DNA of 60,908 bases from Thermoplasmatota archaeon (lineage in GTDB: Archaea; Thermoplasmatota; E2; UBA202; DSCA01): positions 8,144 through 69,051 of the forward strand of contig JAYEJS010000114.1 in NCBI GenBank assembly GCA_034660695.1. The letters are read 5' to 3'. Shown here in pieces: positions 1 through 60,908 of this stretch. The translations under genes were made by a program, and so were the position numbers. Numbering within the stretch: the first letter of the stretch is position 1; each line of letters begins with the position of its first letter. The notes beneath the pieces were generated by a model, which worked only from the letters and a program-made list of their open reading frames with translations, did not search any database and was not told where the DNA came from.

Positions 1-1
1 C

Positions 2-3000
2 CTGGTGAACAATTGCACCTCCTATAACAATAGTGATGCAGGCATTCGTCTTGATGAATATGCCACTGGTGTGCACATCTCTTATTGTAACCTGTATGAC
101 AACTATGAAGGCATAGAGTTGGATTGGTGTAGTAACAACAATTCCATTTTTAATAACACTATATGGAGCAATGAATATGGAATTAATGTTGATGCTTTAT
201 GCAACGGTAACCTCATCTATAACAACTACTTCAACAACACCAATAATGCCCATAATTCTGGGCAAAATATCTGGAACATCTCCAAGCAAGCGGGCATCAA
301 CATTGTTGGTGGGCCCTACCTCGGCGGCAATTACTGGCATGACTACACTGGTATTGACACCGACGGTGACAAGCTCGGTGACACGCTCCTTCCCTACAAC
401 TCATCGAGTGAAATAGCGGAAGGTGGCGACTGGCTGCCGCTTATCATGGTAACCATGAACGATACCTACCCTCCGGAGATATATGGCGTGGGCAACACTC
501 CTGATTCTACCTACAGCGGCGGGTGGATCAACATATCCTGTAAGGCAGAAGACAACGTCGCCATGGATGACATCCGCGTGGTTATCAACGGTCCTGTCGG
601 TATCAACCAGTCCATGAAGCATGTTACCGGTACCAACCGCTACTACTACAACGCAACATACACTGCTGAAGGAAATTACACATACCACATATGGGCGGAG
701 GATGTCAACGGCAATACCGCTACGTCGTCCGCACAGGACTTCACCATAGGTCTCTTCGTCTCCAATCTTTTGCCGGCTGATGGCAGCATGCTGAGCTCCG
801 GCACCGTGATTATCACCTGGGACACCAACGATAACAGCACCAGCGAGGTTTACCTGCGGAACGCTACGGCTCCATATACTTCATATTATGGCGCAAACGG
901 GACCCACCATGTGATCACCATCTCCAATCTGTCGGCAGGCACCTATTATTACTACGTGCGGAGCACTGGCATATCCGGTACCGCTCAATCGGAAGAACGT
1001 TGTTTCACCGTCAAATCGGGCATCAGCTTTTCACAGAAAATCTACAATTTTACCATTCAAAGGAATTACAATCAGACACGGTACATCGAGATGATAAACC
1101 ATGATTCCATTCCCCACCGGTTGCTTGTTACTTTGAAAAATCCCTATGATGACCTGATGACTAGCTTCGTTGGCAATGGTTCACAGGACAAAATCATCGC
1201 GTTGGCCGCAGGAGAACATCGGCTTGTTGCCCTGGCGATGCATGCCCAGGATGTCCTTCAACCAGATTACCGGCTGCACCTCAACGTGAGCAGTATGGCT
1301 ACCAACCAGTCGAACGAGACCAGCCATGACTACGCTATCGCCAATATCCATATTTACGACGTTGATGTCAATTTCACCATAACGGAGACAGGTACTAACC
1401 CGTATACGCTGGCCAAGACGTTCACCGTCCACAATTATGGTGACTCTCTCACGGACTTCACGGTATGGCCCGGCACAAACCTGGAAGGAAAAGTGACTTT
1501 CAACCCGCTGGTTCATCATACCATGCTGGGCAATGGCAGCACTTTGGAATTTGAGGTAATACCAGTTCTCTCTCTTGGCTTCACCGAGCTGAATGGCACA
1601 CTCCATGCTGGGGCGTATACTACCACAGTCAATGTATCCGTCAATTTTACGGTGCCGGAGGGATATACAGTGTTCCTCGGCGATGCCGACTACTCTACGT
1701 CAGGCTCATCAACCGGTTCTTACTGCACCAACAAGGTATCCTGGGGCGAACCTCTGCCGCTGCCGCCTGGCCCCGATGACCCGAGTCCGCCCCCGGACCC
1801 ACCTGAACCTCTCGACGGGGACTCACATCTGCAGCAATTTCAAAATGAACTGTTTAGCAGAGTCCGAAACCTAGGCCCCGAAGATCTCAAAATACAGCCA
1901 CCCCAAGCGATTTGTGGTGTAAGGGGTTCTACCATTCGACCCAGCGTGGCTCAGTATCTACCCAATCTTGCCACCGACAATCTGCTCCATGCGCCATTCT
2001 TCTATGTCAATAATACATTCCACGTAGTGTGGCAGACCACACCAGGCGAGCATACCGACATGTACTACCTGCAGTTGCATCCCGGGGAGGACATCGAAAT
2101 CGTGCATAATCTCTCCCACTCTCCTGTAGACTCAAGGTGGCCTATGATAGCAGGCTATGCGGACCAGTTATATGTTGCGTGGGTGGAAAACGAAACCGGC
2201 CACTCCCAAGTCTATTTCTCGCGCAGCACGAATAACGGTGTCAACTGGAGTCAGCCCATGTGTATCACCCCTGCCTCCTCGGGAGTGGACGACCCCTTCC
2301 TCGCCGTGGATTCCACCGGCGTCATCCATCTCGTCTGGGAGGACTTCAGGTACGGGGACAGCGAGATATATTACGCCAACAGCACCGACAGCGGCCAGTC
2401 ATGGAACGCTGAGCACCGATTGACCACTGCTACTGAAAACTCGGAATATCCGTCGCTCGCCATCGACTCCAATGATAACCTTCACCTGGTCTGGGAGGAC
2501 TATCGGAATGGCTATGGCCAGATATTCTACGCTCAAAGTACCGACAGCGGCGATTCCTGGAGCTCCGGGCAAGCCGTATCTCCATCTGGCAGCAATGCTG
2601 GAGAACCCTCCATCACCGTGACTCAAGACGATAGAGTCCACGTGGTATGGCGGGACAACAGACACGGCGAAAGCGAAATATATTACCGCTACAGCATTGA
2701 CGGGGGAAGCACCTGGGAAACGGAATTCAGGCTGTCCCAGGATATCTATTATTCCGAATATCCGGTCATCATGTCGGGAAGGAACAACACACTTCGGGTT
2801 CTCTGGCACGACAACAGAACCGGCGATGACCTGCTCTACTACCGGGACGGTAACGACTGGCTGGAAATGCGCCGGCTCCCCCGGGGCTATTTCAACGTCA
2901 TGGACGTATACTTAGAGATGGATTTTGCCTTACAACAACCAGCCGAAATCTATCCTCCCCATAGCGTCCAAATTTCGGTGGAGGGGCACCCTGTGGCTTT

Positions 3001-6000
3001 TCTAAATGACACCGTCCCACAGGGCACGTACCTCTTCGAGGTGGACCCCACCTATACTAACTACAGCCATACAACCGTCGATATAGGGATGCAGGTAATG
3101 GGTTTACCCCAGGGAAACTACATTGTCTCTGCCAACAAAACGCTCATATTCCATCTCAGCTATGTGGATATGCCTGTGGTGGCTCTCAACCAGAGCCGTG
3201 CAGACAGCATCGTTAAATCACTGTCCACCGGCGTGTGGCAAGGAGTGGACCCGGCAGTATATGTCAATGATATCGCAATCTCTAATACCACGCCCAATGA
3301 GGGTGAGGAGGTTGCCATCAATGCCACTGTCAGAAACCTGGGCAAAGATAATGTAGACAATGTCACCGTACAGTTTTTTGATAACGATCCAGAGAAAGGC
3401 GGTATACCTATTGGCTCCCAAACGGTAATTTCATCCATAGCGTCCTATGGCAATAAAACTATCAATGCAACTTGGACATCCCAGCAGGGGTATCACAAGA
3501 TATATGTGCTCGTGGACAGAAACGACAGTATTGACGAAGTTAATGAACATAACAACCAAGCGTTCCGGTCTGTTGCTGTCTATTCCACCCGTCCTCCCTC
3601 TGGAAATCTCACCATAAATGAAGGAGACACCAACACCTCCGCCCGCACCTGCAACATCTCATTCCAAATAGACGCAGATAATCTCCTCTCATTCTACCGT
3701 CTCTCCAACGACAACAGCAGTTGGACTGACTGGATGCCTTACTCCCAGTATGCGGTGTGGACGTTAGCCACCGGTTATGGTATGAAAACCGTCTACGGAC
3801 AGGTGAAGGACGAAGCGGATCTCACCTCACCAATTATGTCCGACACCATCGAGCTCATCTTCATTGATGAAACACCACCTGCAACAACCATGCAGACGGG
3901 CAGCCCCAGCTACGGGAACATCGTTACCTCCACCACGCCGGTATATCTCAACGCCACCGATGACTTGGCAGGCGTCAATACTACCTACTACCGCATATGG
4001 AATGGAAGCTGGACTGGCTGGCTCAATTATACGGGCTCATTCACCATTAGCGGCGAAGGCGTTCATTATGTTGAATATTACAGCGTTGATAACTCCAGTA
4101 ACACCGAAGAGACACATAATCAAACGTTGCAAGTGGATGAGACGCCGCCCACGGTAACTATGGAACGTGTTGGCCCCACCTATGGAGACTTCATTTCCTC
4201 CACCACGACATTTTTCCTTAACGCTAGTGATGTAGGCACTGCCTCCTTCACTATCTACTGGCGGATATGGAACGACACTGGCGTGTACGACCACGGCCAG
4301 TCCGCTATTAACGTCACGCTCTCTATCAACCAATCCTGCAACCACACCCTGGGTTACTGGATAGAGGACCCGCTGGGCAACCGCCAGCCTTCAGTTGGCT
4401 ACCACAACACCACCTATGCCGTGGACCACACTCCACCGATATCGACGATAGAAAATGGCCAGCCCAGCCACCAGAACAACAGCACGCTCTATGTTACCAC
4501 TGCCACCCCTATCTACATAAATGCCACCGACTCAGGATGCCGGGGGGGAACTGGAATAGAAGCAGTATATTATCAGCTCCATAATGGAAGTATCCAGGAA
4601 GTGACCGGTAGCGCTACTACTTTCACTCTTCTCAACGCCACAGACGGGTGCCATACGATCACCTACTGGGCTGTAGACAAGGTGGGAAACGAGGAAGGAC
4701 ATGAGACATGGACAGTGTATGTGGACAATACTCCTCCGGACACTGCTAGAGAAATGACTGGTCTAGAAGGTTCACACGGATGGTATCGTAGCACGGTCAC
4801 CGTATGGCTGAACGCCAGCGATGGTGGCTGCGGCACTGAAACCATATACTACCAGAGAGGCGGCATGCAGGAACACAATAACAGTACCCTAGAGCTTGAG
4901 TTTACTGAGGATGGTGTATACAACCTGAGCTATCATGCCGTGGACCGTCTGGGGAACACCGAGGACGAACAGACCATCCAGATATCTATTGATACAACGC
5001 CCCCAGAACTCACAGACTATACTCCAGAGACAGCGACCACCGGCGATTCACTCGTTTTCAATGCCAGCATAACTGATAGCAATGATATCAACTCTTCATA
5101 TGTCGAATACTGGTACGGCACTGGTAGCCACATCAATGTCAGCATGGAACACATAGGGAATGTGGGGCAAGAAGAGATAAGCATTGCACATACACTGCAG
5201 CCCCTGCACTATATCATTTCCGCTGTTGATGATGCTGGCAACTGGAATAACACTGGTGAGAAGACGGTGGCGATTACGGACGATGACAGACCGGAGATAA
5301 CAGATGTTATCGCTTCTCCACAGAGTCAGATAGAAGGAGGTAATACCAATGTCTCGTGCGTTGTTACAGACAATATAGAAATTAAGCATGTTTACGTCAA
5401 TCTCACCTATCCTGATGCATCAAATCACTCATTTGAGATGAGCAAGGAAGGAAACTCGTACTATTACAATGCCACATTTACCATGACAGGAGAATATTCC
5501 TACCATATATATGCTGCTGATTTAAGCGGCAATGTTAACACTTCTCCCGTTGCAACGTTTACCATTCTACCAAACAATCCTCCCACCCTACCAGACAACC
5601 CATCTCCAGCTGATGGTACAACAGATGCGGCTGTAACTGCTGATTTATCATGGCAATGTTCAGACTCAGATGGAGATTCACTGACCTATGACGTCTACTT
5701 TGGTACAACCGAAACACCACCAAAAGTTTCATCCAATCAAACAGCGACGACATATGATCCAACGCTGCAGTATTCAACCGCCTATTACTGGCGCATTGCG
5801 GCATGGGATGAGCATGGAGCGAAAAACATCAGCGGACTATGGCATTTTACCACCCGGACTCCTCCACAGTACACACTCTCCACATCGGTTTCTCCATCTG
5901 GAGGCGGCTCAATATCTCTCAATCCATCTGGCGGTACATACGATGCAGGGACGGTTGTTACTGCAATAGCCAATGCCAATTCTGGCTATACATTCGACAA

Positions 6001-6745
6001 CTGGAACGGAGATGCAAGCGGAACGGGCACATCTGTCCAAATCACGATGGACAGCGATAAAAGCATAACTGCTAATTTTGTGGAAATAAATGAACCTCCG
6101 ACGGTAAATATCACTTCTCCATCTGAAGGCACTACCATTTCAGGAACCGTAAACGTTCAGGGGACAGCGGATGACAGCGATGGAACAGTTCAGAAAGTTG
6201 AGGTAAAGATAAATGATGATTCATGGGAGGAAGCTACAGGGACAACTTCATGGACTTACGCTTGGAATACTATAGGTGCTGAGAATGGAAATCATACAAT
6301 AAAAGCGAGAAGCTATGACGGCGAGGATTACTCCAATGTTGCATCTGTAACAGTAAACGTGTTCAACAACCACAAGCCGATGGTGGACATAGTCTTCCCG
6401 CTGGATGGTACTGAAGTAAAGAAAACGATAACCATACACGGGACAACCAGTGATGCAGATGGTGATGAAACCATACAAAAAGTTGAGATAAAGATCGGAG
6501 ATGGAAACTGGACTGTTACAAATGGAATAACATCATGGAACCACAGCTGGGACACGACCACTGTCGATAACGGTGACTATATCCTACAAACGCGTAGCTA
6601 TGATGGAGAAGATTATTCATCTATTGATTCAGTGATGGTGAAAGTAAATAATGAAGAAGGAGAAGGAGGTATCCCGGGATTTGAGCTCATTGTTTTCCTT
6701 GCTGCTCTTGCTGCTGTGCTGTGGTTAAGAAAAAAAGAATTATAA
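2..6745 (+). CDS. Giant secreted cell-surface protein (5'-partial, >2246 aa): parallel beta-helix repeats, BNR/Asp-box propeller, CARDB/Ig-like repeats, FN3-like domain, two tandem Ig-like domains, PGF-CTERM anchor
   Basis: The ORF is uninterrupted and runs off the 5' edge of the window. NosD-like repeats occur at the N-terminus (AGIRLDEYATGVHISYCNLYDN). Asp-boxes are STNNGVNW, STDSGQSW, STDSGDSW and SIDGGSTW. A CARDB-like stretch reads NEGEEVAINATVRNLG. Ig-like units with GWY..V.V.L.A.D..G...YY recur. The C-terminus GIPGFELIVFLAALAAVLWLRKKEL gives a PGF motif, a TM helix and a basic tail. Confidence 0.85.
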   Translation: MVNNCTSYNNSDAGIRLDEYATGVHISYCNLYDNYEGIELDWCSNNNSIFNNTIWSNEYGINVDALCNGNLIYNNYFNNTNNAHNSGQNIWNISKQAGINIVGGPYLGGNYWHDYTGIDTDGDKLGDTLLPYNSSSEIAEGGDWLPLIMVTMNDTYPPEIYGVGNTPDSTYSGGWINISCKAEDNVAMDDIRVVINGPVGINQSMKHVTGTNRYYYNATYTAEGNYTYHIWAEDVNGNTATSSAQDFTIGLFVSNLLPADGSMLSSGTVIITWDTNDNSTSEVYLRNATAPYTSYYGANGTHHVITISNLSAGTYYYYVRSTGISGTAQSEERCFTVKSGISFSQKIYNFTIQRNYNQTRYIEMINHDSIPHRLLVTLKNPYDDLMTSFVGNGSQDKIIALAAGEHRLVALAMHAQDVLQPDYRLHLNVSSMATNQSNETSHDYAIANIHIYDVDVNFTITETGTNPYTLAKTFTVHNYGDSLTDFTVWPGTNLEGKVTFNPLVHHTMLGNGSTLEFEVIPVLSLGFTELNGTLHAGAYTTTVNVSVNFTVPEGYTVFLGDADYSTSGSSTGSYCTNKVSWGEPLPLPPGPDDPSPPPDPPEPLDGDSHLQQFQNELFSRVRNLGPEDLKIQPPQAICGVRGSTIRPSVAQYLPNLATDNLLHAPFFYVNNTFHVVWQTTPGEHTDMYYLQLHPGEDIEIVHNLSHSPVDSRWPMIAGYADQLYVAWVENETGHSQVYFSRSTNNGVNWSQPMCITPASSGVDDPFLAVDSTGVIHLVWEDFRYGDSEIYYANSTDSGQSWNAEHRLTTATENSEYPSLAIDSNDNLHLVWEDYRNGYGQIFYAQSTDSGDSWSSGQAVSPSGSNAGEPSITVTQDDRVHVVWRDNRHGESEIYYRYSIDGGSTWETEFRLSQDIYYSEYPVIMSGRNNTLRVLWHDNRTGDDLLYYRDGNDWLEMRRLPRGYFNVMDVYLEMDFALQQPAEIYPPHSVQISVEGHPVAFLNDTVPQGTYLFEVDPTYTNYSHTTVDIGMQVMGLPQGNYIVSANKTLIFHLSYVDMPVVALNQSRADSIVKSLSTGVWQGVDPAVYVNDIAISNTTPNEGEEVAINATVRNLGKDNVDNVTVQFFDNDPEKGGIPIGSQTVISSIASYGNKTINATWTSQQGYHKIYVLVDRNDSIDEVNEHNNQAFRSVAVYSTRPPSGNLTINEGDTNTSARTCNISFQIDADNLLSFYRLSNDNSSWTDWMPYSQYAVWTLATGYGMKTVYGQVKDEADLTSPIMSDTIELIFIDETPPATTMQTGSPSYGNIVTSTTPVYLNATDDLAGVNTTYYRIWNGSWTGWLNYTGSFTISGEGVHYVEYYSVDNSSNTEETHNQTLQVDETPPTVTMERVGPTYGDFISSTTTFFLNASDVGTASFTIYWRIWNDTGVYDHGQSAINVTLSINQSCNHTLGYWIEDPLGNRQPSVGYHNTTYAVDHTPPISTIENGQPSHQNNSTLYVTTATPIYINATDSGCRGGTGIEAVYYQLHNGSIQEVTGSATTFTLLNATDGCHTITYWAVDKVGNEEGHETWTVYVDNTPPDTAREMTGLEGSHGWYRSTVTVWLNASDGGCGTETIYYQRGGMQEHNNSTLELEFTEDGVYNLSYHAVDRLGNTEDEQTIQISIDTTPPELTDYTPETATTGDSLVFNASITDSNDINSSYVEYWYGTGSHINVSMEHIGNVGQEEISIAHTLQPLHYIISAVDDAGNWNNTGEKTVAITDDDRPEITDVIASPQSQIEGGNTNVSCVVTDNIEIKHVYVNLTYPDASNHSFEMSKEGNSYYYNATFTMTGEYSYHIYAADLSGNVNTSPVATFTILPNNPPTLPDNPSPADGTTDAAVTADLSWQCSDSDGDSLTYDVYFGTTETPPKVSSNQTATTYDPTLQYSTAYYWRIAAWDEHGAKNISGLWHFTTRTPPQYTLSTSVSPSGGGSISLNPSGGTYDAGTVVTAIANANSGYTFDNWNGDASGTGTSVQITMDSDKSITANFVEINEPPTVNITSPSEGTTISGTVNVQGTADDSDGTVQKVEVKINDDSWEEATGTTSWTYAWNTIGAENGNHTIKARSYDGEDYSNVASVTVNVFNNHKPMVDIVFPLDGTEVKKTITIHGTTSDADGDETIQKVEIKIGDGNWTVTNGITSWNHSWDTTTVDNGDYILQTRSYDGEDYSSIDSVMVKVNNEEGEGGIPGFELIVFLAALAAVLWLRKKEL

Positions 6746-6873
6746 GGAATAAGTGCTCTCGAAAAGTCTTTAACGGGCGAGACATTTAACCAGTATGCGC
6801 GTGGTACTCTCGCTGGGCGGGTCGCTTCTTTCAACAGAAGAGCCCAAGTTCATAGAAAAAATTGGGAGTGTGT

Positions 6874-6927
6874 GGGGAGACCACAGGGATAGTTTAGACT
6901 ATCCCGACCCTTCGGGTCATCTCCCCT
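6874..6927 (+). other. Compact GC-rich RNA/DNA structure: a 7-bp closing stem enclosing two hairpins, one with a UUCG tetraloop on the + strand
   Basis: GGGGAGA-ccaca-GGGATAG-tttaga-CTATCCC-GACCC-ttcg-GGGTC-a-TCTCCCC. All three helices are perfectly complementary. The element lies between the giant-gene stop (6745) and the Rep stop (6956). Confidence 0.4.
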
Positions 6928-6955
6928 GGAAAGCCCATGAACCGATGAGTTGATG

Positions 6956-8089
6956 TCAAGTTGGTGGTTTGCTAAGCATAATATTATCAACGTAATCACG
7001 GATAGCATCGGCATAATCAGCATAGCGGGTGGGATTGCCATCTGGCTTACTGCTGGGAAACATGACAAAGGCAAGAGCGATCCATCCAGACGGCTCAGGC
7101 GAATTCAACGGAGGGACAAGCCCATGGCTACACGAATACGAGCGAACACCGAAAAACCATGATAACGCCTGCGTCAACGGGCTAAACGAAACATCAGGAT
7201 CAGTATACGTCTTCAACACATACTCCAAAACATAATTCACCGGATACCGCACATCATAACCATCCGGCGTCTTATTCAGATAAACGCCGCCCAACTTCCA
7301 ATAATGCCGGGCCTGCCGCCAATCCATCAGACGTGCCGCGTTAAAAAACAAGATATGAATATGCGGGTTACCACGCGAAGCCATGTTCACCCGCAACTCA
7401 AAATTTTTACTGCCACACTTCGGACAGCTCGACAGCTTCTTAGAAAACCGTTTGCTACAATCCAAGCAATGATTAGCCTCGCCGCTCTGAGCCTCGATCG
7501 TCGCCAAATACGGCGGCATATCCTGACCCTTACGCTTGAAATGATTACGAACATTCGTCAAAAACCGGTTCAACTCAGGCTTGATGTTCTCCCACATCGA
7601 GGTTTTATCATACTCAAACCTCGCAGGATCAATCGTCAACGTACACATCACCGTCATAGCATCCCTGAAATCATCCATCAAATGACGCATCCGCTTCTCA
7701 ACCTTCTCGCAATAATCATAACTAAACCGATTTGAAAGGCGAATAGCACCGTCGTTACCATCCCCATCACGACAATAAATATACCTATTCTTATCACGCG
7801 TCCAATCCATGTAAATATCAAACCGATATTCTACAAAATCCAATAGAGCCTCATTCCGCAGCTGCCGCTGATCCTTTTTGACCATGCCGAATACTTCGTT
7901 AGGGTATGCATCCGGTGGATCAGCCGGGGACACACCATATTGTTCTTTATGCCATCGCTGATACAAACTGAATAAATATTTGTCATCAACATTCGGCAAA
8001 ACCTTCTCCTCAAATGCCTTACGAGAAAATTCAGAAAACGGCGTTTTATTCGAATGATCCAATGTCTCAACCGGAAAAATGTTGAGCAA
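6956..8089 (-). CDS. Rolling-circle replication initiator-like protein (HUH endonuclease superfamily) with an inserted zinc ribbon
   Basis: TTG start lies 5 nt downstream of GGAGGTG. The three RCR motifs occur in canonical order: VMCTLTIDP (motif 1), NPHIHILFF (HUH, motif 2) and YVLEYVLKTY (Tyr motif 3). A CLDC-x10-CPKC zinc ribbon sits between motifs 1 and 2. Confidence 0.6.
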   Translation of the reverse strand: MLNIFPVETLDHSNKTPFSEFSRKAFEEKVLPNVDDKYLFSLYQRWHKEQYGVSPADPPDAYPNEVFGMVKKDQRQLRNEALLDFVEYRFDIYMDWTRDKNRYIYCRDGDGNDGAIRLSNRFSYDYCEKVEKRMRHLMDDFRDAMTVMCTLTIDPARFEYDKTSMWENIKPELNRFLTNVRNHFKRKGQDMPPYLATIEAQSGEANHCLDCSKRFSKKLSSCPKCGSKNFELRVNMASRGNPHIHILFFNAARLMDWRQARHYWKLGGVYLNKTPDGYDVRYPVNYVLEYVLKTYTDPDVSFSPLTQALSWFFGVRSYSCSHGLVPPLNSPEPSGWIALAFVMFPSSKPDGNPTRYADYADAIRDYVDNIMLSKPPT

Positions 8090-8096
8090 AAAACCA

Positions 8097-8143
8097 CCTC
8101 CTTGAAATCAAATGGCTTACACTGTTGCCATATCTCAAGGAGG
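8097..8143 (-). promoter_or_regulatory. 5'-UTR hairpin that sequesters the Shine-Dalgarno sequence of the Rep gene
   Basis: A perfect 9-bp inverted repeat, cctccttga (8097-8105) and tcaaggagg (8135-8143), has a 29-nt loop. The downstream arm on the mRNA overlaps the GGAGGTG SD (8095-8101). Confidence 0.4.
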
Positions 8144-8388
8144 TAACATTCAGACTCTCAAACTCACCTAGCGTATTAAAAAAAGAAAAAAAGAGGGAAA
8201 AAAAGTCCGTCGAAAATATTGTCGCTTTTATCCGGAGTTCTCGATTTTTAATAACCCCTAGACCACTAGCCCGTTTCGTAAGTCAAAGCAGGTAACTGTA
8301 AACGTGCTCGTACTCATATATTTTTTTCTTGCGATTTTATGAGGAAATTGAAATCTTTTGCGTTTTTTTCAACTGTGGAATATAAGAA

Positions 8389-8519
8389 CGCTGAGGGAGG
8401 GATTTTCAAGCAACTTATCGAGCAGGTGTTTGCTTCAGTAAGTTGCAGTTTGAACCCTCGAGGGGCAAAGCCCCACAGGCTTTCCAGGCCTGCGCCTTTC
8501 CGAGCTGGGCTACCTCAGC
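8389..8519 (-). tRNA. tRNA-Ser (anticodon GGA) with a 46-nt intron in the T-loop (59/60)
   Basis: Acceptor GCTGAGG/CCTCAGC plus discriminator G. Anticodon stem CAGGC/GCCTG with loop CTGGAAA. Long variable arm GGGGC-ttt-GCCCC. T stem GAGGG/CCCTC is separated by 53 nt instead of 7. The predicted intron is 8403-8448. Confidence 0.85.
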
Positions 8520-8524
8520 ATTTG

Positions 8525-9511
8525 TTATGTCTTTTTCCACATGGGCGGGTATGTTCCTTTCCTCATCAGTACGCGATTGACATCAACTACAATGCCTTTG
8601 TCTTTATCCATAATGTCCCTCGTCGACATGAGAGACGTTCCTATTGCTACCCCTTCGCCCTTTAAAGTTTTTAAGGCAACCACACTTTCCTTTTTTATTC
8701 CTGTATCAATCTGCAGCACCCCCGGCAGGGTCAGATATGCCCCATGACAGATAGCATCGACAGCGGAATCCCTTATCACAATGCAGGGAAGGTGGATAAG
8801 TAAATCCTCCATGTGCCTTATAATTTTTTTTATTTCCTCGTCTCCGTCTTCCTTCCAGAATATGTATGAATCAAGCACATCGTGAAGTGTATGGGCTTCG
8901 CTTTCCTCGAAAACACCGCTTCTCGTTCTCCTTAACTCGTGCATATGGGCATCGCACCCCAGTTTTTTCCCTATATCCCCACACAGAACCCGTATATATG
9001 TCCCGCCCTCGCATCCTACCCTGAACAAAACATCCCTTCCATTTATCTCCAGAATATCAAGATAGTAAATCTCCCTCTCCCTTTCCTCTCTTTTCACAGC
9101 GGCCTCTTTTGGCGGTGTTTGCCTTATCTTTCCGATAAACTGGCTGCACACCTGCATTATGCTCTCCTCGCTTTCATCACCGTGAAGACGCATAACGCAT
9201 ACATATTCCTTGCCTACTGAATGCATCAAGCCGATGGCTTTTGTAGCATTTGAGAGAGCGACTGGCAAAATGCCCGTGACATTGGGATCGAGCGTCCCTC
9301 CATGCCCCGTCTTATTTATGCCAAAAATGTCCCTGACCCACGCGCTCACCTGATGGGATGTTGGACCCGCCGGTTTATCAACAACGGTAACACCATTATC
9401 AATTAATTCTTCAACGCTTCTTTTGGAAGGTTCTTTTCCGTAATTCGGGTTTGTCTCGGCCTCCGCCTTTATCAATCTCCTTCGTTTTTCAATAAGCATC
9501 TCCCCAGACAA
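8525..9511 (-). CDS. cbf5: H/ACA RNP pseudouridine synthase Cbf5 (TruB family) with C-terminal PUA domain
   Basis: TruB catalytic block VVDKPAGPTSHQV...GHGGTLDPNVTGILPV, with Cbf5-like length and C-terminus. Confidence 0.9.
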   Translation of the reverse strand: MSGEMLIEKRRRLIKAEAETNPNYGKEPSKRSVEELIDNGVTVVDKPAGPTSHQVSAWVRDIFGINKTGHGGTLDPNVTGILPVALSNATKAIGLMHSVGKEYVCVMRLHGDESEESIMQVCSQFIGKIRQTPPKEAAVKREEREREIYYLDILEINGRDVLFRVGCEGGTYIRVLCGDIGKKLGCDAHMHELRRTRSGVFEESEAHTLHDVLDSYIFWKEDGDEEIKKIIRHMEDLLIHLPCIVIRDSAVDAICHGAYLTLPGVLQIDTGIKKESVVALKTLKGEGVAIGTSLMSTRDIMDKDKGIVVDVNRVLMRKGTYPPMWKKT

Positions 9512-9523
9512 ATGAGAACGGCA

Positions 9524-11119
9524 TTATAAATTCTTTGCATGGGCTTGTACAGAAGGAGAAGAAATAGGAAATAAATTGAATATATAAACTTCTATCCTAT
9601 CTGCTGCAACACCTCCTGCATTTCCATAATATACTCCTGCGGTTATTTCGTATTCATACAATCTTGCAACTCTTTCATTCCATTTCCATTCATACGGCGG
9701 GGAATAAACAACTGCTCTTGGCTGAAGTTCATATTTATGTCCTATATGACACAAGTAAAATTCGACTCTATCCACCTTTTCCATAGGATCATTAACTTCC
9801 GCAATTACAGTTATGCTCCCTAAAATTAACGTTCTTTTTGCCGGCATTAACTCCCTATCAAAAAGATAAAGATAATTCTCCTCTGGCCTTACAATGTTTA
9901 TTTTGGGTGGAGAATAATCCGCACATTTTATAACCATTGCATTTGCATCTCTAGGATATTGACCAGTTCCCCCTGCAATAATATAGCTTCCATCTTTTGT
10001 CGGTATAACGGCGTTTGCAACCTCTCTATCTCTTCCTCCAAAACTTTTATTCCATACCTCGTTTCCATTGTTATCTACCTTCAAAAGCCAAGCATCAAAA
10101 AGATTACCAACGTCATATGTTTCGGTAGCTCCTGCTAAGATATATCCATCATCTGTTTTTTTGATACTAGATACATGATCACTATCCCATCCTCCATAAG
10201 TTTTGCTCCATACTTCATTTCCTTGTCTATCAATTTGTATAAGATATGCATCTCCCCATCCGGTAGGAGTAGATATTGTAGTTCCAGCAATTATGTAACC
10301 TTCTTCTACTTCAATTATATGGGCATTCATTTCAAAATCCCACCATCCGTACGTTTTGCTCCATATTTCATTTCCTTGTCTATCCGCCTTAACAAGCCAT
10401 ATATCCCACCCTCCGTAAGTTGTATAGGAATAAGTTATTCCTGAAATTAAATACCCATCCTCTATTTCTATTATGTCATCTCCAAACTCTGTTTTGTTTC
10501 CTCCAAATGTTTTATTCCAAAGCATATTCCCTTCTTTATCAGTCTTTATTATCCAAATGTCATCGTCAGGAAAATTAAATGAGTGCGTGGTTCCAACGAT
10601 AGCATATCCCCTATCCTTTGTTTTAATAACCTTCATTCCAAAATCATCATATTTTCCACCATACGTCCTATTCCATTCTTCATTTCCACTCCTATCTGTC
10701 TTTATAAGCCAGTAGTCTGCTTCTCCTTTCCCGTAGGAATGAGCATATCCGGCCATTACATATCCATCATCCGCTTGTATAACAGAAGATCCAGCATCAT
10801 CTTCTCTTCCTCCAAATGTTTTGCTCCATATTTCATTTCCTTCCTTATCTATTTTGGTTAGCCAAACATCCCCTTTCCAAACTCCGTGAGACATTATAAC
10901 TCCTGCTATTATATATCCTCCATCATCTGTTTGTATGATATCCATTGCTGATTCATCGTGATTGCTGTCCCCTAATTTTTTATTCCACTCTCCATCATTG
11001 CTTTTTCTTTCTTTCACATCATGTAGATCTTGGGACAGGCCAGTTGAAAGTAAAAGAATAACAACTACGGCGATAATTACGGTAACGATAATAACTATTT
11101 TTTTCATCTTTTCACTCAT
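9524..11119 (-). CDS. Membrane-anchored/secreted protein with about 6.5 tandem ~50-aa beta-propeller-like repeats and the shared C-terminal module
   Basis: N-terminal TM helix IVIIVTVIIAVVVILLL. The repeat unit is DGGY.I.G.T.S.....D.WLIK.D..GNE.W.KT.GG. The C-terminal 128 aa (9524-9910) match the module found in four other proteins in this window. Confidence 0.75.
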   Translation of the reverse strand: MSEKMKKIVIIVTVIIAVVVILLLSTGLSQDLHDVKERKSNDGEWNKKLGDSNHDESAMDIIQTDDGGYIIAGVIMSHGVWKGDVWLTKIDKEGNEIWSKTFGGREDDAGSSVIQADDGYVMAGYAHSYGKGEADYWLIKTDRSGNEEWNRTYGGKYDDFGMKVIKTKDRGYAIVGTTHSFNFPDDDIWIIKTDKEGNMLWNKTFGGNKTEFGDDIIEIEDGYLISGITYSYTTYGGWDIWLVKADRQGNEIWSKTYGWWDFEMNAHIIEVEEGYIIAGTTISTPTGWGDAYLIQIDRQGNEVWSKTYGGWDSDHVSSIKKTDDGYILAGATETYDVGNLFDAWLLKVDNNGNEVWNKSFGGRDREVANAVIPTKDGSYIIAGGTGQYPRDANAMVIKCADYSPPKINIVRPEENYLYLFDRELMPAKRTLILGSITVIAEVNDPMEKVDRVEFYLCHIGHKYELQPRAVVYSPPYEWKWNERVARLYEYEITAGVYYGNAGGVAADRIEVYIFNLFPISSPSVQAHAKNL

Positions 11120-11209
11120 CTTATTACTTTTCTTTATTTATTTTTTTCTGCTAGGAACGAGATCAAAATAAAAGAGGGAAAGGAAAGAACGCATAACACT
11201 TGTCACCGA

Positions 11210-11920
11210 TCACCAATTAACATTGTCATAGTAGTTCCAAGTATTATCATAGATATTTTTTGGTGTGACACGTCCACCATCTGAATCAAGCTCTATACCT
11301 CGATCCTTGTAACCTGCCCATACAAGTTCAGCACAATAGTATCCATACGCAGGGTTGTGATTGTTCGGACTCACATCTTTTCCTATCTGTTTATTATTAT
11401 AAACCCAATAGGAGACAATGTCGAATGGTCTTCCTCTATATCCATTATAGTAGTCGTCTTCTTTATCTTCCGCAAAACTGACAGCAAGATCCCTCTGCCA
11501 ATCATACTGAACACTTACCCGACCATAAGCTACATCGGCATAAGTATTGTGTATGTAACTCAAAGTTTCGTATTCTACTCCCCCAACTCCACGATCCCAG
11601 ATTGAGTTGTGGACCTTCCAGAAATAGTAGCCACTACCAGTTGCTCTCGCCCACAAAAACCAAAGTTTTTCTGCTGGTGTCCAATTTTCCCAGTGTGGAT
11701 CTGATTGAATAATCTCCTTTGAATAACTTTGGCCCCTGTAGAAACATGCATGATGCCATTCTGGGATACCTTGTATTGGGTAGTACATTTCACCATAGAT
11801 AACATCTCCTCTTATCTTTATTTCAGTAGCTGCATTTGTTGACGGTATTATCGAAACTGGCAAAACAAATAGCCCTGCTATCAGTAATGCTATTGTTATT
11901 TTTTTCATTTTGTCCTCCAT
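11210..11920 (-). CDS. Secreted permuted papain-like (NlpC/P60-YiiX-like) hydrolase (tentative)
   Basis: Signal peptide MKKITIALLIAGLFVLPVSIIPSTNA. His-rich block WHHACFY lies upstream of a YYCAELVWAGY Cys motif, resembling the FYCSELV motif of permuted C92/YiiX enzymes. Confidence 0.45.
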   Translation of the reverse strand: MEDKMKKITIALLIAGLFVLPVSIIPSTNAATEIKIRGDVIYGEMYYPIQGIPEWHHACFYRGQSYSKEIIQSDPHWENWTPAEKLWFLWARATGSGYYFWKVHNSIWDRGVGGVEYETLSYIHNTYADVAYGRVSVQYDWQRDLAVSFAEDKEDDYYNGYRGRPFDIVSYWVYNNKQIGKDVSPNNHNPAYGYYCAELVWAGYKDRGIELDSDGGRVTPKNIYDNTWNYYDNVNW

Positions 11921-12089
11921 TTTTGACCTGCAGGGTTAGGTTCCTTTTCAGCTTTTGGGCAAATGCCCCCGCCCTGCTCCGTTTTTACAATAATACAATA
12001 CAAACTCTATATTTAAATGTTACTAATAACAATTTTATGATATATATATATATTAAATTAGCTTTTTGTCCCCCTCTTGTTTAATTTTA

Positions 12090-12130
12090 TTGTCTTGTGA
12101 GGACAAAATTGTTGCGTTAGCACAACATTT
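12090..12130 (+). promoter_or_regulatory. Two palindromes overlapping the TATA region of the RHH gene (putative autoregulatory operators)
   Basis: TTGTC-n7-GACAA lies at 12090-12106. An imperfect inverted repeat aattgttgcg/cacaacattt lies at 12107-12130. The TATA-like tttatatat follows at about 12128-12136, roughly 25 nt before the ATG at 12159. Confidence 0.35.
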
Positions 12131-12158
12131 TATATATCAATTCTGTATAATAAAAAAC

Positions 12159-12326
12159 ATGGAAGGATATACAACCGTTTCATTGCCAACAGAATTGCAT
12201 GATCTGGTAAAAGGAATTATAAGGGAAAATCCTGAATTTGGATATAAAAGCGTGGCTGAGGTCTGTAAAGACGGTTTGAGGGAAAAAGTAATGGAAATGA
12301 TGAATAACAAAAGGATGCTGAAGTAA
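12159..12326 (+). CDS. Small ribbon-helix-helix (CopG/Arc-like) DNA-binding protein
   Basis: An internal ATG lies about 25 nt downstream of a TATA box. MEGYTTVSLPTELHDLVKGII fits the beta-strand plus helix-helix pattern of RHH proteins. Confidence 0.5.
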   Translation: MEGYTTVSLPTELHDLVKGIIRENPEFGYKSVAEVCKDGLREKVMEMMNNKRMLK

Positions 12327-12368
12327 AAAAGATGGTGTTTCTGTCCCAAATATGTGACATTACAAGAA

Positions 12369-13034
12369 TTATTTATGCTGCTCTTTCGGATACCACCTGC
12401 ACTCCTTTTTGTTCATCGGACATATATGTTTCGTTTTGCATGGAGGGCCAGCATTTTCGAATATGACAGGGCACACACCTTTAACCATCTTAAGCATTTT
12501 CCATGCGAGCATGCGAATCTCCCACTGGGCGTGCAGACAACATCGCAGTTCAAAAAAATTCAGCAAAGAGCGGGCGTTCATTGACACCATTATTTTTGTG
12601 CACGCCGCATTTGGAAGAATGTAGCGTGCATCCTCCACAGGCACTTTTTCTTTAAGCTCATCATACATATCCCATATTTTCTTTACGGCATCTTTATACT
12701 TCTGCTCCATTCCAGCCGTTTTAATGGAAGGAGGCACAATATATTCCATCTCGTTTTCCACATAACGCTGCGACTGCTGGGAGTAAGATGCGATGCGGTG
12801 CCTCACAAGCTGGTGTGTTAAGGCACGGGAAACCCCCGATATTGCAAACGTAAAGTAGGCATGTTCAATAACGCTCTCATGTCCAATTTTTATTACATGC
12901 CTCAAAATGCTTCTGAGTTCCTTTTCATCACTTTTCTTCAATTCTTCCATACTGCTCGCGGAATGGGTGAGTTTTGCAGCCATGGCGGACAGCATCTCGC
13001 TTTCAGGTGTGCATGCCAGCAGCTCGACTTTCAA
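12369..13034 (-). CDS. thyX: FAD-dependent thymidylate synthase ThyX
   Basis: ThyX signature RHRIASYSQQSQRY (RHRxxSxxxxSxR) in a full-length domain. Confidence 0.9.
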   Translation of the reverse strand: MKVELLACTPESEMLSAMAAKLTHSASSMEELKKSDEKELRSILRHVIKIGHESVIEHAYFTFAISGVSRALTHQLVRHRIASYSQQSQRYVENEMEYIVPPSIKTAGMEQKYKDAVKKIWDMYDELKEKVPVEDARYILPNAACTKIMVSMNARSLLNFFELRCCLHAQWEIRMLAWKMLKMVKGVCPVIFENAGPPCKTKHICPMNKKECRWYPKEQHK

Positions 13035-13036
13035 AG

Positions 13037-13948
13037 TTATTCCCTCTCCCTGATAAGATCGAGCAGCCCAACCGGTTCATCTATTCTGTAAAGTTCTTTT
13101 TTTTCTATTACCGGTATGCCTTCGATATTTTTTTTCGATGAATACTCGATAAAGAAAACAGAATGCTTCTCGACCACTTTAGAAACATTTGATATGATGT
13201 GCGCCCTTTCAATAATTCTTCTATCATTTACGCTTACTAAAAGCAATTCATCCACAAGCTCGGATATTGCATTAAACGGGGACCTTGACGTAGGAAGGAT
13301 TGAGATTCCCATGGATTTTATCATTGACAGCATGTCATCGTTAATATTTCTCTCTATCTCTAGTTCATAATTGCTTATAAATTCCATCAAATCGATGGGC
13401 TTCAAAATCTCTTCTCCAAGAAATGCACCTATTTTTTCTGCCACTTCGATTGTCGCTCTCTCTCCCATCTCATACATCCTTATCGTTCTTCTTGATACAC
13501 CTGCCGCCCATGCAAGCTGCCCGAGGGAGATGCTCTTTTTCTCCCTCAATTCCTTTATTTTACTGCCGTCCATGTTCGCATATAATCCTCCTGGGGCCGC
13601 ACATATGATGGGCATCACCCCCTGAAGGCAGTCATTCAGGGTTTCATATGTCATTATGGGGACTTTATAACGACAATATAACGTTTCATCTTCAAGCGGG
13701 CCGGAACTTGTCCTGTTGCCTATGAGAACCGGAATTCCATCAAGATACTTTGCGAGAAGCAGAAGTTCCTTCGCAACATCCTCACTGAGGGCATCTATGT
13801 TGTTAAGTACCTTCACCATGAGAAGGGTGTTATCCCTTCTTGCAACGAAGTCAAAGCTTGACGGCCGGATAGTGCATATCTCTGATACATAAAATCCAGC
13901 CCGTGCTAACAGGCCCATTGTATTTGCCAGCAATTCTTTTTTCATCAA
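13037..13948 (-). CDS. Conserved archaeal HTH (XRE-type) transcriptional regulator with N- and C-terminal extension domains
   Basis: Central HTH is ISLGQLAWAAGVSRRTIRMYEMGE. The architecture matches the archaeal 'putative HTH-type transcriptional regulatory protein' family. Confidence 0.7.
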   Translation of the reverse strand: MMKKELLANTMGLLARAGFYVSEICTIRPSSFDFVARRDNTLLMVKVLNNIDALSEDVAKELLLLAKYLDGIPVLIGNRTSSGPLEDETLYCRYKVPIMTYETLNDCLQGVMPIICAAPGGLYANMDGSKIKELREKKSISLGQLAWAAGVSRRTIRMYEMGERATIEVAEKIGAFLGEEILKPIDLMEFISNYELEIERNINDDMLSMIKSMGISILPTSRSPFNAISELVDELLLVSVNDRRIIERAHIISNVSKVVEKHSVFFIEYSSKKNIEGIPVIEKKELYRIDEPVGLLDLIRERE

Positions 13949-13980
13949 ACTAAAATACTACTTGCATATATAAAAAATTT

Positions 13981-15297
13981 GTGTGGCTTGGAATAGATGA
14001 TACCGACTCCAGAAAAGGCATGTGCACAACCCATCTGGCAGGAGACATAATAATGGAGATAAACAAACATGGAATGGACATAATAGGCATGCCCCGGCTT
14101 GTAAGGCTGAATCCCAACATTCCATGGAAAACCAGGGGCAACGGGGCGATTGCGATTCAATTTGGAAAGGGCAAGGGAAAAAGAAAGAGAATCGGATATG
14201 TGAATGGGGATAGATATTGTTACGCCAAAAAAATTTCAGATGGGACAGATGAGGATATAAAAGGGATAACAGAAGGAGTGGACAAAATAGTGAGAAAAAG
14301 GGCGATGATTGAAAGCGAACAGACAAACCCCGGTCTTGTGATTTCCGAAAAAAAGCCGCCGTACTGGATATACAAAAAGGCTGTGAAAAGTGTAGTATCC
14401 ATAGATGAAGCAAAAAATATCCTGGAAAAAATGAACGCCTCATATATCCCTTATAAAAACGGGAGAGGAGTCATAGGGGCAACCGCAGCAATAGCATGGC
14501 ACCCATATGACAAAACGTACGAACTCATAACTTACAGAAACGGGGGGAAAAGATGGGTTGATGAATACTCTGTCAAAGAAATGGACGAGAAATTCAAGAT
14601 AACATTCGATAACTATGATTACGAGAACAGCCACATCCAGATAACACCGAATTCACCATGCCCTATCATGTACGGGATAAGAGGCGACAATGAAGATAAA
14701 CTCGTGGGAGCCATGAACACGGTTATATCAGGAGAAATAAAAAGATGGCTGCTGTTCGAGACAAATCAGGGTACGGATGAGCATTTACAGAAAAAAAGGA
14801 TAGGCGATGTAATCCCTTATGAGTCAGCGATTATAACAGGGAAAGTCTGCAGAGAACCCAGAACGATAAAAGGAGGACATGTTATTTTTTCCATCTGCGA
14901 CGGCGATGAGATGGAATGTGCTGCCTACGAGCCCACCAAGAATTTCAGGGAAACAGTGCGTCAACTCCGCATTGGAGACCGGATAACTGTATACGGGGGC
15001 GTAAGAAAGAAACCGATAACCCTCAATGTTGAAAAGATTAAAATCCATGAACTTGCGGAAATCCGTGAAAAAAAAGAAAATCCCATCTGTCAAAAGTGCG
15101 GCAAGCACATGAAATCTATCGGCAAGGGAAAAGGATACCGTTGTACCAAATGCGGCGAGAGGGTGGAAGAAAAAGATGCTATTTTTAAAAAAGCGGAGAG
15201 ATGGATAAAACCAGGATTTTATGAAGTACCCGTTGTTGCAAGAAGGCATCTATCAAAGCCGTTGAAAAGGTTTATATCAATTCCAGATAAATATTAA
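13981..15297 (+). CDS. tiaS: tRNA(Ile2) 2-agmatinylcytidine synthetase TiaS
   Basis: GTG start. N-terminal WLGIDDTDSRKGMCTTHL is a TiaS hallmark. The C-terminal zinc ribbon is CQKCGKHM...YRCTKCG. Confidence 0.85.
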   Translation: MWLGIDDTDSRKGMCTTHLAGDIIMEINKHGMDIIGMPRLVRLNPNIPWKTRGNGAIAIQFGKGKGKRKRIGYVNGDRYCYAKKISDGTDEDIKGITEGVDKIVRKRAMIESEQTNPGLVISEKKPPYWIYKKAVKSVVSIDEAKNILEKMNASYIPYKNGRGVIGATAAIAWHPYDKTYELITYRNGGKRWVDEYSVKEMDEKFKITFDNYDYENSHIQITPNSPCPIMYGIRGDNEDKLVGAMNTVISGEIKRWLLFETNQGTDEHLQKKRIGDVIPYESAIITGKVCREPRTIKGGHVIFSICDGDEMECAAYEPTKNFRETVRQLRIGDRITVYGGVRKKPITLNVEKIKIHELAEIREKKENPICQKCGKHMKSIGKGKGYRCTKCGERVEEKDAIFKKAERWIKPGFYEVPVVARRHLSKPLKRFISIPDKY

Positions 15298-17335
15298 ATA
15301 TCGTGCCTCTTTTTTCTCCGTTTTCCATTCTATCTTCTATCTCTATCCATCCACCGTATTTTTCAACTAATTTTCTTACCAGATACAGCCCCAGGCCGCT
15401 CCCAGGGCTACCCCTTCTTTTTATCCCCGGCTTGAATACTTCTTTTTTTAGATCATCGGGGATGCCCTTACCATCATCCTTTACAGATACCTTACAGAAT
15501 TTTTTACCATTGATTTTTTCTTCGTTGCAACATATAGAAATTTTTTTGCACTGTGCATGTACAATTGCATTTTGTATAATATTTGAAAATATATTATCTA
15601 CTAGGGAGCCTGCCTTTACCACGGCATCACATTCCCCATAATTTATCTCGACGGCAAAACCTTCTGCCTGCTGTAAATTCACTTTTATCGCCCTCGATAA
15701 ACTTTCATCAGCTATCACAGGGAAAATATTGCTCTCCCCTTCCGCCGCACGCAGCTCCCTTATTTTTTTGATAAGGTCGGTACTTGCCACCGCTGCATTT
15801 AATGCATTGGATACCAGACTTTTTTGTTCCGGATTCAAGGATATGCTATCTAAAATCTCAAGATTTCCCTGTACCACCATATTTCTATTGGCAACATCGT
15901 GCCTTAGAAGCGAATTGTAAAACTCCTTTTCCTCCTCAGCCTCCTTCTTTTCAGTGACATCCCTGTATATGCCAAAAATTCCTACCTGGTGGTCATCTAT
16001 AAAGATAGGGGCAGCAATTATGGAAACTGGAACCAGAGAACCATCCTTTCTCTTCCTGAGAGATTCTATCATCACGGTTTCTCCGCCGAGAACTTTTTTT
16101 GTTATGGCCCTTCCTTCTTTTTCTTTTTCGTCAGAAAGAATGAAATCATCTATATTTTTTCCTTTCATTTCATCAAGTTTGTAACCAAATAATTTTACGA
16201 ATGATGGGTTCACATCAATGACACGATGTTTTCCATCCAGTGATACAATCGCCTCCGGGGATCCTTCAAATAATGCCTGAAAATACGTTTTTTGTTCCTT
16301 TAACTCTCTCTCAGTTTTTTTTCGTTCTGTTACATTCCTGAGCGTAACAAAGCCACCGATAATCTTGTCATTCCATACAATGGGCGAGGTGTTTATTTCC
16401 ACATTCAGTGTTCCATCTCCCTGCATCAGTTCAATTTCAAAATTGGTGGTTTTTTCTCCTTTCATTGTCCTGTTGATAACTCTTTTAGTATCACCAGAAA
16501 ATTTTTCGGAAATAAAATTTTGAAATTGTTTGCCTATTATTTTTTTATTTGGCGTATCCACCAAGTCAGAAAAATGAGAGTTTGCATAGTCTATGCTGCC
16601 CGAAGAATCGACGATACATATGCCCTCACTGGCAGTTTCTGATAATATTCGAAAATCTATCTCTGCAGCAGTTTCAACTGGTAACTTGAAACGTAAAATA
16701 GCATAGACTATCAAGCTTATCATGATCAAATCCAGTATTGCACCAACGGGAAATTGAGCGATATGAAGGATCTCTACCATAATTTCATAGCTTATAAAAG
16801 AAAGAAGAGAGTTTGCTGGAATTGCAAAAAGAATATAAAGAATCTGTTGTTTTTTAATTCCCACGCTCGCCCTATAATATTTAAGTAGCATAAATACAGA
16901 AAATAGTGTAAGGGAAAGACCGAAGCAAGAATTTATAGAAAAGAGGAGAGGGCTATACATCGCCTCGAATCCATAACTTTTGTATTCAACGCCTGTGACG
17001 TAATACCCTAAGGGAAGCAAAATAGTTAGTAGACAAGCAGGTGCGTATGCAAGAAGATAGTATCTATCTTTAAAAAATTTGGTGTATTCGACGGTAAAAT
17101 GAAAAATGGCTGCAGGTAAAAATATCAATCCCACCGCTGTCAATTCCGCCCATACGATCCCGCCATCGGTTACATTTGTTAATACAACCCCAATATTCCA
17201 GAGGGAATCCACTAAGCACAGTAATACAAGAGGAAAAATATACCTCTTTCTCGGTTTTTTGAATAAAAGATAAATTGCAATAGAAATGAGGAATAAAGAA
17301 GCAATAAGCGACGGAAGTAAATACAGTTCTTTCAT
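15272..17335 (-). CDS. Sensor histidine kinase (multi-TM N-terminus, PAS domains, HisKA/HATPase_c)
   Basis: About 6-7 N-terminal TM helices. PAS-like blocks are present (SEGICIVDSSGSIDYAN, PEAIVSLDGKHRVIDVNPSF). H-box is LLRHDVANRN. The ATPase G-box is GSPGSGLGLYLV. Confidence 0.85.
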   Translation of the reverse strand: MKELYLLPSLIASLFLISIAIYLLFKKPRKRYIFPLVLLCLVDSLWNIGVVLTNVTDGGIVWAELTAVGLIFLPAAIFHFTVEYTKFFKDRYYLLAYAPACLLTILLPLGYYVTGVEYKSYGFEAMYSPLLFSINSCFGLSLTLFSVFMLLKYYRASVGIKKQQILYILFAIPANSLLSFISYEIMVEILHIAQFPVGAILDLIMISLIVYAILRFKLPVETAAEIDFRILSETASEGICIVDSSGSIDYANSHFSDLVDTPNKKIIGKQFQNFISEKFSGDTKRVINRTMKGEKTTNFEIELMQGDGTLNVEINTSPIVWNDKIIGGFVTLRNVTERKKTERELKEQKTYFQALFEGSPEAIVSLDGKHRVIDVNPSFVKLFGYKLDEMKGKNIDDFILSDEKEKEGRAITKKVLGGETVMIESLRKRKDGSLVPVSIIAAPIFIDDHQVGIFGIYRDVTEKKEAEEEKEFYNSLLRHDVANRNMVVQGNLEILDSISLNPEQKSLVSNALNAAVASTDLIKKIRELRAAEGESNIFPVIADESLSRAIKVNLQQAEGFAVEINYGECDAVVKAGSLVDNIFSNIIQNAIVHAQCKKISICCNEEKINGKKFCKVSVKDDGKGIPDDLKKEVFKPGIKRRGSPGSGLGLYLVRKLVEKYGGWIEIEDRMENGEKRGTIFNIYLELI

Positions 17336-17603
17336 TGTTAATGTTCATAAATAACCCAGGTTCTATAAGAAATTTTATATTTTTTCTTGAAAAAATGGTA
17401 TACAGAGAGAACGAAGTGAAAAAAAATCGATTGTTTTATATATAGGAATTACATTATCAATATGATAGCAAAAGGATAGCAAACTGGGGGGAGGAAAAGA
17501 TTAGCTCTCTACTCCAGGTGGTTGAAATGCCGCCTCTCCCCCCGCCCCTTTTAAAATTTATTTTATGGGGATTGGCTGTTTTATCATATGAAATGCAAAA
17601 AGA

Positions 17604-17694
17604 GGCCCGGGCCGGGATTTTCATCCGCAATGCGATTTTGAACCCGAGACAGGGGATCCACAGTCCCCTATGTTACCGCTACACTACCCAGGCC
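17604..17694 (-). tRNA. tRNA-His (anticodon GUG, genome-encoded G-1:C73) with a 19-nt T-loop intron (59/60)
   Basis: G-1 plus acceptor GCCTGGG/CCCGGGC plus C73. D stem GTGT/ACAT. Anticodon stem GGGGA/TCCCC with loop CTGTGGA. T stem TCGGG/CCCGG is separated by 26 nt. The predicted intron is 17618-17636. Confidence 0.8.
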
Positions 17695-17732
17695 ATAATA
17701 AGGGTAATACATTTCCATATTTTATTATTTCC

Positions 17733-18647
17733 TCATAGATACACAAAATGCTGAAGAAAAACAAACATAATACAGAGAATTATCCATTCCCCATCCACGA
17801 GCAAATCGTATGATAATGAAAATTTTTTTTCTGGGTTACAGAAGCGAAGAATATACCAGTATCCATAAAAAATACAAAATATAAGAATTGGAAGAGCGGG
17901 AACAAACAGATTCAAATATAAAGATATGCCAATCCAGGGTATAAGAAGAGAATTCAAAAAGAAAAGAAGATTTCTTGTCTTTTTAATACCTAAAACAGCA
18001 GGTATTGTTTTTATTTCAAATTTTTTATCACCAGATACATCCCTCACATCAAAGAGGACAGCGTTGATAAACAACTTTATAGAAAGGAAATATACCCAGA
18101 ATAAGATAATATATGGATTTTGGAAGTAAATATAAGCAAGGAGAGATGTCGAAGAAACAAGGCCTATTGTCACTGACAAACTTTTTACAATAAAAATATC
18201 TTTCAATCTTGGGAGATTAGGAGTAATTTTAGTACTGTATGATATTGCTACCAAAAAAGGATTGATTAAGGCAATGACTGCCAGAATTTTTCCCGAAAAA
18301 ATTCCCACAAGTAAAGCAACAGCATAGGCAATAACAGATAAAACGATGAGTGAATTCTCCCTATCGCCTACAAATTTACCCCTCTCAGGACTATTAAACC
18401 TATCTTCCTCTTTATCTGTTACTTTATTTATACTATATAGACTGAAGGTAACAAGGAAGGAAGCAAATAATAAGGGCAAATCCGGGGATATCCCTAAAGA
18501 CGAGAAGGAAAAATATACAACCGAGAAAAGAGCTAAGGCTACAAAGAGAGAACTCGACACAAGGAAGGAAATAACCTTCCTTCCGACTATGATAGCCCTT
18601 TCAAGTTCCCTCTCTAATTTTATGTGCCCTCTTCCTGTAATGTTCAA
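17733..18647 (-). CDS. UbiA-family prenyltransferase (polytopic membrane protein)
   Basis: Asp-rich motifs NKVTDKEEDRFN and FDVRDVSGDKK in a protein with about 8 TM helices. The annotated start overlaps the upstream regulator by 47 nt, so the true start may differ. Confidence 0.75.
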   Translation of the reverse strand: MNITGRGHIKLERELERAIIVGRKVISFLVSSSLFVALALFSVVYFSFSSLGISPDLPLLFASFLVTFSLYSINKVTDKEEDRFNSPERGKFVGDRENSLIVLSVIAYAVALLVGIFSGKILAVIALINPFLVAISYSTKITPNLPRLKDIFIVKSLSVTIGLVSSTSLLAYIYFQNPYIILFWVYFLSIKLFINAVLFDVRDVSGDKKFEIKTIPAVLGIKKTRNLLFFLNSLLIPWIGISLYLNLFVPALPILIFCIFYGYWYILRFCNPEKKFSLSYDLLVDGEWIILCIMFVFLQHFVYL

Positions 18648-19428
18648 ATAGCTCTCTACCCCAATTTATCGCCCCTTTGTTTTTACTTACCAAATCGTTA
18701 CTTGAATCGAAAGTGCCATCTAAATTAAATAAAGCGAATGAGAGAAGGGAATCTGTAACAGTGAATGCAACTTTAATTGGATCTTCGCTTATCCACACTT
18801 GAAAGTTTTCTTTATTAATTAATTCTTGGAAAAGACGATGGTATTTTTTCTTTCCTATCTCAAATATTTCTTCTGTTAATATTAATTTAACATCCACTCC
18901 CCTTGTAACGATCTTCTCTATAATCGGTGGAAAACGCGGATGTAATATAGGAGAAACACCCATGACCTTTTTTGCGTTTCTAACCAGTTGAAAATAGTAA
19001 GTGAAACCTTTTATTACATTCGTTGGTGTGGATTTTATTATTTCTGCTTCCCCCAATTCATCAATTCTGTCCAAAAATTCTTTTGGTATGCCCTGCATGT
19101 CATGTGCCAGCCAAAAATCTTTATTTTTTTCAAGAACAGCCATTGTACTTACCATATCTAATAATTTTGAAGAAATGACATTCCCGATAGACGTGAGATG
19201 ATACCCATCTTCTTTCCCTATCAACAACTTCTCTTTTTCGAGCTCTCTTGCAGCATGAATAACATTTGGTGAACTTACTCCAATTTCATCCCTTAGTTGC
19301 CCTGACGTCTTTGGACCTTCCATCAGACTCATCATCATTTTTGCCCTCAAACCCGAATAGGTTATCAACTTTAAGAGGTGCCCTACCTCTTCATACATGG
19401 AATAGTCTATCCTCCCCATGTATTTCAA
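18601..19428 (-). CDS. Winged-helix (ArsR-like) transcriptional regulator with FilR1/DUF1724-like C-terminal domain
   Basis: The N-terminal wHTH is GPKTSGQLRDEIGVSSPNVIHAARELEKEKLL. The length and C-terminal domain are typical of the DUF1724 family. Confidence 0.55.
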   Translation of the reverse strand: MKYMGRIDYSMYEEVGHLLKLITYSGLRAKMMMSLMEGPKTSGQLRDEIGVSSPNVIHAARELEKEKLLIGKEDGYHLTSIGNVISSKLLDMVSTMAVLEKNKDFWLAHDMQGIPKEFLDRIDELGEAEIIKSTPTNVIKGFTYYFQLVRNAKKVMGVSPILHPRFPPIIEKIVTRGVDVKLILTEEIFEIGKKKYHRLFQELINKENFQVWISEDPIKVAFTVTDSLLSFALFNLDGTFDSSNDLVSKNKGAINWGRELFEHYRKRAHKIREGT

Positions 19429-19625
19429 TATTGTTTCCTAGTATTTATAATGTTCGAAGTTATATTTATTATGAACTGTTAACAAAATTGTCCTGAGAGC
19501 ACAACTACTCCCTAATGAAGTACGGTAAAAACAGAAAATATTTCCGCCATATTGTTCCACTAATTGCCAGACCTATGCCAACACCGCTCTATTCAATTTC
19601 TCCTGCTCTTGCATTAATTAGGTGA

Positions 19626-19772
19626 TCTCTTCTTGCATACTCTGAGAATGGCAACTATGATTTTGATGATGGACCTTTAAGAATTGCCTATGTTAACGAA
19701 TATGGTTCAATAACCTCATCCAAGTTGTGGGCAAAGTGGGTGGTAGAAATAAAAGTTATTGCCATGGAATAA
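19626..19772 (+). pseudogene. C-terminal fragment of a molybdopterin-binding oxidoreductase (sulfite-oxidase fold) gene
   Basis: A 48-codon frame preceded by an in-frame TGA reads SLLAYSENGNYDFDDGPLRIAYVNEYGSITSSKLWAKWVVEIKVI. This resembles the LLAYxMNG...GxPLRLVVP...KWVxxIxV C-terminus. No upstream coding continuation is visible. Confidence 0.35.
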
Positions 19773-20160
19773 AGGAGTTTACAACTTCCTTCAATTTTGG
19801 GACCGTATCATACTTTTCTATCTCTGAAGGAGTTATCCATACATAGCCGACATGCTCCCAGTCTATTTCTATTTTATCTGTATTTGACTTAAAAAGAAAA
19901 GGATGGACCGTCCACGTTTTTTCTTCAATCTCATCAAAAAATTTGATGGGTTTCCCTTCCTCCTGCAACTTAATTTCATTCTGGGACAATCCTATTTCTT
20001 CTTCTACCTCACTTAATGCCCTTTCCAGAATGTCGTCTCCTTCTTCCACATAACCAGAAATACAAGCCCATTTCCCCTTATGTGTCCCTACTTTATTACT
20101 TCTCTTTAGTAAAAGCATTTTTCCCCTAAAAAGGATGATACATGTTACCACATCCGGCAT
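19756..20160 (-). CDS. NUDIX hydrolase
   Basis: Nudix box GYVEEGDDILERALSEVEEEIGL (GX5EX7REUXEEXGU). Confidence 0.85.
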   Translation of the reverse strand: MPDVVTCIILFRGKMLLLKRSNKVGTHKGKWACISGYVEEGDDILERALSEVEEEIGLSQNEIKLQEEGKPIKFFDEIEEKTWTVHPFLFKSNTDKIEIDWEHVGYVWITPSEIEKYDTVPKLKEVVNSFIPWQ

Positions 20161-20164
20161 CCTA

Positions 20165-21970
20165 TCACCGTATTTTCATTACCAATCTGTCGTTTGAAGC
20201 GATGGCATCTATGATTTCTTTTCCGTGCCTGCTTTTCCTGTTTATTTTTATACTTCCCTGCTGGGAAAGATTACCAGAAAGAATTGTTTTCCCGTTAATG
20301 ATTACATCCGCTTCTCTGTTCCCATATATTTCACTCACCTTCAGCACGATATAATTTTTTCTTTTAAGTACGGAAGGGATTATTTCAGATGATGATGCCA
20401 TTGGCTGCACGTTTAATTTCATACCGGCCTCATCTTCTATTTTTGATATGGTCTTGCCCGCCTTCCCTATTATGTGAGGGATACTCCTCTCCTCGACATA
20501 CACAACCGCTGATCTGTCCGATTTCACCTCGACATTAACCGCACCATCGACATACCTCTCTATTATGGAACGAAGCTGCATCTCAGCGAGTTTTTCAACA
20601 GAATTTTTCGATTTTTTTTCGCTGACGGACATCACCACAACCTGCTCCCCATAGGAATATATTTCGTACAACTCTTTCTTTGTATGGAAGTCCCTCACAA
20701 GTATGACGGGGCGAGCCAGGTCAGCATCTTCCATGCCCGATGGAAGTTTGACCATAAATTCCATTTCAAGTATCTGCTCAATTTCTCCCCCCTTAATGTG
20801 AATGATGGTATCGGCAACCTGCGGAATCATGCCCAGCTCAACTCTTCCGATCAGGCGTTGCACTGCATCTATGGCGCGATTTGCGTGCGTTACGCCGATA
20901 AGCCCGATGCCTGCGAGCCTCATATCCGCAAATATCCTGAAATCCTCGCTTTTTCTCACCTCGTCGTATATAACAAAATCAGGTCTTACCAGAAGCAGAA
21001 TATCAGATGTCAGTTCCATGTTACTTTCGAGAGGTGCATACTGGGTTATTTCATCCCCGACCTGCAAATCCCTGGGATTTTCCATGGTTTTCACAATCGC
21101 CCCTCCGTCCTTGAGGTATTCCGCTATCGCCTGTGCAAATGTTGATTTGCCGGAGCCTGGAGGACCTGAGATTATTATGCCCCTCCGGTAACCCCCCAGC
21201 CTACCCTTAGTTTTTTCATCAAGATTGTAGTCATCAAGCGATAATTTTATGATGGGGCGTGTTGCCGTTATTTCAAATCTGTCTGAAAAAGGGGGGCGGG
21301 CTATTACCACCCTCATCGCCCCCAACTGTACAACGGTAGCACCTTTCCTTTCAATTTCTATAAAACTGTTCTTTTCTCTCTTAGCTGCTTCTATTATTTC
21401 CTTGCTCATCATTTCCATATCTTTCTCTTTTAATTTCTTTTTTCCAGCAGTTATAATTTTAAAATCGCCGGGTTTGCCTCTTTTTGCGAAAGGAAAACAA
21501 TCCTCCCTCAGGTGAATGCTCATGATATTCTCGTCGAAATATTTCTCTATTTGCAGTTCTTTAATTTCCTGTTCCGGGCGGATGTAATATACCTTAAGAC
21601 CTTTTGCCTCTGCTACGTGGGCCTGGAGCCTATCTGAGGTAAAAAGAATTGCCCTGCTTTCCTCGGAAATTTTCCTTATTGCTGCATCTATTTCACCAGC
21701 GTGTGATATTTGCTCGGGAGAAGGACGGTCGCCGACAAAATGAAGATTTATTTTCCCTTCCTTATGGAAACTCTGCAACTGAACTATTTCGTCTAGTCCA
21801 CTGATACCGCTTTCAAATCCTTCATTTGCCTGATGCTCTAATTCTGCTATAACTGCCTCCGGTATCAATATGTCGGCACCTTTAAGCTCACCCGCCCTGA
21901 TTAGATTTGTTATCCTTCCATCGACGATTACAGAGGTGTCTGGAACTATTTTCATTTTCTCGTCGCTCAA
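20165..21970 (-). CDS. PIN domain / PilT-like P-loop ATPase / KH domain protein (conserved archaeal)
   Basis: N-terminal PIN block is IVPDTSVIVDGRIT. Walker A is GPPGSGKST. A KH-like segment HIIGKAGKTISKIEDEAG lies near the C-terminus. Confidence 0.8.
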   Translation of the reverse strand: MSDEKMKIVPDTSVIVDGRITNLIRAGELKGADILIPEAVIAELEHQANEGFESGISGLDEIVQLQSFHKEGKINLHFVGDRPSPEQISHAGEIDAAIRKISEESRAILFTSDRLQAHVAEAKGLKVYYIRPEQEIKELQIEKYFDENIMSIHLREDCFPFAKRGKPGDFKIITAGKKKLKEKDMEMMSKEIIEAAKREKNSFIEIERKGATVVQLGAMRVVIARPPFSDRFEITATRPIIKLSLDDYNLDEKTKGRLGGYRRGIIISGPPGSGKSTFAQAIAEYLKDGGAIVKTMENPRDLQVGDEITQYAPLESNMELTSDILLLVRPDFVIYDEVRKSEDFRIFADMRLAGIGLIGVTHANRAIDAVQRLIGRVELGMIPQVADTIIHIKGGEIEQILEMEFMVKLPSGMEDADLARPVILVRDFHTKKELYEIYSYGEQVVVMSVSEKKSKNSVEKLAEMQLRSIIERYVDGAVNVEVKSDRSAVVYVEERSIPHIIGKAGKTISKIEDEAGMKLNVQPMASSSEIIPSVLKRKNYIVLKVSEIYGNREADVIINGKTILSGNLSQQGSIKINRKSRHGKEIIDAIASNDRLVMKIR

Positions 21971-22095
21971 ACAACCAAAGGATATAAAACTATTGGTGGA
22001 AAGATATTCCTACAAAATCGTAACGTGGTAGTTTTTACTGCTGAATCGTAAGTTTTTCTGATAGATAAAAATTCATAGTCACCTTGCCAGAAAAA

Positions 22096-23184
22096 ATGAG
22101 ACGTTACAAAATTTCAGGAATATCGAAGAAAAACAGGTTTTATATAGCGATAAATATGTTCCAGACAAGATGTAAGAGATGTCTAATATCGGAAAATTAT
22201 CCAAATGTACAATTTGATAAAAGAGGGATATATAATTACTGCAGAGGAGAACAAGATTCTAAAATACCAGTTGATATTAATAGAAAAATCAAGAAGAAAG
22301 AAGAATTAAGAAAAGATTTTGAAAGAACAGTCAGAACTTCTAAAGGAAAACATTACGACTGTGTCATTGGCGTAAGTGGAGGAAAAGATAGCATTTACCT
22401 TCTATGGCTCGTGAAAGAAAGGCATCATCTAAGTTGCCTGACAAAGACCGTTGATAACGGGTTACTCTCTAGATATGCCAAAGAGAATATTGCCACAGCA
22501 GTTAACTCTCTTGGTGTATATCATATATTTTTAAAACCTTCATCCGAGTTCTACAGGAAGCTGTACACACATTTAATCAAACATCCTGATAATTATGGTC
22601 ACATGGATACAGTATGCAGTAGATGCAGTGAATTGTTTCACAGTGCAACCTCAAAGATAGCAGTAGAAAAAGATATTCCCCTCATTGTATTTGGATATTC
22701 ACCGGATCAAGTGAACAAATATTTTTATGAAATTCCAGGAGAGAAATTAATTAAAAACAGAGTTCCAAAGGAACTGCTTTTAGAAGACTTTACAGAAAAA
22801 GATCGTAGTTATTTCTGGGATCCTTCAAATTATAAACTGGACAACTATCCCAGGGTTTTAGTCCCATATCATGTCATTCATTACCCCAATGTAGAGGAGA
22901 TTGAAAGTTTTCTTAGAAAGAAAAGATTAATAGACGTCTTAACGCCGCTTCTTACTAACTGTAGTCTCCAGTGGTTAACACTTTATCTTGATATCAAAAA
23001 GAATGGATATAATCCTGCCTTACCTAATTATAGTACTCTTATTCGGGAAGGAAAAGCCAAAAGATGGAAATGGCATCTAATCTTTTCTATTGGGAAGATG
23101 CTATTAGAGGCTAGATTGATTAAAAGGAGAGAGATAAAGAAGACATTAAATTTTTTAAATTTGAAATTAAGTGAGTTATCATGA
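22096..23184 (+). CDS. PP-loop ATP pyrophosphatase of the N-acetyl-sugar amidotransferase (WbpG/PseA-like) type
   Basis: N-terminal Cys motif is CKRCLISENYPNVQFDKRGIYNYC. The PP-loop is GVSGGKDSIYL. A second Cys pair is CSRCSE. An alternative start lies at 22156. The stop overlaps the next ATG (ATGA). Confidence 0.65.
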   Translation: MRRYKISGISKKNRFYIAINMFQTRCKRCLISENYPNVQFDKRGIYNYCRGEQDSKIPVDINRKIKKKEELRKDFERTVRTSKGKHYDCVIGVSGGKDSIYLLWLVKERHHLSCLTKTVDNGLLSRYAKENIATAVNSLGVYHIFLKPSSEFYRKLYTHLIKHPDNYGHMDTVCSRCSELFHSATSKIAVEKDIPLIVFGYSPDQVNKYFYEIPGEKLIKNRVPKELLLEDFTEKDRSYFWDPSNYKLDNYPRVLVPYHVIHYPNVEEIESFLRKKRLIDVLTPLLTNCSLQWLTLYLDIKKNGYNPALPNYSTLIREGKAKRWKWHLIFSIGKMLLEARLIKRREIKKTLNFLNLKLSELS

Positions 23185-24569
23185 AGGTAGCTCTATTTTA
23201 TCCACCTGAAGATGGCGTACCTCTATCAAAAGGCGGCAGATCTTTTATGTTTGCTCCACCGCTTGGCATATGCTATCTCGCAAGAGCACTTGAAAATCGT
23301 GGAGATAACGTAGAAATTTTTGATTTGCGTTATAGAGGAACAAAAAAGGAAGCACTAGAAAATATTCTGACTGAGGTCGATGTTGTGGGAGTTTCCATAC
23401 CGAGTTTCTCACTTCGTAATGCATTTAGGCTGTGCTCATTTATTAAAGAGATCGACCCATATATTCCAATAATCATTGGCGGACCCCATTGTTCCCTATA
23501 TCCAAAAGACGTGATTCGGAAAATTAATGTAGATGTAAGCGTAAATGGTGAAGGAGAAGGGATCATATCTATGATTTTGGATGCATTAGAAAAAGGATCG
23601 AAGCCAATGATCCCTGGTGTTTTCTATAAAGATAAAAATGGCAATATAAAGGGAACGAAAGGCGCAAACATAATCAAAAACTTAGACGAGATACCTTTTC
23701 CTTCTCGTCATCTTGTTGAAAAATATGAGTATGGATATCTGTTTGGTTTTAAATTTTTTAAAGGGAAATGCACATCTACAATTACAAGTAGAGGGTGCCC
23801 ATGCACATGCAGATTTTGTAGCAGAGAAATAACAGGGATGGAGAAATATAGGACAAGATCTGCGGAGAACGTAGTAGAAGAATTAGAAGATATATATATG
23901 GATGGATATAACTCTGTAATCATTGCAGATGATAATTTCCTTGCAAATAGAAAAAGAGCGAATAGAATATTCGATTCGATTATTGAAAAAGGATTTAAGC
24001 TCGAGATATTTGTACAAGGTGCACGTGTAGACTCGGCAAATAAAGAAACATATGAAAAGATGAAGAAAGCAGGTGTGACAACAATTGCTTTTGGCATAGA
24101 GTCTGGGAATCAAGATATATTAGATTTTTATAATAAAAAGACAACTTTAGATCAAATAGGATATGCAGTTGACCTCAGTAAAAAAACTGGCTTTTTTACT
24201 ATAGGGAATTTTATCATAGGTGCTCCTATAGAAAACGAACAGCACATAAGGAATACTATTCAATTTGCTTCTTCTCTACAATTAGACTTTGCTTTGTTTT
24301 CCATACTTGAATATTCAGCTGGATCTCAAATATGGAAAGAAGCGGTAGAAAACGGAAAAATACGTAGAGATGAATACAGGGTAATGAGTGACGCAACGAG
24401 AGGTCTAGGAAAACTCCCATTAAAAGAGTTAGAGAGATGGCAAAAAAGAGCCTATAGTACCTTTTGTTTAACCCCACGGTATCTGAATAACCAGATAAGA
24501 AATATGGTGAAGAAGAAAGATTTTTCTCTTATTAGGGGTGGCATCAACCTCTTTAAACACTTGTTTTAA
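23181..24569 (+). CDS. B12-binding-domain radical SAM enzyme
   Basis: N-terminal cobalamin-binding-like Rossmann region. The radical SAM cluster motif is GCPCTCRFCS (CxxxCxxC). It is translationally coupled to the PP-loop gene and is a paralogue of 44681-46114. Confidence 0.8.
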   Translation: MKVALFYPPEDGVPLSKGGRSFMFAPPLGICYLARALENRGDNVEIFDLRYRGTKKEALENILTEVDVVGVSIPSFSLRNAFRLCSFIKEIDPYIPIIIGGPHCSLYPKDVIRKINVDVSVNGEGEGIISMILDALEKGSKPMIPGVFYKDKNGNIKGTKGANIIKNLDEIPFPSRHLVEKYEYGYLFGFKFFKGKCTSTITSRGCPCTCRFCSREITGMEKYRTRSAENVVEELEDIYMDGYNSVIIADDNFLANRKRANRIFDSIIEKGFKLEIFVQGARVDSANKETYEKMKKAGVTTIAFGIESGNQDILDFYNKKTTLDQIGYAVDLSKKTGFFTIGNFIIGAPIENEQHIRNTIQFASSLQLDFALFSILEYSAGSQIWKEAVENGKIRRDEYRVMSDATRGLGKLPLKELERWQKRAYSTFCLTPRYLNNQIRNMVKKKDFSLIRGGINLFKHLF

Positions 24570-24749
24570 TGCAAAAAAAATAAATTGGCAATTATTTTAT
24601 TCATTTAAATATCCAAAAAGTGTTTTTTTATGAGAAGTAATGCTTGCCATAAACGGCAGGTTTTAGCTTTACATAGATTGGTGTATAAAAAGCCATCCTA
24701 TAGCCAAATTAGCGGGATAAACCTTTAAACCATCTTTTCTTTCATTATC

Positions 24750-25919
24750 ATGCTTCTCATAAAAGATGCGGCCGAGATTTTTTTGCCGGGCAGAGTACAA
24801 AAAAATTCTTCTATCCTGGTTGAAAACGGAAGGATTAAAAAAATCGGAAAAAATCTGGATGGGCATGATGCAGACATAATTGATGCAAGAGGAAAGACTA
24901 TTTTACCGGGATTTGTCGACTGCCATACCCATGCTGTTTTTGCAGGCTCGCGTGAATTCGAACTCGAAATGAAACTGAATGGGGCAAACTATGAAGAGAT
25001 TGCTTCATGCGGAGGTGGCATAAACTATACCGTAAAAAAGACAAGAGAAGCTTCATTAAATGAGCTTTTTTTAGAATCAAAGAAAAGGCTTGACAAAATG
25101 CTGGAGCATGGGACTACGACAGCGGAGGTAAAAAGCGGGTACGGGCTCGATACCAAAAACGAGATGAAAATACTGGAAGTTATAAGCGAGCTTAATGAAA
25201 AACATGTCATTGACATAATCCCTACTTTTCTCGGGGCGCATGCCATCCCGCCTGAAATGGAAAAAGATGAATATGTCAGCCTCGTCATAAATGAAATGAT
25301 CCCGCTGGTTGCAGAGAAAAAACTTGCCATATTTTGCGATGTTTTCTGTGAAAATGGCTATTTTACTATAGAAGAGGCAAGAAAGATATTGCATGCTGGG
25401 AAGAGATATGGAATGATACCAAAAGTACATGCAGATGAATTTTCTTCATATGGTGGAGCTGAACTTGCAGCAGAGTTGAAGGCTGTGAGCGCCGACCATC
25501 TTCTCATGACATCTAGGGAAGGAATGAGAGCCATGGCAAAAGCCGGTATTACGGCGGTTCTTCTACCCTCGGTTCCGTTTTCATTGATGCAGAGCGAATA
25601 TGCCGATGCAAGAGGGATGATTAAGGAAGGTGTGAAGGTGGCGCTGGCAACCGACCTGAACCCCAATTGCTGGACAGAGAACATGCAATTTGTCATTCAA
25701 CTTGCATGCTTTAAAATGGGGATGACACCGAGAGAAGCGATAGAAGGTGCAACAATAAATTCCGCGAAAGCGATAGGAATAGAGAGAGAAATAGGAAGCA
25801 TAGAGAAAGGGAAAAAAGCTGATCTGATAGTGATAAATGCCCCATCCCATGTTTTTATTCCATATCATTTTGGGGTTAATATGGTGGAGAGAGTAATAAA
25901 AAACGGAGAAATTGTATGA
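24750..25919 (+). CDS. hutI: Imidazolonepropionase (amidohydrolase superfamily)
   Basis: Blocks match HutI along the full length: GFVDCHTHAVFAGSREFE, GGGINYTVKKTREAS, TTAEVKSGYGLD, LGAHAIPPE, HADEFS and ATDLNPN. Confidence 0.8.
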   Translation: MLLIKDAAEIFLPGRVQKNSSILVENGRIKKIGKNLDGHDADIIDARGKTILPGFVDCHTHAVFAGSREFELEMKLNGANYEEIASCGGGINYTVKKTREASLNELFLESKKRLDKMLEHGTTTAEVKSGYGLDTKNEMKILEVISELNEKHVIDIIPTFLGAHAIPPEMEKDEYVSLVINEMIPLVAEKKLAIFCDVFCENGYFTIEEARKILHAGKRYGMIPKVHADEFSSYGGAELAAELKAVSADHLLMTSREGMRAMAKAGITAVLLPSVPFSLMQSEYADARGMIKEGVKVALATDLNPNCWTENMQFVIQLACFKMGMTPREAIEGATINSAKAIGIEREIGSIEKGKKADLIVINAPSHVFIPYHFGVNMVERVIKNGEIV

Positions 25920-26545
25920 AGGCCATTTCTCTTCTTTCGGGAGGAATAGACTCCCCCGTAGCCTTTTATATAATGGCAAAAAGAATGGAATGCATAGCCC
26001 TCCATATGAACAACGAGCCTTTTGGAGGCAGGGAAGAAGAGCAGAAGGTTATTGATATAGTGAGGCATCTGGCACACGACATCAATAAAGAGATAATAGT
26101 ATATATCGTTCCGTTTGGGGGAATCATACAAAAAGAGATATACGAACACTGCGAGGAAAGATACCGTTGTATCATATGCAAGAGAATGATGTATAGGATT
26201 GCAGAAAAAATTGGAAGGAAAAAAAAGGCAGATATGATTGCAACTGGAGAAAACCTTGGCCAGGTTGCATCCCAGACACTTCAAAATTTAATGGTTCTCG
26301 AAGAAAGCGTGGAAATGCCCGTTGTCAGGCCACTTATAGGACTTGATAAAGAAGAAATAATCAAGATCGCAAAGAGGATAGGGACGTATGAAATTTCAAT
26401 AAAAAAGGCAGCTCCATGCCTTCTTGTCCCAAGGAAACCGTCAACATGGGCAGGTTTGGACAGGATATATAAGGAAGAAAAAAAAATGGATTTTCAGGCT
26501 TTAATTAAGGAAGCAGTCAAAGGAGCGAGAATGGAGAAACTTTAA
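25916..26545 (+). CDS. ThiI-like PP-loop sulfurtransferase domain protein (no THUMP domain)
   Basis: SGGIDSPVA PP-loop, CIICKRMMYRIAE, TGENLGQVASQTLQNL and RPLIGLDKEEI match the ThiI C-terminal catalytic domain. The protein is only 209 aa. Its start overlaps the hutI stop (ATGA). Confidence 0.7.
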   Translation: MKAISLLSGGIDSPVAFYIMAKRMECIALHMNNEPFGGREEEQKVIDIVRHLAHDINKEIIVYIVPFGGIIQKEIYEHCEERYRCIICKRMMYRIAEKIGRKKKADMIATGENLGQVASQTLQNLMVLEESVEMPVVRPLIGLDKEEIIKIAKRIGTYEISIKKAAPCLLVPRKPSTWAGLDRIYKEEKKMDFQALIKEAVKGARMEKL

Positions 26546-26575
26546 AAAATGCAACCATATTCTTATCCATTAAAT

Positions 26576-26649
26576 GGGCTCTTGGTCTAGCTGGTTATGA
26601 CGTCGCCTTGACATGGCGGAGGTCCTGGGTTCAAATCCCAGAGAGCCCA
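26576..26649 (+). tRNA. tRNA-Val (anticodon GAC), intronless
   Basis: Acceptor GGGCTCT/AGAGCCC plus A. Anticodon stem TCGCC/GGCGG with loop TTGACAT. T arm is CTGGG-TTCAAAT-CCCAG. Confidence 0.9.
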
Positions 26650-26701
26650 CTTTTTCATCACTGCGTTATTTTTATATATCTTTCCTGTCATTTAGACGAA
26701 A

Positions 26702-27331
26702 ATGGTTGATGTTTACAGAATGGTTGCATTCGATATGGACGGGGTTCTGGTAGATATGGAAAGCTCGTGGAGTTATATCCACAAATGCTTTGGAACGGAT
26801 AACCGGAAGACAGCGGAGGCATATCTTAATGGCGAGATAGGAAGCAATGAATTTATGAATAGAGACATTGCATTGTGGAAAAGCAAGGGGAAATTTCTGC
26901 ATGATATTGAGAAGATTTTTGAGAGCATACCTGTAATGAAAGGTATCCATGAATGTATAGGGAAATTAAAGGCAGAAGGCATAATCACGGCGATTGTCTC
27001 TGGCGGTCTGGATATTCTTGCAAGAAGAATCGCCAGGGATGCAGGAATAGACCACGTTGCCGCGAATGGAATAGACGGAGATATGGAAAAAGGGATATTG
27101 CGAGTTTCTCCAAGAAGGAAGGATGTGACACTTACCAAACTTGCGGAGAAACTGCACGTTAAAAGGAAAGAGATAATATCGGTTGGAAACTCAAGGTATG
27201 ACATAAAAATGTTTGAGGTGAGCGGTATGGGCATAGCGTTCAATCCTTGTGATGATGAGGTAATAAGACATGCGGATGTCGTCATAAAAGGAAAAAACTT
27301 ATCTCTTATCTTGCCTTATGTTATAGAATGA
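26702..27331 (+). CDS. HAD-superfamily hydrolase, phosphoserine-phosphatase-like
   Basis: Motif I is FDMDGVLVD. The SGG block is IVSGGLD. The C-terminal block is GNSRYDIKMF...GIAFNP. Confidence 0.65.
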   Translation: MVDVYRMVAFDMDGVLVDMESSWSYIHKCFGTDNRKTAEAYLNGEIGSNEFMNRDIALWKSKGKFLHDIEKIFESIPVMKGIHECIGKLKAEGIITAIVSGGLDILARRIARDAGIDHVAANGIDGDMEKGILRVSPRRKDVTLTKLAEKLHVKRKEIISVGNSRYDIKMFEVSGMGIAFNPCDDEVIRHADVVIKGKNLSLILPYVIE

Positions 27332-27942
27332 TAACATTTGGCCTGCTGGTTTTGTTTCTCATAGGGCTATTTTTTTACATACTGTATTCCATAGTCCATA
27401 TTGCCTTTGTTGAAGTCGGGTTTTCGCGGTTGGAGGGGAGTTTCATCGTCTTCGGCTCCATCATATTTGGTCTCGTGGATCTTCCTCTCTTTACCTATAA
27501 CAACTGGATAATTGCCATAAATATAGGAGGGGCGGCAATTCCAATTATTATAAGCATTTACTTGATAATGAAAAAAGAGTTTATGGGAAAAGCGATAATA
27601 GGGATACTGATTGTCTCGTTTTTTACGTATAATATCACGGAAGTGAGCAGCAAAGGGGTTACATCTTCATTTCCATTCTGGCTTCTTCCCCCTGTAGTGG
27701 CAAGCATTTTTTCTTTGATGACATCATATAAAAGACCGAAGGAGGCTGCCCCTCTTGCCTATGTAACGGGCACGCTGGGAGTATTGATAGGCGCAGATTT
27801 TTTTCATCTCCCGGAAATTTTGAGGATGTATACACCCAATACTGTGATGGCCTCTATCGGCGGAGCTGCGATATTTGACATGGTTTTCCTCGCGGGAATA
27901 ATAGCAGTGCTGGTTGATTCATTGTTTATAATAAAGAGATAG
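27328..27942 (+). CDS. Integral membrane protein (DUF1614-like)
   Basis: Five to six TM helices. The INIGGAAIPIIIS motif resembles DUF1614. Confidence 0.5.
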   Translation: MITFGLLVLFLIGLFFYILYSIVHIAFVEVGFSRLEGSFIVFGSIIFGLVDLPLFTYNNWIIAINIGGAAIPIIISIYLIMKKEFMGKAIIGILIVSFFTYNITEVSSKGVTSSFPFWLLPPVVASIFSLMTSYKRPKEAAPLAYVTGTLGVLIGADFFHLPEILRMYTPNTVMASIGGAAIFDMVFLAGIIAVLVDSLFIIKR

Positions 27943-28034
27943 GTTTGCACATGGAAGGACATTGAACAAAAGGATTTAAAACTCTTTTCGCCAATCGGGA
28001 GATAAAGATTTATTAATGAAACATATTTCCCATT

Positions 28035-28334
28035 ATGATAATTGCGGAACTGGCAATTTTTCCAATCTCGGAAGGTACATCTGTAAGCAAATATGTCAGG
28101 GAAGCATTGAAAGCTCTGGAGAAGACGGGGCTGAAATACGAGAGTGGGGCTATGTCCACATGCATAGAATCACCAGACCTGGAAAGCATATTTGATGCTG
28201 TTGAGAAGGCTCATGATGCAATCGTAAAAATGGGGGCGAAACGCATTCAGATAGCCCTGAGTATAGACCACCGTCTCGATAAAGATGCGACCATGGAATC
28301 AAAGTTAAAGGCAATAGGAAAGGGAAAAGCATGA
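28035..28334 (+). CDS. MTH1187/YkoF-family (UPF0045) small ligand-binding protein
   Basis: The 99-aa protein begins MIIAELAIFPISEGTSVSKYVREALKAL, typical of the MTH1187 family. Confidence 0.65.
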   Translation: MIIAELAIFPISEGTSVSKYVREALKALEKTGLKYESGAMSTCIESPDLESIFDAVEKAHDAIVKMGAKRIQIALSIDHRLDKDATMESKLKAIGKGKA

Positions 28335-29284
28335 ATGACTTATGGATAGAAAAGTATCGTCCCTCAAAACTAGATGAAGTCGTGGGGCAGCAGGGCATCG
28401 TCGATAGTCTGAAGGCGTATGCCAACTCCGGCGGCATTCCCCATCTGCTATTTGCAGGCCCTGCCGGTACAGGAAAAACCACATGCGCTATAGCCCTCGC
28501 AAGAGAAATATTCGGGGAGGGCTGGCATGACAATTTTGAAGAGTTAAATGCAAGCGATGAAAGGGGAATAGATATAGTGAGAGGAAAAATAAAAAATTTC
28601 GCCAGGACTGCCCCTCTCGGTCAGGCTCCATTCAAGATTATTTTTCTGGATGAGGCAGACTCATTAACGCCAGATGCCCAGGCAGCTTTAAGGAGAACGA
28701 TGGAGAGATACGCACGCATATGCCGTTTTATACTTTCATGTAATTACTCCTCCAAGATAATAGACCCGATACAGTCGAGGTGTGCTGTTTTCCGGTTTTC
28801 TACCATAGGCGAGGAGGATATAAAAAAGTATCTTGAAGAAATTGCCAACATTGAGGGGTTAAAAATTACAGAAGATGGAATGAAAGCGTTGCTGTATGTC
28901 GCGAGGGGAGACCTGCGTAAGGCAATAAACGCTCTTCAAACCTCTGCGACTCTTTCAAAAAGGATAGATGCCGAAATTGTTTACAGGACAACGGCCACTG
29001 CCAAACCCGAGGAGGCAAAGAAGGTGATGGAAACCGCTCTCAGGGGAAATTTTATGGCTGCAAGAGAGATTCTTGATAAGATGCTCATCGATTACGGGCT
29101 GTCGGGCGAGGATATAATAAAAGGAATGTACAGTGCATTGTTCGACCTGCCCATCCCGGAAAAAACAAAGGCAGTGATGGTTGAAAAGATCGGTGATGCG
29201 GAATTCCATATTGTCGAGGGAAGCAATGAACGCATTCAGATAGAGGCCCTGCTGGCAAATATGGTTGTTTTGGGGAGAAAGTAA
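28331..29284 (+). CDS. rfcS: Replication factor C small subunit
   Basis: WIEKYRPSKLDEVVGQ, GPAGTGKTT, the DEAD-like FLDEADSLT and SRC motif (IQSRCAVFRF). Confidence 0.9.
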   Translation: MNDLWIEKYRPSKLDEVVGQQGIVDSLKAYANSGGIPHLLFAGPAGTGKTTCAIALAREIFGEGWHDNFEELNASDERGIDIVRGKIKNFARTAPLGQAPFKIIFLDEADSLTPDAQAALRRTMERYARICRFILSCNYSSKIIDPIQSRCAVFRFSTIGEEDIKKYLEEIANIEGLKITEDGMKALLYVARGDLRKAINALQTSATLSKRIDAEIVYRTTATAKPEEAKKVMETALRGNFMAAREILDKMLIDYGLSGEDIIKGMYSALFDLPIPEKTKAVMVEKIGDAEFHIVEGSNERIQIEALLANMVVLGRK

Positions 29285-30846
29285 TGAGTTATTTGGAGAT
29301 GGATTTCATAAGGACGGAGACGATACAAAAGAGAGCCTACCAGTCAAATATTTTTGAGGCCGTGAAGGATAGGAATTCCATGATCGTTTTGCCTACCGGC
29401 CTTGGAAAAACCATAATAGCCTTAATGGTCATTGCACATAAATTGAAAAAAGGAAAAATTCTTTTTCTTGCACCCACGAAGCCGTTGTGCGAGCAACATG
29501 CAAAATCCATAAAAAAATTCACCACCATCGAAAATGCCGTGCTTGTAACGGGAGAACTTTTTTCACCAGAAAAAAGAAAGGAGATATATAAGAATGCTGG
29601 GGTCATCGTGGCAACACCGCAGACGATAGAGAACGACCTCGACAGGGGAATGAACATAGGGGATTTCAGTCTTATTATATTCGATGAGGCACACAGAGCT
29701 GTTGGGAATTATGCGTATGTTGGTGTGGCAAGGCGTTATCTAAGGAGGCAAACACAAACACTCGGCATGACAGCATCCCCGGGAAGTGATTACAAAAAAC
29801 TGAAGGAAGTGGCCGAAAACCTAGGTATAGAGCACGTTGAGCTGAGAACAGAGGGTGATGAGGACGTCATACCCTATATCTCCAGAAGAAAGATGCAATG
29901 GGTTGTAACCGACATGCCCGACGATGTAAAAAGAGCAGCAAGAAAGATTGACTGCATGCTGGATAAATTTATCTCGGAATTAAAAAATTATACGAAACAG
30001 GCAAGATATCTGTCCTCAAAAAAATTGAGTAGGAAGGTTTTGATAGACATTCAGCGCAGGATGCAGAAAAATTTGAAAAGCAGGGGCGGGACGATGTACA
30101 CGGCAATAAGCATTGTATCAGCCGCCATAAAGCTTTCTCATTTAAGGGATATGCTTACAAGCCAGGGTGCGGAAGTAGCGGGAAAATATATAGAAAAAAT
30201 AGAAATCGACAGGTCAAAATCCGCAGCAAAAATAAGGAGCAACGAACTATACAGGCAGATAAGAAGAGATATTTTGAGTTCAAATGGAAAAAAGCCCAAG
30301 CTGGATATGACAAAAAAAATACTCGGGAATCATTTTGACAATAACAGGAACGGAAGGGTTATGATATTTGCTGAATACAGAGATACTATTGACTTTTTGA
30401 CTTCAGAACTTGAAAAAATGGATGGGATAAGGGCAAAAAAATTCATAGGGCAGGCAAAAGGGATGAGCCAGGAAGAACAGAAAAAAACGCTTCAGGATTT
30501 CAGTGACGGAAAATTCAATGTTTTAATTTCAACAAGTATAGGAGAAGAAGGAATAGACATACCCACCACAACCCTTGTTCTATTTTATGAGCCCGTGCCC
30601 TCGGCCATACGCTATATACAGCGGAGAGGAAGGACGGCTCGTGACGGCCTGCCAGGAAGTGTGATAATTTTGATAATGAAGGGGTCGAGGGATGAAGCAT
30701 ATTACTGGAGTAGCATCAATAAAGAAAAAAAGATGTACCAGCAAATATACAAACTGAAGAAAGAGCTAGAAGGGGCGGAGAAAAAAAAAGCCATGCACAA
30801 AATGGACAGGGAAGGACAGACGATGCTTGACAGCTTTGCTGTCTGA
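29284..30846 (+). CDS. hef: Hef/FANCM-family SF2 helicase lacking the C-terminal ERCC4 nuclease domain
   Basis: Motif I is PTGLGKT. Motif II is FDEAHRAVGNYAY. Helicase C is STSIGEEGIDIP...YIQRRGRTAR. The protein ends after the helicase domain at 520 aa. Confidence 0.75.
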   Translation: MSYLEMDFIRTETIQKRAYQSNIFEAVKDRNSMIVLPTGLGKTIIALMVIAHKLKKGKILFLAPTKPLCEQHAKSIKKFTTIENAVLVTGELFSPEKRKEIYKNAGVIVATPQTIENDLDRGMNIGDFSLIIFDEAHRAVGNYAYVGVARRYLRRQTQTLGMTASPGSDYKKLKEVAENLGIEHVELRTEGDEDVIPYISRRKMQWVVTDMPDDVKRAARKIDCMLDKFISELKNYTKQARYLSSKKLSRKVLIDIQRRMQKNLKSRGGTMYTAISIVSAAIKLSHLRDMLTSQGAEVAGKYIEKIEIDRSKSAAKIRSNELYRQIRRDILSSNGKKPKLDMTKKILGNHFDNNRNGRVMIFAEYRDTIDFLTSELEKMDGIRAKKFIGQAKGMSQEEQKKTLQDFSDGKFNVLISTSIGEEGIDIPTTTLVLFYEPVPSAIRYIQRRGRTARDGLPGSVIILIMKGSRDEAYYWSSINKEKKMYQQIYKLKKELEGAEKKKAMHKMDREGQTMLDSFAV

Positions 30847-30858
30847 ATACCTTGAATT

Positions 30859-31395
<537 letters not shown>

Positions 31396-31503
31396 TTATA
31401 GTTTTTTAACAGCCAGGGTATCGGTGTTCATGAGAAAACCCTGCCATCCGTTTATAAAGCGTCCTACGAGGGACATCGATGGTGGAATAACCCCCTGGAG
31501 GAT

Positions 31504-31974
31504 TTAAGGGAATGAATAGGATGCTTCAAATCGCTGTGAAAATTTTGTAAGGCCGTAGAGAACATCCCCTTCTACTTCTCCTTTCAACGTAAGAACGAAT
31601 TCACCCATACGTATCATATTTATAACAGCGTCCGTCAAATCTGCATAATATAAAGTGATGGTCATCTCCCTGATTCTGGTAGAATGAGCGGAAATGAAAA
31701 TTTCTGGGAAATGTCCGTCCCCGATATAATTGGCGGTGAGATACATATCAAATTTCACTGAAAGGCCGGAAATGTCTCTGCCAGCCGGGTTATGTATTTC
31801 CAACTTCAACTTTATTTTACAATAGGTTATGCCTATTTCAGAAATGCTGGCATCTGTAATTGTTACCTCACTGTCTCCAATAGCTGAAACATCTGCATAA
31901 TATTCATAGCCCGCAAAGCCAGAGATTGCAATGATTGCAATGATTGCCGCAATCTTAACCAATTTCTTCATCAA
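31504..31974 (-). CDS. Membrane-anchored LEA14/WHy (LEA_2)-like protein (tentative)
   Basis: An N-terminal TM anchor is followed by an all-beta domain of about 120 aa with alternating hydrophobic pattern. It starts 3 nt after the stop of the aconitase-family gene. Confidence 0.3.
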   Translation of the reverse strand: MMKKLVKIAAIIAIIAISGFAGYEYYADVSAIGDSEVTITDASISEIGITYCKIKLKLEIHNPAGRDISGLSVKFDMYLTANYIGDGHFPEIFISAHSTRIREMTITLYYADLTDAVINMIRMGEFVLTLKGEVEGDVLYGLTKFSQRFEASYSFP

Positions 31975-31977
31975 TGG

Positions 31978-33168
31978 CTATACCGCCTTTCTTGGGTCTG
32001 TAATCTCCCCTTTCAGAGCCGATGATGCCACAGTTGCCGGTGATGCAAGATATACTTTGGAATCACGGGAACCCATCCTCCCCCTGAAATTTCTATTGGT
32101 GGAGGCTATTGCTACTTCGCCGCCTGCAAGTATGCCTTCATGCGCCCCAAGACACGGACCGCATCCAGGGTTTAGCACTAAAGCCCCGGCCTCAACAAAC
32201 GTTTTCAATAAGCCTTCATTCAATGCATCCTTGTAAACTTCTATGGATGCAGGAAAAACGAGCATTCTCACACCATCTGCCACTTTCTTGCCTTCAAGGA
32301 TGCCTGCAGCGATCCGTAAATCCTCGAGCCTGCCATTTGTGCATGATCCGAGCACTGCCTGATCTATCGCTTTTCCCTCCACATCTTCAACATCCCTTAC
32401 GTTATCCACCGTATGGGGACATGCTACCTGTGGGGAAAGATCACTTATGTCAAATTCAAACTCCTTTTCATATGGCCCATCGTAGTTTTTTAAGGGAAAG
32501 ACGGCTGCTTTGGCCCCCATTTCCATGGACATGTTCGAAATTACGATTTTGCTGGCCAGACTCATGTTTTCTACAATGCCGTAAAATTCACATGCCTTGT
32601 AATTTGCCCCGTCCGACCCCAACTGTTTTATCACGTGGAGTATGATGTCTTTAGAAAAGACCATCTCCGGCATCTCTCCTTCAATAACCATTTTGTAGCT
32701 TTCAGGAACGCGAAGCCATATTTTTCCTGTTGCCCAAACGGCAGCCATCTCAGTTGCCCCTATACCCGTGGAAAATGCCCCCACGGCACCGTAAGACGTG
32801 GTGTGAGAATCCGTTCCAACTATCAACTTTTCAGGGGAGGCATACCCCTCTTCTATCATTACCTGGTGGCATATACCCCTGTTTATATCATAAAAATTTT
32901 TTATTCCCTGCTCTTTAACAAATTTTCTTATTGATTGATGGCCTTCCGCAGTTTTGATGGTATTTGCCGGAGCGCGATGGTCGAGTATGATAACTATTTT
33001 TTTATTATTCCACACTCTTTCCTTTCCAATTTCTTTGAATTTTTTTATGACAAGGGCAGCGTTATCGTGGGACATTGCATAATCGACCTTGGCATCTACA
33101 ATATCTCCTGGCTTTACTGTTTCTTCTCCAGAAGCCCTGGCAAGGACATCTTCGGCTACGGTTACCAT
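31978..33168 (-). CDS. Aconitase-family dehydratase large subunit (LeuC/HacA-like)
   Basis: Matching blocks are MSHDNA, GTDSHTTSYGAVGAFSTGIG, GSCTNGRLEDL and NPGCGPCLG...STNRNFRGRMG. No small-subunit gene is adjacent. Confidence 0.8.
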   Translation of the reverse strand: MVTVAEDVLARASGEETVKPGDIVDAKVDYAMSHDNAALVIKKFKEIGKERVWNNKKIVIILDHRAPANTIKTAEGHQSIRKFVKEQGIKNFYDINRGICHQVMIEEGYASPEKLIVGTDSHTTSYGAVGAFSTGIGATEMAAVWATGKIWLRVPESYKMVIEGEMPEMVFSKDIILHVIKQLGSDGANYKACEFYGIVENMSLASKIVISNMSMEMGAKAAVFPLKNYDGPYEKEFEFDISDLSPQVACPHTVDNVRDVEDVEGKAIDQAVLGSCTNGRLEDLRIAAGILEGKKVADGVRMLVFPASIEVYKDALNEGLLKTFVEAGALVLNPGCGPCLGAHEGILAGGEVAIASTNRNFRGRMGSRDSKVYLASPATVASSALKGEITDPRKAV

Positions 33169-34694
33169 CCCTTCACGCTCCTCACGGTATCCAGCACCGT
33201 GCCATCCCTGTATTCCACAACTGCAACTACATCTTTCCCTAGTTTTGGTTTTTTCGGTTTCCCGCGCATGTTAATGGCTTTTTTGTAAAGTTCTTCTATG
33301 TCCACAATAGGCATATTCACATTTTCAATCAAATCCTCCCTTTTCGGATTGATCGCAATGCCTCTTTCGGTAACGATAACATCGACAACATCCCCGGGCG
33401 TTGAAACCGTTGTAACTTTCTCCCTTATGACAGGTATTCTTCCTCTGAGGAGAGGAACAAGCACCACCGTAATGTCTGAGCCGGCTGAAGCATCCTGATG
33501 CCCCCCTATTCCATGCAACAGCAAACCATCTGAATGAGTGTTAACATTTACATTGAAATCAAGGTCAACTTCTGTTGCCCCCAAAAAACATGCATCCTGT
33601 CTGTTGACAATACACCCGCATGTATGTGGGTCGCCAAATGTTACGTGGGAAACTTCAACATGGTCAATATTTTTTCTCATTGATTCGACCGCCCTTAAAT
33701 CAAAACTCTGGGCATCCAGAATTTTTTTAATTGTCCCGTCCTCCAGCATATCCACGACAAAGCCGGTTATTCCCCCCATAACAAAATCACCAACAATTCC
33801 TTTTTCTTTCATGTATTCATGTAGAAACTTGGTGACCGCAAGGCTCGTGCCGCCCGCGCCCGCCTGGAATGAAAAGCCGTCTTTCAATACGCCTGCCTCA
33901 GCAAAGAACTTAACCAGATTTTTTGCCATCATAAGGCGGGAAGGACTTCTCGTAATCTGCATCGTGCCCGTTTTTATACCGCCTGGATCACCGATTGAAT
34001 CCACTTTTACCACATAATCTACCAGAGTTTGGGAAATCGAGACGGGCGTTACGGGATACGGACGAAGATTGTCTGTTACAACAACAACGTTGTCGGCATG
34101 TATGGCATCTGCAACGCCAAACCCCAACGCTCCAAAAGCAGAATGACCAAATGAGCCATTACAATTTCCGTAATCGTCAGCCGTCGATGCCGCAATGAAA
34201 GCAGTATCTATATGCAAATCGCCGGATGCAACTGCTCTTGCCCTTCCCCCGTGCGAGCGAATCGTAACGGGCTCTTTCAATTTCCCCCCTTCGGAAACGA
34301 ATGCACCGACAGGGCCGTTCAGGCTTCCGTGTATGGCTGTAACAACCCCATTTTTTATATGCTCTATTATGGGCTCATGAACAGGAAAGAGGGCGGTGGG
34401 CGCCAGCGTAATATCTTTTATTCCCATTTTCGCAATCTCGTCAACCACCATATTTACAAGCCCTTCTCCATTGCGCAAGTGGTGGTGAAAAGAGATAGTT
34501 GAACCGTTCTCGATGCCCGTCTTTTTTATTGCCTCCTTTATTGAGCCCAGCACTTTCTTTTCATCAGGAAACACTGCTTTTAGAGGAGGAGGATATCTCC
34601 TTTTTTTCGGCTTAAATGAAAAAGGCCCATTGTATGGTTGCAGCTTTCTTCCAGCAATTTCATCTGGAATTTCCCTTCCAACAGCATTCTTCAT
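33162..34694 (-). CDS. citF: Citrate lyase alpha subunit / citrate CoA-transferase family protein
   Basis: The 510-aa protein has CitF-like blocks (ISFHHHLRNGE, QAGAGGTSLAV, GGITG, GGHQD). It overlaps the downstream dehydratase gene by 7 nt. Confidence 0.7.
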   Translation of the reverse strand: MKNAVGREIPDEIAGRKLQPYNGPFSFKPKKRRYPPPLKAVFPDEKKVLGSIKEAIKKTGIENGSTISFHHHLRNGEGLVNMVVDEIAKMGIKDITLAPTALFPVHEPIIEHIKNGVVTAIHGSLNGPVGAFVSEGGKLKEPVTIRSHGGRARAVASGDLHIDTAFIAASTADDYGNCNGSFGHSAFGALGFGVADAIHADNVVVVTDNLRPYPVTPVSISQTLVDYVVKVDSIGDPGGIKTGTMQITRSPSRLMMAKNLVKFFAEAGVLKDGFSFQAGAGGTSLAVTKFLHEYMKEKGIVGDFVMGGITGFVVDMLEDGTIKKILDAQSFDLRAVESMRKNIDHVEVSHVTFGDPHTCGCIVNRQDACFLGATEVDLDFNVNVNTHSDGLLLHGIGGHQDASAGSDITVVLVPLLRGRIPVIREKVTTVSTPGDVVDVIVTERGIAINPKREDLIENVNMPIVDIEELYKKAINMRGKPKKPKLGKDVVAVVEYRDGTVLDTVRSVKGW

Positions 34695-34892
34695 GATGTG
34701 TTATGTAATGCCCATACGATTTAAAGATATTTTGTTGACTTTTCGCAATTCTTCCAGGTAGGGCAAAGTGAAATATATACTTTGGATTTAAGCCTGAAGC
34801 AAGGAAGGAAAACAGGAATAAAGTCAACTCCCAGCTTTATCTTTATGCATCTGGCTTATTGTTCAGAACTTCTATGTCCTTGGAAAGAAAGT

Positions 34893-34940
34893 ATGAGATG
34901 TACCTGGTTTGACGACCAAGTTTATTATGAATTTAGCCCC
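34893..34940 (+). repeat. 48-bp direct repeat, copy 1, flanking the first HEPN/MNT cassette
   Basis: atgagatgtacctggtttgacgaccaagtttattatgaatttagcccc matches 35709-35756 at 44 of 48 positions by manual alignment. Confidence 0.85.
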
Positions 34941-34992
34941 ACTGATACCAAGACTTATGAAAGCTCAATAACCTGGCGGAGAGGCATGATTC

Positions 34993-35346
34993 TTATCGTT
35001 TTTCCTCTTTCCTCAAACCTTTCAGCATTGTCTTAATCATGCTCCTAGTTTCTGGTAGATTCTCAGTTATGATTTTCCAGATGATGCTCAAGTCCACTCC
35101 AAAGTATTCATGAATTGTGATATTGCGTAACCCAATCATTCTTTTCCAAGGAATATCGGGATATTTTTCTTTGGCATCATCCGGGATGTTTTTTGCTGCC
35201 TCACCAATGATTTCTAGGTTTCTAATAACCGCATCTATAACCATCTCATTTCCTACAAATGTCTCGTAAGTCGAACCTTCGATATAACGCCCGATTTTAT
35301 CCATTGCTTCTAGTATGTCCTCGATAAATATTGAGTTCCGCCTCAC
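34993..35346 (-). CDS. hepT: HEPN (DUF86) toxin HepT
   Basis: R-x4-H motif in GLRNITIHEYFGV. The gene has a 4-nt overlap with the upstream MNT gene. Confidence 0.85.
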   Translation of the reverse strand: MRRNSIFIEDILEAMDKIGRYIEGSTYETFVGNEMVIDAVIRNLEIIGEAAKNIPDDAKEKYPDIPWKRMIGLRNITIHEYFGVDLSIIWKIITENLPETRSMIKTMLKGLRKEEKR

Positions 35347-35633
35347 ATGTACACAACCTCTTCCAGGATCTTATCTTTCAACTGGGGTTTCAAAGCTTTT
35401 ACTGTGACCAAATCCACCTTTTTGCCTAAAATTTTTTCCAAGAATTCTTTGAGATCAATAAATTCCCACCCTATCTGTTCATAAAATTCCACGAGGATAT
35501 CTATATCACTTTCCTCTGATTCCTCTCCCCGTATATAGGAACCAAAAACACCAATTTTTTTCACCTTAAACTTTTTCCTAAGAAAGGCCTTATGTTTCTT
35601 TAATATTTCTTCTATCTCTTTTTGTTTTTCCAT
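35343..35633 (-). CDS. mntA: Minimal nucleotidyltransferase antitoxin MntA
   Basis: The motif GVFGSYIRGEESEESDIDILVEF fits GSxxRG...SDxD. Confidence 0.85.
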   Translation of the reverse strand: MEKQKEIEEILKKHKAFLRKKFKVKKIGVFGSYIRGEESEESDIDILVEFYEQIGWEFIDLKEFLEKILGKKVDLVTVKALKPQLKDKILEEVVYM

Positions 35634-35708
35634 CTACTTGTATATACATATCTCAATTAAATTTTTTGATTTTTTGTTCACCTTTTAGAATTCTCATTTT
35701 CTCAAGAG

Positions 35709-35756
35709 ATGAGATATGCCTGGTTTGACAACCAAGTTTATTATGAATTTAGCCCT
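35709..35756 (+). repeat. 48-bp direct repeat, copy 2
   Basis: atgagatatgcctggtttgacaaccaagtttattatgaatttagccct. See 34893-34940 for the partner copy. Confidence 0.85.
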
Positions 35757-35950
35757 GCTTGTGCTGAAGTCGAAATGAAGAAAAGATATGCCCCGAATTC
35801 TGGATCCAAAGTAGGTCTCAAATTCTGGATGGATGTTGAAGAGTCATCATGCTGTGAGCTTTGTTTTTGGTTTGTACAATCCAATTTGATGAAAATTCGT
35901 TCGCCAAAAACTTTAAGGCGTAAATTGCATTATAATCTTGGAGGCAAAAA

Positions 35951-37378
35951 ATGAAGAATGCAATATGGAAAAAAGGATTGGTTGTTGGAATAATACTACT
36001 TATTATAGGGGTTAGCTTCTCAACGTCAAAGCAAATCATAGCCTTACAACCAGAAATTGTAGTAGGGCCATATACTCAAAATGTTACTAATGATAGCATA
36101 ACAATAGCGTGGGAAACAAACATTCCTGCCACTAATAATAGTGTGGAGTATGGTGAAAACACAGATTATGGGTGTATTGAATATGGGCCGTCTGGTGGTC
36201 GCCATCACGAAATAACGATATATCCTCCTTTTACATCTGGGCATTACAAAGTGGTATCGGATGGTATAGAAAGCAATGATTTTGAATTTAAACTGGCTGG
36301 TCATTGTTATAGCACTCAAGAATTTAAGTGCGTGATATTCGGTGATAGCAGAGGAGTATGGGATCGCTGGAGGCACGCAACTGAAGTAGCAAATGCGGTT
36401 AATGCCGAACACCCAGACTTTGTTATACATGGAGGTGATATGGTGAATGATGGAAGAGTTCAAACCCAATGGGATAGCTGGCTTGGGTTAATGAAATCAT
36501 TAATGCAGAACTCGACTGTCTTTGGCATACTGGGCAATCATGAATACAACGGCAGTCGATACTATGAAATTTTTGCCCTTCCAAATAATGAAATGTGGTA
36601 TAGTTTTGATTATGGACCGTGCCATTTTACAATATTGGACAATTATGAATCATGGGATGTTGGTTCACCTCAATATGAGTGGCTGAAAGATGACTTGTCT
36701 TCAAGCATGGCTCCTTTCAAGATTGTTTGCTTCCACGAGCCCATATATTGTAGTGGAGGTCACGAACCTAGGACTGATGTGAGAGCAGCGTGGGAGTCTT
36801 TATTCAACAACTATAACGTTGACCTGGTCTTTCAATCACATAATCACTATTACCAGCGTACTGACCCTATAAAGGGAATAACCTATATCGTTAGTGGAGG
36901 GGCTGGAGCACCATTATATACTCCAGAAGATGCATGGTTTATGAATAATAGCAAGAAAGCATATCATTACTGCGTTTTAGATGTTTCATTAGTGGAGATG
37001 CGAATGACATGCTCAGCTAGGTATACTAATGGAATTGCGTTTGATGAATTTGTTGTTTGTCCGCCTACTACACCGAGCGTGAAAATTATAAAACCAGAAA
37101 AAGCTCTCTACATTTTTAATAAAAAGATAATGCCTTTGTCTTCTACTTTGATAATCGGAAAAATAGACATAGAAGTCTTTGCAACAGATTATAAATCAGG
37201 TATAGATCGTGTGGAGTTTTATATCGATGGCGGATATAAAGGGAACGATACCTCTCTTCCTTATGAATGGACTTGGGATGAAACCATTTTTGGTAAACAC
37301 ACTATAAATGCTATTGCTTATGATAACTCTGGTAACACTGCAAGCGATGAGCAAGAGGTCTGGATATTCAACCTCTAA
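35951..37378 (+). CDS. Secreted purple-acid-phosphatase-like metallophosphoesterase with the shared C-terminal module
   Basis: The N-terminal anchor is followed by an FN3-like domain (ITIAWETN). Metallophosphoesterase motifs are GDSRG, GGDMVNDG, GNHEY, FHEPIY and SHNHYYQR. The C-terminal 101 aa (37073-37378) form the shared module. Confidence 0.8.
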   Translation: MKNAIWKKGLVVGIILLIIGVSFSTSKQIIALQPEIVVGPYTQNVTNDSITIAWETNIPATNNSVEYGENTDYGCIEYGPSGGRHHEITIYPPFTSGHYKVVSDGIESNDFEFKLAGHCYSTQEFKCVIFGDSRGVWDRWRHATEVANAVNAEHPDFVIHGGDMVNDGRVQTQWDSWLGLMKSLMQNSTVFGILGNHEYNGSRYYEIFALPNNEMWYSFDYGPCHFTILDNYESWDVGSPQYEWLKDDLSSSMAPFKIVCFHEPIYCSGGHEPRTDVRAAWESLFNNYNVDLVFQSHNHYYQRTDPIKGITYIVSGGAGAPLYTPEDAWFMNNSKKAYHYCVLDVSLVEMRMTCSARYTNGIAFDEFVVCPPTTPSVKIIKPEKALYIFNKKIMPLSSTLIIGKIDIEVFATDYKSGIDRVEFYIDGGYKGNDTSLPYEWTWDETIFGKHTINAIAYDNSGNTASDEQEVWIFNL

Positions 37379-37507
37379 CCCCTTTTTCTTTTAAATTCTT
37401 TAGCCTGCTGTTCCTAGATGTATGATGTGATACTTTTTACCTTCCTGCAACAGAGCTGAGAGGTATCACAATAGAATAAAACTTCTCCTGAAGAACCATA
37501 TGGAATG

Positions 37508-37741
37508 TCAAGTATGCACTCCAGAATTTACTGCATCTCCTATTTTGTCGATGAGATCTATCCATTTCAGAAAGGAATTGAGGGCAGCCCTTAAATTTGC
37601 AGCATTTTTCGATGATATTTTTATCTCCAGGGCTTTTCCATTGCATATATCAACGTTTGCACGGGGTGCAGTCTCCAGTTTTATTACATTGTATATTATA
37701 TCGTTTCTTTGACTCTCTATTGTTATAATCGCACGGTGCAT
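37508..37741 (-). CDS. pcc1: KEOPS complex subunit Pcc1
   Basis: The 77-aa protein ends in ...NAANLRAALNSFLKWIDLI, which is Pcc1-like. Its position at the end of the exosome superoperon next to rpoP supports the call. Confidence 0.6.
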   Translation of the reverse strand: MHRAIITIESQRNDIIYNVIKLETAPRANVDICNGKALEIKISSKNAANLRAALNSFLKWIDLIDKIGDAVNSGVHT

Positions 37742-37882
37742 TTACCTTGCCTTTATTTTTTTGGCCACCGTGCCCCGTTCCTTATAAAATAGTTTACCCC
37801 CACAAATGGGGCACTTTATGCCCATTTTCTCAGGGTCTATATCAATAGTTCTGCCGCATCTGCCGCATTTATATGATGCCAT
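37742..37882 (-). CDS. rpoP: DNA-directed RNA polymerase subunit P (Rpo12)
   Basis: This 46-aa ORF is below the ORF-track cutoff: MASYKCGRCGRTIDIDPEKMGIKCPICGGKLFYKERGTVAKKIKAR. It has a CxxC-x14-CxxC zinc ribbon. The start overlaps the rpl37ae stop (TAATG), and the stop abuts the pcc1 ATG. Confidence 0.8.
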   Translation of the reverse strand: MASYKCGRCGRTIDIDPEKMGIKCPICGGKLFYKERGTVAKKIKAR

Positions 37883-38154
37883 TATTCCCCTCCAACTATC
37901 CCCTTAATAATTTTTTTAACCTCCGTTCCTGCATCTGTCTGGGGTATGTAAGCCCCTCCAGCAAATTTTGCGCCGCATTTACCGCACACCCATATGGCCG
38001 TGCTCTCCCTTTTCAATTTAAAGTGGCCGCAGTTGGGGCATTTATGATATTTTCTCTGTTTCTCCTCTATTTTCCTGTGCTTATTTTTGGCCTTAACGCC
38101 ATATCTTGCACCGAATTTTCCAGTAACTCCTGTCTTTTTCGTTCTTTTTGCCAT
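37882..38154 (-). CDS. rpl37ae: 50S ribosomal protein L37Ae (eL43)
   Basis: The sequence GKFGARYG...CPNCGHFKLKRESTAIWVCGKCGAKFAGGAY shows the characteristic zinc ribbon. Confidence 0.9.
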   Translation of the reverse strand: MAKRTKKTGVTGKFGARYGVKAKNKHRKIEEKQRKYHKCPNCGHFKLKRESTAIWVCGKCGAKFAGGAYIPQTDAGTEVKKIIKGIVGGE

Positions 38155-38155
38155 T

Positions 38156-38923
38156 CTAACCCTCCAATATTTTTCGTATATCCTTTGACAGCACCCTGGC
38201 GGTATTTATATTATTTTTTATTTCTTTAACGGTAAAACTCCCGCTCAGGCCCTTCTGCATGGCGCGTATATCCCCCTTTTTATCAATTGCAACAGTATAT
38301 CTTGCTTCTGCCACCTCCTCTTCATCCAGTGAAGGGTCCACCACTATTACCCCATTATATTTAACAAATGTGCAGCTTATCGGCGGGTCAGAGAGAGGCA
38401 TTGGAACATTCTCGCCCATCTCAAATCTTTCGTTGGGAATTACGGTATTCAGGAGTGCAGTAGAGGCAGCAAGTGAACATGCATCGAATAAATTGCCGTC
38501 ATAATCCAGGACATGTATATCAATAAAAACGATCCATACTTTCTCTCCAGGCTCTATACAGAGTTTTTCAAGTTGTATGAGCTTTGATTCCCTTACGCCC
38601 CTATCAACAACACGTGAAAGTTCGATGGCATTGGCTCTGGGTGGCCCGGACTCAAAATCTGGAGATGCCAGGGGGATTAATTCAACGGCAGTGCTCATTG
38701 CACCTTCCCCGGGTGTGTCAGGATATGGCTCCCCCACATCCATTTTTATTCCGGCAAGGACGGTCGTATTCCCTATCTTAACTTTTGCTGAGCCTTCGGC
38801 CATGTTTATCAGCCCCCTCTCGATTTCTATGGGGCGGTATTCATCGAAAGCCCGTCCATCTGGCCTTTTACCTTCTTTTGCCAGTCGATAAAGATAATCT
38901 TTCTTTACAGATGAAATTCCCAT
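38156..38923 (-). CDS. rrp42: Exosome complex component Rrp42
   Basis: RNase PH-like fold with RPDGRAFDEYRPIEIE. It sits downstream of rrp41. Confidence 0.85.
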   Translation of the reverse strand: MGISSVKKDYLYRLAKEGKRPDGRAFDEYRPIEIERGLINMAEGSAKVKIGNTTVLAGIKMDVGEPYPDTPGEGAMSTAVELIPLASPDFESGPPRANAIELSRVVDRGVRESKLIQLEKLCIEPGEKVWIVFIDIHVLDYDGNLFDACSLAASTALLNTVIPNERFEMGENVPMPLSDPPISCTFVKYNGVIVVDPSLDEEEVAEARYTVAIDKKGDIRAMQKGLSGSFTVKEIKNNINTARVLSKDIRKILEG

Positions 38924-38924
38924 T

Positions 38925-39635
38925 TTATTCCTCCTCGAATGTTTTATATTTTTTCAGCAGTGCTTCTTTCTGCAATTTCGATATCTTCCTGCATCCTTTG
39001 ATGGCAAGATCTATCGCCTCGTCAAACTCTTTGACCGTCATATGCCCGTCCATCTGGAGCAGCAAAATATCTTCATTTCTGGGGGCTATTGCCACTGGCA
39101 AATCGGCATCCCCTTTCTTATCCTCTTCTCCTATAAGGTCAAGCACCACAATCCCGTCCACCTTCCCTGCAGCACATGAAACAGGTATATCCCTCATTGG
39201 AATGCCCGCAGCCGCAAGGGCGACAGCCGCAGCGGTTATGCCGGCGCATCTCGTCCCTGCCTCAGCATCCAGAACCTCTATATTCACATCTATCACCGCT
39301 CTTGGAAACATCTCGGTCAATATCACATTCTCAAGTGCTTCCGATGTAATTTTTGATATCTCCTGACTTCTTCTATCCGGTCCCGGTCTTTTTCTGTCGT
39401 CAACACTAAAGGATGCCATATTATACCTTGCGTTTACAATTGCCTTGGTTGGATTCTGTATATGACGGGGCACGGCCTCTCTTGGCCCGTACACCGCCGC
39501 CATTATTTTATTTCCACCCCATTCTAGATAGCATGAACCGTCTGCCCTATAAAGAGGACCTGCCTCTATTTTTATTGGCCTTAATTCATCCGGTGCACGG
39601 CCGTCCAGTCTTTTTCCATCTTTTATCAAATTCAT
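38925..39635 (-). CDS. rrp41: Exosome complex exonuclease Rrp41 (RNase PH)
   Basis: Blocks are [25 protein letters not shown] and TRCAGITAA. Confidence 0.9.
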
Positions 39636-40298
39636 TTAATCACCCTTACTTTCCAAAAACTTGGATATTTTATCTGTAAGCCCTGTTGTATGGGCTTCTT
39701 TTTCTATTTTATGTATGGCTTCAACAAGAATTGCCATTTTATCGTCTTTTCCCTTAATCCAAACTCTTCCGTTTTGCCCAACAAATATCCAGCATCTCGT
39801 GCCCTGACGCAACAGCGATACCATCGATCCGTTTTTTCCTATGACTCTGGGGACTTTAGACGGCTGAATTTCGACTATTACGCCTTCCTCCACTTTCCTG
39901 CAGTGTTTGCCCCTCATAGATATTTCTATATTCCTCGCCTCATTTATCGACATCACGTCTGCTATGATGACCTCACCCGTGTTCAAAAAATGGGAGGCTT
40001 CACCGAATTCCACTCTCCACGGAACTTCATCAGCTCGCAGCAACGCCGGATACGGGGCGTTTATGTCCGCCATCCAGCTCATTTTTGATGCTTCTTTTAT
40101 TACTCCTATAACTGTATCCCCCACGGATGGGTCGTACACGCCGGAGAGAGAAATGACATTGAGATATCCTGACTTCTCTTCCAGAATGCCGAGTCGAGAA
40201 GAATATATATTTTTCCCCTCCCTAAACGTACCTCTTCCCTGCTTATTGCCGTCTATTTTTCCTAACAAAGTTCCGGGTATAACTATTTTTCTTTCCAT
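39636..40298 (-). CDS. rrp4: Exosome complex RNA-binding protein Rrp4 (S1 + KH)
   Basis: The start was moved to MERKIVIPG, which follows GGAGGAAG and clears the upstream gene. S1 and KH (VIGKNGSMV) blocks are present. Confidence 0.85.
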   Translation of the reverse strand: MERKIVIPGTLLGKIDGNKQGRGTFREGKNIYSSRLGILEEKSGYLNVISLSGVYDPSVGDTVIGVIKEASKMSWMADINAPYPALLRADEVPWRVEFGEASHFLNTGEVIIADVMSINEARNIEISMRGKHCRKVEEGVIVEIQPSKVPRVIGKNGSMVSLLRQGTRCWIFVGQNGRVWIKGKDDKMAILVEAIHKIEKEAHTTGLTDKISKFLESKGD

Positions 40299-40314
40299 GC
40301 TACTTCCTCCAAAA

Positions 40315-41010
40315 TTATTTACAAATTTTTGTTTCCACATCACCTTTTGTCATGTTGTTGAGTTTATCATAAAACTCCGTCTGCATTCCCGCCGGAATTT
40401 CTATCCTACATTTCCAGGAGCCGTCAGGCAGCCATTCTTCTTTTAGTATGGTCCCGAACGACTTTACTTCCCCGTATGCCCTGCCTGCATACTTACCCTG
40501 TATTTTCACTTCTATTTCCACATTTTCAATCGATATGGGGATTATCGGGCGGATTGCATTGATAATATCTTTAATTTGTACATCCACCGGCTTAAAAGGA
40601 TCTATATGTACGCCGGCTTCCTCGATTGCCAACTCTATCCTATCCTTCGGATGGGGTAGTTTTGTCTGTGGATTCATTGAATTGCGAGCTATGGTATCAA
40701 TTATTTTTTTCTTTTTTCTTTCCTGCATCTCCCTCCTCTGGCTTGTGGTTAGCTGAATCTTTCCTTCCTTTACGATTATCTTCGCTATGCTGTTAATGTC
40801 GGTTGTGCCAAACACCTCGCTTATTGACTCCTCTGATGCTTTTGTTCCTTTATTGGCATCTTTAAAAACAAGGTCTGTGGCCAGGTTTTCCGATAAATTT
40901 ATGTCCCTGCCATCCAAAAAATCTTCTGCAGCCTTAGGGTCTACCAATATCTCGAAATGTATTCCCTTTTTTTCATATCGTGCGACTACTGCATCTTCTA
41001 ACGAGACCAT
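40315..41010 (-). CDS. sdo1: SBDS-family ribosome maturation protein (Sdo1)
   Basis: The N-terminus VARYEKKGIHFEILVDP matches the family, and the position between psmA and rrp4 is conserved. Confidence 0.85.
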   Translation of the reverse strand: MVSLEDAVVARYEKKGIHFEILVDPKAAEDFLDGRDINLSENLATDLVFKDANKGTKASEESISEVFGTTDINSIAKIIVKEGKIQLTTSQRREMQERKKKKIIDTIARNSMNPQTKLPHPKDRIELAIEEAGVHIDPFKPVDVQIKDIINAIRPIIPISIENVEIEVKIQGKYAGRAYGEVKSFGTILKEEWLPDGSWKCRIEIPAGMQTEFYDKLNNMTKGDVETKICK

Positions 41011-41723
41011 TATTTACCTACCACCTTTAAAAAATATTTTTCACATTCCTTTTCCGAGAGAATCCTGAAATTCTCCTTTTTAGTGACAATACCTACCTCG
41101 ACAGCACTCTTCCCAAGTTTTTTATCAGTTGCTTCATATAATGCTTCTATCCCGAGCACAATAGCCTCTTCTTTTCCGGTCATTTCATATTTCTTTTCAA
41201 GGAATTCTATTGCTATATCTCTTCCGTTACCTTCGGCAGTTGCCTTATATTCCATCATTGCCCCGGAAGGATCCGTGGCAAAAAGACGAGGATGGTCGTT
41301 ATCAATGCCACTTATAATGAGAGCTGTACCGAATGGCCGGACTCCTCCGTACTGTGTATATGTCTGCTTAAAATCGCATATTTTTTTAACCAGTGCTTTT
41401 ATCTGGATTTTTTCGTCGTACGTTATACGATTTATCTGGGCCTCTATCCTTGCCCTGTCAACCAAGACACGTGCATCCGCCACTAAGCCTGAGGTAGCAC
41501 AGCCAACATGCTCATCTATCATGAATATTTTTTCTATGGACGATGGTTCGACAAGTTTTGATGTTATCCTTCTGTCAACTATCAGGGCGACTCCATCCGT
41601 GAATTTTAGCCCGACCGTTGTTGTGCCCCGTTTCACCGCCTCTCTTGCATATTCTACCTGAAATAATCTGCCGTCCGGCGAGAAGACAGTAATAGCCCTA
41701 TCATATGCCATCTGTGGTTTCAT
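41010..41723 (-). CDS. psmA: Proteasome subunit alpha
   Basis: The block YDRAITVFSPDGRLFQVEYAREAVKRG matches proteasome alpha subunits. Confidence 0.92.
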   Translation of the reverse strand: MKPQMAYDRAITVFSPDGRLFQVEYAREAVKRGTTTVGLKFTDGVALIVDRRITSKLVEPSSIEKIFMIDEHVGCATSGLVADARVLVDRARIEAQINRITYDEKIQIKALVKKICDFKQTYTQYGGVRPFGTALIISGIDNDHPRLFATDPSGAMMEYKATAEGNGRDIAIEFLEKKYEMTGKEEAIVLGIEALYEATDKKLGKSAVEVGIVTKKENFRILSEKECEKYFLKVVGK

Positions 41724-41815
41724 TTCAACACCTTATAATTTAACAAGTAATAATCCACTGAATATATAATTTGTGATAGCCCCATGGCCGAGTGAAACAA
41801 CCAGGGGTATTACGT

Positions 41816-42031
41816 TCAGCAGGAGCTGTGTTCAATGGCGTTATTGGGACAGGACTCAATGCATACACAGCATTCGATGCAGTCATCAATTTTCGACGCC
41901 ACTGCCTTCCCGTCCACCAGCTCGTACACATCCACGGGACAATCTTCGATGCACTTTCCGGTACCGTTACATTTGTCATGATCTATCTTTATCGTTATGT
42001 CTCCTGATGAAGAAGTAAATTCTTTTATCAT
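41816..42031 (-). CDS. 2x[4Fe-4S]-type ferredoxin-like protein
   Basis: Cys clusters are CNGTGKCIEDCP and CIECCVCIESCP. The start was moved to the internal MIKEF. Confidence 0.65.
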   Translation of the reverse strand: MIKEFTSSSGDITIKIDHDKCNGTGKCIEDCPVDVYELVDGKAVASKIDDCIECCVCIESCPNNAIEHSSC

Positions 42032-42245
42032 GAGGGGTGAATTAAACTTTCCTTTATAACTTTTATGATTAGATTTATAGAGAATGAACAAGTGAAGAAG
42101 ACCAAGATAAACAAACTAACAAGGCAGACATACTAAAAAAGGATATAGGGAATATGATTTGCTACTTCAAGGATGAAAAGTTAGAGAACATACTTCCCTT
42201 AATCAATAGAACCAAAGAATGAAAATATAGTTGCAATTAGAGAAA

Positions 42246-42319
42246 TGGGCCCACGGGGGTTTGAACCCCGGATCTCCGCCGTGTGAGGGCGACGTCATAA
42301 CCAGCTAGACCATGGGCCC
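42246..42319 (-). tRNA. tRNA-Val (anticodon CAC), intronless
   Basis: Acceptor GGGCCCA/TGGGCCC plus A. Anticodon stem TCGCC/GGCGG with loop CTCACAC. T arm is CGGGG-TTCAAAC-CCCCG. Confidence 0.9.
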
Positions 42320-42457
42320 GGAGCAAATAGAAAATAGAGGAGAATATATTAATTTTGGCTCATAAAATTGCAAAAATCGAAAATAAAAGAAAGTTTTAAA
42401 TATAATTATATCAATACACTTTGTTAGCAAAAAGCTATCAAATTGGGGCTGAATGAA

Positions 42458-42853
42458 ATGAAAAAAAGGGTATTGGCGGTGGATGATGAGGAGCCGATAC
42501 AGGAATTGATAAAGGTGTATCTATCTCCGCTAAACGTAAAAGTATATCAAGCATTCACCGGCGAGGATGGGGTCAAGATGTATGAAAACATGTTTGATGC
42601 GGGAAGAAGGCCTGATCTGGTCATCATGGATTTAAAGCTGCCGGGCATAGACGGCATAGAGGCAATAAAACGGATAATGAAGATTGATCCCTGGGCTGTT
42701 ATATACGGCTTTACCGCATTTTCCAGTCCGATATGGGCATCTCAGATGCTTGAGGCAGGAGCAAAAAAGGTCATCCCGAGAAGCATGGGCTTTAGCGGCC
42801 TAAGGGGGATGGTGCAGGAAACGCTGATGAGAAAAAAAATTGCCATTCATTAA
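42458..42853 (+). CDS. Stand-alone CheY-like response-regulator receiver
   Basis: RVLAVDDEEP, phospho-acceptor context DLVIMDLKLPGIDGIE, and a conserved Thr/Lys region. No output domain is present. Confidence 0.8.
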   Translation: MKKRVLAVDDEEPIQELIKVYLSPLNVKVYQAFTGEDGVKMYENMFDAGRRPDLVIMDLKLPGIDGIEAIKRIMKIDPWAVIYGFTAFSSPIWASQMLEAGAKKVIPRSMGFSGLRGMVQETLMRKKIAIH

Positions 42854-42873
42854 AAATTTCATGCCAAAATAAG

Positions 42874-42978
42874 CGGGCGTGGTGGGATTTTCGCACAACT
42901 TATCAAACAAGTTGCAGTTCGAACCCACGATTGCTGGCTTAGAAGGCCAGCGCCATATCCTAGCTAGGCCACACGCCC
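42874..42978 (-). tRNA. tRNA-Arg (anticodon UCU) with a 30-nt T-loop intron (59/60)
   Basis: Acceptor GGGCGTG/CACGCCC plus G. Anticodon stem CTGGC/GCCAG with loop CTTCTAA. T stem GTGGG/CCCAC is separated by 37 nt. The predicted intron is 42888-42917. Confidence 0.85.
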
Positions 42979-43020
42979 ACTTTGTAGCACCAACGTAAGA
43001 AAGTGCACTTGATAATAAAA

Positions 43021-43242
43021 TCATTCGTATCTGGCCGATTCGTCTATAAGTTCTTCCACCCTGCCGTTTTTAACTGTAACAGGATGAGATATTATAGTTC
43101 TTCTGCAACAGTACCTTTTGATGCCCAGATCGTCCAGCACCTTCTCCGGCTCTTCCCCATTGATATATACTCTTTCCTTGTATCCCTCAAATAGGGAACC
43201 GAGCACTTTTCCACATGTGAAACATCTTATAGGTATTATCAT
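43021..43242 (-). CDS. rpoN: DNA-directed RNA polymerase subunit N (Rpo10)
   Basis: [15 protein letters not shown]...RYCCRR. The start was set to the internal Met directly after the rps9 stop. Confidence 0.85.
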
Positions 43243-43243
43243 T

Positions 43244-43645
43244 TTATCTATACGATTTTTGCCTTTTCTTTCTGGCCCCTCGCCCAAGCTGCTTCTTGGG
43301 TTCCTTGCGGCGGGTATCGCTCACAAGAAGCGTGCGGTCATATTCCATGAACATCTTTTTTAGTTCCTCGCTGTCTGTATAATTCACTATGGCTTTCGCA
43401 ATGGCTGTTCTTGCGGCCTCCGCCTGGCCCATTGGGCCGCCACCTTCCACGATTACGTTTATATCAATTTTGTCCATGTATTTTTCTGCCATCTTCACCG
43501 GTTCTGCCATGAAGTCCCTCACAAACTTGGATTGACAGGCATTGAGGTTGATGCTGTTTATTCTGACCACGCCTTTTCCCTTCCTTGCCACTGCCCTTGC
43601 AATAGAGCTTTTTCTTTTGCCGGACTGAATCACTGCTTTTACCAT
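43244..43645 (-). CDS. rps9: 30S ribosomal protein S9 (uS9)
   Basis: [10 protein letters not shown] at the N-terminus and ...RKKRQKSYR at the C-terminus. Confidence 0.9.
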
Positions 43646-44049
43646 GACACCCCCAGATATTCCGAAAGTTCTTTGAGAGTAATACAGCGTGATGAACTTC
43701 CTGATTTAATTTTCTCAAATTTTTCTTTCTCAAATTCCTCGGGCACACCTATGTATGTCTTCAGATTTTTATATGCTTTTCTGCCTCTTGGCCGTTGGTA
43801 CGGGAGCATTCCCCTTACCGTCCTTTTCAAAATTTTGTCGGGCATTCTGGAGAAAAACGGGCCCTTTCTCTTCGTCCCTCCGACTTCTCTTTTTTTCCTA
43901 TATCTCTTCTCTATCTCGTCTTTACTGCCAACAATTATTGCCTTCTCCGCATTCACCACCGCAATTTCTTCTCCTTCTAGCAGACGTTTTGCCAGAACGG
44001 ATGAAAGCCTGCCAAGGGATGCCCCACTTGCATCTATTATCGCCGCCAT
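43639..44049 (-). CDS. rpl13: 50S ribosomal protein L13 (uL13)
   Basis: IIDASGASLGRLSSVLAKRLLEGEEIAVVNAEKAIIVG. Confidence 0.9.
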   Translation of the reverse strand: MAAIIDASGASLGRLSSVLAKRLLEGEEIAVVNAEKAIIVGSKDEIEKRYRKKREVGGTKRKGPFFSRMPDKILKRTVRGMLPYQRPRGRKAYKNLKTYIGVPEEFEKEKFEKIKSGSSSRCITLKELSEYLGVSW

Positions 44050-44403
44050 TTAACCACCAAGAATACGAATGTTTTTTCCCGCAGGATTTTTCTCCACTAT
44101 TTCCTTAATGGAATAGCACTTGCCTCCTGCATTCTCAATCTTTTTTCTCGCCTGTCCAGAAAAGCCAAGGGCAGCTACTTCAAATTTTCCTGCCTCCCCA
44201 TCCCCAAGCACTTTTCCGGGAATAAGGGCTATCTCTCCTTTATTTATGTGCTTCATTATCTTGCCAACATTTATCTCGGCCCTGCTGCGGGACGATTTCT
44301 CAAGCCTTTTTGCAATAGCCTTCCATATGCCCGCATTGTGCTTTTCTGCCGATGCATAAAGGTAACTGACCAGTTCTGTAATCTGCGGATTGCTCTTTTT
44401 CAT
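44050..44403 (-). CDS. rpl18e: 50S ribosomal protein L18e (eL18)
   Basis: MKKSNPQITELVSYL...AGIWKAIAKRLEKSSRSRAEINVGKI. The start was moved to the internal Met. Confidence 0.8.
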   Translation of the reverse strand: MKKSNPQITELVSYLYASAEKHNAGIWKAIAKRLEKSSRSRAEINVGKIMKHINKGEIALIPGKVLGDGEAGKFEVAALGFSGQARKKIENAGGKCYSIKEIVEKNPAGKNIRILGG

Positions 44404-44680
44404 CCTGGCTGATAATATAGCATTGTTTATAAGGCTTATGCTTGTTGATGGGAGAATGCCCATCATTCAATTCTTGCCCCTATGCCTAACGCACCAGAAA
44501 CACGCTTACAGTAAAAGTAATAGCCAGATAATCCAGGGGCTTGTACCTGCCCTCTTTTTATTAGATACTTACGGCATCCCATTTCTCACTTTGAAAGACT
44601 GATGTCAGTGCTATGATTTATTCGACACGGCAGAATATGCCGATACTTACTTATATCGAAAGAATATAATTAACTACTAT

Positions 44681-46114
44681 ATGAAATTCCTTTTTCTGTA
44701 TCCTACAACAGATTCTTTTTCTCTTGATGACGGTGAGAAATCTTTCATGTATGCACCCACTCTTGGTATCCTCTACCTCTCCTCAGTGCTGAGGGATAAC
44801 GGGCACGAAGCAAAGGTTATAGATATCCGCGGAGAGGAAAACCCGGGCGAGGCGATAAAGAATGAAATTAGAAATACAGATGCCATAGGAATCACGGTGC
44901 CCACATTTGCGCTGAACAATTCAAGGAAAATCGTTGGTATGATCAGAGACATCGATTCTTCCATACCTATTGTGATGGGAGGACCCCATCCGACACTCTA
45001 TCCGCATGCATCCCTGAAGGAAATAAATGCAGACATTGCCGTGGTGGGAGAAGCCGAAAACAGTATTCTGGATGTGACAAAAATCCTGGAGGGAAAGCAG
45101 GGAGCGGAGGAGGGGCGGGGGGTGTACTACAGAGAAAATGATGGAATACATGTGGGAAAGAAGGCGGAAATTATAGATGACCTGAATTCCATTCCTTTTC
45201 CTGCTCATGATCTGGTGAAAAAATACGACTATGGCAGTTCCTATGGCTTCAAACTTTTCAAGGGCAAGACAACAGCTGTGCTTGCCAGCAGGGGGTGCCC
45301 GAGAAGATGCAGCTTCTGCAGCAGGCGGTTGCTTTACATGGGAATTTACAGAAAGAGGAATGCGGAGAACGTGGTTGGAGAAATCGAGATGCTCTATGAA
45401 AGGGGGTATGAAAACGTGATAATAGCAGATGACAACTTCACCAGCGACATGAGAAAAGTTGACACGATAATGGACATGATAATGGAAAGGGGGATCGAAC
45501 TGACACTGCTGGTCAACGGGGCAAGGGTGGATTCTGCGGATGAGAGAGTATATTCAAAAATGTGGGATGCAGGGGTGAGGCTCATATCGTTCGGGCTCGA
45601 ATCTGGAAATCAGGAGATACTTGATTTTTACCGCAAAGACATAACACTTGATCAGATAAGGAGAGCTGTCGATATTAGTAACAAAACAGGATTTTTCACC
45701 ATAGGGAATTTCATAATTGGTGCACCTATCGAAACAGAAAAAGAAATCAAAAACACCATAAAGTTTGCGTCCTCCCTTCCCCTTGACATGGCTGAGTTTT
45801 TCATACTCCGGTACATGCCCGGCTCGGAACTGTGGGAGAGAGCTTTGAAGGGCGGGAAAATCGGGGAGGACGAATATCTAGTGGAAAGTGATTGCAGGAA
45901 GGGGCTTGGAAATTTTACAAGAGAAGAGCTGATACACTGGAAAAATCTTGCATACAAAAACTTCTACTTCAGACCGTTGTATATTGCAAATGAACTTCGC
46001 AAATTCATATCGAGGTTCGACATTCGCCTCATAAAGGCAGGATTCTCGATGCTGAAGATTCTACGGTACCGGACCAAAAAGGACGAGAAAGTCTGGAAAA
46101 TGCTGGAAAAATAG
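44681..46114 (+). CDS. B12-binding-domain radical SAM enzyme (paralogue of 23181-24569)
   Basis: It is collinear with the first copy along the full length, including shared blocks SFMYAP.LGI.YL, IPFP, SRGCP..C.FCS, NVIIADDNF, GARVDSA, FG.ESGNQ.ILDFY and TGFFTIGNFIIGAPIE. Confidence 0.8.
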   Translation: MKFLFLYPTTDSFSLDDGEKSFMYAPTLGILYLSSVLRDNGHEAKVIDIRGEENPGEAIKNEIRNTDAIGITVPTFALNNSRKIVGMIRDIDSSIPIVMGGPHPTLYPHASLKEINADIAVVGEAENSILDVTKILEGKQGAEEGRGVYYRENDGIHVGKKAEIIDDLNSIPFPAHDLVKKYDYGSSYGFKLFKGKTTAVLASRGCPRRCSFCSRRLLYMGIYRKRNAENVVGEIEMLYERGYENVIIADDNFTSDMRKVDTIMDMIMERGIELTLLVNGARVDSADERVYSKMWDAGVRLISFGLESGNQEILDFYRKDITLDQIRRAVDISNKTGFFTIGNFIIGAPIETEKEIKNTIKFASSLPLDMAEFFILRYMPGSELWERALKGGKIGEDEYLVESDCRKGLGNFTREELIHWKNLAYKNFYFRPLYIANELRKFISRFDIRLIKAGFSMLKILRYRTKKDEKVWKMLEK

Positions 46115-46176
46115 GATTATGGTGATAAAACATGCCATCCGTTATCTACTTATATTGTAAAAATAATTAATAGGCT

Positions 46177-47319
46177 ATGAAAATATTTGGGCATTATAAT
46201 CCAGTTGAATTGTATTTTGGTACTGGAACTCTGGAAAAAGTTGGTGGTCTTGCGAAAAAATACGGAAATAAAGCTTTGATTGTTACAGGCAGGCACAGCA
46301 TGAAAGAAAGCGGTGCCCTGGATAGACTTTTGCACTATCTCAACATCTCGGGAGTGGAGACAGATATTTTTGATGAAGTGGAGCCCAACCCTTCATACAC
46401 GACAGTGGATAGAGGAGCGAGCATGGCAAGGAAATGCGACATAGTTATAGGACTTGGAGGCGGAAGTGCCATGGATGCAGCAAAAGCGATATCAATATCC
46501 GCATCAAACAATCTACCGATTTCCAGTTTTTATTCGGGCGAAGAGCCGACAGGGGCAATACCTGTAATAGAAATTGCCACTACTGCTGGCACAGGAAGTG
46601 AAGCTGACAGATATTTTGTGCTGACAAACCCGGAAACAAAAGAAAAACATGGGCGGGGATATCGATACACATATCCGGTTGCGTCAATAGTAGATCCATC
46701 CCTGATGAAAACTATGCCCCCTAGACTTACTGCATCAACCGGCATAGATGCTTTCTTCCACGGGCTCGAATCCTATGTTTCGAAGATATCCACACCCTTT
46801 AGCGAGCTATATGCAAAAGAAGCAATGAATCTAGTAGCAAAAAATATAGAAAATGCCTACAGAAATGGCAGTGATATAGATGGCAGAGAAAAAATGGCAT
46901 TGGCAAGCACTTTGGCCGGGATGGCAATAGACGGTAGCAGAACTACATTGCTGCATGCACTGGAGCATCCCGTAAGCGGTCACCTTGGCATATCGCATGG
47001 AGAAGGATTGGCTGCCCTATCTATGGCATATATGGAATTCACATATCCTGCCTGCCCGGAAAAATTTGCGAGAATTGCCCGGCTGTTGGGAGAAGAGATA
47101 GACAAATTACCGATGGAAGAAGCTGCCCGGAAGAGCGTGCGGGGAGTGAAAAATCTTCTGGATAAAGTAGACATGAATCTTGGGCTTGCTGACATTGGAG
47201 TTGAGAAGGATATGATAGATATATTTGTGGAAGATGCACGTAAAAGCCATTTAGTGAAGATAAATCCCCGTTCTGCTACTCCCGAAGACATGAAGGAGAT
47301 ATATTATAAATCTTTATGA
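46177..47319 (+). CDS. Iron-containing (group III) alcohol dehydrogenase
   Basis: GLGGGSAMDAAKAI glycine-rich NAD motif, His-rich metal site LLHALEHPVSGH, and Fe-ADH length. Confidence 0.8.
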   Translation: MKIFGHYNPVELYFGTGTLEKVGGLAKKYGNKALIVTGRHSMKESGALDRLLHYLNISGVETDIFDEVEPNPSYTTVDRGASMARKCDIVIGLGGGSAMDAAKAISISASNNLPISSFYSGEEPTGAIPVIEIATTAGTGSEADRYFVLTNPETKEKHGRGYRYTYPVASIVDPSLMKTMPPRLTASTGIDAFFHGLESYVSKISTPFSELYAKEAMNLVAKNIENAYRNGSDIDGREKMALASTLAGMAIDGSRTTLLHALEHPVSGHLGISHGEGLAALSMAYMEFTYPACPEKFARIARLLGEEIDKLPMEEAARKSVRGVKNLLDKVDMNLGLADIGVEKDMIDIFVEDARKSHLVKINPRSATPEDMKEIYYKSL

Positions 47320-47377
47320 ACGGGATGATGCCCATCAAAATCAGTTAAATCCTTATATCTTTTAACGATTTACCATC

Positions 47378-48028
47378 ATGCTGAAAGTGGGCATTCTTGC
47401 ATCTGGCGGGGGAACGAATCTGCAGGCCATTATTGATGCATGCGAGCAACGCAGAATAAATGCTGAAGTTGTCGCTGTTGTAAGCGACAATAAAAACGCA
47501 TTTGCACTTGAAAGAGCGAAAAAGCATGGAATAGATGCTTATTTTTCAGATGCATCAGATAAAAAAAGGCATGAAGGAGAGATAAACAAAATATTCAGCG
47601 AAAAAGGAGTGGGGCTTGCTGTTGGAGCTGGCTACATGCGAATACTTTGCCCGCAATTTATCCGGGAATGGTACGGACGGATTATAAACATTCATCCAGC
47701 ACTGCTTCCTTCGTTTAAAGGAACGAATGGGCAGGGGGATGCTCTTGAGTACGGGGTGAAAATAACTGGATGCACAACGCATTTCATTGATGAAAAGCCC
47801 GACCACGGACCAATCATACTACAGGCTGCTGTCCGTGTTCATGGACATGATGACAGAAATGAACTTGCGAAACGCATACTCAACGTGGAGCATCAATTAT
47901 TGCCCAGAAGTATCGATTTATTTGAGCAGGGCAGGCTTGAAATAGAAGGCAGGAGAGTGAGAATTTTGCCGGGTGATTCCTGGATGAAATATGCACTGCC
48001 CGACGTCCTGTATTCGGAAGGATTTTAA
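47378..48028 (+). CDS. purN: Phosphoribosylglycinamide formyltransferase
   Basis: VGILASGGGTNLQAIIDA, INIHPALLPSFKG and TGCTTHFIDEKPDHGPII. Confidence 0.88.
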   Translation: MLKVGILASGGGTNLQAIIDACEQRRINAEVVAVVSDNKNAFALERAKKHGIDAYFSDASDKKRHEGEINKIFSEKGVGLAVGAGYMRILCPQFIREWYGRIINIHPALLPSFKGTNGQGDALEYGVKITGCTTHFIDEKPDHGPIILQAAVRVHGHDDRNELAKRILNVEHQLLPRSIDLFEQGRLEIEGRRVRILPGDSWMKYALPDVLYSEGF

Positions 48029-49236
48029 TGGCACCGGATGCAATAAAATGGCTGGAAAAATTGAAGGGCAGGGGGATAAATCTCGGGCTGGAAAGAATGG
48101 AAAAAGTGATGGCCGCATTTCCTTTAAATTATAAAGTTATACACGTTGGAGGGACTAATGGGAAGGGTTCGGTATGCCAGTTTATCGGAAGGATTTTGCA
48201 AGAAGAGGGTTATAGGGTCGGAATTTATTTGTCCCCCCATATCGAAAGAATCAATGAACGCATAACTATCAATAGCAAGGAAATAAGTGATGAGGAAATG
48301 TCCGAAATTGCCGGCATGCTGATGAAGAGAGATGAAGGGCTTACATTTTTTGAAGCCATGACTGCCATAGCACTGATATACTTTAGAGGGAAGGTCGATT
48401 TTGCCGTCCTGGAAGTGGGGATGGGCGGCGGGTATGATGCCACAAACATTGTCAATGCTTCCATAACCGCGATAACAAACGTTTCCATGGAGCATGGACA
48501 TTACTTGGGAAAAAATATCGGGGCGATAGCATCTGAAAAAGCGGGGATTATAAAAGGCGATGCAGTGATTACAGCATGCCGTGGGATAGCACTGGATGTC
48601 ATAAAGAAAAAGGCTGAAGAGTGCAACGTTTTACTATATGCAATTGGCAGAGATGTAAAATGGGAGCGCATATCTCCGAGAAAGTTTTTAATTAAAAGCA
48701 ACAGACAATATGAAATTGAAACACACCTGGACGGCATGTTTCAGGGAGAAAATATTGCTATAGCTGTCAAAATTGCGGAGCTGCTCGGCATCGGAAAAAA
48801 AAGCATAGTAAAAGGGATTAAAAAAGCAAGATTGCCGGGAAGAATGGAGAGGATAGGGCAATTTTTGCTGGACGGGGCGCACAATCCGGAAGCAATGAAA
48901 TCATTAAATGAGTCAATAAAAGATTTTGATTACAACCGCCTTTTCATCGTATTCGGAGTCATGAAAGATAAGGATGTGCGTTCAATAATAAAATTCCTTC
49001 CAGAAGGACTTATCATAGCTACAAGCATAGGGGGAGAGAGGGCGGCAGATGCAAACAAACTTGCCATCATGCTTGAAAAAGATGGGAGAAAATGCATTAA
49101 AACAAAAAATGTTCGTCATGCCATAAAAAAGGCGAAAGAGATGGCAGATGAAAATGACATGATATGCATAACGGGCTCTCTCTACCTGGTGGGAAAAGTA
49201 AGGGAAATTTTGATGACCGCACTTAACTTTCTTTGA
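48028..49236 (+). CDS. folC: Folylpolyglutamate synthase/dihydrofolate synthase (Mur ligase family)
   Basis: HVGGTNGKGSV P-loop, LEVGMGGGYDATN and DGAHNPEA. The gene has a 1-nt overlap with purN. Confidence 0.8.
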   Translation: MAPDAIKWLEKLKGRGINLGLERMEKVMAAFPLNYKVIHVGGTNGKGSVCQFIGRILQEEGYRVGIYLSPHIERINERITINSKEISDEEMSEIAGMLMKRDEGLTFFEAMTAIALIYFRGKVDFAVLEVGMGGGYDATNIVNASITAITNVSMEHGHYLGKNIGAIASEKAGIIKGDAVITACRGIALDVIKKKAEECNVLLYAIGRDVKWERISPRKFLIKSNRQYEIETHLDGMFQGENIAIAVKIAELLGIGKKSIVKGIKKARLPGRMERIGQFLLDGAHNPEAMKSLNESIKDFDYNRLFIVFGVMKDKDVRSIIKFLPEGLIIATSIGGERAADANKLAIMLEKDGRKCIKTKNVRHAIKKAKEMADENDMICITGSLYLVGKVREILMTALNFL

Positions 49237-49239
49237 TGC

Positions 49240-49996
49240 GTATACTGGTGGCACGCATCTCTCAGGGGGCAGAGAGCCCTTTTCTTCTATGTCCCCACTG
49301 GGCTATAACAGAAGTTGGAAAGCCGGTCATTCTCATCATGGCAGAAATGCCGCAACCATGTCTATCCCGGCAGTTCTATCCCCTCTTGCCAGAACAACGT
49401 CCCTTGTCTTTTTATTCAATGCCTTTTCCAGAATTGCCTGGCCATGCAGTCAAAAAAGCCCGTGTCCTTCAAAAATCTGATTTTATCACAATGACCTGAA
49501 TAGCGTATGGTCTTGTAATCCAACTCTCTATGTTTCCGGCAGGGTTGATGCGCCTCCGGACGTATAAAAAGCTTCCAGCTCTTCAAACCCCGGAAACAAT
49601 ATGTAAGGGATTCAACTTCTGCGGAAGTCCCCCCATCCTGATATGCATTTCTTGAGCATGTGATTTTTTGATGAGATACGAGGACAGTATATTGGTCATG
49701 CCGGGAGCGAGCCCGCAGTCCGGTACGATCATGCAGGGAAATCTCTTTCCCCACAATTTCAATGTTTCCGCCAAGGTCACAGAAATTCGTTTTGCATTTT
49801 ATCGCCGTTTTTGCTATACCGTAATTAAAGCCATTCTTCATTGCATCTTGAATTGCCCGCATCAACGTGCACAAAATCAACTTTACCGGAAAGCTGTAGC
49901 ATGTTTTTAATGCATTCCTCGCTCGACATCACTTCTTATAAGGTCATACGCGATGGCCAGGCCCATCTTCCCTCCGCCCAAAACAAGCGCATTCAT
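49240..49996 (-). pseudogene. Decayed saccharopine-dehydrogenase-family gene (multiple frameshifts and stops)
   Basis: The N-terminus MNALVLGGGKMGLAIAYDLIRSDVE (Rossmann) is followed by a stop. Homologous pieces continue in shifting frames: KVDFVHVDAGN, IQDAMKNGFNYGIAKTAIKCKTNFCDLGG, IVPDCGLAPGMTNIL, IRMGGLPQ, YKTIRYSGHCDKIRFLKDTGFF and GISAMMRMTGFPTSVIA. Confidence 0.7.
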
Positions 49997-50030
49997 TGTT
50001 ATCAATACTGCTTATCATTTTTTCTAAGTG

Positions 50031-50708
50031 CTACATGGAAAATGCTGCTGCAAGCTGAACGAAATTGAACGCAAAATGGGCAGAAAACGGGGCCAGGATA
50101 TTTTCATTTTTCATCATTATATAGCCCAGGGCAATGCCCAGCAGGAATGGAATGGCAATTTGAAGGGGATTTTTATATGACATGTGGGCAAGGCCGAATA
50201 GCAATGAAGAAAGGAATATTGCAAAAGGCTGGCCATATTTTGCCGTCCTCATCTGGATAAACGCCCGAAAGAAAGTCTCTTCGCTCAGCGCTGACAGGAA
50301 AGGAATGGCGAATAATAGGGGAAGATTAATATTTTCAACTATTTTTTCGGCCAGCTCATTCTCGGTCCCATATCCCATGGCTTGCAAAAAGTAGACAAAA
50401 GCAGTGATTATGAAAAGGAATATTACTGCCGTAAAAATTCCCACCATTACTGATTGGAATGCCCTTTCCTTTCTAAAATAAAGTCTTCGAGCGATTGCCT
50501 TCAATCCGCCCCCGTACAATACATAAATGCAGAGCATGGAGGAGCCAGCCATCACCACCAGGTTCATGACAAGGGAGAAGAATATCGTTGACGGGGTTAT
50601 AAACGATCCATTACCAATAGGTATTGATAATGATAAAATGGATAAGCCGTATATGTAGAAAAATGGAATGATTAGTATCATACCAGCCATAAGCTTTCTG
50701 TAATCCAT
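50031..50708 (-). CDS. CPBP-family (CAAX-type) intramembrane glutamic endopeptidase
   Basis: Motifs SEETFFRAFIQ, FGLAHM and SAHFAFNF occur in a polytopic membrane protein. Confidence 0.8.
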   Translation of the reverse strand: MDYRKLMAGMILIIPFFYIYGLSILSLSIPIGNGSFITPSTIFFSLVMNLVVMAGSSMLCIYVLYGGGLKAIARRLYFRKERAFQSVMVGIFTAVIFLFIITAFVYFLQAMGYGTENELAEKIVENINLPLLFAIPFLSALSEETFFRAFIQMRTAKYGQPFAIFLSSLLFGLAHMSYKNPLQIAIPFLLGIALGYIMMKNENILAPFSAHFAFNFVQLAAAFSM

Positions 50709-50826
50709 GAAGTTGTATTCATCACCTGTATTAAAAATTTTTATGATTACTTAAGCAGTGTTGCCGCCGTTTTTATCAGTAACCTATTTATTTTGTAGGA
50801 GTAGAAGCAGGTTATAAGTACAAAAG

Positions 50827-51754
50827 TCATAAAGTAACTATTTTTGTTGAATCTACAGCAAAATTCATTGCAAGATCGTATGCTATCACCTTTATTTCGT
50901 GCATACCCCCAGCATATTCATTAAGCGGCCATGTATAAGGGGCTACAGTATCATTAAATTGTAGCTCGTCATCAAAATAAAATGCAACAGCTGCTATACC
51001 TGTTTCAGCATCCGATGCTTCTGCTTCTATCGTTATTCCCCAAATGATTATTGGCATGAAAAACGGTAAAATTTTCCTATCTTTGAGATAGATTCCTCCA
51101 GACGGCGTGGTTATTTCAACATCTGGCGGATTATTATCTTCCTTGTCTGCCAGGGTCCACGTATAATTTGTATCACTGTATCCCATGCTGTCAGTTACAG
51201 TCAAGGTTACTTCATATCTTCCCATATTTGCGTAAGTATATGATGGATTTTGCTCATTACTGCTGCTCCCCATCCCCAAAATCCCAATGCCATTGATAGG
51301 GCCTATGCCCCCCATATGCAGACCCATGGAAATTTATAATTTTTCCGGCCCTTCCTTTATAGGGCCCGTTCGCATTTGCTAGCGGTCCGTCATAATACAA
51401 GGTTATATTATCAAATCCTTTTACACCAAGGCTGGTGCTCGCTACATAAACATCGACTTTATTCCATCCTGGGTAAAGAGATATATTTATGTAAAAGGAA
51501 AAATTTGTTTTATCATTGATTGGACTGGATTCACTGTAACTCCCATTATCCCATCTCCATGTCCATCCATACTCTGCTAGTGTGTCACCGCAGCATGCAC
51601 TGGCTACACAACGAATTGAAACATTTCTTTGGTGAAAAACAGTGCCATCTTCCGGCTCCACTATCTCAACACCTACTCCTGTAGCAATTCCATTAACATT
51701 TATCAAACTTGCTAGAACAAGGATGGAAATCATAATTAATACAAATTTTTTCAT
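50827..51754 (-). pseudogene. Secreted PKD-domain protein with the shared C-terminal module, interrupted by a +1 frameshift
   Basis: ORFs 51257-51754 (signal peptide ... YQWHWDFGDG) and 50827-51327 (SSSNEQNPSYTYANMGRYEVTLTVTD...) together form one PKD domain. The frames join at the G4 run (cccc on +, 51268-51271). Confidence 0.7.
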
Positions 51755-51824
51755 GTGAAGTTATATCTTTTGTATTTAAGGTCTTTTCGGTATTTCAGTG
51801 CTTCAAATGTAATGATATAAAAAA

Positions 51825-51944
51825 TGCGGGCGCCGGGATTTCCGAGCACACTTGCCTGGAAATGCAACTTGCCAAACAAGTTGTGATTCGAACCCGGGCA
51901 GCAAGCTTGGGAAGCTTGAATCTTGACCGCTAGATCACGCCCGC
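51825..51944 (-). tRNA. tRNA-Gly (anticodon CCC) with a 48-nt T-loop intron (59/60)
   Basis: Acceptor GCGGGCG/CGCCCGC plus A. D stem ATCT/AGAT. Anticodon stem CAAGC/GCTTG with loop TTCCCAA. T stem CCGGG/CCCGG is separated by 55 nt. The predicted intron is 51839-51886. Confidence 0.85.
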
Positions 51945-51983
51945 TCCAATGCTTATCCAAAAGCGATTTAAAAAAATATTGCA

Positions 51984-52093
51984 TGGGCCCGTCGAGATTT
52001 GAACTCGAGTCAATGGCTTTTTCTAACCTTCTCCCAAATCAGGTTATAAAGGTTGCCCGAAGCCACAAGGATACCAAGCTACCCCACGGGCCC
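51984..52093 (-). tRNA. tRNA-Pro (anticodon CGG) with a canonical 37-nt intron at 37/38
   Basis: Acceptor GGGCCCG/CGGGCCC plus A. Anticodon stem GTGGC/GCCAT with loop TTCGGG|intron|A. T arm is TCGAG-TTCAAAT-CTCGA. The intron is 52019-52055. Confidence 0.85.
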
Positions 52094-52144
52094 TTCCATG
52101 GAATAATGCATTTACTATTAAAAATTTGGTTATTTGATGGCAGC

Positions 52145-53401
52145 CTATGAAAATTTAAGGTCTGACGGTACATCGTCCTGGGTATAGACATTATCATTCC
52201 TGCCTGGAAGGATACTGAATATTGTTACATCAACTTCGTCACTAGCATTGTGACCCGCATTGTCAAACACCTTGATTTTTAGATTGTGCCTTCCAAATGC
52301 CATTCCCCATCTCCAAGTATATGGCGGTTCTGAGGTGTTGTATTTCATGTGATCGTCTATGTAAAATTTAACATCTTTTATTCCTGAATGCGTATCAGTT
52401 ACATTAGCTTCAACGGTTATTCTTCCGATAATAATTGTTTTATTTCCCAGTGTAGGCATGATAGACCTTCCAAAGAAATGAATATACCCCTTCGTCGGCG
52501 TTGTAATGGTTATGGTAGGGGATGTTTTATCTATTTTTATAGTGATTATGTTAACTGCCTCTACATTCCCTGCCTCATCAATGGAGTAATATTTCAGGAT
52601 GTTTTTCCCTTCATTGGAAATGACAAATTGGGTGGTGTAAGTCTTCCACGTACCATTATTTAGTAAATAGTACGTTTTGTCAACTCCAGATGTTGCATCG
52701 CTCGGCAGGAGGGTGATAGTGACATTGCTGATGTACCACCCATCATCCCCTTTTGTGCCGCCAATAGAAATGTTGGTTTTTGGCGCAACTGTATCTATGG
52801 TAATCTGGCAGGTATCCTCATCTTTTGCCCCATCGTTATCAGTAACATTTAGAGTGGCGGTGTAAATTCCGTCCTGACTATAGTTGTGTGTGACAACAGC
52901 ACCTGTTGCACTTCCTCCATCCCCAAAATACCATTTGTAGGTAACGATGGTTCCATCTGGGTCATTTGAGCCTGTACCGTCAAATGAAACCAGCGTATTG
53001 TTAACAACTTGGTCTGGACCTGCATCTGCCACCGGGGGGCGGTTGTGAATGGTTATGTGCTTTGAAGTAGAGTTCGTTGAGCCGTTGTTGTCGATGACTG
53101 TAAGTGTAACTGTATATATTCCATCATTTGAGTATGCATGAGTGGGATTTTGTATTATTGCATATGTCTCATCACCGAAACTCCACTCCCATGCAATTAT
53201 TTCTCCGTCTTCATCAACGCTATCGTCATAAAAATTTATTTCCTGATTGGTCTTAAGGTCATCGATTGGCTCCCAGTGAAAATCGACGCTGGGTGGAGTA
53301 TTTCCGTCCGTGGCTAGGGATGGAGATAAAAAAAAAGTCAAGATTAATATTGAAGTAAGCACAACTGCAAAAGAAGCTTTCTTACATTTTTTCACATGCA
53401 T
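52145..53401 (-). CDS. Secreted protein with two PKD domains, one GWY-type Ig-like domain and the shared C-terminal module
   Basis: A signal/anchor is followed by PKD signatures WEWSFGDETY...YTVTLTVIDNNG and YKWYFGDGG...YTATLNVTDNDG, then DGWYISNVTITLLPSD...YYSIDEAGNVE. The module lies at 52145-52522. Confidence 0.85.
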   Translation of the reverse strand: MHVKKCKKASFAVVLTSILILTFFLSPSLATDGNTPPSVDFHWEPIDDLKTNQEINFYDDSVDEDGEIIAWEWSFGDETYAIIQNPTHAYSNDGIYTVTLTVIDNNGSTNSTSKHITIHNRPPVADAGPDQVVNNTLVSFDGTGSNDPDGTIVTYKWYFGDGGSATGAVVTHNYSQDGIYTATLNVTDNDGAKDEDTCQITIDTVAPKTNISIGGTKGDDGWYISNVTITLLPSDATSGVDKTYYLLNNGTWKTYTTQFVISNEGKNILKYYSIDEAGNVEAVNIITIKIDKTSPTITITTPTKGYIHFFGRSIMPTLGNKTIIIGRITVEANVTDTHSGIKDVKFYIDDHMKYNTSEPPYTWRWGMAFGRHNLKIKVFDNAGHNASDEVDVTIFSILPGRNDNVYTQDDVPSDLKFS

Positions 53402-53531
53402 TTTTGCACCTTGATAATCAATATATTAAATTACTTTTTAAGTGTATCGATTGACATGTTTCAACAATTTCAATGACTTTAGTTCCATTCCCTTTTTATC
53501 GCTGCCACAATTTACGTTTTGTATAAAGACT

Positions 53532-53723
53532 ATGGATTATCCAAGGAAAACAGAGCTTTGGAAAGCATTGCCAAAAAAGGTAATGTACCAAACATTTTCT
53601 TTAATAATTGATTACCTTGAGGATTCTGGGAAAATTCTCATAGATAGTGATAGAAGAATAGTATGGATTTGGAATCCAGAGATAGTGAAGGAGATTTTGT
53701 CATCTGGGACTAAACTACGATGA
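53532..53723 (+). CDS. Small hypothetical protein (possible antitoxin partner of the downstream RelE-like gene)
   Basis: A 63-aa ORF starts at an internal ATG after tataaag. Its stop overlaps the next ATG (ATGA). No recognisable motif was found. Confidence 0.35.
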   Translation: MDYPRKTELWKALPKKVMYQTFSLIIDYLEDSGKILIDSDRRIVWIWNPEIVKEILSSGTKLR

Positions 53724-54062
53724 ATAACAGAGAAATCTATGTTTCTTTTATCACGCCAGAATTAGAACGAGAATATGAAAAATTAAAGGAAGGTAAAACG
53801 GAGGACAAAAATCTCTATAGATTAATTGGAAGAGCGATAAACGATTTAAAAAAAGATTTGGGATGTGGAATTAAAATCCCTAAGAGATTGTGGCCAAAAA
53901 AAATATGTCAGGGAATACAGAATAAACAATTTATGGAAATATGACCTTCCTAATGCATGGAGGCTAATTTATACGATTGTGGCAGATAAAGTAGTGATTG
54001 TAAACCTTATTTTGGAGTGGTTCCCCCATAAAGATTATGAGAGGAGATTTAAATACGGGTAA
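53720..54062 (+). pseudogene. RelE/ParE-superfamily-like toxin gene interrupted by a frameshift in an A8 run
   Basis: Frames 53720-53944 and 53865-54062 join across aaaaaaaa (53896-53903) to give ...IPKRLWPKKYVREYRINNLWKYDLPNAWRLIYTIVADKVVIVNLILEWFPHKDYERRFKY. The WRLIY...V.I..I..H..Y pattern is RelE-like. Confidence 0.45.
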
Positions 54063-54172
54063 GATAACATCTAATTATAAAACATGTTTATCACCCGCCG
54101 ACTTGGAAATGCCTGCATTCTAAAAAAACATAAATTAAAAAAATAAAAAAGGGGAAAGGGTGTTGTTGTGTT

Positions 54173-57100
54173 TTACAGTATCTTTATGTAGTCTACTGAG
54201 CCTGCATTGGCTGTGTTGCATGCCTTGTCCGTTACTGTTACTGTCAATGTATCGGTTCCGAATGGGAAGTAGAACGGTAGGTTGTATTCATATGGGCTTA
54301 CTGCATCTTCTACGCTTCCCTTGCTGGTGCTGAAGGTTACATATCCAACGCCAGATGTTGCATCGCTTGCTGTCGCTGTAGCAGTCAATCCACCGATTAT
54401 CAGTGCCTTGCTCTTGTCGAGTATCCTTGGCATGATCTGTCTTCCGAAGAAGTATATATACCCAGCTTCTGGTGAAGTTATGCTTCCAGTTGGTGCTGTC
54501 TTGTCTATCTTGAACGATACCGACTTGGCTGTTTCCTCGTTGCCGACTGCATCAACGCTGTAGTAGCTTATGGTATGCTCGCCATCAATGCCTATCGTGA
54601 TTGGTCCTGTATATGTAAGCCATGTTCCGCCATCTATGCTGTAGTATGTTGTTCCCATCTCGCGGTCAACTGCGGTCAACGTTACTGTGACATCACTTGT
54701 ATACCAGCCATTGCATCCATCAGGTTCTGGTGGATTTACAATTGCTGTTGTCACCGGAGCTTCTGTGTCTCTCTTGCCTGTTACTAAGATATCGTCTATC
54801 TGTATCGCACCAACATCTGTTTCATCGGATACAAGTCTCCATCGTATCAAAGCTTCGCCACCGGTGAATGGCGTCAGACTGATACCATAGTTATACGTGT
54901 ATCCAAGCGCCGGTAATGCTGACTGAGCAACCCATCCGCCGGAATCACCCTGGTATGTCGCTATTGTATTCCATGTTTCTCCGCCGTCAGTGCTTACTTC
55001 CACATACAGGAAGTCACCTGTCGCTATCACTGTGTAATTGGTATAGAACCTCAGCCATGCCTGGTAGACACCTGAGAGGTCTAGGTCCAGTATGAGCTTA
55101 TCGTCTGCATTGTTACGATAGTTCATGTAGCTGCTGTCATAGCCAAAGTACATTGCGGTAGTGTAGTGCCAGTATGCTGGTGGCAATCCCCAACCACTAA
55201 GGTTACACTGCGCCGGGTACAGCTGCTTGTTGTAGCTGCTGTATGTATATGGATCAAAGTTGGCTGCACAATGCTCGTCATCATCTGGATAACTGCATGT
55301 ATCCGATACGTGCCACATGCTTCCCGTCCACGGTTCAAGAGTATGCCACTTGCCCATGCCATCCTCGAAGTCATCTTCGAACAGGACTTCTTCTGTCCAT
55401 CTCCAAGGCTGGTCAGTACCATCGTATGGAACTGTTTCGTTGGTCAGGCTGACGAGTTCAATATTGTCTATGTATGCACCCTTGTACGCGTAACCACTGT
55501 CGCTCATGAAGTGGAAGCGGAAATGCATGTCCTCTGTTATGCTCACGTTGACATAAGATATGTTTATAAAGTACTCACAAGGTGGGTACGGATCAATGTA
55601 CGGACATGCGGGTACATACAGATTGTATGCTACTATGTAATCGGTTCCGTTGAACAGTTCCATGTCATAGTGTACCCATTCCTCCATGTTGTATCCATAA
55701 TTAGTCACGTTGTTCCAGTGAGCGATCGTCCACCAGTTATCGCCTGAATCGTTGCTGATTTCAAGTGTCAGATAATCCCAGTCGGTTTCTATTTCATTCC
55801 ACAGGTCAAATCTCAATTGTGCCATTACCATATCAGTTAAGTCAAATGCCAAAATACCGTCTCCATCCGCAGGCACAACGAGGTCGTTCCTGTTATTATC
55901 GTACGAGTTTTCATATGAGTCATCTCCGTCACCAGTATAAAGGAAATGATTCAACTGCCATCCCGGAGCGCCGTCATCGCAAATAACCCACTGTCCCGGC
56001 TCGCCAAATGTATTATCATGAGTGCTCCATTCCGATCCGAATTCACCTACATCACCCATCCAACCGCCGCCTTCAAAGTCTTCATCATAAAGTTCCGTGT
56101 AAATGTACAGATTACTGCCCTGTGCCTCATCGTTGTACATGTATCCAAGGTCTGGATCTCCCTTGAAGTGCGTATTCCAGTCGTCTTCAACGTGTGTTTT
56201 AACTACAGGGGTATAATCGCAATAGTCGCAAGCGTTCCACAGAATGGTCAGCTCGTCGGATTGTTCACCGGGTTCGAGGGTTTCATACATCATATCGCTG
56301 CTCCATATTGTTTCTCCCAGACCGGCTCCCCAGAGCTGGACATCATCGACATACAATCCGCTCCACGGCTCATCAGGATAGTTGTTGTTTGCGTCACCGG
56401 TTGCCATTGCCCAGAAGAATGCTATCTTCCCATCAGCATCGTATCCAATGCTTCTGAGCCACGTCATAAGGTCAGGTTCAGTGGTTTCCGGTCCCGCAGT
56501 AATGATAATTGGATACCATGGGTTACCTGGATGTACTGCATTGTAACCCGAAATTTCTCCTGGGGTGTTAGTGCTTTCAACTGGAAGCCAGCCACCACTG
56601 GTTCCGGATGTAGCTGTACTTGAGAGGAACAAATAGATGCCTGCATCAGTTATAACACCGAAGTACCACTTATCAGAGTATCCTGGATCGAAGTGGCCTG
56701 TATAACCTGGACTTGGACCTAACTCATTGTTGATATTGAAGTTTACCCAATAGTTAAGGTGCGTTGTCGTCACACCGATATACTCATTCATGTCTATTTC
56801 CGGTGTTCTGAAAGCACAGTACATATTGCTGCCGTAGTAACCTTCATTCTGGTCGGGACAGACCGCATCACCGAAGTACCATGCATTTGTTCCGGAGTGG
56901 GCAAGCATCTCTGTTTCTACATGCGGCAGGACACAATTGGGATTGGCAAAGTAACCTATCTCATATCCCTGGTCGAGGTAATAATCGGTATCTCCCTGCT
57001 CATAATCATCGTAGAAGACATTTTCAACTGCCGTTTTGTGCACTTCTATCTGGTATGGTATTGGCTCTTCTATTGTTCCCTCATTGGCAACGACATAAGA

Positions 57101-58561
57101 AATTGGTACATCTATGCATTCAGTGGTCTTTTCTATCTGCACTATCTCATTGCCATCTGCTCCGAAGTATACACTGATACCTGCACCATCATGCCAATCA
57201 CCGAAGTAAACACTCTCATTGACACCATTCTTTGGATTCCAGTAGCGTGCCCCGGTCATTGGATCAATAAACCATCCCTCTGGTGTATCGGGTATGCCGA
57301 GCCATGTGATATTTTGCGTCGTAAACTCGTTATCTCCCTCAAAATCATAGTGTCCATCTACATCATCGTCGTCTATAAGTTCTGAATACACCTCAAAGAA
57401 GTATGTCGTATCGTCCTTTGGCGTGAATGGCAACATAAACTGGACCTGCTTCTGGAACGCTGTTTCATTGAATGCCCCAAGATACATTGCCTCATCTACA
57501 GGCTTATATTCCTGCCACACCAACGGCTGCATTCCGCCACACTGTGCCATAAGTGTAACATCATCAATGTACCATCCCTCAAACTGAGTGCATGGGTCAG
57601 AATGCCACTCGAACATTATCTGAATCGTTGTATTGTCCGGAGTGAGTGGTATAAACCATCCGACAGGTGCTCCATGTGAGTATGTAAATGTACCTATATC
57701 TAAGACATAATCCGAGCCGAAATCATCCGGGTCTGCCGTTAGCCATTCGCCCTCGCTATCTGCGTAAATTGCCAAAGGCACCCATGCCCCGCCGTCGATT
57801 CTGTAATAAACCTTGCCGTAATCTTCGAATTTGCCCTGTTCTTCGCTTACTTCTCCCTGTATCCACTGCTTGAAATTCAGCCAGACCGACGGTGTTCCAT
57901 CGCATAGGCCAGTAATGTCTATCTCCCTGCTGATAAGCTGGTCCAATGAATTACCCACATAAGTTCCTCCGTTGTCATCCATTACACAGTCATATACGTT
58001 ATGGTAGCTGTGCGTTGGTGAGTAGCTTCTCTTTTCTGTCCATCCCCATGTAACGCCATCGTCATCAACATCAACTGCTGTCCAATTGTGGCAACATGAT
58101 TCCATATCGTCGAACCAGAATGTAAAGGGATCGGGTTCAATTTCCTCGTATATCTGCAGGAATACTTTTACCTCATGTGGCACATCGTCCCAGTTTGTTA
58201 CCGTAGCAACAACATTTGTTTCCGATGTCTCATGTGGTACTGTTGGGTCTGGCACGTCCAGATATGTTACGTCAACGTCAGGCGGAACCTGACCTCCTCT
58301 ATCGGCCGCATATGGGTCGTACCATCCATTTTCCTCAACATGTCTGTTATCTTCGTGCCTTCCATAATTTGCTGGGTCGTATGGCGGCGTCCCTGATTCT
58401 CCATAAAGGACATCTGTAGTAGTGCCTTCTACCGCATTGCCGTCTCCACCGCTATCTCCACCGCTATCAGCAAAGACCACTGCTGGTATTCCTGTTATCG
58501 TTATCGCAATCACTAGAGATATCAACACTTTTATTCCATTTTTTGCTTTTTTTGCTTTCAT
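54173..58561 (-). CDS. Giant secreted protein (~1462 aa): four jelly-roll (MAM/'choice-of-anchor'-like) modules, a GWY-type Ig-like domain and the shared C-terminal module
   Basis: The start was set at MKAKKAKNG after GGAGG, followed by a signal peptide ending VVFA. F.DDFE....W......W...L.L......L.F.......D...VE.S.DGG..W-type modules recur. Other blocks are NGWYTSDVTVTLTAVD...YYSVDAVGNEE. The module lies at 54173-54496. Confidence 0.85.
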   Translation of the reverse strand: MKAKKAKNGIKVLISLVIAITITGIPAVVFADSGGDSGGDGNAVEGTTTDVLYGESGTPPYDPANYGRHEDNRHVEENGWYDPYAADRGGQVPPDVDVTYLDVPDPTVPHETSETNVVATVTNWDDVPHEVKVFLQIYEEIEPDPFTFWFDDMESCCHNWTAVDVDDDGVTWGWTEKRSYSPTHSYHNVYDCVMDDNGGTYVGNSLDQLISREIDITGLCDGTPSVWLNFKQWIQGEVSEEQGKFEDYGKVYYRIDGGAWVPLAIYADSEGEWLTADPDDFGSDYVLDIGTFTYSHGAPVGWFIPLTPDNTTIQIMFEWHSDPCTQFEGWYIDDVTLMAQCGGMQPLVWQEYKPVDEAMYLGAFNETAFQKQVQFMLPFTPKDDTTYFFEVYSELIDDDDVDGHYDFEGDNEFTTQNITWLGIPDTPEGWFIDPMTGARYWNPKNGVNESVYFGDWHDGAGISVYFGADGNEIVQIEKTTECIDVPISYVVANEGTIEEPIPYQIEVHKTAVENVFYDDYEQGDTDYYLDQGYEIGYFANPNCVLPHVETEMLAHSGTNAWYFGDAVCPDQNEGYYGSNMYCAFRTPEIDMNEYIGVTTTHLNYWVNFNINNELGPSPGYTGHFDPGYSDKWYFGVITDAGIYLFLSSTATSGTSGGWLPVESTNTPGEISGYNAVHPGNPWYPIIITAGPETTEPDLMTWLRSIGYDADGKIAFFWAMATGDANNNYPDEPWSGLYVDDVQLWGAGLGETIWSSDMMYETLEPGEQSDELTILWNACDYCDYTPVVKTHVEDDWNTHFKGDPDLGYMYNDEAQGSNLYIYTELYDEDFEGGGWMGDVGEFGSEWSTHDNTFGEPGQWVICDDGAPGWQLNHFLYTGDGDDSYENSYDNNRNDLVVPADGDGILAFDLTDMVMAQLRFDLWNEIETDWDYLTLEISNDSGDNWWTIAHWNNVTNYGYNMEEWVHYDMELFNGTDYIVAYNLYVPACPYIDPYPPCEYFINISYVNVSITEDMHFRFHFMSDSGYAYKGAYIDNIELVSLTNETVPYDGTDQPWRWTEEVLFEDDFEDGMGKWHTLEPWTGSMWHVSDTCSYPDDDEHCAANFDPYTYSSYNKQLYPAQCNLSGWGLPPAYWHYTTAMYFGYDSSYMNYRNNADDKLILDLDLSGVYQAWLRFYTNYTVIATGDFLYVEVSTDGGETWNTIATYQGDSGGWVAQSALPALGYTYNYGISLTPFTGGEALIRWRLVSDETDVGAIQIDDILVTGKRDTEAPVTTAIVNPPEPDGCNGWYTSDVTVTLTAVDREMGTTYYSIDGGTWLTYTGPITIGIDGEHTISYYSVDAVGNEETAKSVSFKIDKTAPTGSITSPEAGYIYFFGRQIMPRILDKSKALIIGGLTATATASDATSGVGYVTFSTSKGSVEDAVSPYEYNLPFYFPFGTDTLTVTVTDKACNTANAGSVDYIKIL

Positions 58562-58660
58562 GTTTTTGCCTCCAAATTGTATATAGAAAAAATGGTATAT
58601 AAAAGCTTCGGTGAAAAGCATTTAAAAAAGCAGAATCCGGCAAACAACAGCACACAAACT

Positions 58661-58718
58661 ATCCGTAGACTTCGTGAACAGGGATTTGGATGGATAGAAT
58701 GCATACACGAAACTCTTG
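58661..58718 (+). repeat. Dispersed repeat A, copy 1 (upstream of the giant gene)
   Basis: A 9-nt block atccgtaga and a 34-nt block tttggatgg...aaactcttg match 60794-60836. The 34-nt block matches at 31 of 34 positions. This copy has 15 extra nt between the blocks. Confidence 0.75.
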
Positions 58719-58847
58719 CTATTCCTATTTATTTCGCTTCTTGGTGGTGTTAAGCTATTTTGGCCGACTCCAGAGCCGTACCAGCTTTCGTGCTCTATTC
58801 TATAATACAATCTATAATACAAATATACAAGCAAGATAAACTGGTAT

Positions 58848-59045
58848 CTAATATATTTTACATATTTTACGGAAAAATACATATTGTATCATTTTCATTT
58901 CCGTATCCCGTCTAACCACCAGTTGAGCATGGAAATGAAATGGCTGCTTATTGAAAACTCAGCGGAAAGGCTCTTTCTCAATACTTTTTACAAGCTCGCC
59001 GTCAAGATAAAAATCAACCTGTGAAATGCCCGATGTATCAGTTAT
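58848..59045 (-). pseudogene. 3' remnant of a gene for the shared C-terminal module, truncated by the TA island
   Basis: The frame reads ITDTSGISQVDFYLDGELVKSIEKEPFR*VFNKQPFHFHAQLVV.... It aligns to ATDYKSGIDRVEFYIDG...PYEWTWDETIFGKHTINAIA of 35951-37378. The in-frame TGA (58959-58961) falls where family members have Trp. The remnant begins immediately after the HEPN gene stop. Confidence 0.5.
58916..58948 (+). repeat. 33-bp direct repeat B, copy 1 (left flank of the double TA island)
   Basis: ccaccagttgagcatggaaatgaaatggctgct matches 60734-60766 at 32 of 33 positions. Confidence 0.85.
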
Positions 59046-59452
59046 AGCGATCTTTTGATTTCCGTAAATATTTCGGTAAAATCTTTCAAACCTGTTTTTA
59101 TGTCATGATACGCTATTTCTTCATCAAGCCTTCCGTATCTATGAACCAGATAATTCCGGAAGGCTTCCATCTTTTTTAGCATCTTTATCGTTTCACTGTC
59201 CATAACCTCTGAATTTTTAAGCTCATCGAGCATGTCATCATCGCTGGCTGGCACCCTCAAATCCTTATCTTTTACAATGAGAGCACATATATCTAAGATG
59301 TTCTGAATGGCAAACTCCACATTTTTGTAAATTCCATCTCTTTCAAGCCTGCTCATAGATAAAAAATTTTCATAGCTCTCAGGTAAATTTTTCTCCACCA
59401 GATTAATGCTGTCTTTAGCATCAGAGAGTTTGTTCAATATTCTTTCATTCAT
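59042..59452 (-). CDS. HEPN/DUF86-like toxin
   Basis: R-x4-H motif in FRNYLVHRYG. The gene has a 4-nt overlap with the upstream nucleotidyltransferase gene. Confidence 0.75.
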   Translation of the reverse strand: MNERILNKLSDAKDSINLVEKNLPESYENFLSMSRLERDGIYKNVEFAIQNILDICALIVKDKDLRVPASDDDMLDELKNSEVMDSETIKMLKKMEAFRNYLVHRYGRLDEEIAYHDIKTGLKDFTEIFTEIKRSL

Positions 59453-59844
59453 AGTGTAGCACCTTCCACACCAGTTTTTCCATAAAGTATGTATTTGTAT
59501 CTGGGTTCAAAGTCATTGTACTCTTCGATTGTCCTATGAGCGACATCGTGAATGAATTCCTTATCATCGGCGTAAATAAGTTCTCCTTTAAAAATTTCCT
59601 TTTTTACGTATAGAGGTAGAAACTGAAACATCTGAATGTCATATTTATCTGGAAAAGAACCGCTTATCGTAAAAAAAAGCTCGCTTAACTCTTTTTTATC
59701 ATTGACGTCATAATAAAGACATATGTCGATATCCGACCTATCAGTAGTATTTCCGGTAACTGAAGAGCCGTAAAGATAAACGAATTTTAACCTGTTAAAG
59801 TGTAAAAATTGCTTCAGTTTGTCCAGAATTTCTTCTTTCATCAT
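59449..59844 (-). CDS. Nucleotidyltransferase-domain antitoxin (MNT-like)
   Basis: The motif is YLYGSSVTGNTTDRSDIDICLYY. The start was set to the internal MMKEE, and the ORF extends to 59934. Confidence 0.75.
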   Translation of the reverse strand: MMKEEILDKLKQFLHFNRLKFVYLYGSSVTGNTTDRSDIDICLYYDVNDKKELSELFFTISGSFPDKYDIQMFQFLPLYVKKEIFKGELIYADDKEFIHDVAHRTIEEYNDFEPRYKYILYGKTGVEGATL

Positions 59845-60030
59845 GAAATGATATCGGCAAAAGATGTTTAAATATTTCCTTTTGTCGGTTTCGAGAAACT
59901 CTATACAGATATTAGGCTCAGAGAATTCGGTCAAGTTGTTTTTTCACACATGCTTCTTATGTGCCGTATAGTTATAGGAAAAATTTAAGTGATATTAAAA
60001 TATTTAGGTAAACAAGAAGCAAGGATAAAA

Positions 60031-60324
60031 ATGAAAAAAATTGATGAGATAAAGCATATATTGAAATCGCATAAAGAAATCATGGCAGAGAAATACCATG
60101 TTAAAGAGATAAGCGTATTTGGCTCATATGTACGTGGTGATCAGGTTTCTGGTAGCGATATAGACATACTTGTAGAATTTTCGAAACCTGTTGGATTGAT
60201 AAAGTTTATTGAGCTGGAAGAATATCTCAGTGAACTTTTAAAAACAAAAGTAGACCTCGTTCCAAAAAGTGGAATAAAAATAGCACTGAAAGATAGCATA
60301 CTCAGTGAGGCAGTTTCAGTATGA
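60031..60324 (+). CDS. mntA: Minimal nucleotidyltransferase antitoxin MntA
   Basis: The motif is SVFGSYVRGDQVSGSDIDILVEF. It is a homologue of 35343-35633. The start is at MKKIDEIK. Confidence 0.85.
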   Translation: MKKIDEIKHILKSHKEIMAEKYHVKEISVFGSYVRGDQVSGSDIDILVEFSKPVGLIKFIELEEYLSELLKTKVDLVPKSGIKIALKDSILSEAVSV

Positions 60325-60662
60325 AGCGAGATTACAAAATCTTTCTACAGGATATCCTTCGAAGTATAGAACATATTGAAGGATATACAGAAGGCATGGA
60401 TATCGAAGCTTTTCGCAATGACCAAAAAACTGTCGATGCGGTTATCAGAAATCTAGAAATCATTGGCGAAGCCACTAAAAATATACCTATTGAGTTTAGA
60501 AGGAAGTATCCAGATATCCCGTGGAGAGAGATGGCTGGAACGAGAGACAAACTCACTCACGGATATTTTGATATCGTATATGAGATACTCTGGGAAACAG
60601 TGAAAAATGACCTCCCCAAAATCAAACCTAAAATCAAAAAGATATTGGATAAAACAATGTAA
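60321..60662 (+). CDS. hepT: HEPN (DUF86) toxin HepT
   Basis: The motif is GTRDKLTHGYFD. It shares VDAVIRNLEIIGEA.KNIP....KYPDIPW with 34993-35346. Confidence 0.85.
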   Translation: MKRDYKIFLQDILRSIEHIEGYTEGMDIEAFRNDQKTVDAVIRNLEIIGEATKNIPIEFRRKYPDIPWREMAGTRDKLTHGYFDIVYEILWETVKNDLPKIKPKIKKILDKTM

Positions 60663-60733
60663 CATGAAAAATCTACCGTTTTATGCCCCAACATTCTTGA
60701 ACAGTCCTATAATTTTTATTCATTTTTATCCAG

Positions 60734-60766
60734 CCACCAGTTGAGTATGGAAATGAAATGGCTGCT
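60734..60766 (+). repeat. 33-bp direct repeat B, copy 2 (right flank of the double TA island)
   Basis: ccaccagttgagtatggaaatgaaatggctgct. Confidence 0.85.
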
Positions 60767-60793
60767 GAGAGAGAAAAGAAAACTAGTTAGACA

Positions 60794-60836
60794 ATCCGTA
60801 GATTTGGATGAATAGGATGCATACGCGAAACTCTTG
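60794..60836 (+). repeat. Dispersed repeat A, copy 2
   Basis: atccgtagatttggatgaataggatgcatacgcgaaactcttg. See 58661-58718 for the partner copy. Confidence 0.75.
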
Positions 60837-60908
60837 TAACGTGGTTTGAGGATTTTTCAGTGTCATTCAGCATATATTATCCATGTTCTCACTCATAGGG
60901 ATATATTC

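Follow-up and report, generated by a model that had tools for sequence, protein, structure and literature searches.

We describe here introns that interrupt four tRNA genes of an uncultured member of the Thermoplasmatota between T-loop nucleotides 59 and 60. These are most probably genuine archaeal bulge-helix-bulge (BHB) introns in functional tRNA genes, with those of tRNA-Arg, tRNA-Ser and tRNA-Gly belonging to a sequence family that has been copied between genes, a reading to which we assign a probability of roughly 80%. The kind of intron and its site are already known, and the apparent novelty lies in the host lineage and in the intron family. All four genes lie in one stretch of 60,908 nucleotides, here called the window. 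Its ribosomal protein S9 is 81–83% identical to proteins labelled 'Thermoplasmata archaeon', and its DNA has syntenic matches at 64–71% identity with Thermoplasmata MAG contigs, in agreement with the initial annotation, which had described the host as Thermoplasmata-like.

Interrupted tRNA genes in the window

The window contains seven tRNA genes (Arg-UCU, Ser-GGA, His-GUG, Gly-CCC, Val-GAC, Val-CAC and Pro-CGG), five of which have an intron (Table 1). The T-loop site is occupied in four of the seven, and this count, together with the gene coordinates and the lengths of all four inserts, agrees exactly with what had been annotated earlier. The remaining intron, in the tRNA-Pro gene, is of the anticodon-loop type, and the spliced Pro sequence is called as tRNA-Pro(cgg).

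Table 1. tRNA genes of the window and structural elements of the pre-tRNA-Arg T-arm
Feature	Position	Strand	Details
tRNA-Arg(UCU)	42874-42978	minus	5' exon 42918-42978; 30-nt intron 42888-42917 at 59/60; 3' exon 42874-42887
tRNA-Ser(GGA)	8389-8519	minus	46-nt intron 8403-8448 at 59/60; family hairpin with long loop
tRNA-His(GUG)	17604-17694	minus	19-nt intron 17618-17636 at 59/60; G-1 encoded
tRNA-Gly(CCC)	51825-51944	minus	48-nt 'long-form' intron 51839-51886 at 59/60
tRNA-Pro(CGG)	51984-52093	minus	37-nt anticodon-loop intron 52019-52055 at 37/38; outside the 59/60 family
tRNA-Val(GAC)	26576-26650	plus	intronless; ARAGORN and Rfam, 64.7 bits
tRNA-Val(CAC)	42246-42319	minus	intronless; ARAGORN and Rfam, 62.6 bits
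pre-tRNA-Arg extended T-arm	42882-42928	minus	T-stem 42924-42928 / 42882-42886
pre-tRNA-Arg central helix	42920-42923 / 42890-42893	minus	UUCG / CGAA; inner hairpin between the strands
pre-tRNA-Arg bulges	42917-42919; 42887-42889	minus	5' AAC; 3' AAU

ARAGORN and the Rfam tRNA model missed or wrongly ended all four of the genes with T-loop introns. Unspliced, the His, Arg and Gly genes score 28.8, 26.3 and 22.4 bits, respectively, against an Rfam tRNA threshold of 29 bits (intronless Val genes reach 63–65), and the Ser gene gives no Rfam tRNA match. Following removal of the inserts in silico at 59/60, ARAGORN calls all four as tRNAs, each with its expected anticodon and a T-loop of seven nucleotides, UUCRAAU, bearing out the earlier claim that excision restores a standard T-loop; the predicted spliced Arg junction is GGGTTCGAATCCCAC, or ...GGGTTCGAA/TCCCAC... 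with the exon-exon boundary marked. With AA at the end of the intron, the sequence alone fits insertion at 57/58 or 58/59 as well, and 59/60 is assigned because the BHB cleavage rule selects it among these sequence-equivalent sites. The junction pattern GGTTCRAA-N12-42-YGRAAATCC has four occurrences in the window, where 100 shuffles predict 0.00, which excludes a chance origin. A/T-rich boxes are present approximately 30 to 40 nt upstream of the Gly and Arg genes, and oligo-T tracts start no more than about 10 nt from the 3' ends of the Arg, His and Gly genes.

The tRNA-Arg(UCU) gene is located directly downstream of rpoN, a placement shared by its orthologues at loci L091, L095, L098, L099 and L100. 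At this position the intron is present where S9 is at least 78% identical to that of the window, and the gene is intronless at 71% and 68% identity. Exon constraint, free variation of the intron and intronless orthologues thus all occur for this gene: in the six-orthologue alignment the exons are near-identical and include a compensatory T-stem change (GUGGG/CCCAC versus GCGGG/CCCGC), and the intron interiors cannot be aligned.

Splicing of the 59/60 introns in vivo is something that we infer from predicted geometry and conservation, and it could be supposed that the genes are in decay as pseudogenes, or that the inserts stay in the RNA as expansions of the T-arm, as might be expected of genes that fall below threshold with standard tools. 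However, the compensatory changes within the conserved Arg exons of six genomes, and the interruption of the same isoacceptors at the same nucleotide in at least 13 species, are difficult to square with decay, and the window contains no second copy of any interrupted isoacceptor. A retained insert would also lock U54, U55 and C56 in a helix and destroy the T-loop/D-loop elbow, an established element of tRNA structure. We consider pseudogenes or retention to be extremely improbable.

Folding of the interrupted T-arms

Minimum free energy (MFE) folds of all four window introns contain the T-stem, a helix of 4–5 bp and a 3-nt 3' bulge in BHB register, with nucleotides U54 to R57 pairing with the 3' end of the intron to form the 4-bp central helix. 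The initial annotation had regarded all four as strict BHB motifs, and this is upheld for Arg but not for the other three. The Arg precursor, folded with RNAfold both whole and as the T-arm alone, has the strict h-B-H-B-h' arrangement of T-stem, UUCG/CGAA helix, AAC and AAU bulges and a 10-bp inner helix. Ser is near-strict, with a U.U mismatch as the first inner-helix pair and a central helix that is lengthened to 5 bp in the MFE structure; His has UUCA/UGAA junctions and AAA and AAU bulges, with one additional A separating the inner and central helices on the 3' strand; and the 5' splice site of Gly falls within an AAU x CU (3x2) internal loop.

Similar departures are seen elsewhere in the family, with a non-standard first inner-helix pair in eight of 12 short-form relatives. 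The 5' site is where three of the four window introns and these eight relatives break with the strict motif; no copy has a non-canonical 3' bulge or central helix, and in several copies the whole motif is strict. For several long forms the MFE structure is a non-BHB fold with two hairpins, and the BHB-compatible fold is 1–3 kcal/mol worse. Pairing in BHB register extends to 96.3% of cells among the 12 short-form relatives, compared to 28–47% in slid controls, and the pair between nucleotide 57 and the intron covaries (A-U in eight, G-C in three and G-U in one), showing that complementarity is conserved rather than a direct repeat.

These pairings bear directly on the proposal that the inserts are palindromic DNA elements, either MITE-like or remnants of an integrase att site, that target TTCRAA and resemble BHB motifs only secondarily. 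The core is indeed an inverted repeat in the DNA (GCAACTTG/CAAGTTGC), TTCGAA is itself palindromic, and a Rep-like ORF lies just past the tRNA-Ser gene. Nevertheless, the covarying complementarity of the intron 3' end to the T-loop (UGAA with UUCA, CGAA with UUCG) is a signature of RNA structure, and a target-site duplication is ruled out because the intron complements the T-loop instead of repeating it. All the inserts enter at precisely the same nucleotide, and their removal always gives back the 7-nt loop. Furthermore, the only hairpin core outside a T-loop in the window and the genome-scan loci is at a site in a coding region, so that the core is not a general repeat. The hairpin alone has 43 matches in viral contigs, none of which is in a T-loop (0/43), and the T-loop-context pattern has a single viral match, in ordinary sequence lacking a T-arm; with no T-loop-type copy in viral contigs, we discarded a link to viruses or mobile elements. 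A DNA element of this type is thus a very unlikely source of the inserts.

Other types of intron were also rejected. Group I and group II introns have ribozyme cores of hundreds of nucleotides, and the inserts are only 19–48 nt long and match no Rfam intron family even at E-values up to 10. An intron-borne box C/D guide RNA of the tRNA-Trp type needs both a C box (RUGAUGA) and a D box (CUGA), and the C box is absent from all four window introns, which have only a lone CUGA, in Ser.

As BHB introns, the inserts would be excised as follows. In the precursor, U54-U55-C56-R57 would pair with the 3'-terminal YGAA or CGGA of the intron in a 4-bp helix that stacks on the T-stem, leaving a 5' bulge of A58-A59-N1 and a 3' bulge of A-A-U60, with the inner helix supplied by the hairpin inside the intron. 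By analogy with the established EndA/RtcB pathway, each bulge would be cut by EndA behind its second nucleotide, and the exons would be ligated by RtcB to re-form the UUCRAAU loop. The geometry would be that of a canonical 37/38 intron shifted from the anticodon arm to the T-arm, the two arms being alike in having a 5-bp stem and a 7-nt loop with the intron behind its sixth nucleotide. Canonical 37/38 introns in archaeal tRNAs are strict hBHBh' motifs cut by alpha4 or alpha'2 EndA, and the 59/60 introns share with them the 5-bp outer stem, the inclusion of the first four loop nucleotides in a 4-bp central helix, the intron position and the two 3-nt bulges. They differ in the arm that is interrupted and in the exon half of the motif, which is the near-universal UUCR and not anticodon nucleotides. 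Since this half is common to nearly all tRNAs, one intron sequence suits many of them, and the intron may constitute a self-sufficient cassette for any UUCRAAU loop.

An intron family in many tRNA genes

The inner helix that the initial annotation saw in common in Ser, Arg and Gly was recovered in all three introns as a hairpin of the form YRCAACUU...AAGUUG (GCAACUUG...CAAGUUGC); the His intron of the window does not have it. The family consensus is Y-UGCAACUUG-loop-CAAGUUGC-N-YGAAAA, with a short form of about 30 nt and a long form of 44–51 nt. In the long form in Gly, the 5' arm CACAACUUG is followed by a middle copy of CAAGUUGC, the sequence AUUUCC and the 3' arm CAAGUGUG.

The sample of relatives is small, consisting of MAGs and metagenome contigs, and within it the family occupies 59/60 of 18 tRNA genes, drawn from 13 uncultured Thermoplasmatota genomes, and recurs at this site on 19 metagenome contigs; 18 of 20 genome matches and 19 of 25 metagenome matches in the scans are in Thermoplasmatota tRNA T-loops at this site. 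Part of the constancy of the hairpin reflects ascertainment, as the scan patterns demanded CAACTT...AAGTTG, and they also demanded a T-loop context, all recovered family copies being at 59/60. Fourteen isoacceptors carry the family: Arg (UCU and CCU), Ser (GGA), Gly (CCC, GCC and UCC), Cys (GCA), Ala (CGC and GGC), Lys (CUU), His (GUG), Leu (UAA), Glu (CUC) and Thr (CGU).

Occupancy of orthologous genes is variable. The syntenic orthologue of tRNA-Ser(GGA) in MAG HyVt-387 (L005) is likewise interrupted, by a 42-nt intron of this type, and the His(GUG) genes of three relatives (L020, L021 and L071) have family-type introns at 59/60. Three Gly-CCC orthologues have at this position a short-form intron of 29 nt (L012), an unrelated 35-nt intron (L098) and a long-form intron (L066), and each also has a 37/38 intron, making two introns in the gene; the window Gly gene has none at 37/38. 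Gly-GCC and Glu-CUC are without a 59/60 intron in L091 and have one in other MAGs. The family is missing from some orthologous genes of relatives.

Specific cases point to transfer between genes. Contig JAWAYL010000003.1 contains identical 44-nt introns in its Gly-GCC and His-GUG genes and a 91% identical intron in Gly-UCC, and these three share a variant, UUAAAG, that is found nowhere else. The Cys-GCA gene has a 30-nt form at five loci and a 45-nt form in L076, the latter differing by a single base from the introns of Thr-CGU (L072, from the same metagenome) and Ala-GGC (L016).

It could be argued instead that each tRNA has inherited its own old intron vertically and that the common hairpin reflects a functional need, such as a preference of the endonuclease or of a binding protein. 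Vertical inheritance is certainly visible, with Cys-GCA introns 87–97% and Gly-GCC introns 98% identical between genomes, and the Arg introns of L091, L095 and L098, although diverged, keep the closing pairs of the inner helix (G-C, C-G and A-U). However, the Arg orthologues of the closest relatives retain the site without the hairpin, as does the window His gene, which shows that the hairpin is not needed for function. Convergence would hardly yield the same 44-nt intron in two genes of one contig, Gly-GCC and His-GUG, particularly as the copied intron leaves a G.U pair in Gly in place of the A-U in His, and it accounts no better for a lineage-specific long form common to Cys, Thr and Ala genes. 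The lack of an intron in Arg-UCU of two more distant relatives also requires gain or loss. Vertical inheritance as the sole explanation is therefore unlikely.

Mean intron identity is 0.73 for different tRNAs of the same genome and 0.78 for the same tRNA in different genomes, with no clear separation, so that the case for copying rests on the specific examples and on the presence of homologous introns in non-orthologous genes. These comparisons support the view that genes for at least 14 isoacceptors in one Thermoplasmatota clade have received copies of the family, which has also been inherited vertically and has diverged. The initial annotation's propagating 59/60 family is sustained by the cross-gene copies in 14 isoacceptors, but the propagation is on an evolutionary timescale only, with vertical descent equally visible. 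DNA gene conversion and reverse splicing are candidate routes for copying.

Known T-loop introns and the splicing endonuclease

Position 59/60 is one of the known non-canonical sites (PMC4090602), and BHB introns at this site are found in pre-tRNA-Cys(GCA) and pre-tRNA-Pro(GGG) of ARMAN-2 (Ca. Micrarchaeum) and in Crenarchaeota. The introns described here are similarly inserted and likewise use the T-stem as the outer helix, but reside in Thermoplasmatota and not in DPANN or Crenarchaeota. The 13-nt ARMAN-2 Cys(GCA) intron is cleaved in vitro by that organism's own EndA (PMC3239211); compared by description, it is a relaxed hBH motif served by an epsilon2 enzyme, whereas every copy of the present introns has a canonical 3' bulge and central helix. 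Outside the archaea, nuclear tRNA genes of the red alga Cyanidioschyzon merolae have ectopic T-arm introns, sometimes together with other introns (PMC3728597, PMC9602550), so that the T-arm is likewise interrupted, but with a eukaryotic host and enzyme.

The apparent spread of the family resembles that proposed for the Thermoproteales, for which reviews of the original work (Fujishima et al. 2010) describe near-alike introns across isoacceptors, read as gain by transposition, with the BHB requirement setting the possible targets (PMC4033280, PMC4090602). Compared on the basis of these reviews, both systems have near-identical introns in different isoacceptors, and the likeness is one of behaviour and not of membership, the host phylum here being Thermoplasmatota. 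The present family also differs in its single position, 59/60 (the scans having demanded a T-loop context), and in its defined 8-bp palindromic hairpin with short and long forms. Fewer than 10% of tRNA genes in Euryarchaeota are interrupted, by a single intron at the canonical position, and non-canonical introns have been linked to broad-specificity endonucleases (PMC4090602, PMC3239211); in the Thermoplasmata-type window, by comparison, the interrupted genes make up five of seven, four having the intron in the T-loop. In the collection covered by our full-text literature search, T-loop introns are nowhere described for Thermoplasmata.

The EndA of Thermoproteales is a heterotetramer, (alpha-beta)2, and the initial annotation had proposed a broad-specificity endonuclease for the present host. 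The introns do not compel this, since no copy departs from the canonical 3' half of the motif and several are strict throughout. With M. jannaschii EndA as query (verified against PDB 1A79), no homologue was found among the ORFs of the window or the fetched loci, and neither RtcB nor EndA genes were seen in the 61 kb of genome, an absence explained by the coverage of only 61 kb. A database search with the catalytic domain of A. fulgidus EndA returned 48 proteins, mostly short and alpha4-like, none of which was tied to Thermoplasmatota.

We suggest tentatively, as a possibility that we would not favour at present, that a position-specific T-loop cassette has spread recently in a clade with an ordinary EndA of the alpha'2 type, the narrow-specificity form known from Thermoplasma. 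If this is true, the proliferation of non-canonical or multiple introns would be separable from the gain of a broad-specificity EndA, and the family, tagged by its sequence, would be a natural system in which to study the entry of BHB introns into new genes. The clade is either a new case of enzyme and intron co-evolution or an exception to it. Because standard tools miss the interrupted genes, the tRNA counts used for MAG quality in this clade could be too low. Finally, the family can be recognised by sequence and its presence varies among close relatives, making the gain of BHB introns approachable by comparative genomics.

Interrupted tRNA genes in the window

Four of the seven tRNA genes in the window have T-stem strands whose spacing greatly exceeds the usual 7 nt, as the initial annotation had claimed, and each is found exactly at the coordinates that it gave. 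The seventh tRNA, tRNA-Pro(CGG), carries an anticodon-loop intron, such that five of the seven genes are interrupted. In silico removal of the four inserts at 59/60, the point between T-loop nucleotides 59 and 60, yields sequences that ARAGORN calls as tRNAs in every case; the anticodons are the expected ones, and the T-loop is UUCRAAU, 7 nt in length. Without splicing, ARAGORN detects Arg alone, with an incorrect 3' end (42903-42979), and all four genes fall below the Rfam tRNA gathering score of 29 bits: His, Arg and Gly score 28.8, 26.3 and 22.4 bits respectively, and Ser(GGA) gives no match to the model; the two Val genes, which lack introns, reach 62.6 and 64.7 bits. The tRNA-Pro(CGG) gene is called 'Phe(aaa)' by ARAGORN with -i. 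The window contains four occurrences of the junction signature GGTTCRAA-N12-42-YGRAAATCC vs 0.00 expected (100 shuffles). Given such mis-annotation by standard tools, tRNA counts of MAGs with genes of this type could come out too low.

Coordinates of tRNA genes, introns and neighbouring features; L091 and L095 are loci of related genomes or metagenome contigs.
Feature	Position	Strand	Intron	Intron length
tRNA-Ser(GGA)	8389-8519	-	8403-8448	46 nt
tRNA-His(GUG)	17604-17694	-	17618-17636	19 nt
tRNA-Arg(UCU)	42874-42978	-	42888-42917	30 nt
tRNA-Gly(CCC)	51825-51944	-	51839-51886	48 nt
tRNA-Pro(CGG), anticodon-loop intron	51984-52093	-	52019-52055	37 nt
Rep-like-domain ORF (PF23343 REP_ORF2-G2P)	6956-8089	-		
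Cbf5/TruB-type pseudouridine synthase gene	8525-9511	-		
Very large ORFs	5-6745	+		
Very large ORFs	54173-58621	-		
Very large ORFs or neighbours	50827-53401	-		
L091, anticodon-loop intron comparison	6210-6330			
L091, anticodon-loop intron comparison	13644-13749			
L095, phage-integrase-family gene	3130-4359			

Several signs suggest that the genes work. Arg(UCU) lies directly downstream of rpoN within an L18e-L13-S9-RpoN cluster, an arrangement recovered from five other genomes. The Arg exons hardly differ among the six genomes and show a compensatory T-stem change (GUGGG/CCCAC vs GCGGG/CCCGC); the intron interiors cannot be aligned. Gly and Arg have A/T-rich boxes upstream, at about -30 to -40, and oligo-T runs start no more than ~10 nt from the 3' ends of Arg, His and Gly, and slightly further downstream for Ser. 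Ser(GGA) begins 5 nt downstream of the Cbf5/TruB-type gene (Pfam TruB_N, PUA, DKCLD), and because there is no TATA-like box upstream of the tRNA, both genes may share a transcript. Among the archaeal enzymes credited with pseudouridine-55 formation in the T-loop is Cbf5.

The surroundings of these genes contain other features. The Rep-like-domain ORF is positioned directly past the 3' end of tRNA-Ser, and synteny with the related contig L005 ends at this tRNA; an integrated element with its attachment site in tRNA-Ser may extend from here through the ORF and on to position 1. The very large ORFs (2246 aa and 1482 aa) have neighbours with PKD/Big-type domains, which are probably surface proteins. 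In L095, from a close relative whose S9 is 81% identical, a phage-integrase-family gene is present ~6 kb from the rpoN-tRNA-Arg locus.

Structure at position 59/60

In all four genes U54-U55-C56-R57 can base-pair with a 4-nt stretch close to the intron 3' end (CGAA, UGAA, UGAA and CGGA), giving a 4-bp helix stacked on the T-stem. The 3' strand then has a 3-nt bulge, A-A-U60, and the 5' strand continues with A58-A59 and the first intron nucleotide before entering an intron-internal hairpin. The T-arm and the anticodon arm are alike in having a 5-bp stem, a 7-nt loop, and an intron after the sixth loop nucleotide, and in the modelled folds the register of the 59/60 introns is that of a canonical 37/38 intron moved to the T-arm. 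The intron ends in AA, as do nucleotides 58-59, and sequence alone therefore also permits insertion at 57/58 or 58/59. The choice of 59/60 over these comes from the bulge-helix-bulge (BHB) rule, by which cleavage follows the second nucleotide of each bulge; for these folds it places the cut at 59|60, with UUCRAAU as the resulting loop.

The initial annotation described all four as strict BHB motifs, but the strict 3-4-3 hBHBh' form is present in Arg only. In Ser the first inner-helix pair is a U.U, and the MFE fold has a 5-bp central helix that, if cut, would leave a wrong 8-nt loop; in His an additional A lies between the inner helix and the central helix; and the 5' site of Gly is within a 3x2 internal loop. 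Across 12 short-form relatives the proposed structure is 96.3% paired, vs 28-47% when the partners are slid, and the pair of nucleotide 57 with the intron covaries (A-U in eight, G-C in three, G-U in one). Complementarity to the T-loop is thus kept, with no direct repeat, which speaks against a target-site duplication. As judged from these alignments, the covariation argues for selection on RNA structure.

An intron family shared among tRNA genes

Scanning a genome collection with the pattern GGGTTCRAAYYRCAACTT-N3-33-AAGTTG returned 20 matches, 18 of them in 13 Thermoplasmata/Thermoplasmatota MAGs; the other two, in Bacteroidetes-type bins, are chance. A slightly looser pattern returned 25 matches from JGI metagenomes, of which 19, originating from a few samples, belong to the family. 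All real matches of both scans are at 59/60 of tRNA genes and, with the window included, the family occupies 14 isoacceptors: Arg UCU/CCU, Ser GGA, Gly CCC/GCC/UCC, Cys GCA, Ala CGC/GGC, Lys CUU, His GUG, Leu UAA, Glu CUC and Thr CGU. The consensus is Y-UGCAACUUG-loop-CAAGUUGC-N-YGAAAA (~30 nt), in which constancy of the bases CAACTT...AAGTTG is partly built in, as the scans demanded them. A long form of 44-51 nt, seen in the window Gly intron and in L007, L010, L016, L066 and L076, has an additional CAAGUUGC-like arm after a conserved GUUUCC. The MFE fold of several long forms has two hairpins and is non-BHB, with the central helix broken, and the BHB-competent fold is 1-3 kcal/mol higher; these introns may be conformationally bistable.

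The hairpin does not behave as a general repeat: in the window and genome-scan loci its core is restricted to T-loops with the exception of one coding-region site. Viral contigs contain 43 matches to the hairpin alone, none of them in a T-loop, and the T-loop-context pattern gave one viral match, which is spurious.

The genome is Thermoplasmata-like, as had been proposed: ribosomal protein S9 shares 81-83% identity with proteins named 'Thermoplasmata archaeon' by NCBI, and kilobase-scale syntenic DNA of 64-71% identity is shared with the Thermoplasmata MAG contigs L005, L012 and L013. Short Logan contigs from SRR26901925 and SRR26901928 are the only source of DNA identical to the window. The window's own sequence is absent among the genome-scan matches, and its species thus appears to be missing from the 185,579-species genome set. 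The MAG names HyVt, JdFR, AUK and ZZQ suggest hydrothermal and hot-spring sources.

Because tRNA genes that serve different amino acids are not orthologues of one another, homologous introns at one nucleotide in 14 isoacceptors imply, on sequence grounds, that copying between genes has occurred at some time, and the idea of an intron family spreading between tRNA genes is largely upheld. In contig JAWAYL010000003.1 the Gly-GCC and His-GUG introns are identical over 44 nt and the Gly-UCC intron is 91% identical; all three have a UUAAAG variant found nowhere else, and the same copy forms an A57-U pair in His and G57.U in Gly. The Cys-GCA intron has the 30-nt form at five loci and a 45-nt form in L076, the latter being one base different from the introns of Thr-CGU (L072, same metagenome) and Ala-GGC (L016). 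The Gly-CCC intron has the long form in the window and the short form in L012; that of L098 is unrelated and 35 nt long.

Sequence identities show vertical inheritance just as clearly. Between genomes, Cys-GCA introns are 87-97% identical and Gly-GCC introns 98%, and the window Ser intron is 72% identical to that of the syntenic L005. An unbiased single-locus view was obtained by surveying Arg-UCU through S9 homologues of decreasing identity: the intron is present at 100, 83, 81 and 78%, and absent at 71 and 68%. In L091 the Gly-GCC and Glu-CUC genes have anticodon-loop introns only, and carry 59/60 introns in other MAGs. Mean identity is 0.73 for the same genome and different tRNAs vs 0.78 for the same tRNA in different genomes, values that do not separate the two modes.

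Canonical introns, precedents and splicing

The window Gly(CCC) gene lacks the 37/38 intron carried by its orthologues in L012 and L098 (46-49 nt) and L066 (~25 nt), and canonical introns have therefore also been gained or lost in this clade. In the anticodon-loop introns compared (the window, L091, L012, L098 and L008), those of the relatives' Glu-CUC, Gly-GCC and Gly-CCC have a common ACCCUUU...AAAGGGU helix, and the window Pro(CGG) intron has AACCUUU...AAGGUU. By sequence resemblance, there may be a second position-specific family at 37/38.

The 59/60 introns are of a known kind, since 59/60 is among the listed non-canonical sites (PMC4090602), ARMAN-2 pre-tRNA-Cys(GCA) has an intron at this same site that is cleaved in vitro by the ARMAN-2 epsilon2 splicing endonuclease, EndA (PMC3239211), and in Thermoproteales similar introns in different tRNAs are read as transposition (PMC4033280, PMC4090602). 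Reviews describe Euryarchaeota as having fewer than 10% of tRNA genes interrupted, each with one canonical intron. In the literature searched, the Thermoplasmatota lineage, the intron density and a sequence-defined family confined to T-loops appear to be undescribed. Five of seven genes are interrupted in the window and four of six in L091, and two introns are present in each of three Gly-CCC orthologues (L012, L098 and L066), in Glu-CUC of L008, and in Leu-UAA of L015.

Following the established EndA/RtcB pathway, the interrupted gene would be transcribed, EndA would cut in both bulges and the exons would be ligated, with the excised intron probably circularised. Prior to splicing the central helix would hold U54, U55 and C56, barring the T-loop/D-loop elbow for as long as the intron is present. 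On the exon side, the motif consists of near-universal T-arm nucleotides only, and the intron would supply all else, so that one sequence would fit many tRNAs; a copy could enter a new gene by either gene conversion or reverse splicing.

No EndA homologue is encoded in the window or in any fetched relative locus. In every copy the T-stem, the central helix and the 3' bulge follow the canonical form, and some copies are strict throughout. Archaeal EndAs are known to recognise BHB motifs located elsewhere than in tRNA anticodon loops, such as those of rRNA precursors (PMC6379350). The broad-specificity endonuclease previously suggested may exist but is not forced. The family would be of greater interest if it is true that the EndA of this clade is an ordinary alpha'2 enzyme.

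Follow-up and report, generated by a model that had tools for sequence, protein, structure and literature searches.

How toxin-antitoxin (TA) operons spread to chromosomal sites without a visible carrier element is poorly understood. The locus analyzed here lies near the right end of a 60,908-nucleotide stretch of chromosomal DNA from an uncultured brine archaeon (hereafter the window), where two ordinary TA pairs, bracketed by direct repeats, stand in the place of most of a secreted-protein gene. What did the operons replace, what are the repeats, and by which route could the island have been inserted?

Two TA operons in the probable place of a secreted-protein gene

The genes of the island, of its downstream neighbour and of the sequence between them are as follows.

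54173-58561, minus strand: intact gene for a 1462-aa secreted or surface protein with InhA-like MAM and CHB_HEX_C/Big_13 domains (Pfam), used as synteny anchor
58562-58617, minus strand: promoter/leader of the 1462-aa gene, a conserved block containing a TTTATATA box and GGAGG
58848-59054, minus strand: pseudogene remnant covering two-thirds of a Big_7 module at its C-terminal end; a TGA codon (58961-58959) stands at the conserved Trp, and the frame closes with its own stop codon
59042-59452, minus strand: HepT1, putative type VII RNase toxin with an RNYLVHRY motif (Pfam HepT-like, 7.9e-23)
59449-59844, minus strand: MntA1, putative nucleotidyltransferase antitoxin with a GS...DID motif (Pfam Polbeta/NTP_transf_2), overlapping HepT1 by 4 nt
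59845-60030, no strand: AT-rich divergent intergenic region, GC 0.27-0.32
60031-60324, plus strand: MntA2, putative nucleotidyltransferase antitoxin (Pfam NTP_transf_2, 3.8e-19), 52% identical to the MNT of the cassette at 35 kb
60321-60662, plus strand: HepT2, DUF86-type HepT with an RDKLTHGY motif (Pfam HepT-like, 1.9e-31), 46-47% identical to the HepT of the cassette at 35 kb

An initial annotation of this DNA had described two divergent HEPN/nucleotidyltransferase pairs of different subfamilies, one of them homologous to a third pair (HepT3/MntA3) in a cassette at 35 kb of the window, and this description holds, both operons being intact and pair 2 (MntA2/HepT2) being the homologous one. 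In all three pairs the antitoxin gene comes first and start and stop overlap by 4 nt. Each HepT carries the Rx4-6H RNase motif (RNYLVH, RDKLTH and RNITIH, each then followed by x-Y), the Tyr after the motif His being a candidate AMPylation residue, and each MntA carries the GSx10DxD antitoxin motif (GSSVTGNTTDRSDID, GSYVRGDQVSGSDID and GSYIRGEESEESDID); HepT3 matches Pfam HepT-like at E = 4e-32. When scored with the curated NCBIfam equivalog models (NF047751/NF047752, cut-off 60 bits), HepT1 reached 85.3 bits with HepT_toxin, above the cut-off, and MntA1 57.3 bits with the MntA model, just below it, while pairs 2 and 3 remained below the cut-off at 38-56 bits and are therefore assigned to a related subfamily. 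HepT1 could be aligned over its full length with PDB entries 5YEP/6M6U (E = 2.6e-8) and no PDB sequence match was obtained for HepT2. Pair 1 belongs to a separate subfamily, and its HepT gave no significant match to the HepT of the other two pairs. The best homologues of HepT2 are 62-73% identical to it, the named ones coming from Methanomassiliicoccales and Methanofastidiosia MAGs, and an exact-protein look-up with HepT2 returned no match. The proteins of the island are themselves ordinary. Judging from their sequences, the pairs probably act as TA systems in which each MntA presumably keeps the partner HepT toxin inactive, and the promoters of both operons are presumed to lie within 59845-60030.

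The island is approximately 1.6 kb of low-GC, probably horizontally acquired DNA, with a GC content of 0.27-0.43 as compared to about 0.45 in the flanking genes. The DNA homology of pair 2 to its relatives is confined to the coding part (window 60031-60658), so that no conserved element termini can be recognized.

Immediately after the HepT1 stop codon begins a decayed reading frame that had been proposed to encode the C-terminal part of a module shared by surface proteins. Profile alignment demonstrates this homology: the remnant, which reads KIAITDTSGISQVDFYLDGELVKSIEKEPFR and, past the internal stop, VFNKQPFHFHAQLVVRRD..., scored 35.2 bits with an HMM of six intact module copies, as against 7.8 bits or less for 1000 shuffles, and E = 2.6e-4 (22 bits, just under the cut-off of 24.1) with Pfam Big_7, a module common to the surface proteins of the window. 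The frame upstream of the remnant is shut by stops, and the last ~200 nt are all that survives of the old gene, as a pseudogene. A homologue search using the read-through remnant found nothing. The region as a whole is rich in Big_7/PKD genes and pseudogenes.

The former state of the site could be approached through L029, the closest syntenic relative found; scans of a genome collection and of a second metagenome with the surface protein returned distant relatives only. Synteny between the two is demonstrated by a shared gene order (Fe-ADH, formyltransferase, Mur ligase, Rce1, a 415-aa PKD gene and the 1437-aa orthologue of the 1462-aa gene, 65% identical to it) and by the promoter block, which over 54 nt shares 83% identity with L029 8543-8596, directly upstream of the orthologue. 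DNA homology between the window and L029 stops at 58617, and for the ~215 nt between the remnant stop and the promoter block L029 has no counterpart. An intact 667-aa gene with Peptidase_C13 and Big_7 domains lies 73 nt upstream of the L029 orthologue, two consecutive upstream genes of L029 end in a Big_7 module, and no HepT/MNT genes are present at the syntenic L029 site. The intact peptidase-Big_7 gene that occupies this position in L029, without TA genes, supports the displacement of a family member by the island, as the initial annotation had suggested for its 5' part. A simple insertion into the gene is not supported: no 5' gene part is seen in the 142 nt that follow the right repeat copy, so that the gene would have been truncated or replaced and not split. 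The remnant is 27-29% identical to the L029 upstream genes and 17-26% to the window paralogues, values that we do not take to set the L029 genes above the paralogues, and its orthology is consequently argued from position only.

Direct repeats at the island and at the 35-kb cassette

The repeats at both TA loci of the window and the sequence at its right edge are listed below.

58658-58718, no strand: repeat C, left copy, located in the non-coding host spacer that separates the promoter from the gene remnant
58916-58948, no strand: D1, left copy of the 33-nt repeat core, part of the remnant's own native coding sequence (encoding QPFHFHAQLVV) and aligned with the stretch 'FG.H.l.v.AyD' of intact modules
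60734-60766, no strand: D1', right copy of the 33-nt core, an isolated fragment outside module context
60791-60836, no strand: repeat C', right copy, with 15 nt between it and the 47-nt D1' repeat, in an order permuted relative to the left side
60867-60908, minus strand: possible 3' end of a gene at the window edge, 13 codons ('...EYIPMSENMDNIC') and a stop, running off the window
34993-35633, minus strand: HepT3/MntA3 cassette, within 34893-35755, between direct repeats
34893-34939 and 35709-35755: 47-nt direct repeats of the 35-kb cassette, 94% identical

D1 and D1' are identical at 32 of 33 positions and bracket the two divergent operons, the left copy lying inside the remnant frame, all as initially described. 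Allowing up to three mismatches, the 33-mer has two copies in the 60.9 kb, where 100 shuffles gave an expectation of 0, and no other copies were found in JGI metagenome contigs. The similarity between D1 and D1' extends without gaps over 47 nt at 85% identity (58911-58957 vs 60729-60775) and with gaps to about 58894-58957 vs 60719-60775. Their divergence is uneven, the core being 97% identical and the flanks much less alike. Three features of the junctions had escaped notice. A second direct repeat, C, which is absent from L029, consists of a 36-nt core (60801-60836 in the right copy) that is 92% identical between copies, together with a 9-nt block and a 15-nt indel; C' and D1' adjoin at the right end in the reverse of their order on the left side; and the left D1 is separated from HepT1 by roughly 100 nt that belong to the native module. 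The 33-mers had been suggested to be recombination scars flanking the island. They are real and do bracket it, but they are not clean edges: in view of repeat C, the permuted order and the native sequence inside the left copy, the repeats constitute a composite rearrangement junction. The geometry at the 59-kb island differs from a simple target duplication. We considered deriving the arrangement C...D1/D1'C' from one tandem duplication, one crossover of a circle or one long target duplication; every such derivation needs at least one extra deletion, and we adopt none of them as established.

The locus is spanned by independent Logan unitigs from three brine-metagenome runs and its structure is therefore not an assembly artefact; the 35-kb locus is also spanned by unitigs. 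Two 8-kb Logan contigs carrying HepT1 end at or before window position ~60787, and unitigs running past 60908 exist, for example one of 1500 nt in run X2 with its start at window position 60758; the parent contig measures 69,051 nt. In run X3, the TA intergenic region seemed to occur at high depth in an alternative context, which was discarded because it comprised only 18-19-nt low-complexity matches. The contigs of four brine runs contained no joints of excised or empty forms, and L029, the only syntenic relative, is too diverged (65% amino acid identity) for alignment of the repeats. Since no empty-site or pre-insertion allele was found in L029 or in the contigs of these four runs, the duplication at insertion is something that we infer and have not observed.

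The 35-kb cassette had likewise been reported to lie between long direct repeats, and it presents the clean version of the arrangement, a 47-nt duplication around a 769-nt cassette. An ORF of 81 codons, which overlaps the beginning of the following surface-protein gene, has its ATG where the right 47-nt copy starts, and the 47-mer has two copies in the window. As far as is visible, the repeat copies at this cassette stand next to native outer flanks, which is not the case at the 59-kb island. The repeats of the two loci are unrelated in sequence though the cassettes are homologous, and no shared non-coding ends were found between the 35-kb cassette and the one at 60 kb. In a sliding scan of 1178 window positions, non-coding direct repeats scoring at least 26 were restricted to the surroundings of the two TA islands. 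None of six homologous HepT/MNT cassettes, at four loci on other archaeal or bacterial contigs, had flanking repeats.

Possible routes of insertion

Taken as a whole, the locus is best explained by the replacement of most of a Big_7 gene by a TA island, with nearby host DNA duplicated in an illegitimate or template-switch insertion, an explanation to which we attach a probability of roughly 0.6. A secreted-protein gene with a C-terminal Big_7 module would once have been located directly upstream of the 1462-aa gene, and ~1.6 kb of low-GC DNA carrying two divergent type VII operons would have taken the place of nearly the whole of it. The same rearrangement would have copied two short adjacent pieces of host DNA, namely the 33-nt core (up to ~60 nt when gapped) from inside the remnant and C (46-61 nt) from the spacer downstream of the remnant, and would have set both copies back to back at the far junction of the island. 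The route may have been duplication of target or nearby sequence in the course of an illegitimate or template-switch insertion, and the complexity of the 59-kb island could reflect a second event or serial template switching; this mechanism is read from one genome. Recombination between the flanking repeats could otherwise remove the segment, and TA addiction might subsequently stabilize it. We do not regard the island as a new kind of mobile element; the host-DNA duplications that flank it would be the record of a messy insertion. A more far-reaching proposal, which we consider unlikely, is that the HepT/MntA operons of this lineage are mobile units without transposase or integrase that would enter by break repair or template switch with duplication of 30-60 nt of target, the repeats then allowing circle excision and re-insertion. 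If true, this would be the first 'insertion with long target duplication' for a TA module and the first in Archaea.

Several other origins of the repeats were weighed. A small integrative element with attL and attR of 33-47 nt and a recombinase encoded elsewhere is disfavoured by the Pfam scan, which detected neither integrase nor transposase domains in the scanned genes of the island or of the rest of the window. Lengths of 33-47 nt are usual for archaeal and bacterial att sites, 45-47-bp repeats occur where integrases and tRNA genes are involved (Furuta et al., PMC2853133), and both TA islands of the window have repeats of this length. These repeats are nevertheless not tRNA-derived and differ between homologous cassettes, native gene sequence is found on both sides of the left one, island side included, and site-specific integration would leave repeat C and the permuted order unexplained, so that we judge it quite improbable. 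We give hardly any credence to the idea that the TA pairs are conventional mobile cassettes with integron-like sites or transposon/MITE termini, which is largely refuted by the fold, recombinase, inverted-repeat and homology tests: no attC-like hairpin was detected (fold z-scores -1.7 to +1.1), neither IntI nor a transposase was found, and homology to related cassettes ends at the coding sequence. TA pairs are indeed frequent among integron cassettes and a 23-nt imperfect inverted repeat surrounds pair 2 (60023-60045/60709-60731), but this repeat is AT-rich, equal in quality to 14 other chance pairs in 4.9 kb, and without equivalent at the 35-kb cassette.

Relics of gene-family paralogy, with D1' and C' as leftovers of another member in an eroded tandem Big_7 array and no connection to the arrival of the TA genes, would fit the many Big_7/PKD genes and pseudogenes of the region, the two consecutive module-ending genes of L029 and the ORF at the window edge that ends 30 nt from C'. 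We nonetheless find this origin distinctly unlikely, given that the module paralogues of the window have no detectable DNA similarity, as opposed to 97% for D1/D1' and 92% for C/C' with sharp boundaries, that no module sequence lies upstream of D1', and that the sliding scan recovered comparable non-coding repeats around the TA islands only. The contrast between the 97% identical core and the much weaker adjoining similarity, together with the position of each copy ~70-125 nt beyond a HepT stop codon, could also suggest an operator or RNA target downstream of both toxin genes whose similarity is kept by selection. Yet the copies are oppositely oriented relative to the two operons, the left one is simply the coding sequence of a dead gene, there is neither a structure signal nor an Rfam match in the region, and the 35-kb repeats are again different in sequence, all of which makes a functional core very improbable.

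With replacement of the Big_7 gene and duplication of nearby host DNA as the preferred reading, the 61-kb window contains two independent TA islands, each bracketed by a 33-47-nt duplication of neighbouring host sequence that is unique to it, and the locus concretely illustrates how a defence or addiction island grows at the cost of a decaying surface-protein gene family.

Relation to known systems

The TA pairs themselves correspond to the type VII HepT/MntA system of Shewanella oneidensis (SO_3166/SO_3165, PDB 5YEP and 6M6U), with which they share a bicistronic, antitoxin-first operon of overlapping genes, the Rx4-6H motif followed by Tyr in HepT and GSx10DxD in MntA; HepT1 moreover passes the NCBIfam equivalog cut-off and aligns with 5YEP over its full length. 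They differ in that pairs 2 and 3 form a short DUF86-type subfamily below this cut-off and the host is archaeal. Similarities to mobile elements are more limited. Vibrio superintegron TA cassettes are also small operons with their own promoters between similar direct repeats, whereas here there is no attC hairpin, integrase or array and the repeats derive from the neighbouring host gene. Archaeal integrative elements that use ~45-bp att sites within tRNA genes have foreign DNA bracketed by repeats of similar length, but the islands described here have no integrase, no tRNA target and different repeat sequences from one to the other. In contrast to insertion sequences, MITEs and transposons, the inverted repeats are AT-rich and at chance level only, and the duplications measure 33-61 nt.

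The closest precedent that the locus resembles is the 'insertion with long target duplication' described for restriction-modification (R-M) gene complexes (Nobusato et al. 2000; Furuta, Abe & Kobayashi 2010, PMC2853133). Duplications of at least 45 nt have been reported around selfish gene complexes without mobility genes (PMC2853133, PMC3874152), two Haemophilus influenzae R-M cases have 46-bp repeats (PMC2853133) and no archaeal case survived the R-M screen (PMC2853133). The present islands differ from this precedent in their cargo, a TA pair, and in their archaeal host, in the composite and permuted junction at 59 kb in place of one clean duplication, and in the genome available for comparison, the R-M precedent having an empty-site genome where L029 is too diverged to align the repeats. 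What they would have in common is a selfish, addictive complex of atypical GC content without a mobility gene (the Pfam scan, which covered the TA genes and the neighbours of both islands, revealed none in the scanned genes) and target-derived direct repeats of more than 30 bp, unique here in the sense of two copies each within the window, with a length of 47 nt at the 35-kb cassette that compares to 46 bp in Haemophilus influenzae. The pattern points to a target-duplicating insertion route such as the one inferred for R-M genes, and would extend this idea to TA modules and to Archaea.

Two divergent toxin-antitoxin operons

The initial annotation described two divergent toxin-antitoxin (TA) operons bracketed by 33-bp direct repeats. 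The repeat copies at 58916-58948 (D1, left) and 60734-60766 (D1', right) indeed differ at a single position, and four intact genes forming two divergent operons lie between them.

Features of the TA island and of its right margin
59042-59452, minus strand, HepT1 of pair 1 (ORF and Pfam)
59449-59844, minus strand, MntA1 of pair 1 (ORF and Pfam)
60031-60324, plus strand, MntA2 of pair 2 (ORF and Pfam)
60321-60662, plus strand, HepT2 of pair 2 (ORF and Pfam)
30 nt beyond C' (right copy of a second repeat), minus strand, end of an ORF, last 13 codons, running off the window (translation)

The operons are separated by an AT-rich spacer of 186 nt and each contains a 4-nt start/stop overlap, as is typical for TA pairs. 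All three HepT proteins of the window, including HepT3 of the 35-kb cassette, display Rx4H followed by x-Tyr, and GSx10DxD is found in all three MNT proteins. HepT1 passes the NCBIfam equivalog cut-off for type VII HepT toxins (85 bits versus 60) and can be aligned over its full length with 5YEP and 6M6U, structures of HepT from Shewanella (E=2.6e-8); MntA1 scores slightly below its own equivalog cut-off. Pair 2 belongs to the short DUF86-type subfamily and is homologous to the 35-kb pair (52% identity for MNT, 46-47% for HepT), whereas HepT1 has no significant match to HepT2 or HepT3, in agreement with the proposal that one pair is a homologue of that cassette and the other of a different subfamily. 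The public sequences most similar to HepT2 share 62-73% identity with it; those with a name originate from Methanomassiliicoccales and Methanofastidiosia MAGs. DNA homology of pair 2 to its relatives is confined to the coding sequence (60031-60658), so that there are no conserved element termini. The GC content of the island is 0.27-0.43 as compared to about 0.45 in flanking genes. Overall, the TA modules are unremarkable additions to a family already known.

Clustering of HepT/MNT modules is common. A Methanomassiliicoccales contig (L018, 3443-5336) carries two pairs in the same divergent arrangement, one of them decayed (its HepT is in fragments of 40 and 36 aa), and another contig (L023, 4711-9908) carries three HepT/MNT pairs within 5 kb; no flanking direct repeats were found at these two loci.

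A decayed surface-protein module and a syntenic relative

A few bases past the HepT1 stop, a minus-strand frame translates as KIAITDTSGISQVDFYLDGELVKSIEKEPFR*VFNKQPFHFHAQLVVRRDTEMKM...KIY* and is blocked upstream by stops within the HepT1 gene. This remnant matches Pfam Big_7 slightly under the gathering score (E=2.6e-4, profile positions 25-57 of 70). Six proteins, four from the window and two from a relative, have a C-terminal module to which the remnant can be aligned from end to end. An HMM built on these six copies gives it 35.2 bits; among 1000 shuffles the mean is -1.0 and the highest score 7.8. Its in-frame TGA (58961-58959) falls on a conserved Trp of the module, and the 33-mer encodes the "F-x-H-x-x-L-V-V-x-x-D" part. 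The left copy D1 is thus native coding sequence, and the initial annotation described the decayed module frame containing the 33-mer correctly.

The window contains exosome, proteasome and ribosomal-protein genes and therefore represents an archaeal chromosome. For the 1462-aa secreted/surface protein encoded next to the remnant, the GTDB representative and JGI collections yielded distant relatives and no closer ones; a protein search retrieved an orthologue with 65% identity, encoded on L029, an NCBI contig of 42 kb. Synteny between the two extends over orthologues of a 418-aa PKD gene (69%), a Rce1-like protease (68%), a Mur ligase, a formyltransferase and Fe-ADH. Directly upstream of the orthologue, after a 73-nt spacer, L029 carries an intact 667-aa Peptidase_C13 protein with a terminal Big_7 module, preceded by a 494-aa PKD protein with the same terminal module, and no HepT/MNT genes at this position. 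This comparison, the best available evidence, supports the earlier suggestion that the TA island displaced a family member whose 5' part would have been lost. Homology to L029 ends with the promoter block of the 1462-aa gene (58562-58617), where identity is 83%; about 215 nt between the remnant stop and this block are without L029 counterpart. The remnant is 27-29% identical to the L029 proteins and 17-26% to the window paralogues, which we count as no closer to L029.

L029 contains a HicA/HicB toxin-antitoxin pair (279-690) some 8 kb upstream of its surface-protein cluster; the corresponding modules in the lineage of the window are HepT/MntA. In both lineages the region looks like a landing zone for TA modules. 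Decay is also observed elsewhere in the window. At 49246-49996 (minus strand), tblastn detects the orthologue of a 356-aa saccharopine-dehydrogenase-like gene of L029 in pieces and in different frames, and the 154-aa ORF at 49416-49880, without Pfam match, is probably a pseudogene fragment. Two overlapping ORFs at 50827-51754 (minus strand), of 165 aa (partial PKD domain) and 166 aa (PKD and Big_7), look like a single surface-protein gene broken by a frameshift, hence a further decaying member of this gene family in the vicinity of the island.

Repeats at the island borders

With up to three mismatches allowed, the 33-mer occurs in the 60.9-kb window at these two positions only (0 expected by chance). 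Similarity between the copies reaches 47 nt at 85% ungapped and, with gaps, about 58894-58957 versus 60719-60775. A second direct repeat, overlooked in the initial annotation, is found at 58658-58718 (C) and 60791-60836 (C'), with a 36-nt core 92% identical, another 9-nt block and a 15-nt indel between copies. The plus-strand order is C, about 175-190 nt, D1, the module N-part, TA1 (pair 1), TA2 (pair 2), 56 nt, D1' and C'; the right copies adjoin, in reversed order relative to the left ones. Beside D1, the bracket encloses about 100 nt of native module sequence; on the minus strand, D1' is preceded by C' alone and by no part of the module. Logan unitigs from three independent brine-metagenome runs cover the whole structure with few substitutions at most, so the island is not an assembly artefact. 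In three runs, dead-end unitig tips of 53-54 nt (depth 4-22; window 60758-60811) branch at 60782 and 60787; their alternative sequences are near reverse complements around a CTAG palindrome. Either a fold-back artefact or a minor variant of the D1'|C' joint could account for them.

Had an insertion with target duplication simply split the gene, the module N-part would be expected beside D1', contrary to what is observed. Models invoking a single event, be it a tandem duplication, a Campbell-type crossover or a long duplication, all require one additional deletion. The data fit two readings: either the target was duplicated over a long stretch and the 5' part of the gene was then deleted, or template-switch repair filled the far junction with copies of two nearby segments, AAACT(A) being shared at the D1'|C' joint. 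The initial interpretation, in which the repeats may be recombination scars, is partly supported: displacement of a family member is supported, but the repeats are not clean boundaries of an insertion, given the native module inside the bracket and the reversed C/D1 order.

The geometry of the 35-kb cassette is clean. HepT3/MntA3 (34993-35633) lie in a 769-nt insert between 47-nt repeats (34893-34939 and 35709-35755, 94% identical). An 81-codon ORF (35709-35953), which overlaps the start of a phosphoesterase-Big_7 gene by ATGA, has its ATG at the beginning of the right copy, and a truncated duplicate of this ORF begins with the left copy. At 34896-34936, low-depth contigs of two brine-metagenome runs (X2 and X3) match the 47-mer over 41 nt with five mismatches and are otherwise unlike in sequence; they may represent the target site as it exists in a related organism.

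When 1178 pseudo-cassettes were tested along the window by a sliding scan, only the two TA islands had local direct repeats reaching a score of 26. The next best (25.5) were internal repeats of one gene at 10.1-10.9 kb; there, a 126-nt unit occurs three times (10130-10873), diverged to 64-71%, within a 531-aa ORF (9524-11119) encoding an internally repetitive protein. Six homologous HepT/MNT cassettes at four loci of other genomes showed no flanking repeats above background. The link between repeats and TA genes is thus real in this genome and not a general property of the family.

Alternative origins and precedent

Site-specific integration of the island would call for a recombinase, and none was found among the Pfam-scanned genes of the island or the rest of the window; moreover, the repeats do not derive from tRNA, and they differ between the two homologous cassettes. 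Of another direct repeat in the window (31 nt, 84%; 42896-42926 and 51865-51895), the first copy covers the 3' end of a tRNA-Arg predicted by ARAGORN (42903-42979; no Rfam call at gathering score). The 9 kb between these copies hold ribosomal-protein and housekeeping genes and are therefore not an obvious integrated element. Integron attC sites are disfavored since no hairpin was found, and transposon ends since the inverted repeats are AT-rich and at chance level only.

Relics of paralogy are an unlikely origin: the paralogous modules have no DNA similarity to one another, but the repeats show sharp edges and 92-97% identity. A functional site is disfavored by the lack of structure signal and of Rfam match, and by copies oppositely oriented relative to the operons.

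As an archaeal example of a selfish operon inserted by duplicating its target, the repeat-bounded architecture is mildly interesting but unproven, no empty site having been found in the contigs of four brine-metagenome runs. Its closest precedent is the "insertion with long target duplication" of restriction-modification complexes. No archaeal case of this kind was recovered (PMC2853133); known examples comprise two in Haemophilus influenzae with 46-bp duplications and without mobility gene (PMC2853133), and Helicobacter cases with duplications of up to ~400 bp (PMC2853133, PMC3874152).
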